Shown here piece after piece: positions 1-64,000 of a DNA stretch of 64,000 bases. The notes below the pieces were generated by a model. That model saw nothing but the letters and a program-made list of their open reading frames with translations. It was not told where the DNA came from and did not search any database. Source of the DNA: Opitutus sp. (GTDB lineage Bacteria; Verrucomicrobiota; Verrucomicrobiia; Opitutales; Opitutaceae); contig SIBG01000010.1 in the NCBI GenBank assembly GCA_009695305.1, positions 1,646-65,645 of the forward strand, written 5' to 3'. Position numbers and translations under genes: made by a program. How positions within the stretch are numbered: the first letter of the stretch is position 1; each line of letters begins with the position of its first letter.

Positions 1-164
1 GATAGCGGTCGATCGGGTCGCGTTCGTCCGCGCCCTACCCTCCCCGGTCGTCGGCCAGCTCATCCGCGCGGTTCGACTGGGCTCGACCCGCCACAAACAA
101 GAAGTGCGTGAGTCTCGCCAAACCCTGCGTAGCGAGCGGGAGTCGTTCGGACTACATTGAACCC

Positions 165-626
165 ATGAAAACAATCCTCGCTCCCATTGACTTTTCCGAA
201 GTCAGCGGCGGCGTGGTGACCGCGGCTTCCAATCTCGCGCACGCCCTCCACGGTCGGGTGGTGTTGCTCACCGTCGTCCAGCCCCCGGTTATCACGAGCG
301 AATACGCCCCGATGATGGAGAACTTGTCCGAGATCATCGCCGCCGGCGACAAGACGGCGGGCAAGAACCTCACGAAAATCGCGGAGCAGCTCCAAAGCGA
401 ATCCATTCCCGCGGAGACGGTCCAACTCGACGGGGCGCCCGTCGCGCACATCATCGAACAAGCGCAACAATGTGCCGCCGACTACATCGTGATGGGTTCG
501 CACGGCCACTCGGCGGTTTACGATTTACTGGTCGGCAGCACCACCCACGGCGTGCTCAGGCGGGCCAGGTGTCCGGTCCTGATTGTGCCGCCGCCGAAAA
601 AGAAAGCTGAGCGGACCAGAAAATAA
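165..626 (+). CDS. universal stress protein (UspA family)
   Basis: ORF 108..626. The ATG at 165 gives MKTILAPIDFS... The C-terminal G-SHGHS..LVGSTT..CPVLIVP matches the Usp nucleotide-binding motif pattern. Confidence 0.8.
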   Translation: MKTILAPIDFSEVSGGVVTAASNLAHALHGRVVLLTVVQPPVITSEYAPMMENLSEIIAAGDKTAGKNLTKIAEQLQSESIPAETVQLDGAPVAHIIEQAQQCAADYIVMGSHGHSAVYDLLVGSTTHGVLRRARCPVLIVPPPKKKAERTRK

Positions 627-647
627 CTTTGGGTCAGTGGGAACACT

Positions 648-682
648 GGGCGCGGGCGAAAGCCCGCGCCCTTCCCGTTTTT
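648..682 (+). terminator. rho-independent terminator candidate after usp
   Basis: GGGCGCGGGC-GAAA-GCCCGCGCCC perfect stem followed by CTTCCCGTTTTT. It lies between convergent genes. Confidence 0.5.
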
Positions 683-726
683 AGGGTCCGCGCCGTGGTC
701 GGGCGGCGCGGCACCGCCCGCCCTCG

Positions 727-3700
727 TCAGAACCGACCGTTCACGCCCGCCGTTACCGTCACGAAGTTGATCGTCGTGCGGCGCATGCGGTCCTTGTAGC
801 CGACATACCAGCGCTGGGGCTCGTTGAGGACGTTGGAGGCATCGAGCGTGAAGCCGAGGTTGCCACGCTGCTGGTAGCCAAAGCCGAGGTTGAGCGTTTT
901 CATCGAGTAGCGGAACTGGCTCAGCGCCGGATTGTTGGCGTTGAAGGAGGTGCAGTTTTCACCCGTGAAGTTGTAGAGCGCGCGGGCACTGAATTTGTGG
1001 TAGCGCCAGTTGAGCGAAGCGTTGGCCGCGTGCGGGATGAAGTTCGCGATGTCGCGGCGCGTGAGGTAGCGGGTGCCATCGCGCAGGCCGTGCTGGTCGG
1101 TCCAACTGTAGTTGAACGAGGCAGCGAGGCCCTTCAGTGCGCCGGGAAGAAAGGTGAGCTGCTGCTGGTAGGAAAACTCCCAACCTTGGGCGACCACCGT
1201 GCCGGCGTTGAGCGAAGTGCGCTCGGTGAAGCCTTGGTAGTCGCCGTCGTAGCCGTTGTCCAAGCCGGCGGGAATGATGCGCGCTTCCTGGTTCGTGATG
1301 ATGAAATCCCGGATGTCCTTGTGAAACCAGCCGAAGGTCAGGCTGCCGACGGGCTCGAAATAATATTCGAGCGTGGCGTCCCAGTTCTTCGCCTGCTGCG
1401 GCTTGAGGCCCGGGTTGTTCACGGTGAGACGCTGGTTGACCTCGTCGATGCTCTCGCCGGGCAGGAGGTTGCCGAGCGGGGCGCGACCATAGCTCGTGGA
1501 ATAGCTGACGCGGGCCTTGAGATTTTTCGTGAGGTCGTGAAATGCGTGAATGCTCGGGAATTTCTGGTCGAACTTGCCGAAGAGCGTGCGGTCGGTGTTG
1601 GCGTAGTCGCGCGTGGCCGAGCCGATGGGATCGGCGAGTTGCTGCGCAGCCGTGCTGACCACGCGGGCGCGCACCCAGCCGAAGCTCTTGGTGCGGACCT
1701 GCTCCATGCGGATGCCACCGAGGTAGCCGGTGCGGCCAAGCCAGCCATTGCGGCCCAAGCGGCCCGACGCCATCGCATAGACGGCACCAATCGACTCCGT
1801 AACGCCGTTCGTGCCAGTGTATTTATTCTGCTCGTTGTAATATAAGTCCTCGTTCCAGAGCGAGGGGTCGGTCGGGCGACCATCGGTGGTAAACATGTGC
1901 GCCTGCCAGACCGGGATCTTTCGTCCGGTCTGGGTCAGGTCGTAGCTCACGTAGCTCGAATCGGGCGCGAAGTGGACGCTAGGATCGTAGGCGGCGACTG
2001 CCTTGGGCACCCACCGGTGCCGATCCTTGCCCCATTGATCCATTTGCAGGGAGCGCCAGTGGAGGCCGGTCTTCAAAAACGTTGGCGCGGCGAGCGGAGT
2101 CGTATAGCGCGCATCGAAGCGAAACTGTTTTTGCAATTGATCCTGCTCGTTGCGGTTCTGCACGAGGCCATCGGTGGCGCGCGGGAGGTAGTTGTTGGGG
2201 TTGGTGAAGTCGGGGCCGCCGTTCTGGATAAACTTTGGATGGAGCTCGTTCTGGCTTTGGTCGAGGATCCAGCCGGCGCCACCGAAGAACACGGCGCGGC
2301 CCGGCACCTGCGCGGCCGGGTCGAAGAGGCGCATGTTGAGCGTGCCACCGCGACCATTGCCGTTGTTGAGTGTCGTGCGCGCCACGCCGCCGGTGTATTC
2401 GATGAGCCACTTGGCATAGGTGTGCTCGCCCGTAAAATCGACGCGACCCATGCGGACGTAGTAGTTGAGCGGGCCGTCCATTTGCACGTCGATGTTGTTC
2501 GTGTTCGTGGCGGCGGCGGACGTGCTCGGAATCGCGCGCACGGTCGTGAGCACATTGGTGAAGCCACCAGGGACGATGCCGGTGGTGGCGCTCGGCACCT
2601 GGGTGGTGCTGTTACCGGAGGCGGCGGCCGTCACACGCACGCGCCGGCGCATCCGCTCAAAGTTGTCGTTCTCCGTGGCCGAGAGGGAAAACTTCGTCGT
2701 GGACGACCACTTGAAGTCGGTCCGGACGGCGATGCTCTGCTGCTTGCGGTTGTTGATATTGTCCCACGTCTGATAGTTGAAGACGGGGGCGGGACCATTG
2801 AGCAGGTTGGTGCGATCAAAGATGGTTTCAAAGCCGCCGACGGCGTTTTCCGAATAAAAAATATTCACCGAGGTCCCGAGGTTGCGCTCGCCGCCGAAGA
2901 CGCTGAACACCTGTTGGCGGGTGAGGTTGAGCACGGGGTGCGCGCGGTGCTGGGCGCGCCACGGGGTCTCCTCGAAGAACGACGGGGCCATACGGGCGGC
3001 AAAATTATAGGTGGTCCGGCTGTTTTCCTTCATGCTGAAGGTGGAGCGCGATTTGAAATTGATCGTGCCGCCGAGGGAGTCGGCACCCTTGTCGGGGGTC
3101 TGGCCCTTGATCAGCTCGAGGCCCTCGAACATCGCGCCGGTGATCGACTGAAGCTCAAAGCTGCGGTTGGTGCCGAGCGACGTCAGCGAGCCGCCGTCGA
3201 CGGTGACGTTGTTGAGCGTGGGGTCCATGCCGCGGATATTGAAACGATAAGCCAGGCCTTCATCGGTCGGGCTGCCGGCCACACCGGGGAGGCGCATGAC
3301 GACTTCGCCGGCGCTCATGTTGGGCAGGTAGCCGAAGGAATCCATGGCGATCACATCCTTAACGTTGTCGGCGTTGCGTTTTTCGGTGATCATGGCCGCA
3401 TTGCCCTCGCGCTCACCGGTGACCTTGAACGCCTCGAGCTTGTAGATGCCGGTCGTGAGTTCGAAGTCGCGGGTGAGATTCTGGCCGGCACCGAGGGCGA
3501 CGGTCTGGCGCACGGGATCGAGTCCGATATAGGTGACGACGACCTCGTGGGTGCCCGCGGGCACGCCCGGGAGATTATAGCGACCGGCGTTGTTGGTGAA
3601 TGTGGTGAGGTTGAGGGCCGGCACGGACACCATGGCACCCTCCAGCTGGTTGCGCGTGGCGGAGTTGCTCACCGAGCCGGAGACGCCGCCGGTCTCGGCG

Positions 3701-3789
3701 GCGCGCAGGGCCGGTGAAAGCACGGCGAGAAAAAAACTGCACAACAGCGCCAACGACAGCGCCGGAAACGAGACGAGGACAGGGCTCAC
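727..3789 (-). CDS. TonB-dependent receptor with N-terminal carboxypeptidase-regulatory-like domain
   Basis: ORF 727..3942. The probable GTG start at 3789 gives a signal peptide (VSPVLVSFPALSLALLC..ALRA). This is followed by a CarboxypepD_reg-like segment (AGRYNLPGVPAGTHEVVVTYIGL), a plug, and a beta-barrel ending in the terminal ...GVNGRF. Confidence 0.85.
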   Translation of the reverse strand: MSPVLVSFPALSLALLCSFFLAVLSPALRAAETGGVSGSVSNSATRNQLEGAMVSVPALNLTTFTNNAGRYNLPGVPAGTHEVVVTYIGLDPVRQTVALGAGQNLTRDFELTTGIYKLEAFKVTGEREGNAAMITEKRNADNVKDVIAMDSFGYLPNMSAGEVVMRLPGVAGSPTDEGLAYRFNIRGMDPTLNNVTVDGGSLTSLGTNRSFELQSITGAMFEGLELIKGQTPDKGADSLGGTINFKSRSTFSMKENSRTTYNFAARMAPSFFEETPWRAQHRAHPVLNLTRQQVFSVFGGERNLGTSVNIFYSENAVGGFETIFDRTNLLNGPAPVFNYQTWDNINNRKQQSIAVRTDFKWSSTTKFSLSATENDNFERMRRRVRVTAAASGNSTTQVPSATTGIVPGGFTNVLTTVRAIPSTSAAATNTNNIDVQMDGPLNYYVRMGRVDFTGEHTYAKWLIEYTGGVARTTLNNGNGRGGTLNMRLFDPAAQVPGRAVFFGGAGWILDQSQNELHPKFIQNGGPDFTNPNNYLPRATDGLVQNRNEQDQLQKQFRFDARYTTPLAAPTFLKTGLHWRSLQMDQWGKDRHRWVPKAVAAYDPSVHFAPDSSYVSYDLTQTGRKIPVWQAHMFTTDGRPTDPSLWNEDLYYNEQNKYTGTNGVTESIGAVYAMASGRLGRNGWLGRTGYLGGIRMEQVRTKSFGWVRARVVSTAAQQLADPIGSATRDYANTDRTLFGKFDQKFPSIHAFHDLTKNLKARVSYSTSYGRAPLGNLLPGESIDEVNQRLTVNNPGLKPQQAKNWDATLEYYFEPVGSLTFGWFHKDIRDFIITNQEARIIPAGLDNGYDGDYQGFTERTSLNAGTVVAQGWEFSYQQQLTFLPGALKGLAASFNYSWTDQHGLRDGTRYLTRRDIANFIPHAANASLNWRYHKFSARALYNFTGENCTSFNANNPALSQFRYSMKTLNLGFGYQQRGNLGFTLDASNVLNEPQRWYVGYKDRMRRTTINFVTVTAGVNGRF

Positions 3790-4040
3790 GATCAGGTTGC
3801 GGGATTTAATAGGGGGTAGGTTACTTAAACGTGATGGTCGAAATCGGAGTGAGGGAAAACGCCGGATGGGCAAAAAAAATCCGCGCCGACTGGCAGGGAT
3901 GAAGGGCACGCCAGTTCTCGCCACCGCGCATAGGCGGTGCAAGCTTCATCTCGCGCGCCGAACGGGCGCATCGGGCCACTCCCCGACCGTTGGAGTCGGC
4001 CAACTGCGGGCGGAAAATCTCTCCGCGGCAGCGGGCCGCC

Positions 4041-5606
4041 TCAGGGGGCGGTCGCGGCCGGCTTCGGTTTCGTGGTCATCTCGAAATCGTCCGTGCGGAA
4101 CGGCGTGACGGGCAGGCCGTCGCTCGAGAAGAGATTGCACCCGGGATTGTCCGCCCACGCGTAGCGGACGGCGATCGGCGCCGAGACCTCGGGATGCGAG
4201 ACTTCGACTTGGTTGGCGCCGACGATCTTGGCGGCCGCCCAGTGCCAGACTTTGTCCTCGCCGCAAATCGCAAAGCCGCGGGCCTCGGCGACGTCGAAGG
4301 CGCGGAGTTTGCTGCCGAAGCAGTCGAGCGTGACGGTCACTTTGTTTTCCACGATGGCCATGCTCTGATACTCCGGACTGCGGTAGGGGAAATTCAGCCC
4401 GTAGTCTTTCACGAGGGCCCAGCGCACGAGACGGGAGGCGACGTCGTATTTGTTGCGCGGGTGGATGTCGCGGCCCTCGCCGATATCAATGATCACAGCC
4501 TGACCGGTGTGGGGGAAGCGAAGAGTCTTGGTCTGCGACTCACGCAGCTCGGCCCACGCACTTTCGCCGGGCGCGGGTTTTTCCGCCATGTAGTCGGCGA
4601 GTTGGACCCAGTAGAACGGGAAATCGCCCTGGCCCTGCTCTTGGCGCCACTGCTCGATCAGGAAGGGAAACAGCGCGGCGTATTCGTAGGCGCGGCCGGC
4701 GTTGGACTCGCCCTGATACCAGATGACACCCTTGATGCCGTAGCCGAGGGTGGGGTTGACGACGCCGGCAAAAATATTCCCCGGGCGGGCGTTGCCGGTG
4801 AGCCACGCCAGAGGATTCTGGGGCGCGGCGGGAGGAGTCTTGCCCTCGGCTTTCGCCGTCTCGACCGCGAGTTTCCACTTTTCAGTGGCGGCAGCGTAAT
4901 CCGCTGTAGCTTTCTCGGATTGCAGGTTAGTTTCTCTCTTGGCGGTATTCGCCATGAGCAGTTGGAACCGTGGATCCCGCTCGATGGTCTCGCGCCGCAC
5001 CCACGCCTCGGCGGCGGAACCGCCCCACGCGTTGTCGATCAACCCGACCGGCACATTGAGGATGTCGTGGAGATAGCGGCCGTAGATATAGCCGATGGCG
5101 CTAAAGTTCTTCGCGTTGGCGGGACCGGCGACCTCCCACTTCCCTCTGAAATCTGTTTTTAGTTCCTGGGTGCCAACCTGCGGCACCGAGACGATGCGGA
5201 GATTTGGGCGATGCGCGCCCGCGCCCTCGAGATCGCCGGTGTAGGTCTCGCCGAGCGCAAACTGCATGTTCGACTGACCGGAGCACATCCACACTTCACC
5301 GATGAGCACGTCCTGAATCTCGCGCGACGTGGAGCCGGCGATCGCCAGCGTCTGCGGCGTGGCGTTCGCCGGCGCCGCGGCGAGCTTCACCGTCCATTTG
5401 CCGTCAGCGGCGGCCGTCGCGGTCTGCGTCTGACCGGCGAAGGTCACGGTGACCGTGGCGCCGGGCGTGTCCCAGCCCCAGATGGGGTTGGCCTGCTGCT
5501 GTTGCAGGACCATGTGGTCGCCGATGATGGCGGGGAGCTTCAGTTCGGCGCGTAACGCCGTGGCCAGGGTGAGACCGAACACGAGGACGAGTGGGAGTTT
5601 TTTCAT
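4041..5606 (-). CDS. sialate O-acetylesterase-like (SASA/DUF303, SGNH-type) secreted esterase
   Basis: The ATG at 5606 gives [20 protein letters not shown] (signal peptide). Also present: [13 protein letters not shown], the GQSNM catalytic motif and WYQGESN. Same strand as, and upstream of, the TonB receptor. Confidence 0.75.
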
Positions 5607-5881
5607 GGGGAGAGCCGGTGTTTGTGGCGACACGTGCGCGCCGATGCAAACCAGCTTTGCGGGACGCCGTCGAAATCTATCGGCTAGCGTCGCCGCGTCC
5701 GCCGAATCCCCTCTCGGCCACCGCGAAAACGCGCCGCCCTCCGGCCGCCCCGATTCCGGGCGGAGGCTGCCGTTCATGGCCTGGGCCCGCCGTTCCGGCG
5801 GGCCCACGTCCTCCCATCCACCTCCGCCACCGTGCATCTCGGGCATTGACGCCGAATTTCCATCCTCGTTTCCTTAGCATC

Positions 5882-6622
5882 ATGCGTGATTCCAAGTCCG
5901 TCGATCCTCGGGCCAAATACCAGCGCGTCGTCCTCAAGCTCTCGGGCGAAGTGCTCCGCGGCGGCAAGTTCGGCGACGCCATCGACGGCGACACCCTCAC
6001 CAAAGTCTGCGCCCAGGTGAAGGAAATCCACGCCCTCGGCGTGCAGGTCTGCGTCGTCATCGGCGGCGGCAACATTTTCCGCGGCCTCAACGGCGAGCAA
6101 CGCGGCGTCGACCGCACCACCGGCGACTACATGGGCATGCTCGCCACCGTCATCAACGGCCTCGCCCTGATGGATTGCCTCGAAAAAATCGGCGTCAGCA
6201 CGCGCGTGCAATCCGCCATCCCGATGAACCAGATCGCCGAGCCCTTCATCCTTCGCCGCGCCATGCGCCACCTCGAGAAACAGCGCGTGGTCATCTTCGT
6301 CGCCGGCACGGGCAACCCCTACTTCTCGACCGACACCACCGCCGCCCTCCGCGCCTCCGAACTGCACGCCGACATCATTCTCAAGGCGACGAAAGTCGAC
6401 GGCGTCTACGACAAGGACCCGAAAAAATTTCCCGACGCGGTCAAGTTTGACCAGCTCACCTTCATCGACGCGCTCAAGCAGCGGCTCAACGTGATGGACT
6501 CAACCGCCTTCTCCCTCTGCATGGACAACAACGTCCCGATCCTCGTCTTCGACCTCGGCGACGAACACGCCATCCGCAAAGCCATCTTCGGCGAAAAAAT
6601 CGGCACGCTGGTCAAGAACTGA
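5882..6622 (+). CDS. pyrH: UMP kinase
   Basis: [11 protein letters not shown]..., [23 protein letters not shown]. Conserved pyrH-frr order. Confidence 0.95.
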
Positions 6623-6646
6623 CCGGCCCCCGACTGCTCCGGCTTG

Positions 6647-6681
6647 CCATCGAAAATCTCCCGTCACCCATCGAAAATCCC
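6647..6681. repeat. AATCGAA-family heptamer array abutting the frr start codon
   Basis: CCATCGA AAATCTC CCGTCAC CCATCGA AAATCCC followed directly by the ATG at 6682. Confidence 0.7.
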
Positions 6682-7227
6682 ATGTCTCACCCCATCCTCA
6701 CCGACACGCAGGCCAAAATGAAAAAAGCCGTGGACCACACGCTCCACGAGTTCAGCTCCATCCACACCGGCAAGGCCACGCCCGCGATGGTCGAAGGCGT
6801 GATGGTCGAAGCCTATGGGACGATGACGCCCCTCAAGCAGTGCGCCGCCATCTCCACGCCCGATCCGCGCCTCATCCAGATCCAGCCGTGGGACGCCAGC
6901 CTCATCAAGTCCATCGCGAAGGGCATTCAGGAAGCCAACCTCGGCTTCAACCCGATCGTCGACGGCAAACTCATCCGCATCCCGCTGCCAGATATGAGCC
7001 GCGATCGCCGGCTGGAATTCGTCAAGACCGCCAACCGGCTCGCCGAGGAAGGTCGCGTGCACGTCCGCAACGTCCGCCGCGACGCCCATGAGGTCGCGAA
7101 AAAGGCCAAGCTGCCCGAGGACGAATCGAAGCGCCTCGACAAGGACATCCAGACCGCGACCGATAGCGCGATCAAGAGCATCAACGATCACCTCGCCCAC
7201 AAAGAAAAGGATCTGCTCACGGTGTAG
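6682..7227 (+). CDS. frr: ribosome recycling factor
   Basis: 181-aa ORF with typical RRF sequence (IRIPLPDMSRDRRLEFVK.., VRNVRRDA). Confidence 0.95.
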   Translation: MSHPILTDTQAKMKKAVDHTLHEFSSIHTGKATPAMVEGVMVEAYGTMTPLKQCAAISTPDPRLIQIQPWDASLIKSIAKGIQEANLGFNPIVDGKLIRIPLPDMSRDRRLEFVKTANRLAEEGRVHVRNVRRDAHEVAKKAKLPEDESKRLDKDIQTATDSAIKSINDHLAHKEKDLLTV

Positions 7228-7295
7228 GTCGGGCTTTAAGCCCGACACGTTTCGGTCGTCGCCCCGCCTCGTGTCGGGGATAAATCCCGACCTAC
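7224..7295. repeat. REP doublet (GTAG-type) between frr and proB
   Basis: GTAGGTCGGGC-TTTAA-GCCCGACAC ... GTGTCGGGG-ATAAA-TCCCGACCTAC. Two hairpins in inverted orientation, with the GTAG tetranucleotide typical of REPs. Confidence 0.7.
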
Positions 7296-7306
7296 CGTTC
7301 TCCGCG

Positions 7307-8416
7307 TTGAAAAAAGAATCTTCCACCGCTCCCCGCCGCGTCGTCATCAAGCTCGGCACCGGTGTCCTCACCACCGGCGTTGGCCAGCTCGACATCGCCC
7401 GCATCGCCGCCGTCTGCGCCGAGATCGCCGCGCTTCGCGCGCGCGGCACCGAAGTGCTGATCGTCTCCTCCGGCGCCGTCGGCCTCGGCATGGGCGCGTT
7501 GAAACTCGAGCGCCGCCCGAAAGAGCTGTCGAAAAAGCAAGCCTGCGCCGCCATCGGCCAGTCCCGCCTCATGCAGACGTGGCAGGCCGGCCTCGCCCCG
7601 CACCGCCTCACCGTGGCCCAGGTCCTCCTCACGCACGACGACCTCCGCCTCCGGGCGCGTTATCTCGGCGTGCAGGAAACGCTCCGCCAGCTCATCGCCT
7701 ACGGCACGATCCCGATCATCAACGAAAACGACACCGTTAGTGCCGCCGAGATCAAGTTCGGCGACAATGACACGCTTTCCGCGATGGTCGCCTCGCTCGT
7801 CGAAGCGAGCTACCTCGTGATCCTCTCGACCGCGCCCGGCCTCATCGATCTCCGCGGCTCGAAGCAGATCATCCCCGTCGTCGAAAAAATCACGCCCGAG
7901 ATCGAGGCGATGGCCGGCGGCACCACGAGCGAAACCGCGGTCGGCGGCATGGTTTCTAAAATCGCCGCCGCCAAACTCGCCACCCGCGCCGGCTGCGGCG
8001 TCTTCATCGCCAGCGGCGCCGAACCGGAAATCCTCGCGAAACTTTTCGGCGGTCGCGGCCCCGGCACTTTCTTTGTCCCGAGCGGCCTGCCGCTCGACGC
8101 GAAAAAACGCTGGCTCGCCTACTTCCAGCGTCCCGCCGGCACCATCGTCGTCAACGAGCGCGCCGTCCCGGTCCTGCGCGAACACGGCCGTAGTCTCCTC
8201 GCGGTCGGTGTGACCGGCACGGTGGGCGAGTTTGCCGCCGGTGACATTGTCAACATCGCCGGGCCGGACAAAATTGTTTTTGCCCGCGGCGAGGCGGCGT
8301 TTACCAGCAAGGAAATTTCCGCGCTGGCCGGCCAGCAGGGCGACGTCGTCGCCGCCCTCCACCCGGCCCGCAAACGCCTCGAGGTCGTCCATCGCAACGA
8401 CCTCGTGCTGCTGTAG
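7307..8416 (+). CDS. proB: glutamate 5-kinase (with C-terminal PUA domain)
   Basis: ORF 7088..8416. A TTG at 7307 gives about 369 aa beginning LKKESSTAPRRVVIKLGTGVLT. Also SSGAVGLG and INENDTV motifs. Confidence 0.9.
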   Translation: MKKESSTAPRRVVIKLGTGVLTTGVGQLDIARIAAVCAEIAALRARGTEVLIVSSGAVGLGMGALKLERRPKELSKKQACAAIGQSRLMQTWQAGLAPHRLTVAQVLLTHDDLRLRARYLGVQETLRQLIAYGTIPIINENDTVSAAEIKFGDNDTLSAMVASLVEASYLVILSTAPGLIDLRGSKQIIPVVEKITPEIEAMAGGTTSETAVGGMVSKIAAAKLATRAGCGVFIASGAEPEILAKLFGGRGPGTFFVPSGLPLDAKKRWLAYFQRPAGTIVVNERAVPVLREHGRSLLAVGVTGTVGEFAAGDIVNIAGPDKIVFARGEAAFTSKEISALAGQQGDVVAALHPARKRLEVVHRNDLVLL

Positions 8417-8447
8417 CGCGCACCGGCCGGTTGGAGCCAGCGATCCG

Positions 8448-9407
8448 CTAAGGTGCCTTGGCCGGCGGCGGGACGAGCTTGGGTGCTGCCGCCGGACGCG
8501 GAGCAGGTTGCTTTTTCTCGTCGAGATTCTGCATGGCCTCGACGTCGCTGACCGGTGCGGAGACGACGCCCCCAGCGGGCACTTCGAGTTTCGCAAGCCA
8601 GACGAGCGCGTTGAGCATGAGCCGGCGTTGATCGTCGTTCTGCCAGTTGAGATGAAAATGGCCGCCGGTAAAACCGAAGCCCCGCCCACCGTCCGCCCGC
8701 TCCACGGCCCACATCATTGTCTCCGGCCGCCCCTTTGCCGCCTGGATATGCGGATACGGCCCCTTGGGGGAAACATAGGGACCGTCCCGGACGGCATCGG
8801 ACGGCGTTGCGACCAGAATGTCCTTCACGCCGGACTTTCCGTCGCGGAAGCGCATGTTGAAATACCACTCGTCCTTTGTCTTGAAGGGCTTCACGCCGCG
8901 CGTGATCGGGTGCACGGGCAGACTTTTGTAGTCGGCCTCCCAGATCGGATTGCAGGAAAAACTATTTTCATAGTGGCCACCGATCCAATCCTTCCACTCG
9001 GCGCCCCCCTTTTCGGCCAACACCTCGACCGCGTAGTGCGCCAGTCCGAGGCTTACGCCCTTTTTCATCAACGCGCGGAGAACTTCAAGGCGTTCTTGCT
9101 GCACCGCGGGATGATTCGCCCCGCCGTCCGAATAGATGAACACCGCGGCGGCCCCGTCGAACACCGAGTTGTCGTCCACCTTTTTCCCGTCGACCATTTT
9201 GGACGGCCAGCCGTTGGTGATCAGAACGGTTTTCAATCCGGGAATGTTGTCGAGGCGCTTTTGCAGGAGCATGGAACCGGCCTTGAACTCATGCATCAGC
9301 GGGGGGTGACTCACCGGACCGGCGATCATCACCAATTTGCGGTCGGCGGCGTGGGTCAAGGCGGTGGCCAGAGCGAGCACGGCAACAGGGAGGAGTCGGA
9401 GTTTCAT
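8448..9407 (-). CDS. secreted ThuA-like domain protein
   Basis: Signal peptide MKLRLLPVAVLALATALTHA. The ThuA-like core (KLVMIAGPVSH..., GGHYEN, GFGFTGGHFH) is followed by a Pro/Ala-rich tail. Confidence 0.6.
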   Translation of the reverse strand: MKLRLLPVAVLALATALTHAADRKLVMIAGPVSHPPLMHEFKAGSMLLQKRLDNIPGLKTVLITNGWPSKMVDGKKVDDNSVFDGAAAVFIYSDGGANHPAVQQERLEVLRALMKKGVSLGLAHYAVEVLAEKGGAEWKDWIGGHYENSFSCNPIWEADYKSLPVHPITRGVKPFKTKDEWYFNMRFRDGKSGVKDILVATPSDAVRDGPYVSPKGPYPHIQAAKGRPETMMWAVERADGGRGFGFTGGHFHLNWQNDDQRRLMLNALVWLAKLEVPAGGVVSAPVSDVEAMQNLDEKKQPAPRPAAAPKLVPPPAKAP

Positions 9408-9633
9408 TGGGATGATCGAGTGGCAGGATTAGACTGGGAGGATGATTCGGAGCGGCGAAGACGGCCACGATTGGCCAGACGTTACGAGCGAAGTTGAGCG
9501 GTTGCGGGATGCGAGTCGAGCCGACTCGGCCCGCCTCCGTTCCGAGGCGCGGGCTGGCTCGCCGGGGCCACCACGAGCGATCCGCCGTTTTTCTTTGCGC
9601 CTTCGCGCCGTTGCGGGAGCCTCTTCGCGCTTC

Positions 9634-11637
9634 ATGGATTTCGCCCTCGACCCAACCTCCGCGCCGCCCGGTGTCCCGCCGATTGATTTTCGCGCGTCGC
9701 TGAACGACGAGCAGTTCAACGCCGTCACCGCCCCCGCCGGCCCGCTCCTCGTGCTCGCCGGCGCCGGTTCGGGCAAGACCCGCACGCTCACCTACCGCGT
9801 CGCCTACCTCCTCTCCCAAGGCGTCCGCCCCGGCGAAATCCTGCTCCTCACGTTCACCAACAAGGCCGCAAAGGAAATGCTCCACCGCGTCCACGACCTC
9901 ACCGGCGTCGAGCCCGGGCGGTTTTGGGGCGGCACGTTTCACAGCATCGGCCATCGCGCGCTCCGGATGCATGGCGAGGCCATCGGGCTCCCGCGCACGT
10001 TTACCATTCTCGACGCCGACGAATCCGAGGGCGTCCTCCGTGACGCCGTCGAGGCGAGCGACCGCACTTTTTTCAAGGACAAGACCCACCCGCGCCCTGG
10101 CCCGCTGCACTCGCTGCTCTCGATGGCGCGCAATACTCAGCTGCCGCTCGACGAAACGATTACGCGCTTCTTCCCCCAGCACGACGGAATCATCGAGCGC
10201 GCGCCGCTCTTCGCCAAAAAATACGCCGAGGCCAAGCGCACCGCCAACGTCGTCGACTACGACGATCTCCTCGAGTTCTGGCTCGAGCTCCTGAAAAAAT
10301 CGCCTGAGACCGCCGCGTATTTCTCGCACCGCTTCCGCCACGTCCTCGTCGACGAATATCAGGACACCAACACCCTCCAGTCGCAGATCGTCGACCTCAT
10401 CGGCGCCCACCACCAGGTGATGGCCGTCGGCGACGACGCGCAGTGCATCTACACGTGGCGCGGCGCCAACGTCGAAAACATCCTCACCTTTCCCGACCGC
10501 CATCCCGGCACCGTCATCCACCGCATCGAGACGAATTACCGCTCGACGCCGCAAATCCTGGCGCTGGCCAACGGCGTGCTCGAAGCCCAGCCGAAGGGTC
10601 GGGCCTTTGAAAAAATTCTCCGCCCCCACCGCGCCAACTCCGAGAAACCCTACTTCGTGCAGTCGATGGATGGCCGCGAGCAGGCGCAGTTCATTGTGCA
10701 GCGCATCCGCGGCCTCGTGGACGAAGGCTGCGCCCTCGCCGACATCGGCATCCTCTACCGCGCGCATTTCCACGCGCTCGACATCCAACTCGAGCTTTCG
10801 CGCCTCCAGATTCCCTACCAGATCACCAGCGGCGTCCGCTTCTTCGAGCAGGCCCACATCCGTGACCTCGTCGCGCTGCTCCGTTTCGTTTACAACCCCT
10901 CCGACACCGCCGCGTGGAACCGCATCGCTGTGCTCCTCCCGAAAGTCGGCGACAAGAACGCCGCCAAGCTTCACGCCGCCGCCCTCGATCACGCGAAGTT
11001 GCTGAAATTGAATCTCGTCGACGCCCTCGACACCGACGACGTGAAGTCGAAAGTGCCGAAGGATGCGAAGGAAGAGTGGCCCAAGTTCACCGCCTCGCTC
11101 GCGCAAGTCGCCGACGTGATGCGCACGATGAAGCCGCACAACGCCGTCGAGATCGCGATCGACGGCTGGTATGGCGACTACCTCAAGGGCCAATACTCCA
11201 ATTATCTCTCCCGCCTCGACGACTTGAAATCGATGATCGGCTTCGCGAGCCGCTACGAGGACATGCAGGAACTGCTCGCGCAGATCATGCTGCTCAACAG
11301 TGAGACGAGCGACCGCTCCGCCGACCCCGACGCCGACGCCCTCCGGCTTACCACGGTGCACCAGGCCAAAGGCCTCGAATACGCCGCCGTCTTCCTGATC
11401 GGCCTCGCCGACGGCAGTTTCCCGCTGCGCCGCGCGATCGAAGCCGGCGACGTCGAGGAAGAGCGCCGCCTCTTCTACGTCGCCGTCACGCGCGCGAGAG
11501 ACGAGCTCTACCTCTGCTTCCCAAAAGTAAACACGAAAGGCGGCCCCGTGATGATGCAAACCCCCAGCCGCTTTCTCGAGGAACTATCGCCCGAACTCTA
11601 CCAACCGCTGAAGATCAAGCGGAGCTTTGGGTGGTAG
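9634..11637 (+). CDS. uvrD: UvrD/PcrA/Rep-family SF1 DNA helicase
   Basis: The ATG at 9634 gives MDFALD...LNDEQFNAVTAPAGPLLVLAGAGSGKTRTL (motifs I/Ia). Also VDEYQDTN, TNYRST, TVHQAKGLEY and YVAVTRAR. Confidence 0.9.
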   Translation: MDFALDPTSAPPGVPPIDFRASLNDEQFNAVTAPAGPLLVLAGAGSGKTRTLTYRVAYLLSQGVRPGEILLLTFTNKAAKEMLHRVHDLTGVEPGRFWGGTFHSIGHRALRMHGEAIGLPRTFTILDADESEGVLRDAVEASDRTFFKDKTHPRPGPLHSLLSMARNTQLPLDETITRFFPQHDGIIERAPLFAKKYAEAKRTANVVDYDDLLEFWLELLKKSPETAAYFSHRFRHVLVDEYQDTNTLQSQIVDLIGAHHQVMAVGDDAQCIYTWRGANVENILTFPDRHPGTVIHRIETNYRSTPQILALANGVLEAQPKGRAFEKILRPHRANSEKPYFVQSMDGREQAQFIVQRIRGLVDEGCALADIGILYRAHFHALDIQLELSRLQIPYQITSGVRFFEQAHIRDLVALLRFVYNPSDTAAWNRIAVLLPKVGDKNAAKLHAAALDHAKLLKLNLVDALDTDDVKSKVPKDAKEEWPKFTASLAQVADVMRTMKPHNAVEIAIDGWYGDYLKGQYSNYLSRLDDLKSMIGFASRYEDMQELLAQIMLLNSETSDRSADPDADALRLTTVHQAKGLEYAAVFLIGLADGSFPLRRAIEAGDVEEERRLFYVAVTRARDELYLCFPKVNTKGGPVMMQTPSRFLEELSPELYQPLKIKRSFGW

Positions 11638-11780
11638 CGGAACGCGTGAGCGTTTCGCCGGCGGAACCCAAACAGCGCCATCGGCAATTGAGCGTTCCGA
11701 ACTGATCCTGCCTTGCAGGAAATCCGGTTGCTGGAATCATCTCAACCGCCTCCATCCCCCGGTTGTTCGCGCTCCTCCCC

Positions 11781-12545
11781 ATGAAATCACTCCTCTTCCA
11801 CTCTGCCCTGCTGCTCGCCCTGGCCACGGCGCCCCTCACCCACGCCGCGGACGCTACCATACCCAATTCAAAGCCCGTCCGCGCTCTGCTCATCACCGGC
11901 GGTTGCTGCCATGACTACGCGCTCCAGGCCGAAGCGTTTATCGAGGGCGTAAAAAAATACGGCGCTGTCACCTGGACCGTCGTCAACGAGGGCGGCACCA
12001 CCAAGAACGCGAAGATCGCGCTCTACGACAACCCCGACTGGGCCAAGCCCTATGACGTCGTCGTGCACAACGAGTGCTTCGCCGACCTCGATGATCCGGT
12101 CTACATCCGGAAAATTACCGCGGCGCACCGGGCCGGCGTGCCCGCCATCGTCATCCACTGCGCGATGCACACCTATCGCGTGACGGCCGCCGACGACTGG
12201 CGTGAGTTTCTTGGCGTCACGAGCCGGCGCCACGATCACCAAAGCAAATATCCCGTGACGCCCGTGGTGAAAGCTCACGCCGCGATGCTTGGTTTCCCCG
12301 CGTCATGGGTGACGCCCATGGACGAACTTTACGTGATCGAAAAGCTCTGGCCGGGCGCGAAGGCCCTCGCGACCTCCGTCAGCGAAGCCGATGGCAAAAC
12401 CTATCCCGTGATCTGGGCGAACGATTACCACGGCACGCGCGTCTTCGGCACCACCTTCGGCCACGGCAATGCCACGTGGCACGACCCCGTGTTCATCGCC
12501 GTCATTTCCCATGGCCTGCTCTGGGCCGCCGGCCGGGAGAATTGA
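11781..12545 (+). CDS. secreted ThuA-like domain protein
   Basis: MKSLLFHSALLLALATAPLTHA signal peptide. Also RALLITGGCCHDY and GTRVFGTTFGH. Confidence 0.65.
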   Translation: MKSLLFHSALLLALATAPLTHAADATIPNSKPVRALLITGGCCHDYALQAEAFIEGVKKYGAVTWTVVNEGGTTKNAKIALYDNPDWAKPYDVVVHNECFADLDDPVYIRKITAAHRAGVPAIVIHCAMHTYRVTAADDWREFLGVTSRRHDHQSKYPVTPVVKAHAAMLGFPASWVTPMDELYVIEKLWPGAKALATSVSEADGKTYPVIWANDYHGTRVFGTTFGHGNATWHDPVFIAVISHGLLWAAGREN

Positions 12546-12556
12546 TTTGCCGCTCC

Positions 12557-12925
12557 CTAAAGTTTTTCCAGCTCGGCAAAGTGCGCGTCCGTCGATTCGA
12601 CCTCGACGCCATGATGCCGCGCACAGGCTACGATCAGCAGGTCGGTGACCGGGATCGTGAGTCCGGAGGTCCGTGCGCGCCGGGCCAGATCGCAGGCAAG
12701 CTCCCAGACCTCGGCGGGCATGTCCAATTCCGGCAGCACTTGCTCAAATTCGCGCAGGGCTTTTTTTTCCCTGGCACCACGTGCGCCGTTCCACAACTCA
12801 AGACGGACCACTGGCGACCAGCACGCTCGGCCGCCAAGCACGTGCGCATGCAGTCGTCGCCGAACCTCGGCGTCCCCGCGCTCACGGAGCGCTTCGATCC
12901 AGCAACTCGTGTCGATCAAGATCAT
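12557..12925 (-). CDS. vapC: PIN-domain toxin VapC
   Basis: MILIDTSCWIE... and TDLLIVACA are PIN acidic-residue signatures. There is a 4-nt ATGA overlap with the upstream antitoxin ORF. Confidence 0.85.
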   Translation of the reverse strand: MILIDTSCWIEALRERGDAEVRRRLHAHVLGGRACWSPVVRLELWNGARGAREKKALREFEQVLPELDMPAEVWELACDLARRARTSGLTIPVTDLLIVACARHHGVEVESTDAHFAELEKL

Positions 12926-13137
12926 AGGGTGTGTCGGCCCGACTCACGCATCCGCTTGAGATCAGCCTGCGTCATGAAGTCTTTGAAGGTGCCGAGGTGC
13001 CGCGTCAGCGCCGCCAGCCGGTGCCGCTGATTGAAATCAGCCACGGCGCGCGCCACGGCCTCGGTCTTGGTCTTGGCTTTGGCGTGCTTCATGGCTTCCG
13101 TCAGGTCTTTTTCAGGAAGGTCAACGGTGGTTTTCAT
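12922..13137 (-). CDS. vapB: type II antitoxin (VapB-like, DUF2191/RHH-type)
   Basis: MKTTVDLPEKDLTEAMKHAKAKTKTEAVARAVADF... Its stop overlaps the vapC start. Confidence 0.7.
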   Translation of the reverse strand: MKTTVDLPEKDLTEAMKHAKAKTKTEAVARAVADFNQRHRLAALTRHLGTFKDFMTQADLKRMRESGRHTL

Positions 13138-13168
13138 GCTTCCGAATGTGAATTTTTTAGAATCCAAA

Positions 13169-14320
13169 TCAAGCACGCAATGCTTCCGCGACCTGCATCA
13201 CCCGCAGCGTGTTGCCGCCCCACAGCTTCGCCAGGTCCGGCTCGCTCCACCCGCGCGCGACCAGTGCCCGCGTGATGTTCGGAAAGTCCGCCACGTCGCG
13301 CAGGCCGGCGAAGCCGCCTCCGCCGCCATCGAGGTCGCACCCGATGCCCACGTGGTCGATGCCCGCTACCGTCACCGCCTGCTCGATGTGCCGGATGAAA
13401 TCGTCGAGCGTCACGGGCGGGTTCGGATGCTCCCGACACACCCGGTCGTAATCGCGGTCTTCCGCGGCCGTTGTCGCCGGGGAGAAGATGCTGTGCTGGT
13501 GTCGGAGCAGCACTTCGGTAATCGCCGCCGTGCGGCCGTTGTCCGGCGCGGTCACGAGCGCGACCGGCAGCGCGTTGATCTGGATCACCCCGTCTTTCGC
13601 CGCGAGCACGCGGAGCAATTCGTCGCCGACATTGCGCGGGTGGTCGGCCATCGCGCGCGGGCCACTGTGCGAAAGCACGACGGGGGCACGCGAATGCTCC
13701 AGCAAATCGCGAAGCGCACCGTCGCTCGCGTGCGAGGCGTCAAGCACGAGGCCGAGTCGGTTGCACTCCGCCACGACCTCCCGCCCCAGCGGACTCAACC
13801 CACCCCACTCCGCGCCACGCGGGTCGGTCGAGGAGTCGGCCACGTCGTTATTGAGGCTGTGCGTCAACCCGAGCATCCGCACCCCGAGGTCGAAGAACGT
13901 CTGCACGTGGCCCGGGTCGCGCCCGAGGGAGTAAGCGTTCTCGACGCTGAGGTAAATCGCGCGCTTCCCTTCCGCCTTCAGCCGCAGCCCGTCGTCCGCC
14001 GTCAGCGCCAGCCCGCACTCGCCAGCATTTTCCTGCACGACCGTCCGCGTCCGCTCAAAACACCGCACCGCCCGTTCGTGGGCCGCCTGCCAGCCCGCCG
14101 GTGTCCGCGCGAGCTGCCCCACGTAAACCGCGAACACCATCGCATCCATCCCGCCGGCGCGCATCCGCGGCAGGTCAATTTGCGAATGATCCAACCCGTA
14201 ATCGTGCCGCGCGGCGAAATCCCACCCCGCGCGCATCAGGCTCGCCGTCGGCGTGTCGCTGTGCGTGTCGATCGTGAAGAGCCGTTCGTGGAGCGTGGAG
14301 TCGTTGGAGTGCATCACCAT
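13169..14320 (-). CDS. membrane dipeptidase (peptidase M19 family), cytoplasmic-type paralog
   Basis: FTIDTHSDTP, LGLTHSLNND, NRLGLVLDASH, VVLSHSG and GIGCDLDGGG are M19 metal/active-site blocks. No signal peptide. Confidence 0.85.
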   Translation of the reverse strand: MVMHSNDSTLHERLFTIDTHSDTPTASLMRAGWDFAARHDYGLDHSQIDLPRMRAGGMDAMVFAVYVGQLARTPAGWQAAHERAVRCFERTRTVVQENAGECGLALTADDGLRLKAEGKRAIYLSVENAYSLGRDPGHVQTFFDLGVRMLGLTHSLNNDVADSSTDPRGAEWGGLSPLGREVVAECNRLGLVLDASHASDGALRDLLEHSRAPVVLSHSGPRAMADHPRNVGDELLRVLAAKDGVIQINALPVALVTAPDNGRTAAITEVLLRHQHSIFSPATTAAEDRDYDRVCREHPNPPVTLDDFIRHIEQAVTVAGIDHVGIGCDLDGGGGGFAGLRDVADFPNITRALVARGWSEPDLAKLWGGNTLRVMQVAEALRA

Positions 14321-14330
14321 GATTTTGTCG

Positions 14331-14374
14331 GTCGGGGTTTAGCCCCGACACGTCGGGCGTAAAGCCCGACCTAC
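14331..14374. repeat. REP doublet (same family as 7224..7295)
   Basis: GTCGGGG-TTTA-GCCCCGAC AC GTCGGGC-GTAAA-GCCCGAC CTAC. The CTAC overlaps the stop codon of the downstream dipeptidase gene. Confidence 0.7.
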
Positions 14375-15606
14375 AGCCCGTTGCGCCGCTTCGCCAGCTC
14401 CTCCGCGGCGTGCAGGAGGCGCAGCGTGTTGCCGCCCCAGATTTTTCCCACGTCGGCCTCCGACACGCCATGCTTCAGCAGCGCGAGGGTGATCTTCGGG
14501 TAGTCGCTCACATCCTCGAGCCCGACCACGCCGCCGCCATCCATGTCCGCGCCGATGCCAACATGCTCGGCGCCCGCGATGTCGATGGCGTGAAAGAGGT
14601 GCTTCAGAAAATCGTCGAGCGTCGCCCGCGGGATTTTGAACTGTTCCGCCAGCTTCTGGCCCGCGAGGGATCGCTCGACTCGCTGCGCACCCGTCAGACT
14701 GCTCCCGGCGTATTTCGCGGTGAGCCTGGCTTTGGCCGCATTGAACTCGGGATTGATCGGCACCGGAATCATGAACTCGCTCACCGTGTTCATCTGGATG
14801 ACGCCGCCGTGCGCAGCGAGTTCGCGCATGAGCTCGTCCGTGACGTTGCGCGGGTGCGAACAGATCGCCTTGCAGGCGGAGTGCGTGAGGATCAACGGCG
14901 TCTGCGAGAGCGTGATAAGTTCGTGCAGCACGGTGTCGGCGGAATGCGAGGCGTCGATGACGAGGCCGAGGCGGTTGCATTCCTAGACCGCGTCCCGGCC
15001 GAGCGGGCTGAGGCCGTGCCACTCGGGGCCCGCGGTCGGCTGCGAGGAATCGCCGAGGTCGTTGTTGCCGTTGTGGACGAAACCAAAAAATCGCGCGCCG
15101 AGCTGGTGGTAAGTTTTGAGCAACGTGAGGTCCTGGCCGATCGCGTAGCCGTTCTCGACACTGAGGTAGAGAGCGCGTTTGCCCGCCGCCATGAGGCGCG
15201 GACCGTCGGCCGCGGTGAGCGCCAGTCCGCATTGCTCCGGGAAACGCTCGGCCACGGCCTGCACGCGCCGGAAGGTGCGCAGGGCGTTGTCGCGCACGGC
15301 CGCGTAGCCTTCCGGTGTGCGCGGACCTTGATCGACGTAGACGGCGAAGACGCCCGCCTTCAGCCCGCCGTCGCGCATCCGCGGAAAATCCAGCTGCGAA
15401 AAATCCGTCGCGCGGTCGTGGCGTTGCGCGATGTCCCAGTCGGGGCGGCGGAGGCTGAGCGTCGGCGTGTCGATGTGCGTGTCGATCGTGAAGATCCGCG
15501 CATGCCACGCCGCGGCGCGGGCGGCGAGTTCGGCGTCCGTTTCGGCGCAGAGCGCGGGAAGCAACGCGAGGGTGAGCAGTGAAAACGAAGAGCGAGCTAG
15601 GTTCAT
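14371..15606 (-). pseudogene. M19 dipeptidase paralog with signal peptide, interrupted by one in-frame TAG
   Basis: ORFs 14983..15810 and 14371..14931 are in the same frame. The TAG at 14983..14985 splits ...GLSPLGRDAV*ECNRLGLVIDASHS, which is collinear with the paralog's GLSPLGREVVAECNRLGLVLDASH. The ATG at 15606 gives MNLARSSFSLLTLALLPALCA. Confidence 0.8.
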
Positions 15607-15805
15607 GATTCGGGGAAGGCTCCGACAGTGAGAACGGCGGGGCGCGTTGCAAGCCGGAGGCCAGGCCAGAATTTCAATTCCGCTGGTTAGGCCCGTTCCA
15701 GGTCCGACTCCAATCTTGAAACGCGGAGGTCGCGGAGCCCACGGAGAGAAATCGCTTCGACTTCGCGTTCCCCGCGCATACCTCGGACGTGTTTTCAAAA
15801 TGCTT

Positions 15806-15870
15806 GTCATCGCGAGGTGCGCAAAGCGCGCCGTGGCGATCCAGCTGGATTGCGTCGTCGCATCTCCGCA
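15806..15870. repeat. GTCATCGCGAG-family palindromic element (degenerate right arm)
   Basis: GTCATCGCGAGGTGCGCAAAGCGCGCCGTGGCGATCCAGCTGGATTGCGTCGTCGC... Related to the elements at 27438 and 34451. Confidence 0.55.
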
Positions 15871-15916
15871 GTTGCGCTGGGCGGAACCTTGAACTCACTT
15901 TTCGCTCACTTCCACC

Positions 15917-16864
15917 ATGTCCAACCCCTCCGTCGAAAACGTCGTCATCATTGGCACTGGCTGCGCTGGCCTCACCGCCGCCATCTACACGGCACGCGCC
16001 AGCCTCAATCCGCTCGTCCTCGAAGGCCCCCTGCCCGGCGGCCAGCTCACGACGACGAGCGAAGTGGAAAACTTCCCCGGCTTCCCGCACGGCGTGGACG
16101 GCTTCCAGCTCACGCAAAACATGCGCGAGCAGGCCACCCGCTTCGGCACCCGGTTTGAGTCGGCGCTCGTCACTTCGGTCGATTTCACCTCGATGCCGCG
16201 CAAACTCGTGACGGCTGACCGCACGATCCTCGCGAAGACCGTCATCATCGCCACCGGCGCCTCGCCGCGCCTCACCGGCATCCCCGGCGAAAAGGAACTC
16301 TACGGCGGCAAGGGCGTGACGACCTGCGCGACGTGCGACGGCGCGTTCTATAAAAAAATGGAGGTGGCGGTGCTCGGCGGTGGCGACAGCGCCGCGGAGG
16401 AGGCGCTCTTCCTCACGCGTTTCGCGAGCAAAGTTTATCTCGTCCACCGTCGCGACACGCTCCGCGCCTCGAAGATCATGGCCGACCGCGCGACCTCGCA
16501 CGAAAAAATCCAACCGGTCTGGGACAGCATCCCCCTCGAAATCCTCGGCGTGAAAGAAGGCGCCGTCAGCGGCCTGAAAATCAAACACGTGAAAACCGGT
16601 GCCGAGTCCGTGCTGCCCGTGAAAGGCATCTTCGTGGCCATCGGCCACATTCCGAACACAGGCCCGTTCGCGCCGCCGCTCGAAGTTGACGAGGGCGGCT
16701 ACTTCAAGCCGCAGCCCGGCTCGCAGGTGCAGACGAACGTCCCCGGCGTTTACGTCGCGGGCGATTGCTCCGACCACGTCTACCGCCAGGCGATCACCGC
16801 TGCCGGCATGGGCTGCGCCGCCGCGATCGACGCCGAGCGCTGGCTGGCCGAGCACCACGCGTAG
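15917..16864 (+). CDS. trxB: thioredoxin-disulfide reductase
   Basis: [13 protein letters not shown], the redox CATCDG motif, and [10 protein letters not shown]. Confidence 0.95.
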
Positions 16865-16917
16865 AGGAGACGATGTCTGAGCTGTGAGAGAGCTGTGGGA
16901 GGGGCTTTATGCCCCGA
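16766..16917. repeat. copy A of a 152-bp direct repeat (trxB 3' end + REP half)
   Basis: Matches 19735..19886 at 149 of 152 positions in a hand alignment, with a constant offset of 2969 bp. Confidence 0.9.
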
Positions 16918-17590
16918 CTTAAAAATTTCCATTAATTCAATCGGGGCATAAAGCCCCTCCCACAGTGACAAACCCTGATCCGCTGCCACCGAATCCAGGC
17001 TACTGTGCTCTGCGGCGACATCGCTGGTCCGCTGGCGGTTTCGACTATTTCGTAACGATCAACCTGCACCGCCCAGCCGCGGGATTGAGCGAGCCAGCTC
17101 TGCTCGCAGCGCTCGATCACCAGCGCCTCACACTCGAAGCCGAAGGACACTGGAGCGTCCGCACATGGGTCGTGATGCCCGATCATCTTCATGTGCTCTT
17201 CACGCTGGGCGGAAAAATTTCCCTCGCCGATTGTCTGCGCCTGTTCAAGGGCCGGCTGTCACCCGCGCTCCGGGCACATCGGTTGGCGTGGCAAGATGGC
17301 TATCACGAACATCGCATGAGACCCGAGGAAGACCGCCTGCCGGTCTTCCTCTACATTTTCCTAAACCCGTATCGCGCGAAACTCATTTCAGTGTCGGAAA
17401 AATGGCCGGGATATTTCTGCGCGGTCGAAGACTGGGGTTGGTTTGGCGGTCTCACGAATGCCGACGTGCCTTATCCCAAATGGCTGGGATGAGGACAGCC
17501 GGGGTGCTGGACTCCAAACTGTGAGAGGGGCTTTATGCCCCGATTGGAATTTCATCTCAACCCAATCGGGGCGTAAAGCCCCTCCCACAG
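16893..17590 (+). mobile_element. REP doublet - RAYT - REP doublet unit
   Basis: The Y1 transposase-like ORF is flanked on both sides by inverted pairs of CTGTGGGAGGGGC-TTTAT-GCCCCGA (16893..16965 and 17519..17590). Confidence 0.8.
16965..17492 (+). CDS. REP-associated tyrosine transposase (RAYT, IS200/IS605 Y1-like)
   Basis: YFVTINLH, the HUH motif in VVMPDHLHVLF, and catalytic-Tyr region YIFLNPYRAKL. GTG start inside the REP. Confidence 0.85.
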   Translation: MTNPDPLPPNPGYCALRRHRWSAGGFDYFVTINLHRPAAGLSEPALLAALDHQRLTLEAEGHWSVRTWVVMPDHLHVLFTLGGKISLADCLRLFKGRLSPALRAHRLAWQDGYHEHRMRPEEDRLPVFLYIFLNPYRAKLISVSEKWPGYFCAVEDWGWFGGLTNADVPYPKWLG

Positions 17591-17597
17591 TTTCAGA

Positions 17598-19676
17598 TCA
17601 TCTTTCGAACCCGATCTTCTTGCGCAGCGCCTTGAAGCGCGGTTCGTCGCGGAGAATGTCGTTCACCGGGTCGACCTTGAGAAACCAGCACGCGGCATCG
17701 ATATCTTCGTAGCATTTGTCCAGCCAGTCCAAGGCCTTCGCCTTGTCGCCCAGGCCAAGATAGACCATCACCCGCCATCCGGGGGCAACGAAGCGCAGTT
17801 TCTGTTTCTCCATTTCTTCAAAGCCGCGCAAAATTTCCTCGGCTTTGGCGCGGTCGCCCGCCACGGCATACGCGTAGCCGAGGATGGCGTCGCGAAAAGG
17901 ATGGTTATCCAGCGTCTTCGCTTTCTGCAACGCCGCGATGGCGGCGGCCGATTCCGTTTTGAACAGGGCGCAACTTCCCAACAGGTGATGGGCGGGTGCA
18001 AAGTTGCCGTCCAATTCCAGCACCTTGCGGGCTTGGGCGATCGCTTCGTCGTAGCGGCGCGCGTGGTAGAGCCACCAGCCAAGGTCGCACGCCATCAACG
18101 GCGAGAGCGGGTCCAGTGCGATCGCCTTCTTTTGGTTGGCGATCGACTCGTCAAACCGCGCGAGCATCGCCAGCACCCAGGCGTATTGATCATAGACGAG
18201 CGCGAGGTTGGGATTCAGCTCGATCGCACGCTTCATTTTTTCCTGCCCCGGCTCCCACTCGAAAAGAGCCACCTGCGCCAGCCCCAGCGAAAAATGCGCT
18301 TCGGCCAGATTGGGCGCGAGGGCGAGCGCTTGTTGCGCGAGTTCCTTTTGCTTCGTCCACGCCTCCTTGCCCGACATCACCCCCGGCTGGTAACCGAGGT
18401 TGTCGGCCAGGCCGCAATAGGCCAAGGCGTAGCCCGGATCCGCCTTGATCGCCTCGGTGAAGAATCGCTGGGCGTTGGTCCAGCCCTCGGCGGTGTTCTT
18501 CGCGAAATGGAAACGGCCGAGCAGGTAAAGGCGGTGGGCCTCCGGATTCTCGGTCGCTTTCTTTTCGAGCGATGGCTTGCCGGCGGAGAGCAACGTAATC
18601 TTCAGCGCCGCGGCCACGCGCTCGGCGACGTCGCGCTGCATCTTGAAGATGTCCTTGAACTCGGTGTCGTAGTCCTGCGACCACAGGTGCCGCTGGCTCG
18701 CGACGTCGATCAACTGCACCGTAATCCGCAACTGCTCGCCCGCCTTGCGCACGCTGCCCTCAAGCAGCGTCCCGACCCGAAGTTCCGCGCCGATTTCGGA
18801 GAAACTCTTGCCGGATTTCTTGGCGCGCTCGGACGAAGTGCGCGCGATGACTTCGAGTCCGCTGATTTTTGAGAGGCTGGACGTCAGCTCCTCGGTCAGG
18901 CCGCCCGCGAGGTATTCGTCCTTGGTGTCCGGGCTGAAATTATCGAGCGGCAGCACGGCGAGGCGGTGCGGATCGAGCGCGGTGGATTTGGCTGCTGCCA
19001 AATCCATGGGTCTTGAGGTTTGAGTTTTTGGTTCAACGGCGACCGACGCAGGCGCGGATTTACGGGTGGCGAAGAATCCAACGACGCCAATTACCACGCC
19101 GGCAAGCGCGGCCCACGCCCAGCCGGGCAAGCGTCGTTTGGACTGTAGGGCGGGGTCGCCGGACCCCGCCGCGGTTGACGACGCTGAAGACGGCGCGGTT
19201 CGGCGACCTCGCCCCACGACTGGCACGTCAGCCGGCGCAGCAAGCAGGCGTTTCACTTGCTCGACAAATTGCGTCGTCGGAAGCGCGCCGGGCAGGCGGG
19301 TCCACTGCACCCGCATGAATTCGGCGGGCACGGCCGCGCCGGACTCCGAGGTGTCGTCGATCACGACGGGCGCGAGAAACGGCACGCCTTCCAGCATCAG
19401 GTGCGTTTGCTCGATCGCCAGTTTCCATTCGAGCCGGAAGTAGCCTTTGCTCCGCGCCTGGGTGTTCGTCGAGATGATCGGCAGGAAGAGCGTGCAGTCG
19501 GCGATCTGCCGGCGGATTTTTTGGTCCCACGTGTCTCCGCCGCGCAATTCGTTCTGGTCGAACCACACCTCGACGCCATGGCTGCGCAGCGCCTCGGCGA
19601 TGCGCAGAGCGGCGGCGGTATCCTCGCGCGCGTAGCTGACGAAGACGGCGGTGGGTGATGTGGGAGATTCGGGCAC
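17598..19676 (-). CDS. TIR domain / single TM / TolB_N-like / TPR-repeat protein (paralog 1)
   Basis: GTG start. The TIR_2-like N-terminus reads [47 protein letters not shown]. It is followed by the hydrophobic helix [19 protein letters not shown], then [33 protein letters not shown], and then TPR-like repeats to the C-terminus. Confidence 0.8.
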
Positions 19677-19734
19677 GGATCGGAGTGAACTGTCAGCGAA
19701 CGTGGTGACGGCGTCGGGCGTAGACGAGGAGAAA

Positions 19735-19886
19735 TGCTCCGACCACGTCTACCGCCAGGCGATCACCGCTGCCGGCATGGGCTGCGCCGCCGCGATCGAC
19801 GCCGAGCGCTGGCTGGCGGAGCACCACGGGTAGTGGAGACGATGTCTGAGCTGTGAGAGAGCTGTGGGAGGGGCTTTATGCCCCGA
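19735..19886. repeat. copy B of the 152-bp direct repeat (orphan trxB C-terminal fragment + single REP)
   Basis: Encodes [31 protein letters not shown] plus a stop, identical in context to the trxB tail, followed by CTGTGGGAGGGGCTTTATGCCCCGA without an inverted partner. Confidence 0.9.
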
Positions 19887-19901
19887 TTTGAAGTCGCCAA
19901 A

Positions 19902-21194
19902 TCACCCCACCTCAAACCGCCGCGTCTGGATCGCGTTGCGGCCTGTCTTCAGCATGGGCCGCGGCTCCGGCTGGGCGTAGCCATTCAAATCTACGGCACG
20001 GGCACGCACTTCGTAACGGCCGGGGGCCAGGCCTCGGATCGATGCGGACCAAGAAACCATGCTGTAGCGCAGCGGCCAGGTTGCGGGCTGGCCGGTCACG
20101 GGATTGAAACCCAGAACCTCCCTGGCCGACACCCCGGCCGGGAAGATGTGACTCCAATCGGTGGGCGCATCGTCCAGCCGGCATTCCGTCCATTGCGCGT
20201 TCTGCCACGCTGGATCATCCTCGGAAAGTTCGCCGGGCTGGCCGTTGGCGGGACGTAACCAATATTCAACCCGCTGCAAACCCGACCAGCCAGCGATCGC
20301 GAGGCCACTCACGAACACGGGCTGGCCAACGGGAATTTTCCCGCTCACCTCGTCGAGATAGGCCGCCGTCTTGAGGTGCGATTCGGGATCGTTGTTGGCA
20401 ATCGCGTAGGTGTCGTTCGCCTTGAAATCGTTGGTGAGGACGATCTGCTGCAGCCACTTGATGGATTTGAATCCGTGCGACCAGGGAATGACCATCCGCA
20501 CCGGACCGCCGCGTTCCAGCGGGATCGGCGCGCCATTGAGCCGGTAGGCCAGAAAGGCGGGCAGCTCACCCGGCGGCGTTTCCATCGCGGCCGTGTAGCT
20601 CAACGAGGATTGGAATCTCTGCTTCGGGTCGTTGTTGTGAAATCCCCAGTAATAGATGCGGCGCACATTGGTCATCCGGCCGCAGAGCCGCAGCACCTCG
20701 CGCAGCGGCACGCCTTCCCACAAACCCTGCCCCAACGGCGTGGCAATATTCAGGCACTGCATGGCCTTGAGGAACTTCACCCCGTGCTTTCTTCCCAGTT
20801 CCATCAACGCGGCCAGGTCCAACGCGGTTCCGTCCGCGAGTGTCAGCGAGCGGGTGATGCTGGCCGGTAGTTTGACGATCTCATCGACCGTCGGATCGGC
20901 CACGATTTGCAGCCGCCACGTTTCCGGCGTGAGCCGGGCTTGAACGAGCGCGTCGCCGGTGAGCGTGAACGGCTTGGGATTGCCCCGGGACACGTCCTCG
21001 AACTTGTCCGCGGGGGTGAGAAAGGGATGCGGGTAAGTGGTCTTGGGTGGTCGCGGCGGTGCCTGCTTGGGTGCAACCGGAGTCGAAACCTCCGCGGCCA
21101 GCGCGGTGTTGAGCAGCCCCGCGGTCAGCGGGGCGGCAGCGAGGACGGATGTCCTGAGCATGAAGTCGCGGCGAGTGATGGGAGAGGGGGGCAT
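19902..21194 (-). CDS. Tat-exported molybdopterin-dependent oxidoreductase (sulfite-oxidase family)
   Basis: The ATG at 21194 gives MPPSPITRRDFMLRTSVLAAAPL (twin-arginine signal). Also an Oxidored_molyb-like core (KAMQCLN..., LAYRLNGAPIPLERGGPVRMVIPW..GFKSIKWL). Confidence 0.8.
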   Translation of the reverse strand: MPPSPITRRDFMLRTSVLAAAPLTAGLLNTALAAEVSTPVAPKQAPPRPPKTTYPHPFLTPADKFEDVSRGNPKPFTLTGDALVQARLTPETWRLQIVADPTVDEIVKLPASITRSLTLADGTALDLAALMELGRKHGVKFLKAMQCLNIATPLGQGLWEGVPLREVLRLCGRMTNVRRIYYWGFHNNDPKQRFQSSLSYTAAMETPPGELPAFLAYRLNGAPIPLERGGPVRMVIPWSHGFKSIKWLQQIVLTNDFKANDTYAIANNDPESHLKTAAYLDEVSGKIPVGQPVFVSGLAIAGWSGLQRVEYWLRPANGQPGELSEDDPAWQNAQWTECRLDDAPTDWSHIFPAGVSAREVLGFNPVTGQPATWPLRYSMVSWSASIRGLAPGRYEVRARAVDLNGYAQPEPRPMLKTGRNAIQTRRFEVG

Positions 21195-21302
21195 GATTGC
21201 CGATTTTCGATTTTCGATTGCCGATTGAGGCAGGACCAGGGCGATGAAGCGGAAAAGTGAGTCGCTCCGGTTGCTCAATTGGCAATCGCCCATCGGCAAT
21301 TC
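21195..21302. repeat. heptamer-array hairpin (AATCGAA family), two inverted arms
   Basis: Arm 1 (21195..21227) is GATTGCC GATTTTC GATTTTC GATTGCC GATTGAG. Arm 2 (21276..21302) is CAATTGG CAATCGC CCATCGG CAATTC, the inverse complement. It fills the gap between the TIR paralog 2 stop and the molybdoenzyme start. Confidence 0.75.
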
Positions 21303-23629
21303 TCAAAACAGCGGCGCGTTGTTCTTCGGGTCGTTGAGCAGCGCCTCGAACCGCGGGTCGCCGCGGAGCGGGGCATACAACGGGTCGTGTTTCATCTCAT
21401 AGATATTCAGCGAGCCCGGAATGCGCAGCAGCCGGGCAATTTCTCCGATGGCACGGTCTTTGTCACCGTTCCAGGCATCCACTTGGGCGCGCACCACGCT
21501 GATCCCTACGCCGACGAAAGCGTTGTGTGCCTCCGGCATATCCTCCGCTGCCCGGGCGATCCGGCGCAGCGCCTCGTCCTTGTTGCCCAGGATTGCCTCG
21601 ACGAGTGCGGCATCCCGCAGATGCTGGTTATTGTCCGGCTCGAGTTCAAGCCGCGCACGCAGCGTCGCGGGAATGGTTCCCAGTCGGGCACGCGCGCCGT
21701 CCAGATCGCCCTGGCTGCGGAAAACCGCCGCCGCGATCGTCGCCTTGGTGACATCGGGCAAACCTTCCGGGTCAGTGGGGGGATGGAGTCGATCCAGTCG
21801 GATAAACTCGGCGTAGTCGTTTCGTCGCAGCGCTTGGGTCATTCGCAGGCCGATGACCTCGGGCGATGACGCATCGCGGGCTTCCAGCCGAACGAGCAGT
21901 TCATCCGTGTCCCGGGTTGAACCGGTGGCGAGAAATGTCATCCGTGCAAGCTCCAACGCCCACTCCGGCCCGTCCGGCTGCAGCGCCACCAGGCGGCGTT
22001 GTTCCGCCAGCGCCTCGTCAAAGCGACGGACCATCCGGTAGGCCGACGCCAACACGCGGGCGGTCCCGGCATGGGTCGGGTCGAGCTGCGCCACTGTTCG
22101 CCGGGTGGCAATGTATTCGGGCCAACGACCTTGGATTAACTGGACAATGGCCAGCCGACTGCGTGTCTCGGCATCGTTCGGCTGGAGCCGCAGCAACTTC
22201 TCGAACTGCTCGCTCGCGCGAGCGTGATCCCTGAGGCCAAAATCAAAATAGACGCCGACCGCGCGGATCACCTCAGGCGATTCCGGCGCGAGCGCGCGCG
22301 CCCGGTCGATGGCGACCGTCGCTTTCGCCAGTCTGGCAGGTGTGGTGTCGACGTAGGCAACCCTCATTTCCACGTGCACGACCGCCAGTTCGCCCCACGC
22401 GATCGCAAACGCCGGATCGAGCGCTACGGCGGACTGGAGCAATGACTCCCGCTCTTGAAAAGATGCTTTCAATGATTTGTTGCTGCCTCTCGCCGCACGC
22501 GACTTGAGATAAAGATCGTAAGCGGCGGGATTCTCCGTCGGCCGCCGTGCGATCAGATTTTTTTCCTGCGGCGACAGCACGGTCTGGAGCGCACTGGCGA
22601 TGGCCTGGGCAATTTCGGACTGGATGGCGAAGACGTCGGTCAGTTTACGGGTGTAGGGCTGCGGCGACCAGATGTGGGTGTCGGTGCGGGCGTCGATCAG
22701 CTGGGCGCTCACCCGCACGGAGTCGGCCGCTCGCCGCACGCTGCATTCCAGAATATAGGTGACGCCGAGTTCGCGCGCGATTTCAGGCATTTTCTTGGTC
22801 GTATCGCGGTAGCCTATCACCGACTGGCGCGAGACCACGCGCAGCTCGCGGATGTTTTGCAGATTGGTCAGCACGTCCTCGTGGATGCCGTCGGCGAAGA
22901 ACGCGTTTCCCTTGTCTGGGCTGAGATTCGTGAAGGGCAGCACGGCAATGGACTTGTCGTTCAAAATCGGTGCTGCGGGCCCGGCTTTCGTTTCAGTCGC
23001 GGTCTTCGGCGGTGCGGTGAGTGGCTCGGATTTGCGGGTCGTAAAAAATGCGACGGCGCCAATTGCCGCAGCCGCGACTACGACCCACGTCCAGATCGGG
23101 ACGCCGCGGTTCGTCGGGGAGCGGGCTTTCGAGCCCGGGTCGTCGCGGCCCATGGGCTGGAAAGCCCGTGCCGCTTCGTTCCCCGGTGCGAGGAGGTGTT
23201 TGATTTGCTCGATGAATTGCGGCGTGGGCAGGCCACCGGGGAGGCGGGTCCACTGCACGCGCAGAAATTCCGCGGGCACGAGCGCACGCGATTCGGCGGT
23301 GTCGTCGATGGCCACTGGCACGAGGAACGGCACGCCCGCGGCCATGTCGTGCGTGCGCTCGACGGCGAGTTTCCACTCCCGGCGGAAATAACCTTCGCGG
23401 CGCGCCTGCGTGTGCGCGGAGATCACCGCGAGGAAAAGCGTGCAGCCGCGGATCTGGCCGCGAATCTTTTCGTCCCACGTGTCGCCCCCGTGCAGCTCAT
23501 TCTCGTCGAACCACACTTCGACCCCAAAGCCGCGCAACGCCTCCGCGATGCGGCGGGCGGCGTCGGTGTCCTCGCGCGCGTAACTGAGGAAGACGGCGCG
23601 GGCGTTGGGTGATGGGGGGAGTCGGACAC
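21303..23629 (-). CDS. TIR domain / single TM / TolB_N-like / TPR-repeat protein (paralog 2), 5' end frameshifted
   Basis: The intact ORF 21303..23537 starts at a TTG inside the TIR domain. The same frame continues upstream as ...PPSPNARAVFLSYAREDTDAARRIAEA with no start codon. A GTG at 23627..23629, homologous to the paralog 1 start, is one frame off across a G6 run (23614..23619). Confidence 0.7.
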
Positions 23630-23720
23630 GGGACGGACGAAGACCAATGGAGAACGTGGCCGCCGCGCCGGGTGGAGACGAGGAGAAATACGGAGCAGGT
23701 TTTAACCGCTAGTCCTCGCT

Positions 23721-23749
23721 AATAAAAAACCCCAGAGCCAGTTTCTGGC
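23721..23749 (-). terminator. weak intrinsic-terminator-like hairpin upstream of TIR paralog 2
   Basis: On the minus strand, CCAGA-AACTGGC-TCTGG is followed by GGTTTTTTATT. No convincing upstream gene. Confidence 0.3.
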
Positions 23750-23903
23750 CTTCGCGCTTCACCGATTAGGCGAAGCACGCATGCCTTCCCTCACCGCTTG
23801 ATTCCGAGCATCAGCGAGAATTAAAGGCTCCGAACGACTGGGATGAACTGACTGCTCGCTCCTGCCCGCTTGCCGACGCGCCTGGCGCCCGCACACTTGG
23901 CGG

Positions 23904-24425
23904 ATGAGTTCCACCCGCCTCCGCGCGATCCACCGCACCCTCGGCATCCCCTCCGACTATGGCGCGCGGCGCGGCTTGGGGCCGCAGCGCGAGGCCGTGA
24001 GCTTGGTTTCCATCGGTCGCACGCCCGACGACGGCAAAATCCTCCGGCTCACCCCCCGCACCGCCGCCGCGTGGCAGAGAATGCGCGAGGCCGCCGCCTG
24101 CGATGGCCTCGTGCTGCTGCCGCTCTCCGGTTTCCGTAGCGTGCGACGGCAGACCCAAATCATCCGCAGCAAACTCGCCGCCGGTCAGACCATCGCCGAC
24201 GTCCTGCGGCTCGTCGCGGCCCCCGGCTACAGCGAACACCACACGGGCCGCGCGATCGACATCGGCTCGCCGGAAAACATCGAGCTCGACGAGCGCTTCG
24301 CGCGGACCGCGGCGTTCCGCTGGCTGCGGCGGCGGGCCGGGGCGTTCGGATTTCGACTCTCCTACCCGCGTCGCAATCCGCACGGCATTGCTTACGAACC
24401 GTGGCACTGGTGCTGGGGCGGATAG
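23904..24425 (+). CDS. D-alanyl-D-alanine carboxypeptidase family (peptidase M15B/VanY-like)
   Basis: PGYSEHHTGRAIDI and AYEPWHWCW zinc-ligand motifs. Confidence 0.8.
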   Translation: MSSTRLRAIHRTLGIPSDYGARRGLGPQREAVSLVSIGRTPDDGKILRLTPRTAAAWQRMREAAACDGLVLLPLSGFRSVRRQTQIIRSKLAAGQTIADVLRLVAAPGYSEHHTGRAIDIGSPENIELDERFARTAAFRWLRRRAGAFGFRLSYPRRNPHGIAYEPWHWCWGG

Positions 24426-24504
24426 GATTCGCCAGGATGGCACTTGGGTTCGCCGCCTCCCCATTAGATTTTGGTGAGGCGGTCGCGCTCAACCATCATA
24501 GTTT

Positions 24505-24544
24505 GGAATGGTTCTAAATAGCACTTGCTCCTTAGAATCATTCC
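24505..24544. promoter_or_regulatory. Fur-box-like inverted repeat upstream of fur-suf
   Basis: GGAATGGTTCTAA-N14-TTAGAATCATTCC in the AT-richest stretch of the region. The right half (GAATCATTC) resembles the core of the Fur consensus. Confidence 0.4.
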
Positions 24545-24571
24545 AATTGATTGGCTGCCTCCCAAAACCAG

Positions 24572-25051
24572 ATGTCCACCGCCACCCTCCCCTCCGCCAC
24601 CCTCCCCTCCGACGCCCTCGCGCAACGCCTCGCCGACAGCGGTCTGCGCTCCACCCCGCAACGTGAGGTTATTTACGACGTGCTCCTCAAAAAGCGCGAC
24701 CACCCCACGGCCGACGAAGTTTTCGCCCGCGTAAAATCCGAACTTCCCACCGTCTCCCTCGCGACCGTCTACAACTGCCTGGAGACGCTCGTATCGTGCC
24801 AGCTCGTCCGCGCCGTGAACTTCGAGCGCGGCCCCACCCGCTATTGCCCGAACCTCAGCCCGCACGCGCATTTCCACGACGAGCAGTCCGGCCAGACCCA
24901 CGACATCGAGCTCCCGCCCGCCCTCCTCAAGAAAGTCCACGCCGTCCTCCCGCGCGGCTACGACGCGACCTCCGTCGAAATCATCTTCCGCGGCAAAGCC
25001 ACGCGCAGCAGCGAGCAACGAGCAGCGAGTAGCCAGCCTACCCGCTCCTGA
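24572..25051 (+). CDS. fur: Fur-family transcriptional regulator
   Basis: [40 protein letters not shown] is a winged helix, followed by an HAHFHD metal-site motif. The last ~14 codons are encoded by a heptamer array. Confidence 0.8.
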
Positions 25052-25092
25052 AAGTTTTTCTACCCACTACCCGCTCCTCACTACTTTCCGCA
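25008..25092. repeat. two back-to-back heptamer arrays (fur tail to sufC start)
   Basis: GCAGCGA GCAACGA GCAGCGA GTAGCCA GCCTACC..., then CTACCCA CTACCCG CTCCTCA CTACTTT CCGCA followed by the ATG at 25093. Confidence 0.7.
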
Positions 25093-25854
25093 ATGAGCCA
25101 ACTCGAAATTACCAACCTCCACGTCGCCATCGGCGAAAAGGAAATCGTCAAGGACCTCTCGCTGACCATCCGCAGCGGCGAAGTCCACGCCATCATGGGG
25201 CCCAACGGCACCGGCAAATCCACGCTCTCCAAAGCGATCGCCGGCCACCCCGATTATACGATCACCTCGGGCGACGTCCGGCTCGACGGCAAATCCATCC
25301 TCGATCAGGAAGCCGATGAGCGCGCCCGCGCCGGCCTCTTCCTCGCGTTTCAATACCCGAGTGAAATCCCCGGCGTCTCCATCGCGAATTTTCTGCGCGC
25401 CGCCCAGCAGGCGCGGATGGCCGAGGGCGAGGAACTCGACGCCAGCGCTTACTACAAGCGGCTCTACTCGAAAATGGATCTGCTCAAGATCGACCGGAAG
25501 TTCACCTCCCGCTCCGTCAACGACGGTTTCTCCGGCGGCGAAAAAAAGCGCTGCGAGATTCTCCAGATGGCGATGCTCGAGCCCAAGTTCGCGCTGATGG
25601 ACGAGACCGACTCCGGTCTCGATATCGACGCTCTCCGCATTGTCGCCGACGGCGTCAACACCATGCGCAGCCCCAATCTCGGCGTGCTCATGATCACGCA
25701 CTATCAGCGCCTCCTCGACTACATCGTCCCCGACCACGTCCACGTCATGTGGGACGGCCAAATCGTGAAGACCGGCGACAAATCCCTCGCCCTCGAACTT
25801 GAGGCCAAAGGCTACGACTGGGTGAAGAAGGAACTGGCGGCGGCCACCGGCTAA
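25093..25854 (+). CDS. sufC: Fe-S cluster assembly ATPase SufC
   Basis: GPNGTGKST Walker A, LSGGEKKR-like FSGGEKKR, and [10 protein letters not shown]. Confidence 0.95.
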
Positions 25855-25864
25855 ACGCCCAACC

Positions 25865-25952
25865 CTCAACGCTGAACTCTCAACGCTCAATGACCACCGC
25901 CCACCTCTGCTCACTTCAACGTTCAGTGTTGAACGTTAAACGTTGAGCGTTC
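25865..25952. repeat. heptamer-word hairpin between sufC and sufB
   Basis: Arm 1 is CTCAACGCTGAACTCTCAACGCTCAATG. Arm 2 is TTCAACG TTCAGTG TTGAACG TTAAACG TTGAGCG TT (strict period 7), the inverse complement of arm 1. Confidence 0.75.
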
Positions 25953-25977
25953 CGCGGCCTCCACTGAACCGATCACC

Positions 25978-27429
25978 ATGAAACCTCTTTCCGACACCCT
26001 CTCCGCTCCCGACACCGACGAAGCCGCGGCTAATCCGGTCGTCGGCATCGACCAGACCAAGGGTGACTTTCAATACAAGGTCGCCTACGAGTTCGACGCC
26101 GGCACCGGCCTCTCGGAAAAAACCGTGCGCTACATCAGCTCGGTCAAAAAAGAGGCGCCGTGGATTCTCGAATTCCGCCTCAACGCGCTGAAGAAATTCC
26201 TCTCGATGCCCATGCCCACCCACTGGGCCACGAAGGATCTCGAGAACATCAATTTCGACAAAATCCGCTACTACCTCGCGTCGGGCCAAAAACCGAAGCG
26301 CACGTGGGACGAAGTGCCTGCCGACATCAAGCGCACGTTCGAGCGGCTCGGCATCCCCGAGCAGGAGCGCAAGTTTCTCGCCGGCGTCGAAGCCCAGTTC
26401 GACTCCGAGGCCGCCTACTCGAACATCAAGGAAATCGTCGCGAAACAGGGCGTCATCTTCGCGAACTCCACCGAGGCCCTGCGGGAGCACCCGGAGATTT
26501 TCCGCAAGTTTTTCGGCAAGGTCATCCCGACCGGAGACAACAAGTTCTCCGCGCTCAACAGCGCCGTGTTTTCCGGCGGTTCGTTCATCTACGTGCCGAA
26601 GGGCGTGAAAGTCGCCCAGCCGCTCCAAGCCTACTTCCGCATCAACGCGGAAAACTTCGGCCAGTTCGAACGCACCCTGATCATCTGCGACGAGGGCGCC
26701 GAGGTGGTCTACATGGAGGGCTGCACCGCCCCGAAATTCTCCACTTCGACGCTCCATAGCGCCGTCGTCGAACTCGTCGCACTCAAGGGCGCGAAAATCC
26801 AATACATCACCGTCCAGAACTGGGCGAACAACGTCTTCAATCTCGTCACCAAGCGCGGCGTCGCGCACGAGGAGGCCGAGATCAAGTGGATCGATTGCAA
26901 CATCGGCAGCCGGCTCACGATGAAATATCCGGGCGTCGTCCTGAAGGGCCGGAAGGCCCGCGGCGAAGTCCTCTCGATCGCGCTCGCGAACGACGGCCAG
27001 CACCAGGACACCGGCGCGAAAATGATCCACGCAGCCGACGAGACCACCTCGAACATCATCGCGAAATCCATATCGGTGGGCCAGGGCCGCAGCACCTACC
27101 GCGGCGTCGTCCACATCCCGAAACACCTCAAGGGCTGCAAGAACAACACCGAGTGCGATGCGCTGCTCATCAATTCCAACAGCCGCACCGACACCTATCC
27201 CGCCATCTCCGTGCGCGGCGACCGCCACGCCGTGCAGCATGAGGCGAGCGTGTCGAAGGTCAGCGCCGACCAGATCTTCTACATGCAGTCGCGCGGCCTC
27301 ACCGAGGGCCAGGCGATGAGCCTCAGCGTTAACGGCTTTATCAACGACCTCGCCCGCCAGTTCCCGATGGAATATTCCGTCGAACTAAAGCGCCTCATCG
27401 ATTTGGAAATGGAAGGAAGCGTCGGCTGA
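25978..27429 (+). CDS. sufB: Fe-S cluster assembly scaffold SufB
   Basis: 483 aa with typical SufB blocks ([37 protein letters not shown]). Confidence 0.95.
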
Positions 27430-27437
27430 ACCCTTTT

Positions 27438-27513
27438 GTCATCGCGAGCCCGCACAGCGGGCGTGGCGATCCATCTAGCTGGATTGCTTCGTCGCTCCGC
27501 TCCTCGCAATGAC
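27438..27513. repeat. GTCATCGCGAG-family palindrome (complete copy)
   Basis: GTCATCGCGAGCCCGCACAGCGGGCGTGGCGATCCATCTAGCTGGATTGCTTCGTCGCTCCGCTCCTCGCAATGAC. The outer arms are complementary. Confidence 0.75.
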
Positions 27514-27523
27514 ACCGAGAATC

Positions 27524-28849
27524 ATGTCCGCATCCACTCTCACCGAAACCAAATCTCTCACCGGCTCCTTCACCGCCGAAGCGTTCGCCGCGCACCTCGC
27601 CGGCCTTCCGCCGCTGCCGCCGTGGTGGCTCGACCGCAAACGCGCCGCCTTCGAGCGCTTCGCCTCGCTGCCGATGCCGTCGGCCACCGACGAGACGTGG
27701 CGCTTCAGCAACCGCTCCACGCTGACGCTCGACGGCTTTCAGCTCCCGCCGACCAGCGCGTCCGCCGCCTCGCTCCACGCGCCCATCGGCATCAAGAAAT
27801 CCGCGAAGCTTGTCTTTGTGAATGGCCGCCTCGCCACGCGTGAGACGCTCGCCGCCGATCTCGCGCAGCGCGGCGTCATCGTCGATACGCTGCAAAACGC
27901 CCTCCATCAGCACGGCGATCGCGTGCGCGAGCACTTGCTGGCGCAACCGGCCAGACTCGGTTCCGCCAAATTTGCCGCCCTGCACGAGGCGTTCCTCACC
28001 GACGGCGCGTTCATCTCCGTGCCGAAGGGCGTCGAGGTTGAACTACCCATCGGCGTGTTTTCCTATGCGGCCGGCGCGGGCGCGGCGGTGTTCCCGCACA
28101 CGCTCGTCGTCGCCGGCGACAATTCGAAAGTCACGGTCGTCGAATACTTCGGCTCCTCCGTGGACGCCGATGCGCACTTCGCCGTCGGGGCGAACGATCT
28201 CTACGCGAGCCACGGCGCGCACCTCACCTACATCGGCAAGCAGGACTGGAGCCTCCGCACCCTGTCGTTCCAGCTGAACTCGACCATCGTGCGCCGCGAC
28301 GCCCGCGTGCAGTCCCTCAATCTTCACTTGGGCGCGCGTCAGGCCCGCCACGAATCGCTCTCGCAATTGCAGGCACCCGGCGCGTTTTCCGAAATGCTCG
28401 CGCTCACCGTCGCGCACGACGCCCAGGAGTTCGACCAGCGCACCCTGCAAATCCACGAGGCCCCCAACACGAAGAGTGATCTGCTCTACAAGAACGCGCT
28501 GCGCGACCGCGCGAAAACAATTTTCTCCGGTCTCATCGTGGTCGATCCCGATGCGCAAAAAACCGACGCCTACCAGAGCAACCGCAACCTGATGCTGAGT
28601 GACGATTGCGAGGCCAGTTCGCTCCCCGGTCTCGAGATTCAGGCCAACGACGTCCGTTGCACGCACGGCGCCACCACGAGCCGCATCGATCCGGAGCAGG
28701 AATTTTATCTCCAATCCCGCGGCATTGCGAAGGAAGCCGCCGACGAGTTGCTCACGTTTGGTTTTTTCGAGGACGTGCTCAACCGCCTCGCCAGCGACGA
28801 ACTCCACGCCGCCCTGCGCACGCTCATCCAATCCAAATTTAAGAAATGA
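27524..28849 (+). CDS. sufD: Fe-S cluster assembly protein SufD
   Basis: ORF 27509..28849. The first ATG lies inside the palindrome, so the ATG at 27524 (MSASTLTE...) is preferred. SufD-like beta-helix C-terminus (CTHGATTSRIDPEQEFYLQSRGI). Confidence 0.9.
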   Translation: MSASTLTETKSLTGSFTAEAFAAHLAGLPPLPPWWLDRKRAAFERFASLPMPSATDETWRFSNRSTLTLDGFQLPPTSASAASLHAPIGIKKSAKLVFVNGRLATRETLAADLAQRGVIVDTLQNALHQHGDRVREHLLAQPARLGSAKFAALHEAFLTDGAFISVPKGVEVELPIGVFSYAAGAGAAVFPHTLVVAGDNSKVTVVEYFGSSVDADAHFAVGANDLYASHGAHLTYIGKQDWSLRTLSFQLNSTIVRRDARVQSLNLHLGARQARHESLSQLQAPGAFSEMLALTVAHDAQEFDQRTLQIHEAPNTKSDLLYKNALRDRAKTIFSGLIVVDPDAQKTDAYQSNRNLMLSDDCEASSLPGLEIQANDVRCTHGATTSRIDPEQEFYLQSRGIAKEAADELLTFGFFEDVLNRLASDELHAALRTLIQSKFKK

Positions 28850-28933
28850 TCCGGTCGGCGGCGCGCTCGTCGCGCCCCGCTTGCTCGCCGCAGGCGAGTT
28901 GCGCCGCAAGGTCGCAACCGACAAATTCAACCC

Positions 28934-29485
28934 ATGACTCCCAACCGCGACCGTATCCTCTCCCGCGACGTCACTGCCACGCAGATTCCCTCTGGCGACA
29001 AAAGCACGTTGACCGCCGCCACGAAGGTGATGATTCACCAGACGCTGGGCGGCAGCTATACCGTGCAGACGGACTTCGGCCTCTTCCGCATCGACGGCAA
29101 AGACGCCGACGCGCTCGGCGAACAAGTCGCCGCCTCGACGGTCAAGGCCGCCACGCTGACCGGCGGCGCGCCTGACTCCGAGGCGATTTGGGCGCAACTC
29201 CGCTACGTCTTCGACCCCGAGATCCCCGTCAATATCGTCGATCTCGGCCTCGTTTACTCGATGGACGTCGAGCAACTCCCCGACAACACGGGCCACCGCG
29301 TCAATGTCGCGATGACCCTTACCGCCCCCGGCTGCGGCATGGGCCCGGCGATCGCCGAAGACGCGAAGTCGAAAATTCTCCTCGTCCCCGGCGTGAGCGA
29401 CGCCGACGTCCGCATCACTTGGGACCCACCGTGGAATCAGAGCATGATCAGCGAAGAAGGAAAAATGAAGCTGGGGTTAATCTGA
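28934..29485 (+). CDS. sufT: SUF system Fe-S assembly protein, long SufT form (DUF59 C-terminal domain)
   Basis: C-terminal DUF59 block: YVFDPEIPVNIVDLGLVY...MTLTAPGCGMG...WDPPW. There is also an ~70-aa N-terminal extension, as in the long SufT family. Confidence 0.75.
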   Translation: MTPNRDRILSRDVTATQIPSGDKSTLTAATKVMIHQTLGGSYTVQTDFGLFRIDGKDADALGEQVAASTVKAATLTGGAPDSEAIWAQLRYVFDPEIPVNIVDLGLVYSMDVEQLPDNTGHRVNVAMTLTAPGCGMGPAIAEDAKSKILLVPGVSDADVRITWDPPWNQSMISEEGKMKLGLI

Positions 29486-29490
29486 ACCCC

Positions 29491-29584
29491 GTCATGCTGA
29501 GCGCCGCGTAGAATCCAGCAGAATCCGCGCACGCGGAAATCGTGGCGAAAATCCACGTGGATTCTTCGCTTCGCTAAGCCTGAC
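29491..29584. repeat. GTCATGCTGAGCG...CGCTTCGCTAAGCCTGAC palindromic element
   Basis: Long imperfect palindrome with an internal GAATCCACGTGGATTC core, immediately after the sufT stop. Confidence 0.65.
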
Positions 29585-29645
29585 AAACCACCGACGCGAA
29601 ATTTTGCTTCGCGCGCTTTCCGTCAAGCCTGCACGCTGCGCCGCG

Positions 29646-29945
29646 ATGAAACGTTTTCTTTCCGTCCTCGCCCTCCTGGCTGCCCTCGCCCGCGCGGAGA
29701 CTCCGTCAAAGTCCGTCGAGCTCCTCAACGGTCACGACCTCGCCGCGTGGGAGCTGGTCGCCACCCCCGCCGCGGACTTCGCCACCGTCTGCCACTACAA
29801 CGCTGACGGCTCGCTCGCCGTCGCCGGCCAGCCCGTGAGTTTTCTCGCGACGCAGGCGAGCTACGAAAACTATCAGCTCCACGCCGAGTGGCGCTGGCCG
29901 GCGACGGCGGCGAAGAACTGGTGCGGCGAAGGGCGTCAGGACTAG
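29646..29945 (+). pseudogene. DUF1080 (3-keto-disaccharide hydrolase-like) gene, N-terminal fragment
   Basis: MKRFLSVLALLAALARA signal peptide, then LLNGHDLAAWE...DGSLAV...LATQASYENYQLHAEWRW, then loss of similarity and a stop. Confidence 0.6.
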
Positions 29946-29977
29946 CCCGAGCGGGGCCCGGAGGTCCATCCGTGTTT

Positions 29978-30721
29978 TCACCGGCCCTTGGTTCCGGCGC
30001 TGGCGGGCGCCTCCGTTTTCTCCTCCCGGCCCAGGATGAAGCGCACGGCCATCTCGGAATGGAGCGCGGAGGTGTCGAAGGTTGGAAGCGAGACGTCGCC
30101 CGGTTTGATGATCAGGGCGAATTCCGTGCAACCGAGCACGATGCCGTCCACGCCCCGGCGCTTGAGTTTCTCAATCTCGGCGAGCACGAAATTTTTGCCC
30201 ACCGGTTTGAAGATGCCCAGCGCCAGCTCCTTCTGGATGATGCGGTGCAATTCGAGCCGGTCGGCCGCATTTTCGGGCACCAGGGCCTCAATGCCGAATT
30301 TTTTCCGCAGCCGGTCGAGGTAAAACCCGTCCTCCATCGTATAGATCGTCCCGATCAATCCCACGCGTTTCAGGCCCTGCCGCCGGATCGCCTGGCCCGT
30401 GGCATCGGTGATGTGCAGGACGGGCAGTCGGGTCGCCGCGGCGACCTCGGGGTAGACCTTGTGCGCGGTGTTCGAGCACAGGACGATGCCCTGCGCGCCT
30501 GCCGCCTGCAAATGCTCGACCGCTGCGGAGATCATCCTGGCAATCTCGGGCCACTCGTTTTTGGCCTGCAATTCGTGGACGCGGTGCTGGTCGATCGTAT
30601 CGACGAGCAGCGGGGGATTGGTATTGTTCCCGTAGAAGTCGTTCACGCCCTTGTTGATGTCGCGGTAGTAATCGACGGTCGAATACCACGAGATCCCGCC
30701 AACCAGCCCCAAGGGTCTCAT
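29978..30721 (-). CDS. aspartate/glutamate racemase family protein
   Basis: MRPLGLVGGISWYSTVDYY, LCSNTAHK and GCTEF carry the two catalytic Cys blocks. The ORF extends upstream to the ATG at 30850, adding a signal-peptide-like RSRLALVGIALAGPVLWA. Codon usage is atypical (AGA, TTG, CTG, TAT). Confidence 0.8.
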   Translation of the reverse strand: MRPLGLVGGISWYSTVDYYRDINKGVNDFYGNNTNPPLLVDTIDQHRVHELQAKNEWPEIARMISAAVEHLQAAGAQGIVLCSNTAHKVYPEVAAATRLPVLHITDATGQAIRRQGLKRVGLIGTIYTMEDGFYLDRLRKKFGIEALVPENAADRLELHRIIQKELALGIFKPVGKNFVLAEIEKLKRRGVDGIVLGCTEFALIIKPGDVSLPTFDTSALHSEMAVRFILGREEKTEAPASAGTKGR

Positions 30722-30910
30722 TTGCTCGGCGCGCGGAAGCGGCGGCGGTTGGGCCCAAAGCACCGGGCCGGCCAGCGCGATTCCAACCAGCGCCAGTCGG
30801 CTGCGGCCCCATGATCGCAGCCTCCAACCGGCTGGTGACGAAAATCCCATGCCGGATAAATGCGCCGCGGCCCACCCCGGCACAAGCCGGGATTCGTCGC
30901 TCAAAAAAAA

Positions 30911-31309
30911 ATGCAAATATCACTCTCCCATCCGCGCCGGCCTGCCAGCCATTACCTGCCAGGCGCCACCTTCGCCGAGCCCCTGACCAGCGCTCCTGGC
31001 GAGGCCACGGCCCTCCGCGCCCACCACGCGCCAGACAGCGAAAAACCCGCGAGCGAATGGAACACCTGCGACATCGTCTGCCGCAGCGACACCATCGAGG
31101 TCACGGTCAATGGCGTCCGCCAAAACAAAATTACCAGATGCGCGCCGGCCGCGGGCCGGGTCGGTTTCCAACTCGAGGGCACGCCCTTCGAACTGCGGCA
31201 CGTGCGGATCGAGCCGCTGCGCCAGGGGGCGTGGGCCCGAACGCGCCACTCAGCGCGCCGTTCACGGCACCGTGGCCAGACGCCCGTCGTCGAACCGCCC
31301 CGGCTCTGA
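30911..31309 (+). pseudogene. DUF1080 gene, C-terminal fragment
   Basis: ...KPASEWNTCDIVCRSDTIEVTVNGVRQNK...GRVGFQLEGTPFELRHVRIEPL is the typical DUF1080 C-terminal half. No signal peptide or N-terminal half of its own. Confidence 0.6.
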
Positions 31310-32692
31310 AAATTCTGCGAGCCTCATCCCGCGCCGCACTTCCGGTGCGCGCATGAAGTTCCGCCACACGAACCCGCTCCGCAGGTTCTCCGCCATCACG
31401 AGCGTGATGCCCACATTGATTCCAATCACATCCGGCGAAGCCCAGCCCGTCTGCGGATTGAACGCATCCGAAAACCCGTAACGCCCCCAGGCCCCCGCGC
31501 CGCCGACCTCGCGCATGCGTTTCAGCGACGTCAGGCACTCGCCCGGCGCAAACGGCAGCGACCCGCCCGGCGCGCTCGGCACCAGCGTCCCATCGCTCGC
31601 GTCGTCCGCCCGCGCGACCGGCGTGCCCCACGCCACGTAGCCGCGCGCGCTGTCCGACGCCGTGAGCCCCCACAGGTCGCGGGACCAAAACGGAAACCGC
31701 CCGCCCTGCGCCGCGCTCCACTCGCGCTGCGCGAGCGTCGCCTCGACCGAGTTTTGCCAGTAATCCGCATACCGGTCGCGCCGCCCGCGAAAATCAAACC
31801 ACGCATGCGCATACTGGTGCGTGAAGAGCGGCCCGCACTGGATAAACGCCCGCCCCTCTGTGCTCACCCACGGCTCGCGCCGCCAGGCATGCCACGTCTC
31901 CGCCGGCAACGCCCCGGCCGTCGCGCCGATGCCCAATAGATAAAGTCCCATCATCTCCGCGTAACTGTCCCAGCGACTCGCAATAAATCCGCCCTCGGGC
32001 CGCCACCCGTGCGAGAGGGTGCGCCCCCCGTCGAGCGCCCACCGCCAGTCGATGCGCGCGTAGATTCGGTTGACCAGCTCCGTCACCTCCGCGTCGCGCA
32101 GATATTCCCGCGCGAGGAGGGCGCCTTGGAGCAACAGCGCGGTGTCGATCGTCGAGGCCTCGCATTGCCAAACCCGTTTTCCGTTCACCGCGTCGACGAA
32201 ATGATAAAGCCAGCCATGTTCCTGCGCGTGTTCCTCCGCGACAAATCGCAGCGTCTGCACCACGCGCCGCCGGGCCTCGCCCGCGCGCAACCACCCGCGC
32301 TCCTCGGCAATGCACCACGCCGTCAGCGCAAACCCCGTCGCCGCCACGCTCGCCGGCGCCTGACTAGACGCCCCGTGGTTCGGTGCGCGGTCGCGCGTGA
32401 GACCGGTGAGCGGGTCCGAGTGCTCCGTGAAAAACCGCACCGCCCGCCGCTCCACGTCGTCGAGCAGGGCCGAATCTTCCGGCGAAAGTGCCCCGTGGCG
32501 CGCCCAGCCCCCGAGCGTTGGCCCGGCCGTCGCTCTCCCGTCGAGTGCCACCTCCTTCGCCCGTGCCCCCGGCGAAAACATCACCGCCCCCAGCAGCGCC
32601 GCCACGCCGCTCAAGAGGCGAAGGAGCCCCCGACTCTCTCGCAGAGAGTCCAACGCGCCCTGGGGGTTGGGGTTGTTAAGTGTCCGCTTCAT
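31262..32692 (-). CDS. putative glucoamylase / beta-1,2-glucanase-like protein (PF10091, GH144-like)
   Basis: MKRTL...LLGAVMFSPGARA signal peptide. Alpha/alpha-barrel-like blocks: SVAATGFALTA, TIDTALLLQGAL, SYAEMMGLYLLG, GPLFTHQYAHAWFD and GINVGITLVMAEN. Confidence 0.55.
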   Translation of the reverse strand: MKRTLNNPNPQGALDSLRESRGLLRLLSGVAALLGAVMFSPGARAKEVALDGRATAGPTLGGWARHGALSPEDSALLDDVERRAVRFFTEHSDPLTGLTRDRAPNHGASSQAPASVAATGFALTAWCIAEERGWLRAGEARRRVVQTLRFVAEEHAQEHGWLYHFVDAVNGKRVWQCEASTIDTALLLQGALLAREYLRDAEVTELVNRIYARIDWRWALDGGRTLSHGWRPEGGFIASRWDSYAEMMGLYLLGIGATAGALPAETWHAWRREPWVSTEGRAFIQCGPLFTHQYAHAWFDFRGRRDRYADYWQNSVEATLAQREWSAAQGGRFPFWSRDLWGLTASDSARGYVAWGTPVARADDASDGTLVPSAPGGSLPFAPGECLTSLKRMREVGGAGAWGRYGFSDAFNPQTGWASPDVIGINVGITLVMAENLRSGFVWRNFMRAPEVRRGMRLAEFSEPGRFDDGRLATVP

Positions 32693-32980
32693 GCGAGCCA
32701 CCGGTGTCTCTGTGGTATCGGCTCAGGCCCGCCGGGCGAGGAGAAATTTTTCGAATCGGCATTTTTTCTCCCGCCGGCCCCTGGCCCGCCGGCCGCCTGG
32801 CCCGACCGCCCCACTCCGCCGGAAAATTCCCCGGCCGGAATTTTTCTGCCTCGATCGCCGAACCCAGCGCCTCCGCCTTCGACATTCCGAGCTTCCCCGC
32901 CACCGCCGTCTCCGCTTTGCTCCCGCCACCGCACCCCGCGCAGTTACCTCCTCCGTCCACCCACGTCTTTCCCCGCGCCC

Positions 32981-34438
32981 ATGTCCCATCACGCTCCACG
33001 ACTCGAGGATTACTTCCTCACCCGCCGGGATTTTCTCCATCGTTGCGGCATTGGTTTTGGCGCACTCGGTTTCGCCGCCCTCGCCAGCCCGCCGCTCTTC
33101 GCGGAAACCCCCAGCGCCGGCGTCCGCGTCAACTTCGACCATCCCCTCGCCCCGCGCCCCGCGCACTTCCCCGCCAAGGCGAAACGCGTCATCCACATTT
33201 TCGCCAACGGCGGTCCGTCCCAAGTCGATACTTTCGACCCCAAGCCCGCCCTCACCAAATGGCACGGCCAGGCCATCCCCCTCGAGCTCAAGACCGAGCG
33301 CAAGACCGGCGCCGCCTTGCGTTCGCCCTTCGCGTTCAAGCCCTACGGCCAGAGCGGCATCGAGGTCAGCGACCTCTTCCCGCACGTCGCCGAACACATC
33401 GACGACCTCGCCGTCATCCGCTCGATGCACGCCGACGTCCCGAACCATGAGCCGTCGCTCATGCTGATGAACTGCGGCGACGCCCGCCTCCCGCGCCCCG
33501 CCCTCGGCTCGTGGGTCACCTACGGCCTCGGTTCGGAAAATCAAAATCTTCCCGGCTTCATCGCGATGTGCCCCGGCGGTTATCCGATCCAGGAGTCGCA
33601 AAACTGGCAGAGTGCCTTTCTCCCCGGCATTTATCAGGGCAACTACATCAACACCGCGTTCACCGACATCGACCGGCTCATCGAGCACATCCGCAACCCC
33701 GCCGCCACGCCCGCGGAGCAGCGCGCCCAACTCGACCTCCTGCAAAAACTCAACGTCCGCCACGCCGCGCAACGCGCGCCCGACGCCCAACTCGAGGCGC
33801 GCATCCAATCCTACGAGCTCGCCTATCGCTTGCAACTCGAGGCCACCGACGCCTTCACCATCAGCCGCGAGCCCGCCGCCATGCGCGCCCTCTACGGCGA
33901 CACCACGCAGGGCCGCCAGCTCCTCACCGCCCGCCGCCTGCTCGAAAAGGGCGTCCGCTTCGTCCAAGTCTGGCACGGCGAGGGCCAGCCCTGGGACAGC
34001 CACGATGACATCGAAGTAAACCACCGCCGCCTCGCCCGCGAGAGCGACCAGGCCATCGGGGCGCTCCTCCAGGATCTTAAACAACGCGGGATGCTCGAGG
34101 ACACCCTCGTGATTTGGGGCGGCGAGTTCGGTCGCACGCCCGTCGTCGAACTCCCCACCCCCGGGGCCAACGCCGGCAAGGTCAATGGCCGCGACCACAA
34201 TCACCACGGCTTCACGATGTGGCTGGCCGGCGGCGGCGTGAAGGGCGGCTACGTCCACGGTGCGACGGATGAGTTCGGCTTCAAAGCCGTGGAAAAGCCC
34301 GTCCACGTCCACGACCTCCACGCGACCATCCTCGCCCTGCTCGGCTTCGACCACGAGAAACTCACCTACCGCCATGCCGGCCGCGATTTCCGCCTCACCG
34401 ATGTGCACGGCAAAGTTGTCCGGGAGCTCATTGCGTGA
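32981..34438 (+). CDS. DUF1501 domain protein (sulfatase-like, Tat signal)
   Basis: The ATG at 32981 gives MSHHAPRLEDYFLTRRDFLHRCGIGFGALG. Also KRVIHIFANGGPSQVDTFDPKP, and GEFGRTP...GRDHN. Confidence 0.85.
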   Translation: MSHHAPRLEDYFLTRRDFLHRCGIGFGALGFAALASPPLFAETPSAGVRVNFDHPLAPRPAHFPAKAKRVIHIFANGGPSQVDTFDPKPALTKWHGQAIPLELKTERKTGAALRSPFAFKPYGQSGIEVSDLFPHVAEHIDDLAVIRSMHADVPNHEPSLMLMNCGDARLPRPALGSWVTYGLGSENQNLPGFIAMCPGGYPIQESQNWQSAFLPGIYQGNYINTAFTDIDRLIEHIRNPAATPAEQRAQLDLLQKLNVRHAAQRAPDAQLEARIQSYELAYRLQLEATDAFTISREPAAMRALYGDTTQGRQLLTARRLLEKGVRFVQVWHGEGQPWDSHDDIEVNHRRLARESDQAIGALLQDLKQRGMLEDTLVIWGGEFGRTPVVELPTPGANAGKVNGRDHNHHGFTMWLAGGGVKGGYVHGATDEFGFKAVEKPVHVHDLHATILALLGFDHEKLTYRHAGRDFRLTDVHGKVVRELIA

Positions 34439-37400
34439 AGCCACTCCGCCGTCATCGCGAGGAGCGCAGTGGCGAGGCGATCCAGCTCTCCACCCCCGGC
34501 GCGCCAACGCCCCGTCCCTTTCATCTCGTCATCCTTGGCCTCCTGCTCGGCGCCACCACGGCCTCCTTCGCCGCGACCGCCGCCGATCTCCCGCCCGACC
34601 AGGTCGAATTCTTCGAAACCAAAATCCGCCCCATTTTCGTCGAGTCCTGCTACAAATGTCACAGCGAACGGGAAGGAAAATCCAAGGGCAGCCTCACCCT
34701 TGATTCCCGCGACGCGCTCCGGCGGGGCGGCGCGACCGGCCCGGCCTTCGTCGCGGGCGATCCGGACCAAAGCCTCCTCATTCAAGCGGTCCGCTACACC
34801 GATGAAGATCTCCAAATGCCGCCGGAGAAAGACGGCGCCGGTGGCAAGCTCTCCGCGGAAAAAATCGCCGCGCTCGAGCAGTGGATAAAAATGGGCGCGC
34901 CCGACCCGCGCACCGCCACGCCCACGCCCGCCACCCTCGACATGACCCGCGCCCGCCAACACTGGGCCTTTCAACCCATCGCCCAACCCGCGGCGCCCTC
35001 CGTCCAAAATCAAGCGTGGGTTCAGTCCCCGCTCGACGCGTTCGTCCTCGCGAAACTCGAAAAGCAAAAGCTCGCCCCCGCTCCCGCCGCCGACCCGCGC
35101 ACGCTCCTCCGCCGCGTCACTTACGATCTCACGGGCCTCCCGCCGACCCCCGCCGAAGTCGACGCCTTTCTCCGCGACCATTCGCCTGAGGCCTACGCCA
35201 CCGTCGTCGACCGCCTCCTCGCCTCACCGCGCTACGGCGAACGCTGGGGCCGCTACTGGCTCGATGTCGCCCGCTACGCCGACACCCAGGGCTATCTCGT
35301 CGGCAATGCCGAGCGCCGCTTCGCCTACGCCCACACCTACCGCGACTACGTCATCCGCGCCTTCAACACCGACGAGCCCTACGACCAGTTTCTGCTCGAA
35401 CAACTCGCCGCCGATCAGCTCCCGCTGGGCGACGACAAATCTGCCCTCGCCGCGATGGGCTTCCTCACCCTGGGCCGCCGTTTCCTCGGCAATCAAAACG
35501 ACATCATCGACGACCGCATCGACGTCGTCACCCGCGGCCTCATGGGTCTCACCGTCGCCTGCGCGCGCTGCCACGATCACAAATTCGATCCCATTCCCAC
35601 ACGCGACTACTACGCGCTCCACGGCGTTTTTGCCTCCACCGAGGAGCCCGCCGTCAAACCCCTCCTCGGCAAACTCGATGAGTCCGCTCCCGCCTACCGT
35701 GAATTTCTCCGGAAGAAAACCGACGCCGAGGCGCGGGTAAAAGTCCGGGAGCGCGAGGAGGTCGAAAAATTCCTCACCGAGATCCGCAGCCAGACCGGCG
35801 ACTATCTCCTCGGCGCCCACGACGCCGCGCGCCTGCCGCCCACCGAAAAACTCGACCTCTTCGCGGGCGCCAGAAAACTAAATGTCGAGATGCTCAAACG
35901 CTGGCAGCCGTGGCTCGAGGCCCGCGCCCAGGATCCCACCGCTAATTCCGTCCTCGCCCCGTGGTTCGCCCTCGCCGCGCTCCCCGCCAAGGAATTCGCC
36001 GAGGCCGCCCGCGCCCTGCTCGCCGCACCCATGGCAGAAATCCTGGGCGCTGCGCCGCCCCGCGAAAAACGCCCACGATCCGCGACGCCGCCAACTTCCT
36101 CCCCCGACGGCCCGGCCGCCGCGCTCGCCGCGCCACCGGAACTTCTCGCCCACCTTCGGCTACCGGCCGACGCGCCACCCGCCTCGCCCTTCAACGCCGT
36201 CATCCTCGCCGCCCTCACGGAAAAGCCGCTCTCCTCGCTGAAAGACGCCGCCGCCGTCTACAACCGCGTCTTCGCCGACATCGAAAAATCCTGGCAAACC
36301 CTGCGGACCGGCCAGATCGAAATCGAATATCCCGTCACCTTTTCTGACCCCGACCACGAAGCCATCCGCCAAATTCTCTACGCCGGCGGCGCGCCCGCCA
36401 ACCTCGGCTACGACGCCACGGCCAAAATAATCAAACGCACGATCGACGACAAAACCTCCGGCCTGCGCCGCGAGGTCGAGGCGCTCAACTGGACCGAGCC
36501 CGGCGCGCCCCTTCGCGCCATGTCCCTCGTCGACAGAGCCAAACCCCACAACTCCCCCATTTTTCTCCGCGGTAATCCCTCCAACTCAGGCCCCGAGGCC
36601 CCCCGCCGCTTCCTCGAGATCCTCGGTGGCGATAAGCTGCCCGCCGCCACCACCACGAGCGGCCGCCTCGAACTCGCCCGCGCCGTCGCCAGCCCCGCCA
36701 ATCCGCTGACCGCGCGCGTCTTCGTGAATCGCGTCTGGGGCTGGCACTTCGGCCAGGCCCTCGTGCGCACGCCCAGCGATTTCGGCGTCCGCACCGAGGC
36801 CCCGGTCCACCGCGACCTCCTCGACTACCTCAGCGCCACCTTCGTCGCGGGCGGCTGGTCGGTGAAAAAACTCCAGCGCGCCATTGTGCTCTCGACCACT
36901 TATCGCCAGTCGGGTGACGAAACTCCCGCCGCCGCCGCGATCGATCCCGACAACCAACTCCTCCACCGCTTCAACCGCCGCCGCCTCGAATTCGAATCCC
37001 TCCGCGACACCCTGCTCGCCGTCTCCGGCCAGCTCAACCTCACGCCCGGCGGCCTCCCGGACGATCTCACCACCGAGCCCTTCACCCGGCGTCGCACCGT
37101 TTACGGTTTCATCGACCGTCAGAATCTCCCGGGCATGTTCCGCACCTTCGATTTTCCAAACCCCGACACCAGCAGCGCACAGCGGTTCGCCACGACGGTT
37201 CCTCAGCAGGCGCTGTTCATGATGAACAGCCCCTTCGCCCAAGAACAGGCCCGCCACCTCGTCCAGCGCCCCGAACTCCAATCCGCCGCCTCCGACCCCG
37301 AAAAAATCCGCGCCCTCTACGCCACCCTCTACCAACGCGCCCCCGCCGCCGACGAACTCGCCCTTGCCCAGGATTTTCTCGCCACGCAACAGGCCTCGCC

Positions 37401-38034
37401 GCACGCCACCCCGCCCTCGCCGGACCGCGTCCCCGGCTGGCACTATGGCTACGGCGCCTTTGACTCCGCCACCCGCCGCGTTCGCGATTTCCAACCGATG
37501 ACCGCGCGCAAGGACGGCAAGGACGCGCGCATCAGCCCCTCTCCCTCGTCTCCCGATTCCGCGTTCGACAACCTCTTCCTCTCACCCACCGGCGGCCATC
37601 CCGGAAAAACGCCGAACCACGCGAGCATCCGCCGCTGGATCGCCCCCGCCGCTGGCACCGTCCGCCTTGAAGCGACCCTCGGTCACGCCAACGAAAAAGG
37701 CGACGGCATCCACGCCCGGATCATCTCCAGCCGGACTGGCTCCCTCGGCGAGTGGACGGTCCACAACGCCAAACAGGAAACCAACCTCGCCGACCAAAAA
37801 GTCACCGCCGGCGAAGCCCTCGACTTCCTGGTGGAGAGCGGCGCCACCACGAACTCGGACACCTACACGTGGTCGCCGAAAATCCACTTTACCGCTGACG
37901 CCGACTCCAGCGCGCGCACGTGGGACGCGAAACGAGATTTCAATCTCACCGAAAAAATCCCCGTCCCGCTCACGCCGTGGGAAGCGCTCGCCCAAGTCCT
38001 CCTCCTCGCCAACGAACTGGCGTTCGTGGACTGA
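34435..38034 (+). CDS. PSCyt1 (Planctomycete cytochrome c) / DUF1549 / DUF1553 protein
   Basis: CYKCHS heme motif in FFETKIRPIFVESCYKCHS. A DUF1549 block (PLDAFVLAKLEKQKLAPAP..LLRRVTYDLTGLPPTPAEV). ACARCHDHKFDP. A DUF1553 C-terminal region. There is a GTGA overlap with the DUF1501 gene. Confidence 0.85.
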   Translation: MKPLRRHREERSGEAIQLSTPGAPTPRPFHLVILGLLLGATTASFAATAADLPPDQVEFFETKIRPIFVESCYKCHSEREGKSKGSLTLDSRDALRRGGATGPAFVAGDPDQSLLIQAVRYTDEDLQMPPEKDGAGGKLSAEKIAALEQWIKMGAPDPRTATPTPATLDMTRARQHWAFQPIAQPAAPSVQNQAWVQSPLDAFVLAKLEKQKLAPAPAADPRTLLRRVTYDLTGLPPTPAEVDAFLRDHSPEAYATVVDRLLASPRYGERWGRYWLDVARYADTQGYLVGNAERRFAYAHTYRDYVIRAFNTDEPYDQFLLEQLAADQLPLGDDKSALAAMGFLTLGRRFLGNQNDIIDDRIDVVTRGLMGLTVACARCHDHKFDPIPTRDYYALHGVFASTEEPAVKPLLGKLDESAPAYREFLRKKTDAEARVKVREREEVEKFLTEIRSQTGDYLLGAHDAARLPPTEKLDLFAGARKLNVEMLKRWQPWLEARAQDPTANSVLAPWFALAALPAKEFAEAARALLAAPMAEILGAAPPREKRPRSATPPTSSPDGPAAALAAPPELLAHLRLPADAPPASPFNAVILAALTEKPLSSLKDAAAVYNRVFADIEKSWQTLRTGQIEIEYPVTFSDPDHEAIRQILYAGGAPANLGYDATAKIIKRTIDDKTSGLRREVEALNWTEPGAPLRAMSLVDRAKPHNSPIFLRGNPSNSGPEAPRRFLEILGGDKLPAATTTSGRLELARAVASPANPLTARVFVNRVWGWHFGQALVRTPSDFGVRTEAPVHRDLLDYLSATFVAGGWSVKKLQRAIVLSTTYRQSGDETPAAAAIDPDNQLLHRFNRRRLEFESLRDTLLAVSGQLNLTPGGLPDDLTTEPFTRRRTVYGFIDRQNLPGMFRTFDFPNPDTSSAQRFATTVPQQALFMMNSPFAQEQARHLVQRPELQSAASDPEKIRALYATLYQRAPAADELALAQDFLATQQASPHATPPSPDRVPGWHYGYGAFDSATRRVRDFQPMTARKDGKDARISPSPSSPDSAFDNLFLSPTGGHPGKTPNHASIRRWIAPAAGTVRLEATLGHANEKGDGIHARIISSRTGSLGEWTVHNAKQETNLADQKVTAGEALDFLVESGATTNSDTYTWSPKIHFTADADSSARTWDAKRDFNLTEKIPVPLTPWEALAQVLLLANELAFVD
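34451..34487. repeat. half copy of the GTCATCGCGAG element inside the 5' end of the PSCyt ORF
   Basis: GTCATCGCGAGGAGCGCAGTGGCGAGGCGATCCAGCT, translated as RRHREERSGEAIQL. Confidence 0.6.
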
Positions 38035-38377
38035 GCGATCGCTTCATCCCCGGCAATATCAACGTCACATTCCAAACCATCGGTCATGGCCAGCCGTTCC
38101 ACGGCGAAGCCATCGAGCGCGTTCTCCAAGCTCCGGACCCCGGGCCCGGCCGAGCACCAGCCGCGCTTCCGCTGTTTCCCGACCAGCCAGCGGGCAACTG
38201 GAAATCGATCTTCCCTTTTTTGATCAAGCCCCCTTCATCCGCATCGAGTTTCCAACTGGCGTCACTCTCAGCGGTGGCGGCGGTGCTCATTCCAAAATCA
38301 ATCTGAACTCCGATGCGAACGCTTGATCAGCTCTTGGTGGCCGGAATCATCGCACCGCTTCGGCGCGGCTCGCCCGC

Positions 38378-40099
38378 ATGACGACTCGCAAGGGACTCTT
38401 TCTCCACCGGGCGGCCTGGCTGCTGCCGGCGCTCGCCCTGGTGACGGTCGGCTTGGGCATCTCGGCCTGGCGGGAACGCGGACTTTCCCTCGGTGATTCC
38501 GTCTATCGCTCCGTGGCTTTGTTCGATCTTGGCAACAGCATGTATATCGGCGGCCCTGGGACCGATTGGCGATTCCAAGCCGGCCGCTGGACGGGACTGG
38601 CTGTCGTGTTCGGCACGGGCTTTCTGGCACTGGGTGCGGTGTTGCGGGAGCGAATGGCGCTGGCGGTGGCGCGAAAGATGCGACAGGAGGTCATCGTCAT
38701 CGGCGGCACTGAAATCGCCACCAGGGCTTATGAGGCGGCCCGCACCGCCGGGAAGAGCGTCATCTGGGTGGGCGCCCCGACCCTCGGCGTGGGCTCGATC
38801 CGTTCGCTGGCCTTCCCCTGGCCCCCGGGCGACCGGGCCACGATCGTGCGCGAGTATGCCGGCAACGCGGCGCACGTGCTGGTGGCCGGGGATGACGACG
38901 CCGCCACGCTCGTTCTAGCGCGCGCGGCGCGCACGACCGCGCCCAGCGCATCGATCACGATCATGATGCGCGACGCCCGCCTGGCCGAGGAAGCCGCCGC
39001 CACGCTCAATCAGGCCCGCACGCGAGTATTCTCCGTCGCAGCCATCTCCGCCCGGGCGCTGAACTTGAAGCATCCGCCCTTCCTGATCGCTCAGAACCTG
39101 GGCCAACCGCGAATTCATGCGTTGATCATTGGCTTTGGCCAATCCGGCCAAGCCATGGCCCGCGACTTGATGGTAAACTGCCGCACCACGTTTCTCGAAT
39201 TGCCCGCCATCACCGTGATCGATCCCCACGCCAAGGCGCTGGAAGGGGTGATGCGGGTGCGCGCGCCAGAGATCGATGCGTGCGCCCATTTCACCTTTAT
39301 CGAGGGGAAAATTTGCAGCGAGGCCATGGCGCCGGACGTCGCCACCATGGGCGGCGCGATTGCCCGGGGTGGCCCGTTGACCGCTTGCTACGTCTGCCTG
39401 ACGACCGACACGGAAGTTCTTGGCGCCGCCGCGATGCTTCAATCCCTGTTGCGGGCAGTCGACCTTGGACGGCCTCCGTTCTTCGTGCGGTTGGGCGACG
39501 CCAGCATCGTGGCCGGAACGGTCGAGGAAAAGCACGGCCTATACGCCCTGCACGCCTTCGGCGATCTCGGGTCGGTCCTCGCCGCCAGCGAGTTTCTGTC
39601 CGCCACGCCCGATGGCGCCGCCCGGGCCTTCAGCGACGCCTATCGCGCTTCCCTGCCGGCCGCGAAACGCGATGATCCGACCGATCGTTCCGCGCGCTCG
39701 TGGGACGAACTCGACGAAACATTTCGTGAGGTCAACCGGGCGGTCGTCGCGCATATCCCCGCCAAGATGGCCAGCGCCGGGATCGACCCCAGCCTCTGGG
39801 TCGGGGTCAGTCTCCTGCCCCGCCCATCCCAGGACCGGCAACTGTTCGCCACCGAAGCCGAATGCGAGCGACTGGCCGAACTGGAACATGAACGTTGGGC
39901 CGCCCAGCGGCGCATGCAGGGCTGGCGCTGGACGGCCGCGAAGGCCAAAGACGAAATCCGACGCCTGCATCCGTTTTTGGTTCCGTATCGAGACTTGAGT
40001 GACGAGGTCAAGGAGTTCAACCGGGTTTATGTCCGCGAAACTCAACTGGCCTGCTGGGGCACGGCTCGCGCCACGGATCGAGACCACGGCCAACATTAG
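38378..40099 (+). CDS. membrane protein with two Rossmann (TrkA-N-like) modules and a C-terminal RyR domain
   Basis: Two N-terminal hydrophobic helices flank GDSVYRSVALFDLGNSMY. Then VIVIGGTEIA and LIIGFGQSGQAMARDL (GxGxxG). The C-terminal LAELEHERWAAQRRMQGWRW...RRLHPFLVPYRDLSDEVKEFNR matches the RyR-domain pattern. Codon usage is atypical. Confidence 0.7.
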   Translation: MTTRKGLFLHRAAWLLPALALVTVGLGISAWRERGLSLGDSVYRSVALFDLGNSMYIGGPGTDWRFQAGRWTGLAVVFGTGFLALGAVLRERMALAVARKMRQEVIVIGGTEIATRAYEAARTAGKSVIWVGAPTLGVGSIRSLAFPWPPGDRATIVREYAGNAAHVLVAGDDDAATLVLARAARTTAPSASITIMMRDARLAEEAAATLNQARTRVFSVAAISARALNLKHPPFLIAQNLGQPRIHALIIGFGQSGQAMARDLMVNCRTTFLELPAITVIDPHAKALEGVMRVRAPEIDACAHFTFIEGKICSEAMAPDVATMGGAIARGGPLTACYVCLTTDTEVLGAAAMLQSLLRAVDLGRPPFFVRLGDASIVAGTVEEKHGLYALHAFGDLGSVLAASEFLSATPDGAARAFSDAYRASLPAAKRDDPTDRSARSWDELDETFREVNRAVVAHIPAKMASAGIDPSLWVGVSLLPRPSQDRQLFATEAECERLAELEHERWAAQRRMQGWRWTAAKAKDEIRRLHPFLVPYRDLSDEVKEFNRVYVRETQLACWGTARATDRDHGQH

Positions 40100-40444
40100 G
40101 CCAACGACTCGTGAAATCTTGACTCCTCCGTGCAGGCAGCCTGCTTGCCGGCGCTCCGAGGGTCCGCCAGCGGACGGCCGACGAAATTTAAAAACATCCT
40201 AGCCGTTGGTATTAATCACCGCGAAAGCTCCCGACTCGGACCTCGCGGTTTTTACGGCCCCTCGATTAGGCCCCACCGCCAGCCACCGCGACCCCAGCCA
40301 CGAGTCCCGGCAAATCTGCCAGGGTGTTTTGATCTCCAGGTGTGCTCCAAGCCGGCGAACGCTGGTTGACGCGTTCTCCCGTCGAAGTTCAGTTTGCTCA
40401 TTGCGTTCGTCCGTCACCCGGCGCGCGCGAGTTTTCCACTCACC

Positions 40445-41782
40445 ATGAAAGAAATTCTGACCGAGGCCGCGTCCCGGGCGATTCACTACCTGCAGGGTCT
40501 CGAGTCACGCGGCGTCGCCCCCACCCCGGCCGCCGTGGCCGGGCTGCGGGCGTTCGATGCGCCGTTGCCCGCGAAGTCGACTAACCCGGCCGACACCCTG
40601 CGCTTGCTTGATGAAGTCGGCTCGACCGCGATGGCCGGCCCGAGATTTTTTGGCTTTGTCATCGGCGGCTCGCTGCCCGTCACCCTCGCCGCCAACTGGC
40701 TCGCCGGTGCCTGGGATCAGAACAGCGCTTACTATCGCGCCACCCCGAGCACGGCCTTTATCGAACAAGTCGCGCTGCGCTGGCTGCTCGACGTCCTGCA
40801 ACTTCCGCCCACCTCAGGCGGCGCGTTTGTCACCGGTGCGACCGTCGCGAATCTCTGCGCGCTCGCCGCCGCCCGGCACGCCGTGCTCGATCGCGCGGGT
40901 TGGAACGTCGAAGCGCAGGGCCTGTTCGGTGCTCCGCCCATCACCGTCATCGTCGGCGCCGAGGCGCATCCCTCGGTGACGAAGTCGCTCGGCCTGCTCG
41001 GTCTCGGCCGCCGCCGCGTGGTCCCGGTGCCCGTCGACGAGCAGGGCCGGATGCGCGCCGACCAGTTGCCGGCGATTTCCGGCCCGACGATCGTCTGCGT
41101 GCAAGCCGGCAACGTGAACACGGGCGCTTTCGATCCGATCGGCGAAATCTGCCGCCGCGCCCACGCCGCCGGCGCGTGAGTGCATGTGGACGGTGCCTTC
41201 GGCTTGTGGGCCGCCACCACCCCAGCCCGCGCGCACCTCGCCGCGGGGACGGCCGAAGCCGATTCGTGGGCGACCGACGCCCACAAATGGCTGAACGTGC
41301 CCTACGATAGCGGGCTCGCTTTCGTGCGCGAGGTGCACGTGCTGCAAGCCGCGATGGCGATCACCGCGGAGTATCTGCCCACGGCCAGCGAGTATCGCAA
41401 CCCGGCCGATTTCACGCCCGAGCTTTCCCGGCGCGCCCGCGGCGTCGAGGTCTGGGCCGCCCTGCATTCGCTTGGCCGCGAGGGCCTCGCCGCGATGATC
41501 GAACGAAACTGCACGCAGGCACAGCGCTTCGCCGAAAAACTATCCGCCGCGGGCTTCGAAATCCTGAACGAGGTCGCGCTCAATCAAGTGCTCGTGTCGT
41601 TCGGCGACGCGGCGCGGACCAACCGCGTCATCTCCGCCGTGCAGCAAGAAGGCACCTGCTGGTGCGGCGTCACGATCTGGCAGGGAAAAACCGCCATGCG
41701 GATCAGCGTCTCGTCCTGGGCCACGACCGACGCTGACGTTGATCGCAGCGCCGCCGCGATCATCGCGGTGGCGCTGCGGTAG
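40445..41782 (+). pseudogene. PLP-dependent (group II) decarboxylase interrupted by in-frame TGA
   Basis: ORFs 40394..41179 and 41180..41782 are in the same frame. The junction reads ...AHAAGA-TGA-VHVDGAFGLWAA at 41177..41179. The PLP-lysine motif DAHKWLNVPYDSG lies downstream. Confidence 0.8.
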
Positions 41783-41859
41783 GCCGCCCGCTGGCGGGCG
41801 CTTCCGGGAGCGCGAGCCCGCTCGCGGCCCACGCGGATCTCGGTGAGTCCGCCCTGCTC

Positions 41860-43188
41860 CTACACGCGGCTCACCACAATCGAGGCGTTCGTTCCACCGA
41901 AGCCAAAGCTGTTGGCCAGCGCGGCGCGCACGGTTTTTTTCACGGCGACATTCGGCGTGAAGTTGAGCCCGAGGTCCCCGCACGCCGGGTCGATATTTTC
42001 CAGGTTGATCGTCGGCGGCACCACGCCGTCGCGAATCGCCAGCACCGCGGAAAACACCCCCATCGCGCCCGCGCCACCGAGCAGGTGGCCGGTCATCGAC
42101 TTCACTCCGCTCACGTGAAGCGCAGATTTGTTTTCGGCAAACACGTTCGCCATGGCCGCGGCCTCCTCCCCGTCGCCGCCTGGCGTGGAAGTCGCATGGG
42201 CCGACACGTAGTCGATCTCGGTCGCGGCGAGTCCGGCGCGTTTGAGCGCCGCCTGCATCGAACGCGCCGAACCTTCCGCGCCGGGCGCCAGCGACGAAAG
42301 ATGGTAGGCGTCCGCCGTCGCCCCGTAACCGCGCAGCTCGGCGTAGATCCGCGCGCCGCGCTGCTTCGCATGCTCCAGCTCCTCGAGCACCAGCACCACG
42401 GCGCCTTCGCCGAGCACGAAACCGTCGCGACCTTTGTCATAGGGACGCGAGGCTTTTTCGGGCGCGTCGTTGCGCGTGGAAAGCGCGCGCATCTGCGCGA
42501 AGGCGCCGATGGCGAGCGGCGTAACGGTCGACTCCGCCCCGCCGGCGATCATCACGTCGACCTCGCCCCGCGCAATCGCCGCCGCCGCCTCGCCGAGCGC
42601 GTGGCCGCTGGTGGCGCACGCGGAGGCAATGCTCATGTTGGGCCCGCGCAAATCGAGCAGCACCGAAACCTGCCCGGCGAGGAGGTTCGGCGCGATTTGG
42701 ATGATGAAGAACGGTGAAATCTTCCTAAATCCGCCGGCTTTCCACGTGTCGTGCATGGCCTCCATCTCGGGCAAGCCGCCCAGGCCGACGCCGAGGTTTG
42801 CGCCCAGGCGTTCGGGGTCGATCCCCGCGCGGTGCGCATCGAGCCCCGAGTCCGCGTAGGCTTCCACCGCGGCGGAGGCGCCGAGGTGGGTAAAACGGCC
42901 GAATTTTTTCAGGTCCTTCGGCGTGAGCGCCTGCGCGAGAGGCTCCGTGCCCGGCCCGCGCGGATACAACGGCGCGGGCAGCGGCCGCGTGGGATCGAAA
43001 TTTTTCACCTCGCCCGCGATCTGCGCCGTGCAGCCGGTCGCGTCGAAGCGCGTGATGCGGCCAATGCCGCTGCGGCCGGCGACGAGCGCGGCCCAAGTTT
43101 CAGCGGCGGTGTTGCCGCAGGGCGTGACGGCGCCGAGGCCGGTGATGACGACGCGGCGGCGGGGTTGAGTGGTGGAGCGATGTGGCAT
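41860..43188 (-). CDS. fabF: beta-ketoacyl-ACP synthase II
   Basis: RRVVITGLGAVTPCG, active-site IASACATSGHA, HATSTPGGD and NSFGFGGTNASIV. Confidence 0.9.
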   Translation of the reverse strand: MPHRSTTQPRRRVVITGLGAVTPCGNTAAETWAALVAGRSGIGRITRFDATGCTAQIAGEVKNFDPTRPLPAPLYPRGPGTEPLAQALTPKDLKKFGRFTHLGASAAVEAYADSGLDAHRAGIDPERLGANLGVGLGGLPEMEAMHDTWKAGGFRKISPFFIIQIAPNLLAGQVSVLLDLRGPNMSIASACATSGHALGEAAAAIARGEVDVMIAGGAESTVTPLAIGAFAQMRALSTRNDAPEKASRPYDKGRDGFVLGEGAVVLVLEELEHAKQRGARIYAELRGYGATADAYHLSSLAPGAEGSARSMQAALKRAGLAATEIDYVSAHATSTPGGDGEEAAAMANVFAENKSALHVSGVKSMTGHLLGGAGAMGVFSAVLAIRDGVVPPTINLENIDPACGDLGLNFTPNVAVKKTVRAALANSFGFGGTNASIVVSRV

Positions 43189-43233
43189 GGTGAAAAAAAT
43201 AGCGCGAGGTTTGAAACGCTGAGCTGCGCCAGG

Positions 43234-43911
43234 CTACCTTGAATTGGATTGGCGGAGATTAGCATTCCCTTCCGGTTCGACTCGCAGGAAGTCGTTGGCC
43301 GATTCGTTCAGCGCAACCGGTTCCGGCCCGGCACAGAATTGTGCGCGCAAATGGCGGCGCATCGAGTGCAGAATCGCATCGCTGTGCCGCGGATCGTCGA
43401 CCGCCCGCGCGAAGAGCAGCGCCCCCACGAGTGAACTCATCAGCTGTGTGACGCGGTCGCGGTTTTTTTCCGGATCGCGACTCAGCCGCAGCGCCGCACC
43501 AAGCCGCTCGAGATGCTGCGTGAACCCCCGCGAATATCCCGTCCGCGCCGTCCCCTGGAGCCGCGCCATGTCCGCTCCGACCGCGACGATCAGGCAGCCC
43601 GCCCCGCGGTTGTCGCGATGCCGTGCCGCCAGATAGCTGTCGATGACCATCCGCGCGCGCGCCGCGCGGGTGGGCAGCGCGGCAATCCGCGCAAGATTCG
43701 GGACCGCCGCGTCAAACGCCACGGCGCACGCTTCCGCAACCAGCTCCGTCTTGTCCTGAAAATGCGCGTAGAATCCACCGTGCGTGAGTCCCGCCCGCCG
43801 CATCACCTCGTCCACGCCGGTCTCAGCCACCCCTCGCTCACGAAAAGCGTGGCCCGCCGCTTCGAGGATGCGACGGCGGGTAGCATGCTTGTGGGCAGGT
43901 GGATAGCGCAT
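43234..43911 (-). CDS. TetR/AcrR-family transcriptional regulator
   Basis: RRRILEAAGHAFRERGVAETGVDEVMRRAGLTHGGFYAHFQDK is an HTH. It lies upstream of fabF on the same strand. Confidence 0.85.
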   Translation of the reverse strand: MRYPPAHKHATRRRILEAAGHAFRERGVAETGVDEVMRRAGLTHGGFYAHFQDKTELVAEACAVAFDAAVPNLARIAALPTRAARARMVIDSYLAARHRDNRGAGCLIVAVGADMARLQGTARTGYSRGFTQHLERLGAALRLSRDPEKNRDRVTQLMSSLVGALLFARAVDDPRHSDAILHSMRRHLRAQFCAGPEPVALNESANDFLRVEPEGNANLRQSNSR

Positions 43912-44094
43912 GGCGAGTTATTGAATGACGTTCGTCATACCACACTGCAAGCACCAATAACCCGCCACCGCGCCGACCACTTCAAAGCCTTGGCGGAGGA
44001 GGGCTTTGACTTTACCCCACTCACCCGTTTCCCTCACGCCCTTTTTCCGCCCCTGCCTCGCACCGTCTCCGACCCGCCATTCCGCCTCCCGCAA

Positions 44095-44628
44095 ATGCAG
44101 CAGCTCCATCCTTACTGGCGCATGGCCTACATTGAGGCACCGCGTTATCCGGCCAAGTTGAAGCGCCCCTTCTCGGAACTGCCCGCCCTCGGTGACGATC
44201 GCGCCGCGCTCATCGTCCATCGTTCGCGCCGCTCCTATCTCATCCTCAACCGTTTTCCCTACAACCCCGGCCACCTCCTCGCCGTCCCCTTTCGTGACGT
44301 CGCCGATCTCGCCGAACTCACGCCCGTCGAACGCGCCGACCTCCTGGAGGAAATCGTTTTCGGTCAACGCCTGCTCACGGCCGCGCTGCACCCCGATGGC
44401 TTTAATCTCGGCTTCAACCTCGGTTCCGCCGCCGGCGGCAGCATCCTGCATCTCCACGGCCACATCGTCCCCCGCTGGAATGGCGACAACAACTTCATGC
44501 CCGTCCTCGCCGAGACCCGCACCCTCCCGCAAGCCCTCGACGCGACGTGGGAACGGCTGAGTGCCGTCGCGACCGCGCTGAAAAATCAAAAGCCGAAGGC
44601 GACCAAGCCCAAAGCCAAAAAACGCTAA
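44095..44628 (+). CDS. HIT-family protein
   Basis: The ATG at 44095. Also YLILNRFPYNPGHLLAVP and the histidine triad HLHGHIVPRW, with a Lys-rich tail. Confidence 0.8.
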   Translation: MQQLHPYWRMAYIEAPRYPAKLKRPFSELPALGDDRAALIVHRSRRSYLILNRFPYNPGHLLAVPFRDVADLAELTPVERADLLEEIVFGQRLLTAALHPDGFNLGFNLGSAAGGSILHLHGHIVPRWNGDNNFMPVLAETRTLPQALDATWERLSAVATALKNQKPKATKPKAKKR

Positions 44629-44672
44629 CCAGCCAGCGCCACCCAACCCCGCCTCTCTCCCTTTCCGCCCCC

Positions 44673-45695
44673 TTGCCGTCCAAAACCCTCCACTTCCCGA
44701 GCCCGCGGCACCTCCACTCGCTCTACGCGGGCCGCGAGGAAAATCTCGCGCACGCCGAGCGCACGCTCGGCGTAAAACTCATCACCCGCGAAGACTGGCT
44801 GAGGATTGAGCCCCTCGCTTCCGACAATCGAAAATCGCCAGTCGAAAATCAAAAATCCTCCGTCGCCGTGGCGGAGGCGCTCTTCACGTTCCTCGACGCC
44901 GCCCGCGCCCAGGGCATGACCATTCGCACGCCCGACTTCCACCGCATCGCCGACGGCTTCGCGCGCGGCGAGGGCGACCAGATGCGCGCGCTCATCGACG
45001 AACCGCTCGTCATCGCCACCAACCGCAAGACGATCGTCCCCAAAACTCTCGGCCAGAAACTCTACCTCCAGTCGATGCTCGCGCACCCGGTCGTCTTCGG
45101 GATCGGCCCCGCCGGCACCGGCAAGACCTACCTCGCGATGGCCGCCGCCGTCTCCGCCCTCCTCCGCAACGAGGTCGAGCGCATCATCCTCACCCGCCCC
45201 GCCGTTGAGGCCGGCGAAACCCTCGGCTTCCTCCCCGGCGACCTCCGCGAAAAAATCCTCCCCTATCTCCGCCCGCTCTACGACGCGCTTCACGATATGC
45301 TCGATCCCGAGGACATCACGCGCCTCACCGAGAAAGGCATCATCGAGATCGCCCCACTCGCCTACATGCGCGGCCGGACGCTCTCGCAGGCCTTCATCGT
45401 CCTCGACGAGGCGCAAAACACCACGCCCGAGCAGATGATGATGTTCCTCACGCGCCTCGGCGAAGACTCGCGCATGGTGGTGACTGGCGACATCACGCAG
45501 ATCGATCTCCCGCGCGCCAAGCCCAGCGGTCTCCTCGAGGTCCGCCATATTCTTTCGGACATTCCCGGCATCGACTTCCACACTTTCAGCGCCGCCGACG
45601 TGGTCCGCCACCCCCTGGTCCAGAGGATCATCGAGGCCTACGACCGCTACCGCAACCCCATCGCCAGTGAAAACGGGACGGAGGACAAGCGATGA
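44673..45695 (+). CDS. phoH: PhoH-family ATPase
   Basis: The TTG at 44673 is the probable start. Also GIGPAGTGKTYLAMAAAV (Walker A), ILTRPAVEAGE.LGFLPGD, and VLDEAQNTT. Confidence 0.9.
   Translation: MPSKTLHFPSPRHLHSLYAGREENLAHAERTLGVKLITREDWLRIEPLASDNRKSPVENQKSSVAVAEALFTFLDAARAQGMTIRTPDFHRIADGFARGEGDQMRALIDEPLVIATNRKTIVPKTLGQKLYLQSMLAHPVVFGIGPAGTGKTYLAMAAAVSALLRNEVERIILTRPAVEAGETLGFLPGDLREKILPYLRPLYDALHDMLDPEDITRLTEKGIIEIAPLAYMRGRTLSQAFIVLDEAQNTTPEQMMMFLTRLGEDSRMVVTGDITQIDLPRAKPSGLLEVRHILSDIPGIDFHTFSAADVVRHPLVQRIIEAYDRYRNPIASENGTEDKR
44826..44860. repeat. AATCGAA-family heptamer array inside the phoH coding sequence
   Basis: AATCGAA AATCGCC AGTCGAA AATCAAA AATCCTC, read in-frame as NRKSPVENQKSS. 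Confidence 0.75.
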
Positions 45696-46222
45696 AACCC
45701 ACCGGCCCACGCCGCTCGCCGCGCGCTCGATCGATTCAGCAAGTCCAGAAGCTCGTCCATGCCGCGACTCCCAAGTCGCCTCAGGTCGAAATCGCCGGCT
45801 TCATCGCCAAATTCACGCCGGAAATCGCCACGTTGACCAGAGCGCTGCGGGCCAAAATGCGACAGCGCCTGCCGGACGCCGTCGAGATGGTTTACGACAA
45901 CTACAACTTCCTCGTCTTCGGTTTCGGCCCGACCGAGCGTCCGTCGGAAGCGATCTTCTCCATCGCCGCTTACGCGCGCGGCGTTGGTCTGTGTTTCATT
46001 CACGGCGCGAAGCTGCCCGATCCGAAAAAACTCCTGCAAGGCTCCGGTAAACAGACCCGTTTCCTCAAACTTCCCACGGACGCCACCCTCGACGAGCCTG
46101 CGGTCCAGCGCCTGATCGCTTCCGCCATCGCCCACGCGCCCGTCCCGTTCGACCGGACCGCGCGCCGCCGCCTCATCATCAAATCCATCTCCGCCAAACA
46201 GCGCCCCCGCCGCCCCGTCTGA
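45692..46222 (+). CDS. DUF1801-like (YdhG-like) domain protein
   Basis: 176-aa ORF with an ATGA overlap with the phoH stop. The weak pattern VEMVYDNYNFLVFGF...LCFIHGAKLPD resembles DUF1801. Confidence 0.45.
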   Translation: MKPTGPRRSPRARSIQQVQKLVHAATPKSPQVEIAGFIAKFTPEIATLTRALRAKMRQRLPDAVEMVYDNYNFLVFGFGPTERPSEAIFSIAAYARGVGLCFIHGAKLPDPKKLLQGSGKQTRFLKLPTDATLDEPAVQRLIASAIAHAPVPFDRTARRRLIIKSISAKQRPRRPV

Positions 46223-46243
46223 ATGAAATTCGAAAACAGATTA

Positions 46244-46313
46244 ACCACGGATGACACGGATGCACCCGGACCAATTCCTGTCTTTATCCGCGTCGATCCG
46301 TATAATCCGTGGT
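46244..46313. repeat. ACGGATG-word hairpin element
   Basis: Arm 1 (ACCACGGATGACACGGATGCAC) and arm 2 (TATCCGCGTCGATCCGTATAATCCGTGGT) are inverse complements. Each arm is internally repetitive with a period of about 9. Confidence 0.7.
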
Positions 46314-46352
46314 CAAATTTTGCCTTGGTGACCGACCAAAAGGCGCCGCGCT

Positions 46353-46394
46353 GATTCCATTCGGCAATCCTCATTCGGCAATCGGCAATTCCCA
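46353..46394. repeat. heptamer array (AATCGGC variant) abutting the 7TM-HD start codon
   Basis: GATTCCA TTCGGCA ATCCTCA TTCGGCA ATCGGCA ATTCCCA, then G and the ATG at 46396. Confidence 0.75.
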
Positions 46395-46395
46395 G

Positions 46396-48819
46396 ATGTC
46401 CGTTCGCAACCAGTTCAAACTCCTCGTCGGCGGCCTTGGTGCCCGCCGCGCGGGAGGGTCGACGCCCGCGCACTCCGCCATGCGCGAGTTTCTCGACCGC
46501 AGCCGGCTCGTCAGCGCGGTCATCATTTTGGTCACCGTCGCCGCCATCGTCCTGATCAGTTCCGCCGGCATGACGGCCGCGCACCTCGCCGTGCTCCCCG
46601 GCCAGCTCGCCACCGTCCGCGTCGCCGCCAGCGCGCCCTTCCACTACACGAGCAAACTCAAAACCGAAACCGCGCAGGAGCAGATGCTCCACCAGGTGCC
46701 GCCCGTCTACCGGCTCGACGCTGAGCCGCTCCGCCGTTTCGCCGAGGCCGCGCGCGAACTTCTCGCCAAGCTCGCCGCCTACGAGGCCACCCATCCGGCC
46801 GGCACCGTCACCCTCCTCACCCGCCCGGCACTCGCGGCCGTCGCCGACGCGTTCAACGCCCACGGCCCCTACCATCTCACCGCGGAGGATCTCGGCGCGC
46901 TGCTGACCGCCGGCGACGCCAAGGCCCGCGCCGGGATTTTCGAGACCGGCCTGGCCACGCTCCGCGATCTCTACGCCGAGGGCGTGGCCGACAACGCGCT
47001 CACCGCCACCGGCCCCGGCGGTGCCGTCGTGTTTCAGATCGCCCGCCCCACCGGCGAAGTTGGCGCGCGCCCCGTGCAGTCGCTGGAAAACGCGTTCACG
47101 CTCGTCCGCGTCAGCCTCGCGACGGACGGCGTGCCGCGCCCCGCGCAACAGGCGCTCTTCCGCCTCTTCCGCCAGGGCCTCACGCCCAACGTCGTCTTCG
47201 ACCGCGCCGCCACCGTCGCCCGCGAAACCGCGGCCACGCGCGCGTTGCCCCCCGTCACCGTAAAAATCTCCCGCGGCCAGACGATTCTCGAGGCCGGCGA
47301 ACGCGTGACGCCTGAGCAATACGAGATGTTCCAGGCCAACCGCCAGTTCCTCCTGGAGCACGGCGACACCGAGCTCCACGAGGGCCTCACGCTCTTCGGC
47401 CGCGTGCTCCTCGTGCTCGCCATGGTCGTCGCGTCGCTTCTCTACATTCGCATCGAAGATCCCGAGACCCTCCGCAGCAACGTCCGCTGCGGCCTCCTCG
47501 CTCTCGTCGTCATCGCCAACCTCGCCCTCATCCGGGCCAACTACTCCCTCGGGGGCGCGGAATTTTTCCTGCGCGACGGTTCGTGGACCTCGACGCTCCC
47601 CTACGTCGCGCCCACGGCCCTCGCCCCGCTGATCGTCGCCATCCTGATCGACGCCGGTTCCGGTATTTTCATGGCGCTCTTCATTTCGATTTTCACCGGC
47701 GTCATTTACGGCAACCGCCTCGATCTGCTCGTGCTCACGTTTCTTGCGTCGCTCGTGGCGATCTTCATCGCGCGCGATGCCCGCCGGCGTGGGCGGGTCG
47801 TCCGCGCCGCCGGCGCCGGCGGTCTCACCGTGGCCGCGTTCGCCGCGCTCATCGGCATCGCCGACCAGACCCCCGTCGAAACGCTGTTCCGCCAGATGAC
47901 CGCCGGTCTCGCGACCGGCCTCCTCACCGGCATCGCCGTCGTCGGCCTGCTCCCCGTGCTCGAGTCCCTGTTCAAGCGCACCACCGACATCACGCTCCTC
48001 GAACTCACCGACTACAATCACCCGCTGCTCCGCCGCATGCAGCTCGAGGCGCCCGGCACCTACCACCACTCGCTCGTCGTCGCACAACTCTCCGAAAATG
48101 CCTGCAACGCCATCGGCGCGCATCCGCTCCTCGCGCGCGTCTGCGCGCTCTTCCACGACATCGGTAAAGTTAATCACCCGTCCTATTTCGGCGAAAACGT
48201 CCGTGACCGCACCGCGCCGCACGACGGGCTTCCGCCGGCGGAGTCGGCCCGCGTGATCAAACGCCACGTCACGGACGGCGTGGAACTCGCCCATAAACAC
48301 AATCTCCCCCGCGCGATCGTGGACGTGATTCAACAGCACCACGGCACGACGCTGGTCCGCTTCTTCTACGAGCGCGCCATCGCCGAATCACGCGCGCCCT
48401 TCGCGCGCACGACGCGCGCGACAGAAGCTGACCACCCAACGCCCGACCCCTCTTCCAGCTCCCATCTTCGCTCTCCCAACTTCGATCTCCCCTCGCCCGC
48501 CGCGGCCCCGGTCGGCGAAGCCGATTTCCGCTACGATGGGCCCCGCCCGCAACTCAAAGAGAGCGCCGTCATCTCACTCGCCGACGGCGTCGAAGCCGCC
48601 TCGCGCTCGCTGCGCACGGCGACGCCCGAGGCGCTCCGCGAATTGATCGACCGGATTGTTCGCGAGCGCATCGACGAAAAGCAACTCGACGAAGCGCCGC
48701 TGACTTTCGACGAAATCACGAAGATCAAAAATAGTTTTCAGTTCACCCTGCTGAACATGCTCCATGCTCGCGTGGCGTATCCGGCGGGAGAGCCACCCGC
48801 CGCCGAGGCGAAGGCCTAG
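46396..48819 (+). CDS. 7TM receptor with intracellular HD/HDIG hydrolase domain (YqfF/PgpH-like)
   Basis: N-terminal extracellular region, a 7-TM block, then HHSLVVAQLSE and LFHDIGK...VIKRHV...IQQHHGT (HD motifs). Conserved phoH-yqfF-ybeY order. Confidence 0.85.
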   Translation: MSVRNQFKLLVGGLGARRAGGSTPAHSAMREFLDRSRLVSAVIILVTVAAIVLISSAGMTAAHLAVLPGQLATVRVAASAPFHYTSKLKTETAQEQMLHQVPPVYRLDAEPLRRFAEAARELLAKLAAYEATHPAGTVTLLTRPALAAVADAFNAHGPYHLTAEDLGALLTAGDAKARAGIFETGLATLRDLYAEGVADNALTATGPGGAVVFQIARPTGEVGARPVQSLENAFTLVRVSLATDGVPRPAQQALFRLFRQGLTPNVVFDRAATVARETAATRALPPVTVKISRGQTILEAGERVTPEQYEMFQANRQFLLEHGDTELHEGLTLFGRVLLVLAMVVASLLYIRIEDPETLRSNVRCGLLALVVIANLALIRANYSLGGAEFFLRDGSWTSTLPYVAPTALAPLIVAILIDAGSGIFMALFISIFTGVIYGNRLDLLVLTFLASLVAIFIARDARRRGRVVRAAGAGGLTVAAFAALIGIADQTPVETLFRQMTAGLATGLLTGIAVVGLLPVLESLFKRTTDITLLELTDYNHPLLRRMQLEAPGTYHHSLVVAQLSENACNAIGAHPLLARVCALFHDIGKVNHPSYFGENVRDRTAPHDGLPPAESARVIKRHVTDGVELAHKHNLPRAIVDVIQQHHGTTLVRFFYERAIAESRAPFARTTRATEADHPTPDPSSSSHLRSPNFDLPSPAAAPVGEADFRYDGPRPQLKESAVISLADGVEAASRSLRTATPEALRELIDRIVRERIDEKQLDEAPLTFDEITKIKNSFQFTLLNMLHARVAYPAGEPPAAEAKA

Positions 48820-48825
48820 CCACAA

Positions 48826-48921
48826 ATTCGTTCTCGTTCCTCGTTCTCTTTCTCGTTCTCTCTTCCCGCGAGAGCGCCCGACAGGAGAACGAATAACGAT
48901 TACGAAGAACGAGAACGATTC
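48826..48921. repeat. CGTTCTC-word hairpin between 7TM-HD and ybeY
   Basis: Arm 1 is ATTCGTTCTCGTTCCTCGTTCTCTTTCTCGTTCTCTC. Arm 2 is GGAGAACGAATAACGATTACGAAGAACGAGAACGATTCGG. The arms are inverted, with internal period 6-7. Confidence 0.75.
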
Positions 48922-48927
48922 GGATTC

Positions 48928-49464
48928 ATGCCCCCCCGCCCCATTTCCATCGCCACCCGCCACCCGCGCCTCCGCCTTGACCGCCGCGCCGTGAGGCGTG
49001 CGATCCACACGCTCGATGCGCACGCCAGAAAATTCCGCGGTGGCCCGCCGTCCGGCGAACTCTCGCTGGTGTTTCTCACTGACGCCGCTCTCGCCCGACT
49101 CCATGCCGACTTTCTGGCCGATCCGGCGCCCACCGATGTCATCACCTTCGGAGGCAACCCCGCGCTCCGCCTGGCTGGCGAAATCTGCGTCTCGGCTGAC
49201 GCCGCCCTCCGTCAGGTAAATTCGTTCGTCGTTCCGGCTTTAGCCGGAGGCCGTCGAGCCCCGGCTAAGGCCGGAACGACGACCACCGCCTTCTCCGCCG
49301 AACTCACCCTCTACCTCGTCCACGGCTGGCTCCACCTCGCCGGCTACGACGATCTCCAACCCGCGAAAAAGCGCGCCATGCGCCGCGCCGAGGCGCGCGC
49401 CCTGCAACTCCTCCGTGCGGCCCGCGCCCTGCCAGTTTTTACTTTTGCGCGTTTGGCCGGCTAG
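48928..49464 (+). CDS. ybeY: endoribonuclease YbeY (rRNA maturation), with internal palindromic insert
   Basis: LVHGWLHLAGYDD metal motif (the canonical third His reads Asp), and DVITF. A 57-nt REP-like palindrome lies in-frame at 49226..49282. Confidence 0.8.
   Translation: MPPRPISIATRHPRLRLDRRAVRRAIHTLDAHARKFRGGPPSGELSLVFLTDAALARLHADFLADPAPTDVITFGGNPALRLAGEICVSADAALRQVNSFVVPALAGGRRAPAKAGTTTTAFSAELTLYLVHGWLHLAGYDDLQPAKKRAMRRAEARALQLLRAARALPVFTFARLAG
49226..49282. repeat. REP-like double hairpin inside the ybeY coding sequence
   Basis: TCGTCGTTCCGGC-TTTA-GCCGG AGGCCGTCGAGCC CCGGC-TAAG-GCCGGAACGACGA. Its length is a multiple of 3. Confidence 0.75.
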
Positions 49465-49525
49465 GCGTGCCGCGCCCGCGTCAAAAAACTTTGCGTCCTT
49501 GGGTCATTGCCTGAACATCCCCCCT

Positions 49526-50221
49526 ATGTCCGAAGATCTGCCCGCCGGGTCCGCCTCGCCTTTCACCACGCTGCGCAACGCTTTTTTTTCCGGCGCCCTG
49601 CTGCTCGCGCCGCTCGTCGTCACGATCTGGGCGTTCACCAAGATCATCGATGTCATCGGCGGGACCTTTCGCCCGCTCTACGAAAACTACCTGCCCGAGT
49701 CGCTGCAGCGCATCCCGTTTTTCTGGGATCTCGTCGCCACGCTGGCCGTGCTCCTGCTCGTCACGCTGCTCGGCTATCTGTCGCACTATTTTTTTGGCAA
49801 GTTTTTCCTGGGCATCCTCGAGCGGTCGCTGCAACGCATCCCCGGCGTCGGCACGGTCTACAACTCCGTCAAACAGATCGTCGGCACGTTCGGCTCCGAG
49901 CGAAAAAATCTTTTCAGCAAAGTTGTGCTGGTGCAGTTTCCGCGCCCCGGCTGCTGGACCATCGGGTTCCTCACCAACAAGGCCCAGGGCGAGGCGCAGT
50001 CCCGCGCCGGCGCGGAAATGTGGACCGTCTTTGTCCCGACCACCCCGAACCCCACCAGCGGCTTTCTCCTCATCCTCCCGCGCGGCGAAGTCGTCGAACT
50101 CGAGATGGGCGTCGGCGAGGGCATGCGGATGATTCTCTCCGGCGGCGCCGTCGTCCCGCCCTGGCCGGTGAGAGACCAGGGGACGACAGACCAAAAGACC
50201 AAGGGACCGCCCAGCCGCTGA
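49526..50221 (+). CDS. DUF502 domain membrane protein
   Basis: LLLAPLVVTIWAF...; IPGVGTVYNSVKQI; GCWTIGFLT; PTTPNPTSGFLLILP. Confidence 0.8.
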   Translation: MSEDLPAGSASPFTTLRNAFFSGALLLAPLVVTIWAFTKIIDVIGGTFRPLYENYLPESLQRIPFFWDLVATLAVLLLVTLLGYLSHYFFGKFFLGILERSLQRIPGVGTVYNSVKQIVGTFGSERKNLFSKVVLVQFPRPGCWTIGFLTNKAQGEAQSRAGAEMWTVFVPTTPNPTSGFLLILPRGEVVELEMGVGEGMRMILSGGAVVPPWPVRDQGTTDQKTKGPPSR

Positions 50222-50298
50222 TCGCGCGCCATCAATCGCTTCGTGCGAGGTCGGACAAGTCCTTTGGTCCCTTTGTCCCTCGTCTCTTGGTCTCTTCC
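50170..50298. repeat. GACCAARG-word hairpin spanning the DUF502 stop and the recO upstream region
   Basis: Arm 1 is GAGAGACCAGGGGACGACAGACCAAAAGACCAAGGGACC (within the DUF502 tail). Arm 2 is GGTCCCTTTGTCCCTCGTCTCTTGGTCTCTTCC. The internal period (8-7-8) is mirrored in both arms. Confidence 0.7.
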
Positions 50299-50302
50299 TC
50301 CC

Positions 50303-50950
50303 GTGCCCGGCCTCCCGCTCCAGACCGATGCCTTTGTCCTGCTGAAGCGCGAGCCCACCGACGCGTTTCAATCATTCACCGTCTTCTCCCGCGAGCACGG
50401 CGCGCTCACGATCCTTCAGCGCCTCTCCCGCAATCGACCTCGCCGCGCCGGAGCCTCGGCGAAAGCGCTTGCGACCTCCGTCCCGCTCGATCTCTTCGAT
50501 GAAGTCTCGCTCCAACTCGAATCCTCGAACCAGGGCCGGACGTGGTTTGTGCAGGAGGCGCGTCTCCTGGCCCGCCACGCCTCGCTCGGCGGCAGCTACG
50601 AGACCCTCCGCTTCGCTTCCGCGCTCGCCGCGCTCATCGCCCGCAATCCCGTCCATGAGGAAAGCCGCGCCGCGGTCACCACGCTGGTCCGCACGGCCTT
50701 GGCCGCCTTGGCCGCCGGCGGCCGTCCCGACATCGTGTTTTTCAAAAGCCTTTATTGCTTCGCCCGCGACGAGGGCTACGCCGTAAAGCAACAGTGGTTC
50801 CCCCAACTCGCCACCGGCGACCGCGAGTCCGTCGCCACGCTGCTCAATCAGCCGCTCGCCGGGCAAACGGCCGCGCCGGATTCCGTCGCGCGCCTCACCG
50901 GCCGCCTGGAGGATTACCTCCGCGCCCACACCGAGATCCTCCTCGACTGA
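50303..50950 (+). CDS. recO: DNA repair protein RecO (probable)
   Basis: The GTG at 50303. An OB-fold-like N-terminus (TDAFVLLKREPTDAFQSFTVFSREHGALTIL) and a helical C-terminus. Its position after ybeY is typical. Confidence 0.55.
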   Translation: MPGLPLQTDAFVLLKREPTDAFQSFTVFSREHGALTILQRLSRNRPRRAGASAKALATSVPLDLFDEVSLQLESSNQGRTWFVQEARLLARHASLGGSYETLRFASALAALIARNPVHEESRAAVTTLVRTALAALAAGGRPDIVFFKSLYCFARDEGYAVKQQWFPQLATGDRESVATLLNQPLAGQTAAPDSVARLTGRLEDYLRAHTEILLD

Positions 50951-50997
50951 AAACGGCGGATGCCCTGAAATCCCTCCTCGTCCGCCTCCTGCTCCTC

Positions 50998-51738
50998 GTG
51001 CCCGCCGCCACCCCTCCCATCACCCCCGGCACCTTTCGCCGACTCGGCGCCGCTGGGCCTGTCGCCATCGTCCTCTCGTTCTGGCCGCCGCTCGGCGGCC
51101 TCCTGCTGCTCACGACGCTAACCACGCTGGGCCCCTGGCTGCGCGAGCACGCGGCCCTCGGTCTCCTGATTTATTTCCTCGGCGCCAGTCTCCTCGTTGG
51201 CTTCTCGTTTCTTCCGACTTTCTCGTGCGCCATCCTCGCCGGCTGGGCCTTCGGCTTCACCATCGGCTGGTCGATCACGATGGTCACCCTCACGGTCGGT
51301 TCCTTGATCGCCTACGCCCTCGGCCGCTGGATCGCCCGCGACCGCGTGGTCGCACTCATCGCGGAAAAGCCACGTTGGAACGCCGTCAATCGCGCCCTCC
51401 TCGGCGAAAAATCCGGCCGCACCCTCCTCGTGGTCACGCTCCTCCGGATTCCACCCGCCTCCCCGTTCGCGCTCGCCAACTTCGTCCTCGCCGCCGCCCG
51501 CGTCCCGCTCTGGGACTACACCCTCGGGACGTTTATCGGCATCGCACCCCGCACCGCGGCCGCCGCCTTCGCGGCCGCCGGCCTCGAGCAACTGCGCTTT
51601 AAAAATGTTTCGGAAAACTGGACCGTCGTCGCCGGGATCATCGCCACAGTCGTCGTCTGCGTCGTCCTCGGTATGCTGGCCAACCGCGCGCTCCGCGCGA
51701 TCTCCGCCGCACCCGGCCCGTCGCCCAGCGGGCGTTGA
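50998..51738 (+). CDS. TVP38/TMEM64 (DedA-related) family membrane protein
   Basis: The GTG at 50998 is a tentative start. Also LPTFSCAILAGWAFGF, VVTLLRIPPASPFALANFVLAA and GTFIGIAPRT. Confidence 0.6.
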   Translation: MPAATPPITPGTFRRLGAAGPVAIVLSFWPPLGGLLLLTTLTTLGPWLREHAALGLLIYFLGASLLVGFSFLPTFSCAILAGWAFGFTIGWSITMVTLTVGSLIAYALGRWIARDRVVALIAEKPRWNAVNRALLGEKSGRTLLVVTLLRIPPASPFALANFVLAAARVPLWDYTLGTFIGIAPRTAAAAFAAAGLEQLRFKNVSENWTVVAGIIATVVVCVVLGMLANRALRAISAAPGPSPSGR

Positions 51739-51810
51739 TTTCGCCGCGCCGCCCGCGCATCGCGTTTTCAGTTTTCCTTCCGCCCGTTTCGTGTGTTCCG
51801 TGAACGCTGC

Positions 51811-54306
51811 ATGGAATTCAACCTCGACGCCCGCACCGCCTCGCTGAGCGTCGGCGAATTCTCCGGCTTCACCCTCGGCCCGCACGATTCGGGCGGCGGC
51901 CGGCCGGGGATCTGGCGCGCGCAACTCGGCACCCACTGGCACAACGAACTCCGCGCCCAGGCCACCGCGGAGCACGCCGCCGCCGCGGAGTTCGAGGTCC
52001 CAATCACCGGCAAGGTTTTTCACCGCGGCTGGACCCTCACCCTGACCGGCCGCATCGATCAGCTCCTCCGCCCCCCTCCCACCTCTCCGCCTGCGACTTG
52101 TAACCAAATAGATTACAAACCCTCGGCGCCGGACCGGCTGGCCGCCGGCGCTTTCGTCACGCTCCGCGAGATCAAGACCGTCACGCACCCGCTCCCCACG
52201 CCCGAAGCCGACCTCCGTGCCCAGCGCCCCGAATATTTTGTCCAGCTCGCCACCTACGTCGCCCTCCGGCGCATCGCCACGCCGGCGGAAAAACTCCGCG
52301 CCGAACTCGTGTTCGTCGAAACCGCTTCCGGTCTCGCCCAAACCGTCGCCCTCACCCCGGCCGACGACGCGCTTTTTCTCACTCAGCTTGAACGCGTCAC
52401 CGAATTTCTCCGGCTGCGCGCCCGCGCGCGCGAACGCCTCCGCCACCTCCGCTTTCGCCCCGCCTTCGCCACTCCGCGCCCCGGCCAGGAAACGACCCAA
52501 CGCGATCTCACCACCACGTTTGAACGCCACCCTCTTGTGCTGTTCGAAGCGCCGACCGGTTTCGGCAAAACGGGCGTTCTCCTGGAGTTCGCCCTTGGCC
52601 AGCTCCGCTCCGGCCACTTCGACCGCGCGCTTTACCTCACCAGCAAAGCCACGGGCCAGCTCCAAGTGGTGCGAACCTTGACCGGCATGACTCAGACTCA
52701 ACCTCCGGCCATCGAGGGGAAGCAAGAGGCCGGAGACGGGAGACGGGAAAATATCCCTGAAACGCCTGAGCCCGTGCCTCCCGCCTCTCCCGCGGTCGCG
52801 GTCGCCGCGTGGCACGTCCGCAACAAAAGCGAACACTGCATCAATCACACCTTCCATTGCGTCCGCGACTCATGCGACTACCTCGCCGGCGCCGAGGCGC
52901 GCTGGCCGGAAAGCGGGCTCGCGCGTTTCTACCTCGACGACCACCACGCCCGCGACCTCGACACCCTTCGCGCTGCCGGCCGTGCCGCCCGCATCTGTCC
53001 CTATGAAATCACGCGGGCCGCGCTCGCGTTCAATGATGTGTGGATTGGCGACTACAATTACGTCTTCGCGCCGCGCAACCGCACTCTGTTTTTCGACCAG
53101 CCCGGCTTCGATCCGGCCCGCACCCTCCTCCTTCTCGACGAGGCGCACAACCTCCCCTCACGCGTCGCCGATTCCCACTCGCACGTCGCCCGCGCTGACG
53201 ACGCCCGTGCGCTCCTCACTGAGCTCGACCACCTCGCCGCGCCGATCCCACTTATCCGCGCCTGGGAGAGCTGGACGCAACTCCTCGCCGCCCTTCAGCC
53301 CGTGCCGCAACTCGATCCGGCCCTCGAAGCCGATGCCGTCGACACGCTCGCGAAGATTTCCGATCAGGTCGCGCTCACGCCGCTCGACTCCGCCCTGCTC
53401 GGCCCACGATTCTCGGAAACTCTCTGGCAGTCGCAGCAACTCGCCGAGTGGCTCGCCAACGCCACGCTGAAAAAACTTCTCTGGTCACCGCGCGCCGGTG
53501 AGTTGCACTTCACGTGCCTCGACGCCGCCGATGCCATCGGCGAAACGCTCCGCGCCTTCGGCGGCGCAGTCTTCGCCAGCGCCACGCTTTCGCCCGTCGA
53601 TTCGTTCACCGAGAGCTGCGGCCTCACCGCCACTCCGCCGGCCCACCTCCGCGCCACCACCCCGTGGCGCGACGCCGCCTACGACATCGCCTTCGACGCG
53701 CGCGTCGACACCAGCTTCCAACACCGCTCGCTCCACTACGCCACCACGGCCGCGACCATCGCCGCGCTTCACGAGTCGGCCCACGGGCCCGTCGCCGTCT
53801 TCTTTCCCAGCTACGCTTACGCCGAATCCATCGCGCGCGAACTTGAACGCGCCGCACCGTTGCGCGTCGCGCTCCAACCCCGGGTCCGCGACCTCGCCGC
53901 CCAGACCGCGTGGGTCGAGGAGTCGCTGGCGTTTTCCGACGCGCTCTTTCTCGTCCTCGGATCGAGTTTCTCCGAAAGCATTGACGTCCTCGGCGGCCGC
54001 GTGACGCACGCGATGGTCGTCGGTCCCGCGCTCCCCGAGGTCAACGCCGTGCAGCGCGCCCGCCTCGCCGAATGCTCTGCCCTCGGTCGCGCCGCCGCGT
54101 TTCGCCGCGTCTATCAAATCCCTGGCATGACCAAGGTTAACCAGGCCCTCGGCCGCCTCGTGCGCGGCCCCGGCCAGCGTGCGCGGGTGATTCTCCATTG
54201 CCGCCGCTTTCTTGATCTCAGCTACGCCAGCCTTCTCGCCCGCGACTACCAACTCGGCGCCAACCTCCACGCCGACGCCGACCTCGCCGCGTGGCTGGCC
54301 CGTTGA
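51811..54306 (+). CDS. RecB/Cas4-like PD-(D/E)XK nuclease fused to an XPD/DinG-family Fe-S helicase
   Basis: N-terminal GRIDQL...LREIKT...QLATYVAL (D / ExK / QxxxY). Then EAPTGFGKTG (Walker A), four Cys (CINHTFHCVRDSCDY...ICPYE), DEAHNL, and C-terminal VNQALGRLVRGPGQRARVIL. Confidence 0.75.
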   Translation: MEFNLDARTASLSVGEFSGFTLGPHDSGGGRPGIWRAQLGTHWHNELRAQATAEHAAAAEFEVPITGKVFHRGWTLTLTGRIDQLLRPPPTSPPATCNQIDYKPSAPDRLAAGAFVTLREIKTVTHPLPTPEADLRAQRPEYFVQLATYVALRRIATPAEKLRAELVFVETASGLAQTVALTPADDALFLTQLERVTEFLRLRARARERLRHLRFRPAFATPRPGQETTQRDLTTTFERHPLVLFEAPTGFGKTGVLLEFALGQLRSGHFDRALYLTSKATGQLQVVRTLTGMTQTQPPAIEGKQEAGDGRRENIPETPEPVPPASPAVAVAAWHVRNKSEHCINHTFHCVRDSCDYLAGAEARWPESGLARFYLDDHHARDLDTLRAAGRAARICPYEITRAALAFNDVWIGDYNYVFAPRNRTLFFDQPGFDPARTLLLLDEAHNLPSRVADSHSHVARADDARALLTELDHLAAPIPLIRAWESWTQLLAALQPVPQLDPALEADAVDTLAKISDQVALTPLDSALLGPRFSETLWQSQQLAEWLANATLKKLLWSPRAGELHFTCLDAADAIGETLRAFGGAVFASATLSPVDSFTESCGLTATPPAHLRATTPWRDAAYDIAFDARVDTSFQHRSLHYATTAATIAALHESAHGPVAVFFPSYAYAESIARELERAAPLRVALQPRVRDLAAQTAWVEESLAFSDALFLVLGSSFSESIDVLGGRVTHAMVVGPALPEVNAVQRARLAECSALGRAAAFRRVYQIPGMTKVNQALGRLVRGPGQRARVILHCRRFLDLSYASLLARDYQLGANLHADADLAAWLAR

Positions 54307-54402
54307 AGCGTATTCCGCGCCCCCGTGGTTACCCGGAACTCCGGCTGGCTTTCGGGTCAAAATACGCGTAACTGTTCCCCTGAAATATCGTCCTATCTAA
54401 TC

Positions 54403-57384
54403 ATGACCGTAACTCCGACCCTTCCCGCTGTATCCTTGCCTGCGACGCGCAGTCTTTCCGGTCTGTTCCAGCTCCTCGTGCTCGCCGCATTTTCGTTGTC
54501 CGCGACATCCGCTTTCGCCCAGGCCGCCCCACGACCGCCGACGCCCATCGCGCCCGTCGCGCCCGTCGCTGGCGGTGGCGGTGGCGCGGCCGGTGGTGGA
54601 GCTGGGGGCAATGCCGGTGCCGCCGCCGGGCTCGGCAATCTCGCCAATCTCGGCAATCTCGCCAATCTCGGCAATCTCGCCAACCTCGGAAACCTCGTCA
54701 ATAACCTCCCTCCCGGCGTCAACCTCGCCAACTTGATCGGCGCCCTAGCCCCGGGCGGCACCGTGACCAGTGCTCCTGTCGTCATCGCCACGGCTGGCGT
54801 GCTCACCGGTGAGACTTCTCAGGCCAGCGTCATCATCCCATCGCAACTCGTCGGCGCCGCCGGCGGCGGCGGCGGCGGCGGCGGTCAGGGCGCCGCGACC
54901 GCCGCGGCCAACACCACCTATCTCTGGTCCATCACCGGTGGCAAACTCACCACGGATCCGACGCGATCCACCGTCTCCTTTGCCGCGGACACCGCCGGCT
55001 CCGTGGCGCTTTCTGTCGCCGTCACGACGAGCGGAACGACGCAGGTCGCCTCGTCCACCGTCACCGCTATTTCCCCTGCCTCCGCCGGCGAAATCACCGT
55101 CAACTCCACCATCGCCACCGGCACCGCCGGCGTCACTGCCTCCGTGCCCCCCGCGCAAAACGCCGACCGCACCTTCCGCTGGACTGTCAGCGGCAACACC
55201 GCGATCACTGCCGGTCAAAACAGCCCCGCGATCACCCTCCGCGTCGGCGCGCCCGGCCTCCTCGAACTCACCTGCTCCGTCACGCTGCAGCGTCTCGTTA
55301 CCGTCAACGTCCGCTCCTTCGTTGTCGTCAGCGGCAGCGGCGCACCCGCCGCCGTCACCATCGTCAATGGCAACGGCAGCGGCACGTTTCCCGGCGGCTC
55401 GGTCGTCGACATTTTCGCCAACTCACCCCCCGCCGGCCAGGTCTTTGACCGATGGATCGGCGACACCAGCGCATTCGGCGCCGCCCAGGTCGCGCCCTTG
55501 CTCGCGCACGCGATCTTCACCGTTCCAACCACTCCGGTCACGCTCACCGCCACCTACAAAGCCGCCCCGGCGTGGGCGCCTGTCGTCACCACCAATTTCA
55601 ATCCACAGACCCAAACCGGCGCCAACAACACGACTAACACCGTCAGCACCACGCTCGTCTCCTACCTCCCCGCCGGAGCGCAAGGCGTCGTGATCATGCT
55701 CCACGACACCGGCGGCACGGCCGGTGAATGGTTCAACGCCCCCGAGCGCGCCCTCCTGGTGCGCGACCTGGTCGCCGCCGGCTACGGCGTCGCCTCGTTA
55801 AACTCGATTAACCGCAACACCGGCGCATGGAGCGGGCAGGCCACGCTCGCCGCCAATCTTGACGCGCTCAACGTCACCGCCGCGCTCGACAAGTTCATCC
55901 GCGACGGCGGCCTCACCGCGACAAAGCCCGTCTTCTTCCTTGGCTTCTCCGACGGCGCCGACACTGGCGCGCGGTTCGCCAACCTCCTCGCCACGACGGC
56001 GCCCGCGCGCCCCGTCAAGGGCGTCGTCCTCTATTGCGCCGCCGGCACCGAGACCCTCTCGGTCACCTCCCGCGTCCCGCAATTTTTCGCCCTCGCGGTC
56101 AACGACGACAATCTCGGCCCCAACGGCAACGCCGCCGCGCGCGCCCATTCCCAGCTCATGGCCGGCCGCGGTCTTGCCACCGCCGTCGCCAACAGTGCGG
56201 CCTCGCCCGTCCACCCCGGCCGGTTCCGCGCGCTCGGCGTCACCAGCGCGACCTTTACCGCCACCGACGCCCAGGCGATCTGGACGGCGGTCAAGACCGC
56301 CGGCCTCCTCGACGTGAATAATTATCTCAAAGCCATCCCCACCGCCGACGCCCTCAAAGCCGCACTGCCCGCCGCCTACCAAGCCCGCGCCGCGGATGTC
56401 GCCGCGCAGCTCTCCGTCGCCTACGCCGCGCAGGAATTCTTCAGCGACACCGACGCCCGCGTAATTAATTTTCTCAATGGTCGAGTCGCCGATCTCCCGG
56501 CGCCCGCGCCCGGCCGCATGGTCAACCTCTCCACGCGCACCAAGATCTCCTCGGTCGGCGACACCTTCGCGCTCGGTTTCAACATCTCCGGTCCCGAGAA
56601 AGCCACGCTTCTCATCCGCGGCATCGGCCCCGCGCTGGCCGGCTTCGGCGTCCCCGGCGCGATCCTCGCCCCGCGTCTCGAAGTGAACTCGGGGGCCACC
56701 GTCATCGCCTCCAACGAGGCGTGGGACAAAGGCACGATCCCGGCCGCGCAGATCGCCGCCGCGGCCGCGAGCGTCGGCGCGTTCGCGCTCAAACCCGGCG
56801 ACGCCGACACCAGCGTCCTCCTCACGCTCTCGCCCGGCAGTTATACCGCCAACCTCAAAGGCGTTAATGGCGCCACCGGTGACATCCTCGCCGAAGTTTA
56901 TGACGTCAGCAAAAACAGCACGCGCCTCACGAACCTCTCCACCATCGCGAAGATCAACGAAGAGGGCGACCTCCTCGTTCCCGGCATCGTCGTGCAGGGA
57001 GCGAATCCCCGCACGCTCGTCATCCGCGCCGTCGGTCCCGGCCTGACCGATTTCGGCATCCCCGCGAGTTCCCTGCTCGGCGACCCGCGGATCACCGTCC
57101 TGAACGCCACCGCCAACCCCGTCGCCACCAATAACAATTGGGCGCAAGGCGGCGCCGCCGGCCAGGGCGCGACGCTCACCGCCGCGTTTCCCGCGATCGG
57201 CGCCTTCCCACTCAAAACCGCCAACAACGACGCCGCGCTCGTCACCGCACTCAACTCCGGCAATTACACGCTTCAGGCCGGTGCCGCCCCTCTCCCCGTC
57301 CCGAATCCCAACGCCCCCGCCGTCGCCGTCCCCGCCGTTAATCTCACCGGGACGGTCCTCGTGGAAGTTTACGAGGTGCCGTAG
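54403..57384 (+). CDS. large secreted protein: low-complexity linker, Ig/B-repeat-like region, alpha/beta-hydrolase-like core, two copies of an unassigned C-terminal module
   Basis: Signal peptide ...AFSLSATSAFAQ. LGNLAN repeats. An InlB-B-repeat-like segment (VTIVNGNGSGTFPGGSVVDIFA..FDRWIGD..VTLTATY). A GFSDG (GxSxG) motif in VFFLGFSDGAD. Two ~150-aa modules, ending in ...VEVYEVP. Confidence 0.75.
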   Translation: MTVTPTLPAVSLPATRSLSGLFQLLVLAAFSLSATSAFAQAAPRPPTPIAPVAPVAGGGGGAAGGGAGGNAGAAAGLGNLANLGNLANLGNLANLGNLVNNLPPGVNLANLIGALAPGGTVTSAPVVIATAGVLTGETSQASVIIPSQLVGAAGGGGGGGGQGAATAAANTTYLWSITGGKLTTDPTRSTVSFAADTAGSVALSVAVTTSGTTQVASSTVTAISPASAGEITVNSTIATGTAGVTASVPPAQNADRTFRWTVSGNTAITAGQNSPAITLRVGAPGLLELTCSVTLQRLVTVNVRSFVVVSGSGAPAAVTIVNGNGSGTFPGGSVVDIFANSPPAGQVFDRWIGDTSAFGAAQVAPLLAHAIFTVPTTPVTLTATYKAAPAWAPVVTTNFNPQTQTGANNTTNTVSTTLVSYLPAGAQGVVIMLHDTGGTAGEWFNAPERALLVRDLVAAGYGVASLNSINRNTGAWSGQATLAANLDALNVTAALDKFIRDGGLTATKPVFFLGFSDGADTGARFANLLATTAPARPVKGVVLYCAAGTETLSVTSRVPQFFALAVNDDNLGPNGNAAARAHSQLMAGRGLATAVANSAASPVHPGRFRALGVTSATFTATDAQAIWTAVKTAGLLDVNNYLKAIPTADALKAALPAAYQARAADVAAQLSVAYAAQEFFSDTDARVINFLNGRVADLPAPAPGRMVNLSTRTKISSVGDTFALGFNISGPEKATLLIRGIGPALAGFGVPGAILAPRLEVNSGATVIASNEAWDKGTIPAAQIAAAAASVGAFALKPGDADTSVLLTLSPGSYTANLKGVNGATGDILAEVYDVSKNSTRLTNLSTIAKINEEGDLLVPGIVVQGANPRTLVIRAVGPGLTDFGIPASSLLGDPRITVLNATANPVATNNNWAQGGAAGQGATLTAAFPAIGAFPLKTANNDAALVTALNSGNYTLQAGAAPLPVPNPNAPAVAVPAVNLTGTVLVEVYEVP
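54631..54702. repeat. 9-bp tandem repeat (CTCGGCAAT/CTCGCCAAT) x8
   Basis: Encodes (LGNLAN)n in-frame. The units degenerate toward the 3' end. Confidence 0.85.
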
Positions 57385-57568
57385 GTCGCGAGATCGCCCG
57401 TGCCGCCGATCGATCGCCCGGAGCGCAAGCTCACGGACGCGGCACGTTTCAGCCTCCCTGTGTTCACGCTCAGGGCACGCGGCGAACCCGTGGTCGCGCC
57501 CAAAATTACCCCGGCACCCTGGCCGCTCCGGCTTGTCTCCCCGGAGCAATCGCTTTCACTTCTCTCCG

Positions 57569-60500
57569 TTGAACGCTCTGCTTCGCACCCTCGCGGCCCT
57601 TCTCCTCGCCGGCTCCGCCCTCGCCCGCGCCGCCACCAACCCCGCGACCGGAGCCGAGCCGTTCACCGCCAAAGAGCTCGCCCAGGGCTACCGCGAACAG
57701 GTCATCCTCGCCCGCCCGCACGCCGCTCACCGCGCGACCGTTGATGGGGCTGAGGCGCGTGAAGGCGTCCGCGTCCGCACCAAGTTTGCGCGCTTCCGCG
57801 ACCTCCGCGTCATCGAGCTCGACGCCACCGATTCCGCCGACGCCGCGATCGCGCGCCTCCAGGCCACCGGCCGTTACGAGTTCGTCGAGCCCGATCGCCT
57901 CCGCCATCTCGACGCCACGCCCAACGACACGGCCTTCGCCACGCAGTGGGCGATGAACAACACCGGCCAGTCCGGTGGCATTCCCGGTGCCGACCTCAAG
58001 GCTCTGGCCGCGTGGGACATCCTCCACGATGCGCCCAACGTCATCATCGCGGTCGTCGACACCGGGGTGAACCTCAACCACCAGGACATCACCGCGAATC
58101 TCTGGCGGAACCCCGTCCCCACCGTCGGCGACATCAACGGCGCCAATTTCGTTGGCGGCCGCGGCGCGCTCGTCAGCGGCAATCCCACCGACGATGCGGG
58201 CCACGGCACGCACATCGCCGGCACCATCGGGGCGCTCGGCAACAACAATCTCGCCGTCACCGGAGTCGCGTGGAAGGTGCAGCTCATGGCCGTGAAAGTT
58301 TTCCCGGCCACCGGCGCCGGCTCCGTGTCCGAGATCGCCGCCGGCGTGCATTACGCGATCACCCACGGGGCGCAAATTATCAACGCCAGCTACGGCGAGA
58401 CCGGCAGCAGCGGTTTTTCCCAAACCGAGCTCGCGGCCGTCACCGAGGCCCGCGACGCCGGTGTCATCTTCGTCGCGGCCGCGGGCAATGGGACCGCCAA
58501 CCTCGACGTCGCGCGCCACTATCCCGCCAGTTTCCCACTCGATAACATCGTCACCGTCGGCGCCACCACGCGTTCCGAGACCGTCGCCACGTTTTCCAAC
58601 TACGGCACCGCCGTCGATCTTCTCGCACCCGGTCAGGACATCGTCTCGCTGCTTTATTCCAACAACACCGGCACCACCACGTTATCGGGCACCTCGATGG
58701 CCGCGCCCCACGTCTCCGGCGCGCTCGCGCTGCTCAAGGCGCAGTTTCCCACCGACACCTACCGCCAGCTCATCAACCGCCTGCTGCGCGGCACCGACCC
58801 CATCGCCCGTTACGCTGGCAAGGCGCAAAACGGCGGTCGCCTCAATCTGTTCGGCGCCCTCACCACCACGAGCAACCGCCCGTTCAACGACGACTTCACC
58901 ACTCGCGCACGGCTCTCCGGCGATAATTTTCTCGTCCGCTCCAGCAACGTCGGCGCCACCGTCGAGTCCGGCGGCGAGCCCGCGCACGCCGGCTCCCCCG
59001 CCAGCGCGTCGCTCTGGTGGGAGTGGACCCCCACGACCACCGAGGTCGTGCGCCTCACCACGACCGGCAGCGCCTTCGACACGGTCCTCGCCATTTACAC
59101 CGGCAGTTCGCCCAATGCCCTGACGCTCGTTGCCGCCAACGATGACGATGGCGCGAGCCCGACCAGCCGGATCGATTTCACCGCGCAGGCCGGCGTCACC
59201 TACCAGATCGCCGTTGACGGCAAGAACGGCACCACCGGCCTCGCGTTGCTCAACCTCGGCTCGGTGCCCGCCAACGACGCGTTCTCCGCCCCAGTCACGC
59301 TGTCCGGTCAAAGTGCCAGCGCCACCGCCACCAATGCCAATTGCACGCGCGAAACCGGTGAGCCACGCATCCTCGGTTTCGCCGGCGGCACGTCGCTTTG
59401 GTATCGCTGGACCGCACCGCGCAGCGGGCAATTCCAGGTCGCCGCGACGAGCAACGACTTCGATCCGCTCCTCGCCGTTTATTCCGGCACCGCGCTCAAC
59501 GCCCTCACGCTCGTCGCCAGCAGCGACAACACCGGCACCTCCAATTCCCAAACGGCCAGTCTCTGCTCCATCATCGCCACCGCCGGCACAACCTACCTCT
59601 TGACGGTGGACTCGAAGAGCACCAGCTCCCTCGGCCAGTTCACGATCACAGTGAACGATTCCCTCTGGCAGGCCAGCACTGGCACCGCCACGGTCACCGG
59701 TTCCTCCTTGACCGGCGCGCCCGCCGTCGCACCCGACGGCACGATCTACATCGGCAGCACCGATCGTTCGCTCTACGCGTTCTCCCCCGGCGGCACTCCG
59801 CTCTGGAGTTATCCCACTGGCGGGTTGATCGACACCTGCTCGCCCGCCATCGGGGCCGATGGCACGATCTATTTCGGCTCCAACGACGGCAAGCTCTACG
59901 CGCTCGCCCCGGACGGCGTCACGCTCCGCTGGTCGCACACCTTTCCCTCCGCCGGCGTCAGCAACAGCCCCACCCTCGCCACCGATGGCACGATCTATGT
60001 GAAGCCCTCCGACGGCCTGCTCTACGCACTCAATCCCGCCGACGGCACCACGAAGTGGACCCGTGACGTCAAGGGCCTCCTCTCCTACGGCAGCGCCGCC
60101 GTCGCGCCCGACGGCACCATCTACCAGGGCTCCGAGGATAAAAATCTTTACGCGATCAATCCGGCCGACGGCACGGTGAAGTGGCGCTTCCTCGCCGACA
60201 ACGACATCTACACCGCTCCGGCGATCGACGCCGCCGGAAATATTTATTTCAGCGTGCTCAACTCCGGTAAACTTTACTCGGTCACGCCCGCCGGCACCCC
60301 ACGCTGGACCTATTCCGGCGCCGCGCTCGGCAGCAGCTCCTCGCCGTGCCTCAGCGCCGATGGCTCCACCGTCTATTACGGCGGCTACGATCGCAAACTT
60401 CACGCGATCGATTCCGCCACCGGCGCCGTGCGGTGGACTTATTTACTCGGCGACGAAGTTCGCGCGAGTTCACCGGCGGTCGACGCCAACGGCGTGATCT

Positions 60501-61828
60501 ACATTGGGTGCTACGATTTCAAACTCTACGCGATCAACCCCGACGGCACGCTCAAGCGCACCTGGGCCACCGGCAACTGGATCCGCTCGTGTCCCGCCCT
60601 CTCCGGCACCTCCCTCTACGTCGGCAGCAACGACAACAAGCTCTACGCCTTCGACCTCGGCGCCTCGGTCTCCGGCGGCCCGTGGCCACAGTATCGCGCC
60701 AACCCCCGCCGCCTCGGCCGCGCGATCAGCGACACGTTCGCCATCACCGCCGCACCCAGATCGCAGACCGCCATCGTGAGCCTGCCCCTCACGCTCGATG
60801 TCATCGCGACCGGTCCGAGTGCGATCAGTTACCAGTGGAGCAAGGATGGCGCGGCCATCGCCGGCGCGACCTCCTCGACCTACACCGTGACCGCGGCCAC
60901 CACCGCCACCGCGGGCAGTTACACCGTGAAAATTTCCAGCGCGCAAGGCACCCTCACCAGCACGCCCGCGATCGTCACCGTCGAGCCGCTCAACCCCGGC
61001 CGCCTCACGAACCTCTCCGTCCGCACCACCGCCGGCACCGGCGCCCAAACGCTGACCGTTGGCTTCGTCGTCAGCGCCGGCGCGGCGAAGCCACTGCTCG
61101 TCCGTGGCATCGGCCCGTCGCTCACGCAATTCGGCGTCACCGGCGTGCTCGCCGATCCAAAAATCTCGCTCCTTTCCGGGACGCAGCAACTCATCACTGA
61201 AAACGACGACTGGAGCAGCGACTCCGCCGCCGGCGCCATCACCGCCGCCGCGGCCGCGCGAGTCGGTGCGTTTCCACTCGTGCCCGGCACCAAGGATGCC
61301 GCGTTCATCTGGCCGCTCTCGGCCGGCTCCGCCACTGTCCAACTGACCGGCGGCGGCACGACCGGCATCGCTCTCGCCGAACTCTACGACACCGACCCCA
61401 CGCCGGCAGGGGCACAGACCCTCGTCGCTGTGAGCCGGCTCATCAACGTCTCCGCCCGTGCCCAAGTCACCACCGGCGGCGGCATCCTCATCGCCGGCTT
61501 CGTGCTCAACGGCAACGTCTCGAAGCAAATTCTCCTTCGCGCCGTCGGCCCCTCTCTTTCCCAGTTTAACGTGACCGGCCGTCTCGCCGACCCGAAGCTG
61601 GAAGTCTTCGATGCGAACTCCAAGAGCATCGCCGTCAACGACGACTGGCGCGGCGATACGGTGCTCCGGACGGCCTTCACGAGCGTCGGCGCCTTCGGAC
61701 TAAACAGTTCGACGTCCCTCGACGCCGTCCTCTTGGTCACACTCGCCCCGGGCAGCTACACCGCCCAGGTCAGCGGCGTCAGCGGCGCCACCGGCATCGC
61801 CCTCGTCGAAATTTACGAAGTGCCTTGA
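57569..61828 (+). CDS. secreted subtilisin-like (S8) protease with I9 propeptide, two PPC-like domains, PQQ/BamB-like beta-propeller, Ig-like domain and two copies of the unassigned C-terminal module
   Basis: The TTG at 57569 gives (M)NALLRTLAALLLAGSALARA. The catalytic triad blocks are VVDTGV (Asp), GHGTHIAG (His) and GTSMAAPHVSG (Ser). There are repeated GTIY.GS.D..LYA blades. An Ig-like segment (ISYQWSKDGAAIAG..YTV). The protein ends ...VEIYEVP. Confidence 0.85.
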   Translation: MNALLRTLAALLLAGSALARAATNPATGAEPFTAKELAQGYREQVILARPHAAHRATVDGAEAREGVRVRTKFARFRDLRVIELDATDSADAAIARLQATGRYEFVEPDRLRHLDATPNDTAFATQWAMNNTGQSGGIPGADLKALAAWDILHDAPNVIIAVVDTGVNLNHQDITANLWRNPVPTVGDINGANFVGGRGALVSGNPTDDAGHGTHIAGTIGALGNNNLAVTGVAWKVQLMAVKVFPATGAGSVSEIAAGVHYAITHGAQIINASYGETGSSGFSQTELAAVTEARDAGVIFVAAAGNGTANLDVARHYPASFPLDNIVTVGATTRSETVATFSNYGTAVDLLAPGQDIVSLLYSNNTGTTTLSGTSMAAPHVSGALALLKAQFPTDTYRQLINRLLRGTDPIARYAGKAQNGGRLNLFGALTTTSNRPFNDDFTTRARLSGDNFLVRSSNVGATVESGGEPAHAGSPASASLWWEWTPTTTEVVRLTTTGSAFDTVLAIYTGSSPNALTLVAANDDDGASPTSRIDFTAQAGVTYQIAVDGKNGTTGLALLNLGSVPANDAFSAPVTLSGQSASATATNANCTRETGEPRILGFAGGTSLWYRWTAPRSGQFQVAATSNDFDPLLAVYSGTALNALTLVASSDNTGTSNSQTASLCSIIATAGTTYLLTVDSKSTSSLGQFTITVNDSLWQASTGTATVTGSSLTGAPAVAPDGTIYIGSTDRSLYAFSPGGTPLWSYPTGGLIDTCSPAIGADGTIYFGSNDGKLYALAPDGVTLRWSHTFPSAGVSNSPTLATDGTIYVKPSDGLLYALNPADGTTKWTRDVKGLLSYGSAAVAPDGTIYQGSEDKNLYAINPADGTVKWRFLADNDIYTAPAIDAAGNIYFSVLNSGKLYSVTPAGTPRWTYSGAALGSSSSPCLSADGSTVYYGGYDRKLHAIDSATGAVRWTYLLGDEVRASSPAVDANGVIYIGCYDFKLYAINPDGTLKRTWATGNWIRSCPALSGTSLYVGSNDNKLYAFDLGASVSGGPWPQYRANPRRLGRAISDTFAITAAPRSQTAIVSLPLTLDVIATGPSAISYQWSKDGAAIAGATSSTYTVTAATTATAGSYTVKISSAQGTLTSTPAIVTVEPLNPGRLTNLSVRTTAGTGAQTLTVGFVVSAGAAKPLLVRGIGPSLTQFGVTGVLADPKISLLSGTQQLITENDDWSSDSAAGAITAAAAARVGAFPLVPGTKDAAFIWPLSAGSATVQLTGGGTTGIALAELYDTDPTPAGAQTLVAVSRLINVSARAQVTTGGGILIAGFVLNGNVSKQILLRAVGPSLSQFNVTGRLADPKLEVFDANSKSIAVNDDWRGDTVLRTAFTSVGAFGLNSSTSLDAVLLVTLAPGSYTAQVSGVSGATGIALVEIYEVP

Positions 61829-61886
61829 TGGAGATTGAGCGCGTTGACTCGCCGCGCGGTTGTTTTTGCGCCCGGCGCGCAACCCG

Positions 61887-62684
61887 TCATTTCCCGCCGC
61901 CGGCCAGCGCCTTCATCTGCTTTTCGAGAAAGTCCTGCGGCAAAATCATCCGCCAGCCGTCGGGCGCGCGGTAGAACGGCATCGTCTCATCCTTCGTCTT
62001 CCCGCCGTCCACCTGCATCCGCACCCGCACGGCCATCAGGTCCGGTTTGATCTCCTGCTGGCCGAGCACCTGCATGCCGGTCAACGTGGCCGCATCCCGC
62101 GCAAGCATCAAGGCCAGGACTTTTTCCGGGCTCCCATATTGGGAGCGCGTCGCGTCGGGCAGCGCCGCGAACCAGTCGGCCGCCTTTTGCTTGGCCTTCG
62201 GCTCAAGCACCAGGCCTTCGGCCAGCAAATCGACGTCACCGCCGCTCGCCGCATAGAGCAGCGACTCCATCGCCTGCGCCGGCGTGTTCTTGCCGGTGTT
62301 CTTGAGGGCGCCGACCGGCGTGAGGTTGTTCGGGATGCCCGAGGTATCCATGTTCTTCGCGGCCGCCGCGGCCGTGGCCATGCGCGCGAACTGCACAATT
62401 TCCTGCGTGCTCGTCTTCAGCCCACGAATCTCATCCCGCAGTTTCGCGAACTCCGTCCGCTGCTCATCGCCCGCGCCATTCTCCGGCGCCACCACCGCCA
62501 CCACCGGCGCCTGGGGATGCGGGGCCCCCGTCACGTCTTTCGACTGCTTCGCCGCCTGCTGCACGTCGGTGCGCAGCGCCGCGATCTCGTCCCGCAGCTC
62601 CCCCATGGTCGCACGCTGCATCACCAGCACCCCCGCGATCAGCACCGTGCCGAACCCCGCCAACCCGACCAGTAGTTTGTTCAT
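61887..62684 (-). CDS. hypothetical N-terminally membrane-anchored protein
   Basis: MNKLLVGLAGFGTVLIAGVLVM anchor, a coiled-coil-like segment (ELRDEIAALR / KLRDEIRGLK), and a C-terminal globular region. No recognisable family. Confidence 0.5.
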   Translation of the reverse strand: MNKLLVGLAGFGTVLIAGVLVMQRATMGELRDEIAALRTDVQQAAKQSKDVTGAPHPQAPVVAVVAPENGAGDEQRTEFAKLRDEIRGLKTSTQEIVQFARMATAAAAAKNMDTSGIPNNLTPVGALKNTGKNTPAQAMESLLYAASGGDVDLLAEGLVLEPKAKQKAADWFAALPDATRSQYGSPEKVLALMLARDAATLTGMQVLGQQEIKPDLMAVRVRMQVDGGKTKDETMPFYRAPDGWRMILPQDFLEKQMKALAGGGK

Positions 62685-62818
62685 GCCCACAGCCTCGCAG
62701 ATTTCCTGTCTCACGTCACGCTCCTACCCGAGCCAAACCGCTTGCGCGCTGGGAACCGGACGTGCCGCCGCGCTTTTTACCTTCCCTCTCCTCATCCGAA
62801 CCGCCTCAATCGCTCCTC

Positions 62819-63382
62819 GTGGCCACGCCCAAGACTATCGGTTCGGAGGAGGTTCATGCTGCCATTGCGCGGCTGGCCACGGCCATTTCCGCCCGGCACC
62901 CCGCCACGCCAAAACTCCTCTTCCTCGGCGTCGCGAACGGCGGCGTCGAGTTGGCCCGTCGCCTCACCGCTAGGCTCTCCAGCGTCAACCCGCTCCTCCT
63001 GACGACGACCGGCACCGTGGACATTTCCTTTCACCGCGACGACATCGGCCGCCACCCCATCCCGAAGGAATTCGCTCCGTCCCACATTCCGGCTGACGTT
63101 CATGGCGCCACGGTGATCCTCGTGGACGACGTGCTTTTTTCCGGCCGGACGGTCAAGGCGGCGCTCGACGAGCTCTTTGACCACGGCCGCCCGGCGAAGG
63201 TGGAGCTGGCCATCCTCGTTGATCGGGGCGGCCGCCTCCTGCCCGTCGCCGCCGACTACACCGGCCTCACGCTGCCCGCCGGGCCGCGGGAACAGGTCAC
63301 CGTCATCCTTGACCCGGCCGACCCGAAACGGGACACCATCCGGGTGACGGCCGCCCCGGCGAATCGAAAATCACCAGTCTAA
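62819..63382 (+). CDS. pyrR: bifunctional pyrimidine regulatory protein PyrR / uracil phosphoribosyltransferase
   Basis: The GTG at 62819. Also DISFHRDD and the PRPP motif VILVDDVLFSGRT; LVDRGGR.LP. The last 7 codons are encoded by a heptamer array. Confidence 0.9.
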   Translation: MATPKTIGSEEVHAAIARLATAISARHPATPKLLFLGVANGGVELARRLTARLSSVNPLLLTTTGTVDISFHRDDIGRHPIPKEFAPSHIPADVHGATVILVDDVLFSGRTVKAALDELFDHGRPAKVELAILVDRGGRLLPVAADYTGLTLPAGPREQVTVILDPADPKRDTIRVTAAPANRKSPV

Positions 63383-63396
63383 AATCGAAAATCACC
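63362..63396. repeat. AATCGAA-family heptamer array spanning the pyrR stop up to the pyrB start
   Basis: AATCGAA AATCACC AGTCTAA AATCGAA AATCACC, then CG and the ATG at 63399. It contains the pyrR TAA. Confidence 0.8.
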
Positions 63397-63398
63397 CG

Positions 63399-64000
63399 AT
63401 GTCCTGGCACCGCCGACACCTGCTCACCCTGGAGGAACTCTCCCTCGTCGAGATCGATCAGATCCACGCGACCGCCGCCGCGTTCAAGCGCACGCTCTCC
63501 CGCAGCGTGAAAAAAGTCCCCGCCCTGCGCGGCAAGACCATCGTCAACCTCTTCCTGGAGCCCAGCACGCGCACCCGCATGGCCTTCGACATGGCCGCGA
63601 AGCGCCTGAGCGCCGATGTGATTTCCCTCGACGCCGCGAGCAGCAGCACGAGCAAGGGCGAGACCCTCCGCGACACCGCCGAAAACATCCAGGCGCTCCA
63701 GGCCGACATGATCGTCATCCGGCACGCGGCGGCCGGTTCACCGCTCTACCTCTCGCGCATCCTCGACATCCCGGTCATCAACGCCGGCGACGGCGCGCAC
63801 GAGCATCCGACGCAGGGCCTGCTCGACACGTTCACGATGAAAGAGCACCTCGGGTCGCTCCGCGGCCGCAAGGTCGTCATCCTCGGTGACATTCTCTTCA
63901 GCCGGGTCGCGCGCTCCAACATCCACGCGCTCGTGAAAATGGGCGCCGCCGTCACGCTCGTCGGCCCATCCACGCTCGTGCCCCACTGGTTCACCGAACT
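63399..64000 (+). CDS. pyrB: aspartate carbamoyltransferase catalytic subunit (5' partial, runs off the window)
   Basis: Hand translation: MSWHRRHLLTLEEL...NLFLEPSTRTRMAFDMAAKRL...HEHPTQGLLD. Not in the ORF track because there is no stop inside the window. Confidence 0.9.
   Translation, partial: MSWHRRHLLTLEELSLVEIDQIHATAAAFKRTLSRSVKKVPALRGKTIVNLFLEPSTRTRMAFDMAAKRLSADVISLDAASSSTSKGETLRDTAENIQALQADMIVIRHAAAGSPLYLSRILDIPVINAGDGAHEHPTQGLLDTFTMKEHLGSLRGRKVVILGDILFSRVARSNIHALVKMGAAVTLVGPSTLVPHWFTE

What the first reader, a model, noticed from the sequence alone, without database searches (positions are those of the whole stretch)
38035..40444. Orphan membrane / double-Rossmann / RyR-domain protein flanked by ~340-bp non-coding arms
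The 573-aa ORF (38378..40099) has two N-terminal hydrophobic helices around GDSVYRSVALFDLGNSMY. This segment is positioned like a K+-channel pore helix and filter (D.(L/V)Y(F/R)SV.T..TVGYGD), but the TVGYGD filter is replaced. Two TrkA-N/RCK-like Rossmann modules follow; the first glycine motif is degenerate and the second is an intact GFGQSGQ. The C-terminal region reads WDELDETFREVNRAVVAHIPAKM followed by LAELEHERWAAQRRMQGWRW...LHPFLVPYRDLSDEVKEFNR, the signature of the ryanodine-receptor RyR repeat. Bacterial RyR-domain proteins exist in databases, but I know of no assigned function. Here the gene stands alone between 343-bp and 345-bp stretches with no convincing ORF. It uses CTG/CGG/CGA/GAT/TAT codons unlike the backbone, and it is followed by a decarboxylase pseudogene. 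That is the appearance of an acquired islet. It is a candidate ligand-gated membrane signalling or conflict module.
Basis: partly seen in the sequence, partly recalled or inferred. Interest (0 to 1): 0.65.

Follow-up and report, generated by a model that had tools for sequence, protein, structure and literature searches.

The report
Solitary RyR-domain channel-like membrane protein
The gene encodes a potassium-channel-like membrane protein carrying a ryanodine-receptor-type nucleotide sensor; its relatives in other bacteria usually sit beside a TIR signal-making enzyme, so the family may be a bacterial channel gated by TIR-made nucleotides, of which this window holds a transferred, partnerless copy.

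Summary
ORF 38378..40099 (573 aa) is real and lies between 343-bp and 345-bp gaps. It has two TM helices around an MthK-like pore helix that lacks the TVGYG filter. Two RCK/Rossmann domains follow (best fold match GsuK), then a C-terminal RyR domain (Pfam 42.7 bits).

The host is an Opitutaceae (Verrucomicrobiota). All close homologues (50-68% identity) that carry a name are from Caulobacterales or other Alphaproteobacteria. The nearest Opitutaceae relative lacks the gene, and its codon usage is at the extreme of the window. Horizontal acquisition is therefore likely.

The main new result concerns the homologues. In 22 of 41 well-flanked loci, a membrane-anchored TIR-domain protein lies within 3.5 kb, in several gene arrangements and in subfamilies down to 27% identity. 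Two 2026 preprints show that phage RyR domains bind TIR-made cyclic ADP-ribose isomers.

My best reading is a TIR-signal-gated, RCK-type channel family that the literature I could search does not describe. The window copy has no adjacent TIR gene. It carries four unique substitutions in the sensor module, including D548N at a ligand-contact position. Two TIR-TM-TPR genes lie 15-21 kb upstream. Ligand, gating and physiological role are inferred, not shown.

The parts
38378..40099 (+). Complete gene for the 573-aa membrane / tandem-RCK / RyR-domain protein
   Evidence: ORF. Homologues E 1e-223. AF2 model pLDDT 85, pTM 0.78. Foldseek top hits are GsuK 4gx0/4gx5.
38411..38467 (+). TM helix 1 (about aa 12-30)
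   Evidence: Hydropathy peak. AF2 helix 7-33. Aligns to MthK TM1.
38483..38566 (+). Pore-helix-like segment and loop (aa 36-63, LSLGDSVYRSVALFDLGNSMYIGGPGTD), in the position of a K+ channel pore helix and selectivity filter but with no TVGYG
   Evidence: Profile alignment to MthK 21-228, E 3e-11. AF2 pLDDT is below 50 at aa 50-58. The loop is variable across the superfamily.
38567..38677 (+). TM helix 2 / inner helix (aa 64-100), with the nearly invariant R70 in the motif GRW
   Evidence: AF2 helix 64-100. Hydropathy peak at aa 71-89. Conservation.
38684..39097 (+). RCK/Rossmann module 1 (aa 103-240). The glycine motif is degenerate; only G109 is invariant.
   Evidence: TrkA_N 21.1 bits at aa 106-203. 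Relatives score 40-78 bits. GsuK and MthK sequence hits.
39107..39592 (+). RCK/Rossmann module 2 (aa 244-405), with intact GFGQSGQ and an acidic D282 at the end of beta-2 (ITVIDP). This is a plausible dinucleotide/ADP site.
   Evidence: G252, G254, G257 and D282 are invariant in 28 relatives. G252 is invariant across the superfamily. Foldseek matches to the GsuK and TrkA gating rings.
39605..40063 (+). C-terminal nucleotide-sensor module (aa 410-562). It consists of the conserved W442..R450..N453..H459..K463 segment plus the RyR repeat (Pfam aa 496-555 = nt 39863-40042). Putative ligand residues are H504, W507 and H531. N548 (codon 40019-40021) stands where relatives have Asp.
   Evidence: Pfam RyR 42.7 bits. 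PDB RyR1/RyR3 R12 and B. thetaiotaomicron 3NRT hits. Foldseek 6uhi over 164 columns. Phage RyR-domain proteins in BFVD. Residue roles from PMC13232231 and 10.64898/2026.06.04.730250. Unique substitutions.
38035..38377 (.). Upstream non-coding gap, 343 bp, GC 0.61. Nothing recognisable was found in it.
   Evidence: No Rfam match. No promoter-like site. No similarity to donor-type loci. No flanking repeats.
40100..40293 (.). Downstream non-coding stretch, 194 bp, with no counterpart in the closest Opitutaceae relative. It marks the right end of the lineage-specific segment.
   Evidence: DNA homology with L054/L055 starts at window 40294.
40294..40444 (+). Native upstream region of the decarboxylase gene. 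It is not part of the acquired segment.
   Evidence: 84% identical to L054 1576 onward, upstream of an intact decarboxylase.
40445..41782 (+). PLP-dependent decarboxylase gene broken by one in-frame TGA at 41177-41179 (replacing a conserved Trp). It is a host gene, not part of the module.
   Evidence: Pfam Pyridoxal_deC on both halves. Orthologues are intact at 448 aa and read AGAWVHVDG. The same split appears in independent assemblies.
17598..19676 (-). TIR_2 - TM - TPR protein (692 aa). It is a possible host-side signal generator; the link to the RyR gene is only hypothetical.
   Evidence: Pfam TIR_2 74.8 bits plus TPRs. TM at about aa 185-204. Same topology as TIR partners of RyR homologues, e.g. 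L057.
21303..23708 (-). Second TIR_2 - TM - TPR protein, a paralogue 41% identical to the first. Start codon uncertain (23537 to 23708).
   Evidence: Pfam TIR_2 42.4 bits plus TPRs. Paralogy and TM helix.

Best explanation
The gene encodes a member of a large, uncharacterised family of channel-like membrane proteins.

Architecture: an MthK/GsuK-type two-helix pore domain without the K+ selectivity filter; a cytoplasmic gating apparatus of two RCK domains, the second with an intact dinucleotide-type site; and a C-terminal RyR (Repeat12-type) adenine-nucleotide-binding module.

Native setting (Caulobacterales and other Proteobacteria): the gene is genetically coupled to a membrane-anchored TIR-domain protein.

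Proposed mechanism: the TIR enzyme converts NAD+ into an ADP-ribose-derived signal. The RyR module binds it, possibly together with NAD+/ADP sensing at RCK2. The gating ring then opens a poorly selective pore, and the resulting ion flux or depolarisation serves as the output, either defence or envelope-stress signalling.

The window copy: an Opitutaceae bacterium acquired the gene horizontally, as a segment of at most about 2.26 kb between a PSD1 gene and a decarboxylase gene, without its cognate TIR. It is intact. Its sensor pocket has been altered at four positions (N436D, Q451E, D455A, D548N). It may have been re-wired to the host's own TIR-TM-TPR proteins, or it may respond to ordinary adenine nucleotides.

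Shown: architecture, homology, TIR linkage in relatives, foreign origin.
Inferred: ligand identity, pore opening, ion flux, physiological role, any link to the host TIR genes.
For: Architecture:
- Pfam RyR above threshold.
- Family profile hits MthK 21-228 at E 3e-11 and GsuK at 5.7e-12.
- Foldseek top hits are GsuK with ADP or NAD bound, MthK, the TrkA ring and RyR R12.
- AF2 pLDDT 85.

Conservation: it is strongest in the C-terminal module. W442, H459, K463, E503, H504, R506 and G515 are invariant in relatives 24-61% identical to the window protein.

TIR linkage:
- A TIR protein lies within about 2.5 kb of the RyR gene in 19 of 44 species-level genome loci. Three arrangements occur: convergent, co-directional, or separated by a GDSL lipase.
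- 22 of 41 unique loci with at least 3.5 kb on both sides have a TIR within 3.5 kb. TIR hit density is 9.85 per 100 kb near the gene and 1.35 per 100 kb farther out.
- The link persists in subfamilies 27-36% identical, where Pfam-confirmed TIR_2 partners are fused to TPR or WD40 or have a Sel1-repeat gene beside them.
- Each partner checked for TM helices (five loci) is TIR-linker-TM-ectodomain.
- A Glu is conserved in the TIR partners (KEL). Its identity as the catalytic Glu rests on my own knowledge of TIR motifs.

RyR-domain biochemistry: phage RyR domains bind or cleave 2'cADPR and 3'cADPR through His, Trp, His and Asp residues that match H504, W507, H531 and position 548.

Foreign origin:
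- The window is Opitutaceae. All genome hits are alphaproteobacterial.
- The relative L054 lacks the gene.
- Codon usage ranks 35-36 of 36 for TAT, CAT, CAA and CTG+TTG.

Intactness: only 4 deviations at 136 conserved columns, all in the sensor module (hypergeometric P about 0.007, post hoc) and each unique or nearly so among 120 relatives.
Against: - No TIR gene adjoins the gene in the window.
- About 46% of well-flanked homologue loci also lack a nearby TIR.
- The filter loop is variable across the family and modelled with low confidence, so ion conduction is unproven.
- Neighbours of the Caulobacterales pairs are housekeeping genes in conserved synteny (PDT, GT2, PMT, HMGL-like).
- The TIR domain is more conserved (66-89% identity) than the channel (50-61%). 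That pattern fits physiological signalling better than an arms-race defence system.
- PADLOC has no model for the protein.
- D548N removes a residue used for ligand contact or catalysis in the phage proteins.
- The TIR counts rest on a custom HMM, checked by Pfam in only a handful of cases.
Confidence: 0.55

Rival explanations
1. It is an ordinary metabolic-state-gated cation channel. Like GsuK, KtrA/TrkA or the RyR1 R12 site, it senses common adenine nucleotides (ATP, ADP, NAD+/NADH) and adjusts ion flux for homeostasis. On this view the TIR neighbours in relatives are a lineage-specific add-on that is irrelevant here.
For: GsuK (ADP/NAD-bound) and TrkA are the best fold matches. RCK2 has an intact GxGxxG plus Asp. 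The RyR R12 domain is described as an ATP/ADP and drug site. The gene stands alone here and in about half of the homologue loci.
Against: No K+ filter. No K+-uptake or ion-homeostasis genes in any neighbourhood examined. The TIR enrichment spans divergent subfamilies and several gene orders, which is hard to explain without a functional link.
Confidence: 0.2
2. It is not a channel but a membrane-anchored regulator. The RyR module would act as a glycosidase or sponge, as in phage RyDEP and RyR-Tad, removing TIR-made cADPR isomers and so terminating or buffering TIR signalling at the membrane.
For: The positions of the RyDEP catalytic dyad (His75/Asp117) are conserved in the family as H504 and D548 (119 of 120 relatives). 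Phage RyR proteins are the only RyR domains with a demonstrated activity. The filter loop is not conserved.
Against: The same residues are conserved in non-catalytic sponges and in animal RyRs, so they do not indicate catalysis. A full MthK/GsuK-type pore plus tandem-RCK scaffold is conserved down to 24% identity to the window protein, which is unnecessary for a sponge. The window protein has Asn at 548, which would inactivate a RyDEP-type enzyme.
Confidence: 0.1
3. It is a functionless relic: a transferred gene cut off from its partner and drifting towards loss, like the decarboxylase pseudogene next to it.
For: No cognate TIR is present. Four unique substitutions lie in the sensor module, including a nearly invariant Asp. 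The neighbouring gene carries a nonsense mutation. No recognisable promoter was found.
Against: The reading frame is intact over 573 codons and aligns end to end with relatives. It has only 4 deviations at 136 conserved columns, against a family median of 2 and a maximum of 9. None of the four lies in the pore or RCK parts. Two substitutions add a negative charge and two remove one, which looks like remodelling rather than random decay (my inference). The sequence is identical in several samples.
Confidence: 0.12

Closest known systems
GsuK and MthK (RCK-gated 2TM K+ channels; PDB 4gx0/4gx5, 3rbz/6oly)
   Same: Two TM helices with a pore helix. Cytoplasmic RCK domains, tandem as in GsuK. A nucleotide site in an RCK Rossmann fold. 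Detected both by sequence profile (E 3e-11 to 6e-12) and by fold.
   Different: No TVGYG selectivity filter; the loop is variable across the family. An extra C-terminal RyR module is present. The first RCK glycine motif is degenerate. No conductance data exist.
Phage RyR-domain proteins RyDEP and RyR-Tad (PMC13232231; 10.64898/2026.06.04.730250)
   Same: Pfam PF02026 domain. The His-x-x-Trp, His and Asp ligand positions match by motif and spacing (H504/W507, H531, position 548). Foldseek finds phage RyR-domain proteins over about 145-150 columns.
   Different: Those are small soluble phage proteins that counter Thoeris. This is a 573-aa cellular membrane protein with pore and RCK domains, absent from viral contigs. 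The window protein has Asn where the catalytic or ligand Asp sits.
Thoeris anti-phage systems, especially type X (TIR plus 'ion channel' effector ThsK; 10.64898/2025.12.03.692087)
   Same: Two-gene logic of a TIR enzyme plus a membrane or ion-channel protein, as seen in homologue loci. The type X signal molecule is still unknown.
   Different: The type X TIRs listed there are short ThsB-type proteins of Vibrio and Bacillus. The partners here are membrane-anchored TIR_2 proteins with P/A-rich, TPR or WD40 parts. RyR and TrkA are not mentioned in that paper's text or held tables, so I could not tell whether ThsK is related. The Caulobacterales pairs sit among housekeeping genes, not in defence islands. 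The window has no adjacent TIR.
Repeat12 (R12) domain of animal ryanodine receptors (PDB 6uhb, 9l90, 5c30)
   Same: Sequence hits of E 1e-24 to 1e-33 with the family profile. A shared nucleotide and dantrolene pocket is described. In both cases the domain is attached to an ion channel.
   Different: Animal RyRs are 5000-aa six-TM Ca2+ release channels with tandem repeats in a peripheral position. Here one canonical repeat plus a divergent N-terminal half hangs on a 2TM RCK channel.

Membership tests
RyR domain (Pfam PF02026) | Profile score above the curated gathering threshold | tested here: met
   42.7 bits against a cut-off of 27.4, aa 496-555. PDB RyR1 R12 hits at E 5e-18.
RyR domain (Pfam PF02026) | Ligand-contact residues His-x-x-Trp and the second His | tested here: met
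   H504, W507 and H531 are present and invariant or nearly so.
RyR domain (Pfam PF02026) | Conserved Asp contacting the terminal ribose (RyDEP D117, RyR-Tad D171) | tested here: not met
   Position 548 is Asn in the window protein and Asp in 119 of 120 close relatives and in at least 90% of the superfamily. The correspondence rests on motif spacing, not on a structural superposition.
RCK-gated 2TM K+ channels (MthK/GsuK type) | Two TM helices flanking a pore helix, homologous to channel pore domains | tested here: met
   Family profile vs MthK residues 21-228, E 3e-11. Foldseek GsuK full-length alignments.
RCK-gated 2TM K+ channels (MthK/GsuK type) | K+ selectivity filter T-V-G-Y-G | tested here: not met
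   The aligned segment reads FDLGNSMY in the window protein and is variable in the family.
RCK-gated 2TM K+ channels (MthK/GsuK type) | RCK / TrkA_N domain(s) after the inner helix | tested here: met
   The window protein scores 21.1 bits, just under the 23.8 cut-off. Relatives score 40-78 bits. GsuK RCK sequence hits at E 6e-12. Foldseek matches to the GsuK and TrkA rings.
RCK-gated 2TM K+ channels (MthK/GsuK type) | Tetrameric assembly with a gating ring; ion conduction | not testable with these tools
   Only monomer prediction was available.
Thoeris-type TIR signalling system | TIR-domain gene adjacent to the effector gene | tested here: not met
   None next to the window gene. The nearest TIR genes are 15-21 kb away. 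The feature is met in 22 of 41 well-flanked homologue loci.
Thoeris-type TIR signalling system | Effector domain that binds the TIR-made signal | not testable with these tools
   Inferred only from phage RyR-domain biochemistry.
Thoeris-type TIR signalling system | Location in defence islands or match to known defence models | tested here: not met
   No PADLOC hit for the protein. The TIR partner gives only generic TIR hits. Caulobacterales neighbours are housekeeping genes. A few distant loci carry relaxase or recombinase genes.
Thoeris-type TIR signalling system | Protection against phage | not testable with these tools
   This needs an experiment.
Phage RyDEP / RyR-Tad anti-Thoeris proteins | Small soluble phage-encoded protein with the His/Asp dyad | tested here: not met
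   This is a cellular 573-aa membrane protein. No relatives were found in viral contigs. The Asp is replaced by Asn.

The most novel reading that the evidence does not exclude
Bacteria possess a two-gene pathway. A membrane-anchored TIR receptor makes an ADP-ribose-derived second messenger, and that messenger directly gates an RCK-type ion channel through a RyR (Repeat12) domain. This would be the prokaryotic forerunner of the long-debated cADPR-ryanodine-receptor axis of animals, and it would point to the R12 domain as the place where such ligands act. The Opitutaceae copy would then be a channel captured by a new host and re-tuned (N436D, Q451E, D455A, D548N) to that host's own TIR-TM-TPR signal generators.
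Probability: 0.3. Interest if true: 0.9.

Novelty: new variant of a known kind. Interest (0 to 1): 0.72.

Why it matters
Whether cyclic ADP-ribose acts directly on ryanodine receptors, and where, has been argued for decades. In 2026 phage RyR domains were shown to bind TIR-made cADPR isomers.

A cellular protein family that joins that same domain to an ion-channel scaffold, and whose genes repeatedly sit beside TIR genes, gives a simple bacterial system for testing 'TIR product gates a RyR-domain channel' directly. It would also add a new effector or sensor class to TIR signalling.

The conserved housekeeping context in Caulobacterales raises the possibility that TIR signalling has a physiological role in bacteria, not only an antiviral one.

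For the window itself, the case shows how a sensor-effector can be transferred between phyla without its signal generator.

Tried and rejected
- Rfam scan of the gene and both arms at E<=1: nothing.
- Promoter and terminator consensus scan: no promoter-like site; terminator-like sites at chance level.
- Direct and inverted repeats around the segment: only short chance matches, with no target-site duplication or IS ends.
- blastn and tblastx of the arms against donor-type loci: no similarity except the native decarboxylase leader.
- NCBIfam and PADLOC on the protein: no hits.
- Viral contigs: no relatives. Plasmids: only four distant partial hits at 24-26% identity. A phage or plasmid vehicle is therefore not supported.
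- TIR fusions among long relatives (730-1300 aa): none. They carry 1-4 RyR repeats instead.
- TIR-less Caulobacterales contexts: no alternative recurrent partner was evident from neighbour clustering and reading the ORF translations.
- tblastn with the Caulobacterales TIR against the window was negative. That proved misleading, because an HMM found two TIR-TPR genes.
It was repeated with A3.
- I could not establish what kind of channel the Thoeris type X effector ThsK is.
- L001 and L002 are 100% identical to the window, so no polymorphism-based selection test was possible.
- A selenocysteine or recoding reading of the decarboxylase TGA was rejected. The codon replaces a conserved Trp, one base away (TGG to TGA).
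Full report
**1. What is there**

The ORF at 38378..40099 (+) is real: 573 codons with an ATG start. Its codon-position GC pattern is that of a coding region, with GC3 0.78. Full-length homologues reach E 1e-223.

The gene sits between the stop of a 1199-aa PSCyt1/PSCyt2/PSD1 protein (34435..38034) and the start of a PLP-dependent decarboxylase (40445). This leaves gaps of 343 and 345 bp.

The decarboxylase is split by a single in-frame TGA at 41177-41179. In intact 448-aa orthologues that position is a conserved Trp (AGAWVHVDGAFG). The same split is called in independent assemblies, so it is not a read error.

**2. Domain anatomy**

- Pfam gives a significant RyR domain: 42.7 bits against a 27.4 cut-off, aa 496-555.
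- TrkA_N is just sub-threshold: 21.1 bits against 23.8, aa 106-203.
- Relatives at 27-35% identity score 40-78 bits for TrkA_N and carry one to four RyR repeats.
- An AlphaFold2 model built on 28 sequences has mean pLDDT 85 and pTM 0.78.
- Foldseek against the PDB puts the multi-ligand-gated K+ channel GsuK (apo, ADP-bound, NAD-bound) first, followed by MthK, the TrkA and KtrA gating rings, and a RyR Repeat12 chimera.
- A profile of 46 diverse family members hits MthK residues 21-228 (TM1, pore helix, filter, TM2, RCK) at E 3e-11 and GsuK at 6e-12.

This is a K+-channel-type pore domain whose selectivity filter is replaced.

The replacement loop is variable across the family and modelled with low confidence.

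The second Rossmann module has an invariant GxGxxG and an Asp at the end of beta-2. In the first module only one Gly is conserved.

Across the relatives in alignment A2, which are 24-61% identical to the window protein, conservation is strongest in the last 130 residues: W442, H459, K463, E503, H504, R506 and G515 are invariant, and W507, H531 and D548 are nearly so.

**3. Whose gene is it**

The window is from an Opitutaceae-type verrucomicrobium. Decarboxylase orthologues at 80-91% identity are named Opitutaceae, Opitutae or Opitutus. The upstream DUF1501 and PSD1 pair is typical of that group (the group association is from my own knowledge).

In contrast, none of the names attached to the 120 best homologues of the RyR protein (53-66% identity) points to Verrucomicrobiota. 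The 43 full-length relatives found in 185,579 species genomes are all from Caulobacteraceae, Caulobacterales, Phenylobacterium, Hyphomonadaceae or unnamed Proteobacteria.

The closest available relative of the window (L054; decarboxylase 91% identical, same downstream synteny) has a response-regulator/guanylate-cyclase gene upstream of the decarboxylase instead of the RyR gene. DNA homology to the window begins only at 40294. The lineage-specific segment is therefore at most 38035-40293.

GC and GC3 are ordinary. Synonymous codon choice is at the edge of the window's distribution:
- rank 36 of 36 for TAT;
- rank 35 of 36 for CAT, CAA and CTG+TTG;
- third lowest for CTC;
- overall z = 7.3.

A class of other low-CTC genes also exists in the window, so this evidence is supportive rather than decisive.

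I found no repeats, mobile-element genes, RNA families or promoter-like sites in the arms. The family is absent from viral contigs and nearly absent from plasmids.

**4. The neighbourhood result**

In homologue loci a TIR-domain gene keeps turning up.

In Caulobacterales the partner is a protein of about 320-430 aa. It has an N-terminal TIR domain (66-89% identical between species), a Pro/Ala-rich linker, one TM helix, and a Pro/Ala-rich tail ending in VPF or VPY.

It occurs in three arrangements:
- convergent and abutting the RyR gene;
- co-directional and immediately upstream;
- downstream behind a GDSL lipase.

It is spread over most branches of a neighbour-joining tree of the family.

With an HMM of these and other TIR_2 domains, the counts are as follows:
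- 47 of 110 unique loci have a TIR within 3.5 kb.
- 22 of 41 loci with at least 3.5 kb on both sides have one.
- TIR hit density is 9.85 per 100 kb near the gene and 1.35 per 100 kb farther out.

The link holds in subfamilies only 27-36% identical to the window protein. There Pfam confirms TIR_2 partners of other builds: TIR-TPR (L057), TIR-WD40 (L073), plain TIR-TM proteins (L058, L095, L104), and a TIR with a Sel1-repeat gene beside it (L044). Each partner checked for TM helices (five loci) has an N-terminal TIR followed by at least one TM helix.

A Glu is invariant in the aligned TIR partners (KEL). Taking it as the catalytic Glu rests on my own knowledge of TIR motifs.

**5. What RyR domains do**

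Two 2026 preprints show that phage-encoded RyR (PF02026) domains bind TIR-made 2'cADPR, 3'cADPR and cADPR with nanomolar affinity. One of them, RyDEP, hydrolyses these molecules.

The residues used are a His-x-x-Trp pair, a second His, and an Asp. These are conserved in animal RyR Repeat12, which itself binds adenine nucleotides and dantrolene.

By motif and spacing they correspond to H504/W507, H531 and position 548 here.

A December 2025 preprint lists 29 putative Thoeris types, including a validated type X with an 'ion channel' effector and an unknown signal. Neither RyR nor TrkA is mentioned in its text or in the held tables.

No paper in the searchable library reports a cellular TIR/RyR-domain pairing.

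**6. Best explanation**

The family is most simply read as an RCK-type channel whose gating apparatus carries a RyR-domain sensor for a TIR-made ADP-ribose derivative. The TIR protein would act as a membrane receptor. This is a genomic inference joined to biochemistry done on phage homologues. Ligand, gating and conductance are untested.

Whether the pair is a defence system or a physiological signalling pathway is open. The diverse TIR-repeat partners and occasional mobile-element genes in distant loci look conflict-like. The Caulobacterales pairs sit in conserved housekeeping synteny, with a TIR domain more conserved than the channel, which looks physiological.

**7. The window copy**

It has no adjacent TIR.

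It is intact and deviates at only 4 of 136 columns that are at least 95% conserved among 120 relatives. All four deviations lie in the sensor module (post hoc hypergeometric P about 0.007). Each is unique or nearly unique to this protein: N436D, Q451E, D455A, D548N. TIR-less Caulobacterales members keep the consensus at these positions.

Two changes add a negative charge and two remove one. I read this as pocket remodelling rather than decay, but that is an inference.

The window also encodes two paralogous TIR_2-TM-TPR proteins (17598..19676 and 21303..23708, minus strand), 15-21 kb upstream. They have the same topology as the partners of distant family members. A functional link between them and the RyR gene is possible but unsupported by adjacency.

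**8. Rivals**

- A TIR-independent adenine-nucleotide-gated cation channel (0.2).
- A membrane-anchored cADPR hydrolase or sponge (0.1).
- A drifting relic (0.12).

Evidence for and against each is given in the Rival explanations section.

**9. Verdict**

The gene belongs to an annotated but uncharacterised family. The TIR association, combined with the new RyR-domain biochemistry, makes that family a candidate new variant of TIR signalling with a channel-type receptor, and a testable bacterial counterpart of the cADPR-RyR idea.

Noticed in passing
window 17598-23708 (minus strand): Two paralogous TIR_2 - TM helix - TPR proteins (692 aa and about 744-801 aa, 41% identical) flank a molybdopterin-oxidoreductase-domain gene (19902-21299). 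All three use the low-CTC codon class. tblastn with the Caulobacterales TIR missed them; only an HMM found them.
   Followed up: partly
window 41177-41179: The PLP-dependent decarboxylase (40445-41782) carries a single TGA in place of a conserved Trp codon. Orthologues at 80-91% identity are intact, and the split is present in several independent assemblies. This looks like a very recent pseudogene.
   Followed up: yes
window 31262-32701 (minus strand): A glycoamylase-family gene (PF10091) has the most deviant synonymous codon usage in the window (z = 24, far beyond the RyR gene). It may be another acquired gene.
   Followed up: no
window 13169-14320 and 61887-62714 (minus strand): An M19 membrane dipeptidase gene and a 275-aa ORF with no Pfam hit also show strongly atypical codon usage (z = 11.9 and 9.2).
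   Followed up: no
L003 9740-10930, L005 11156-12352, L017 8792-9922 and about 20 other loci: The Caulobacterales TIR partner has a TIR domain 66-89% identical between species whose RyR proteins are only 50-61% identical. It also has a long Pro/Ala-rich linker, one TM helix, and a tail ending in VPF or VPY. Such conservation is unusual for a defence sensor.
   Followed up: partly
L004-L008, L013, L016, L017, L019, L025: A secreted GDSL-type lipase gene accompanies the TIR/RyR pair in 10 loci, either between the two genes or just outside them. It may be a third component.
   Followed up: no
L049 and L050 (RyR gene region, about 10000-11700): In two long-read MAGs the RyR homologue is split into two ORFs or truncated. 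These are either pseudogenes or frameshift errors of the assemblies.
   Followed up: no
L091 8303-10237; L046 12569-14362: Distant family members lie near a MobA/VirD2 relaxase-DUF3363 gene and a large serine recombinase gene. Some members of the wider family may therefore ride on mobile elements.
   Followed up: no
L054 249-1436: In the closest Opitutaceae relative, the position upstream of the intact decarboxylase is occupied by a response-regulator/guanylate-cyclase gene. This junction is a variable spot in the lineage.
   Followed up: partly
L009 7531-8157 (also L011, L038): In one TIR-less Caulobacterales context, a conserved protein of about 205-225 aa and unknown function lies immediately upstream of the RyR gene on the same strand.
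   Followed up: no
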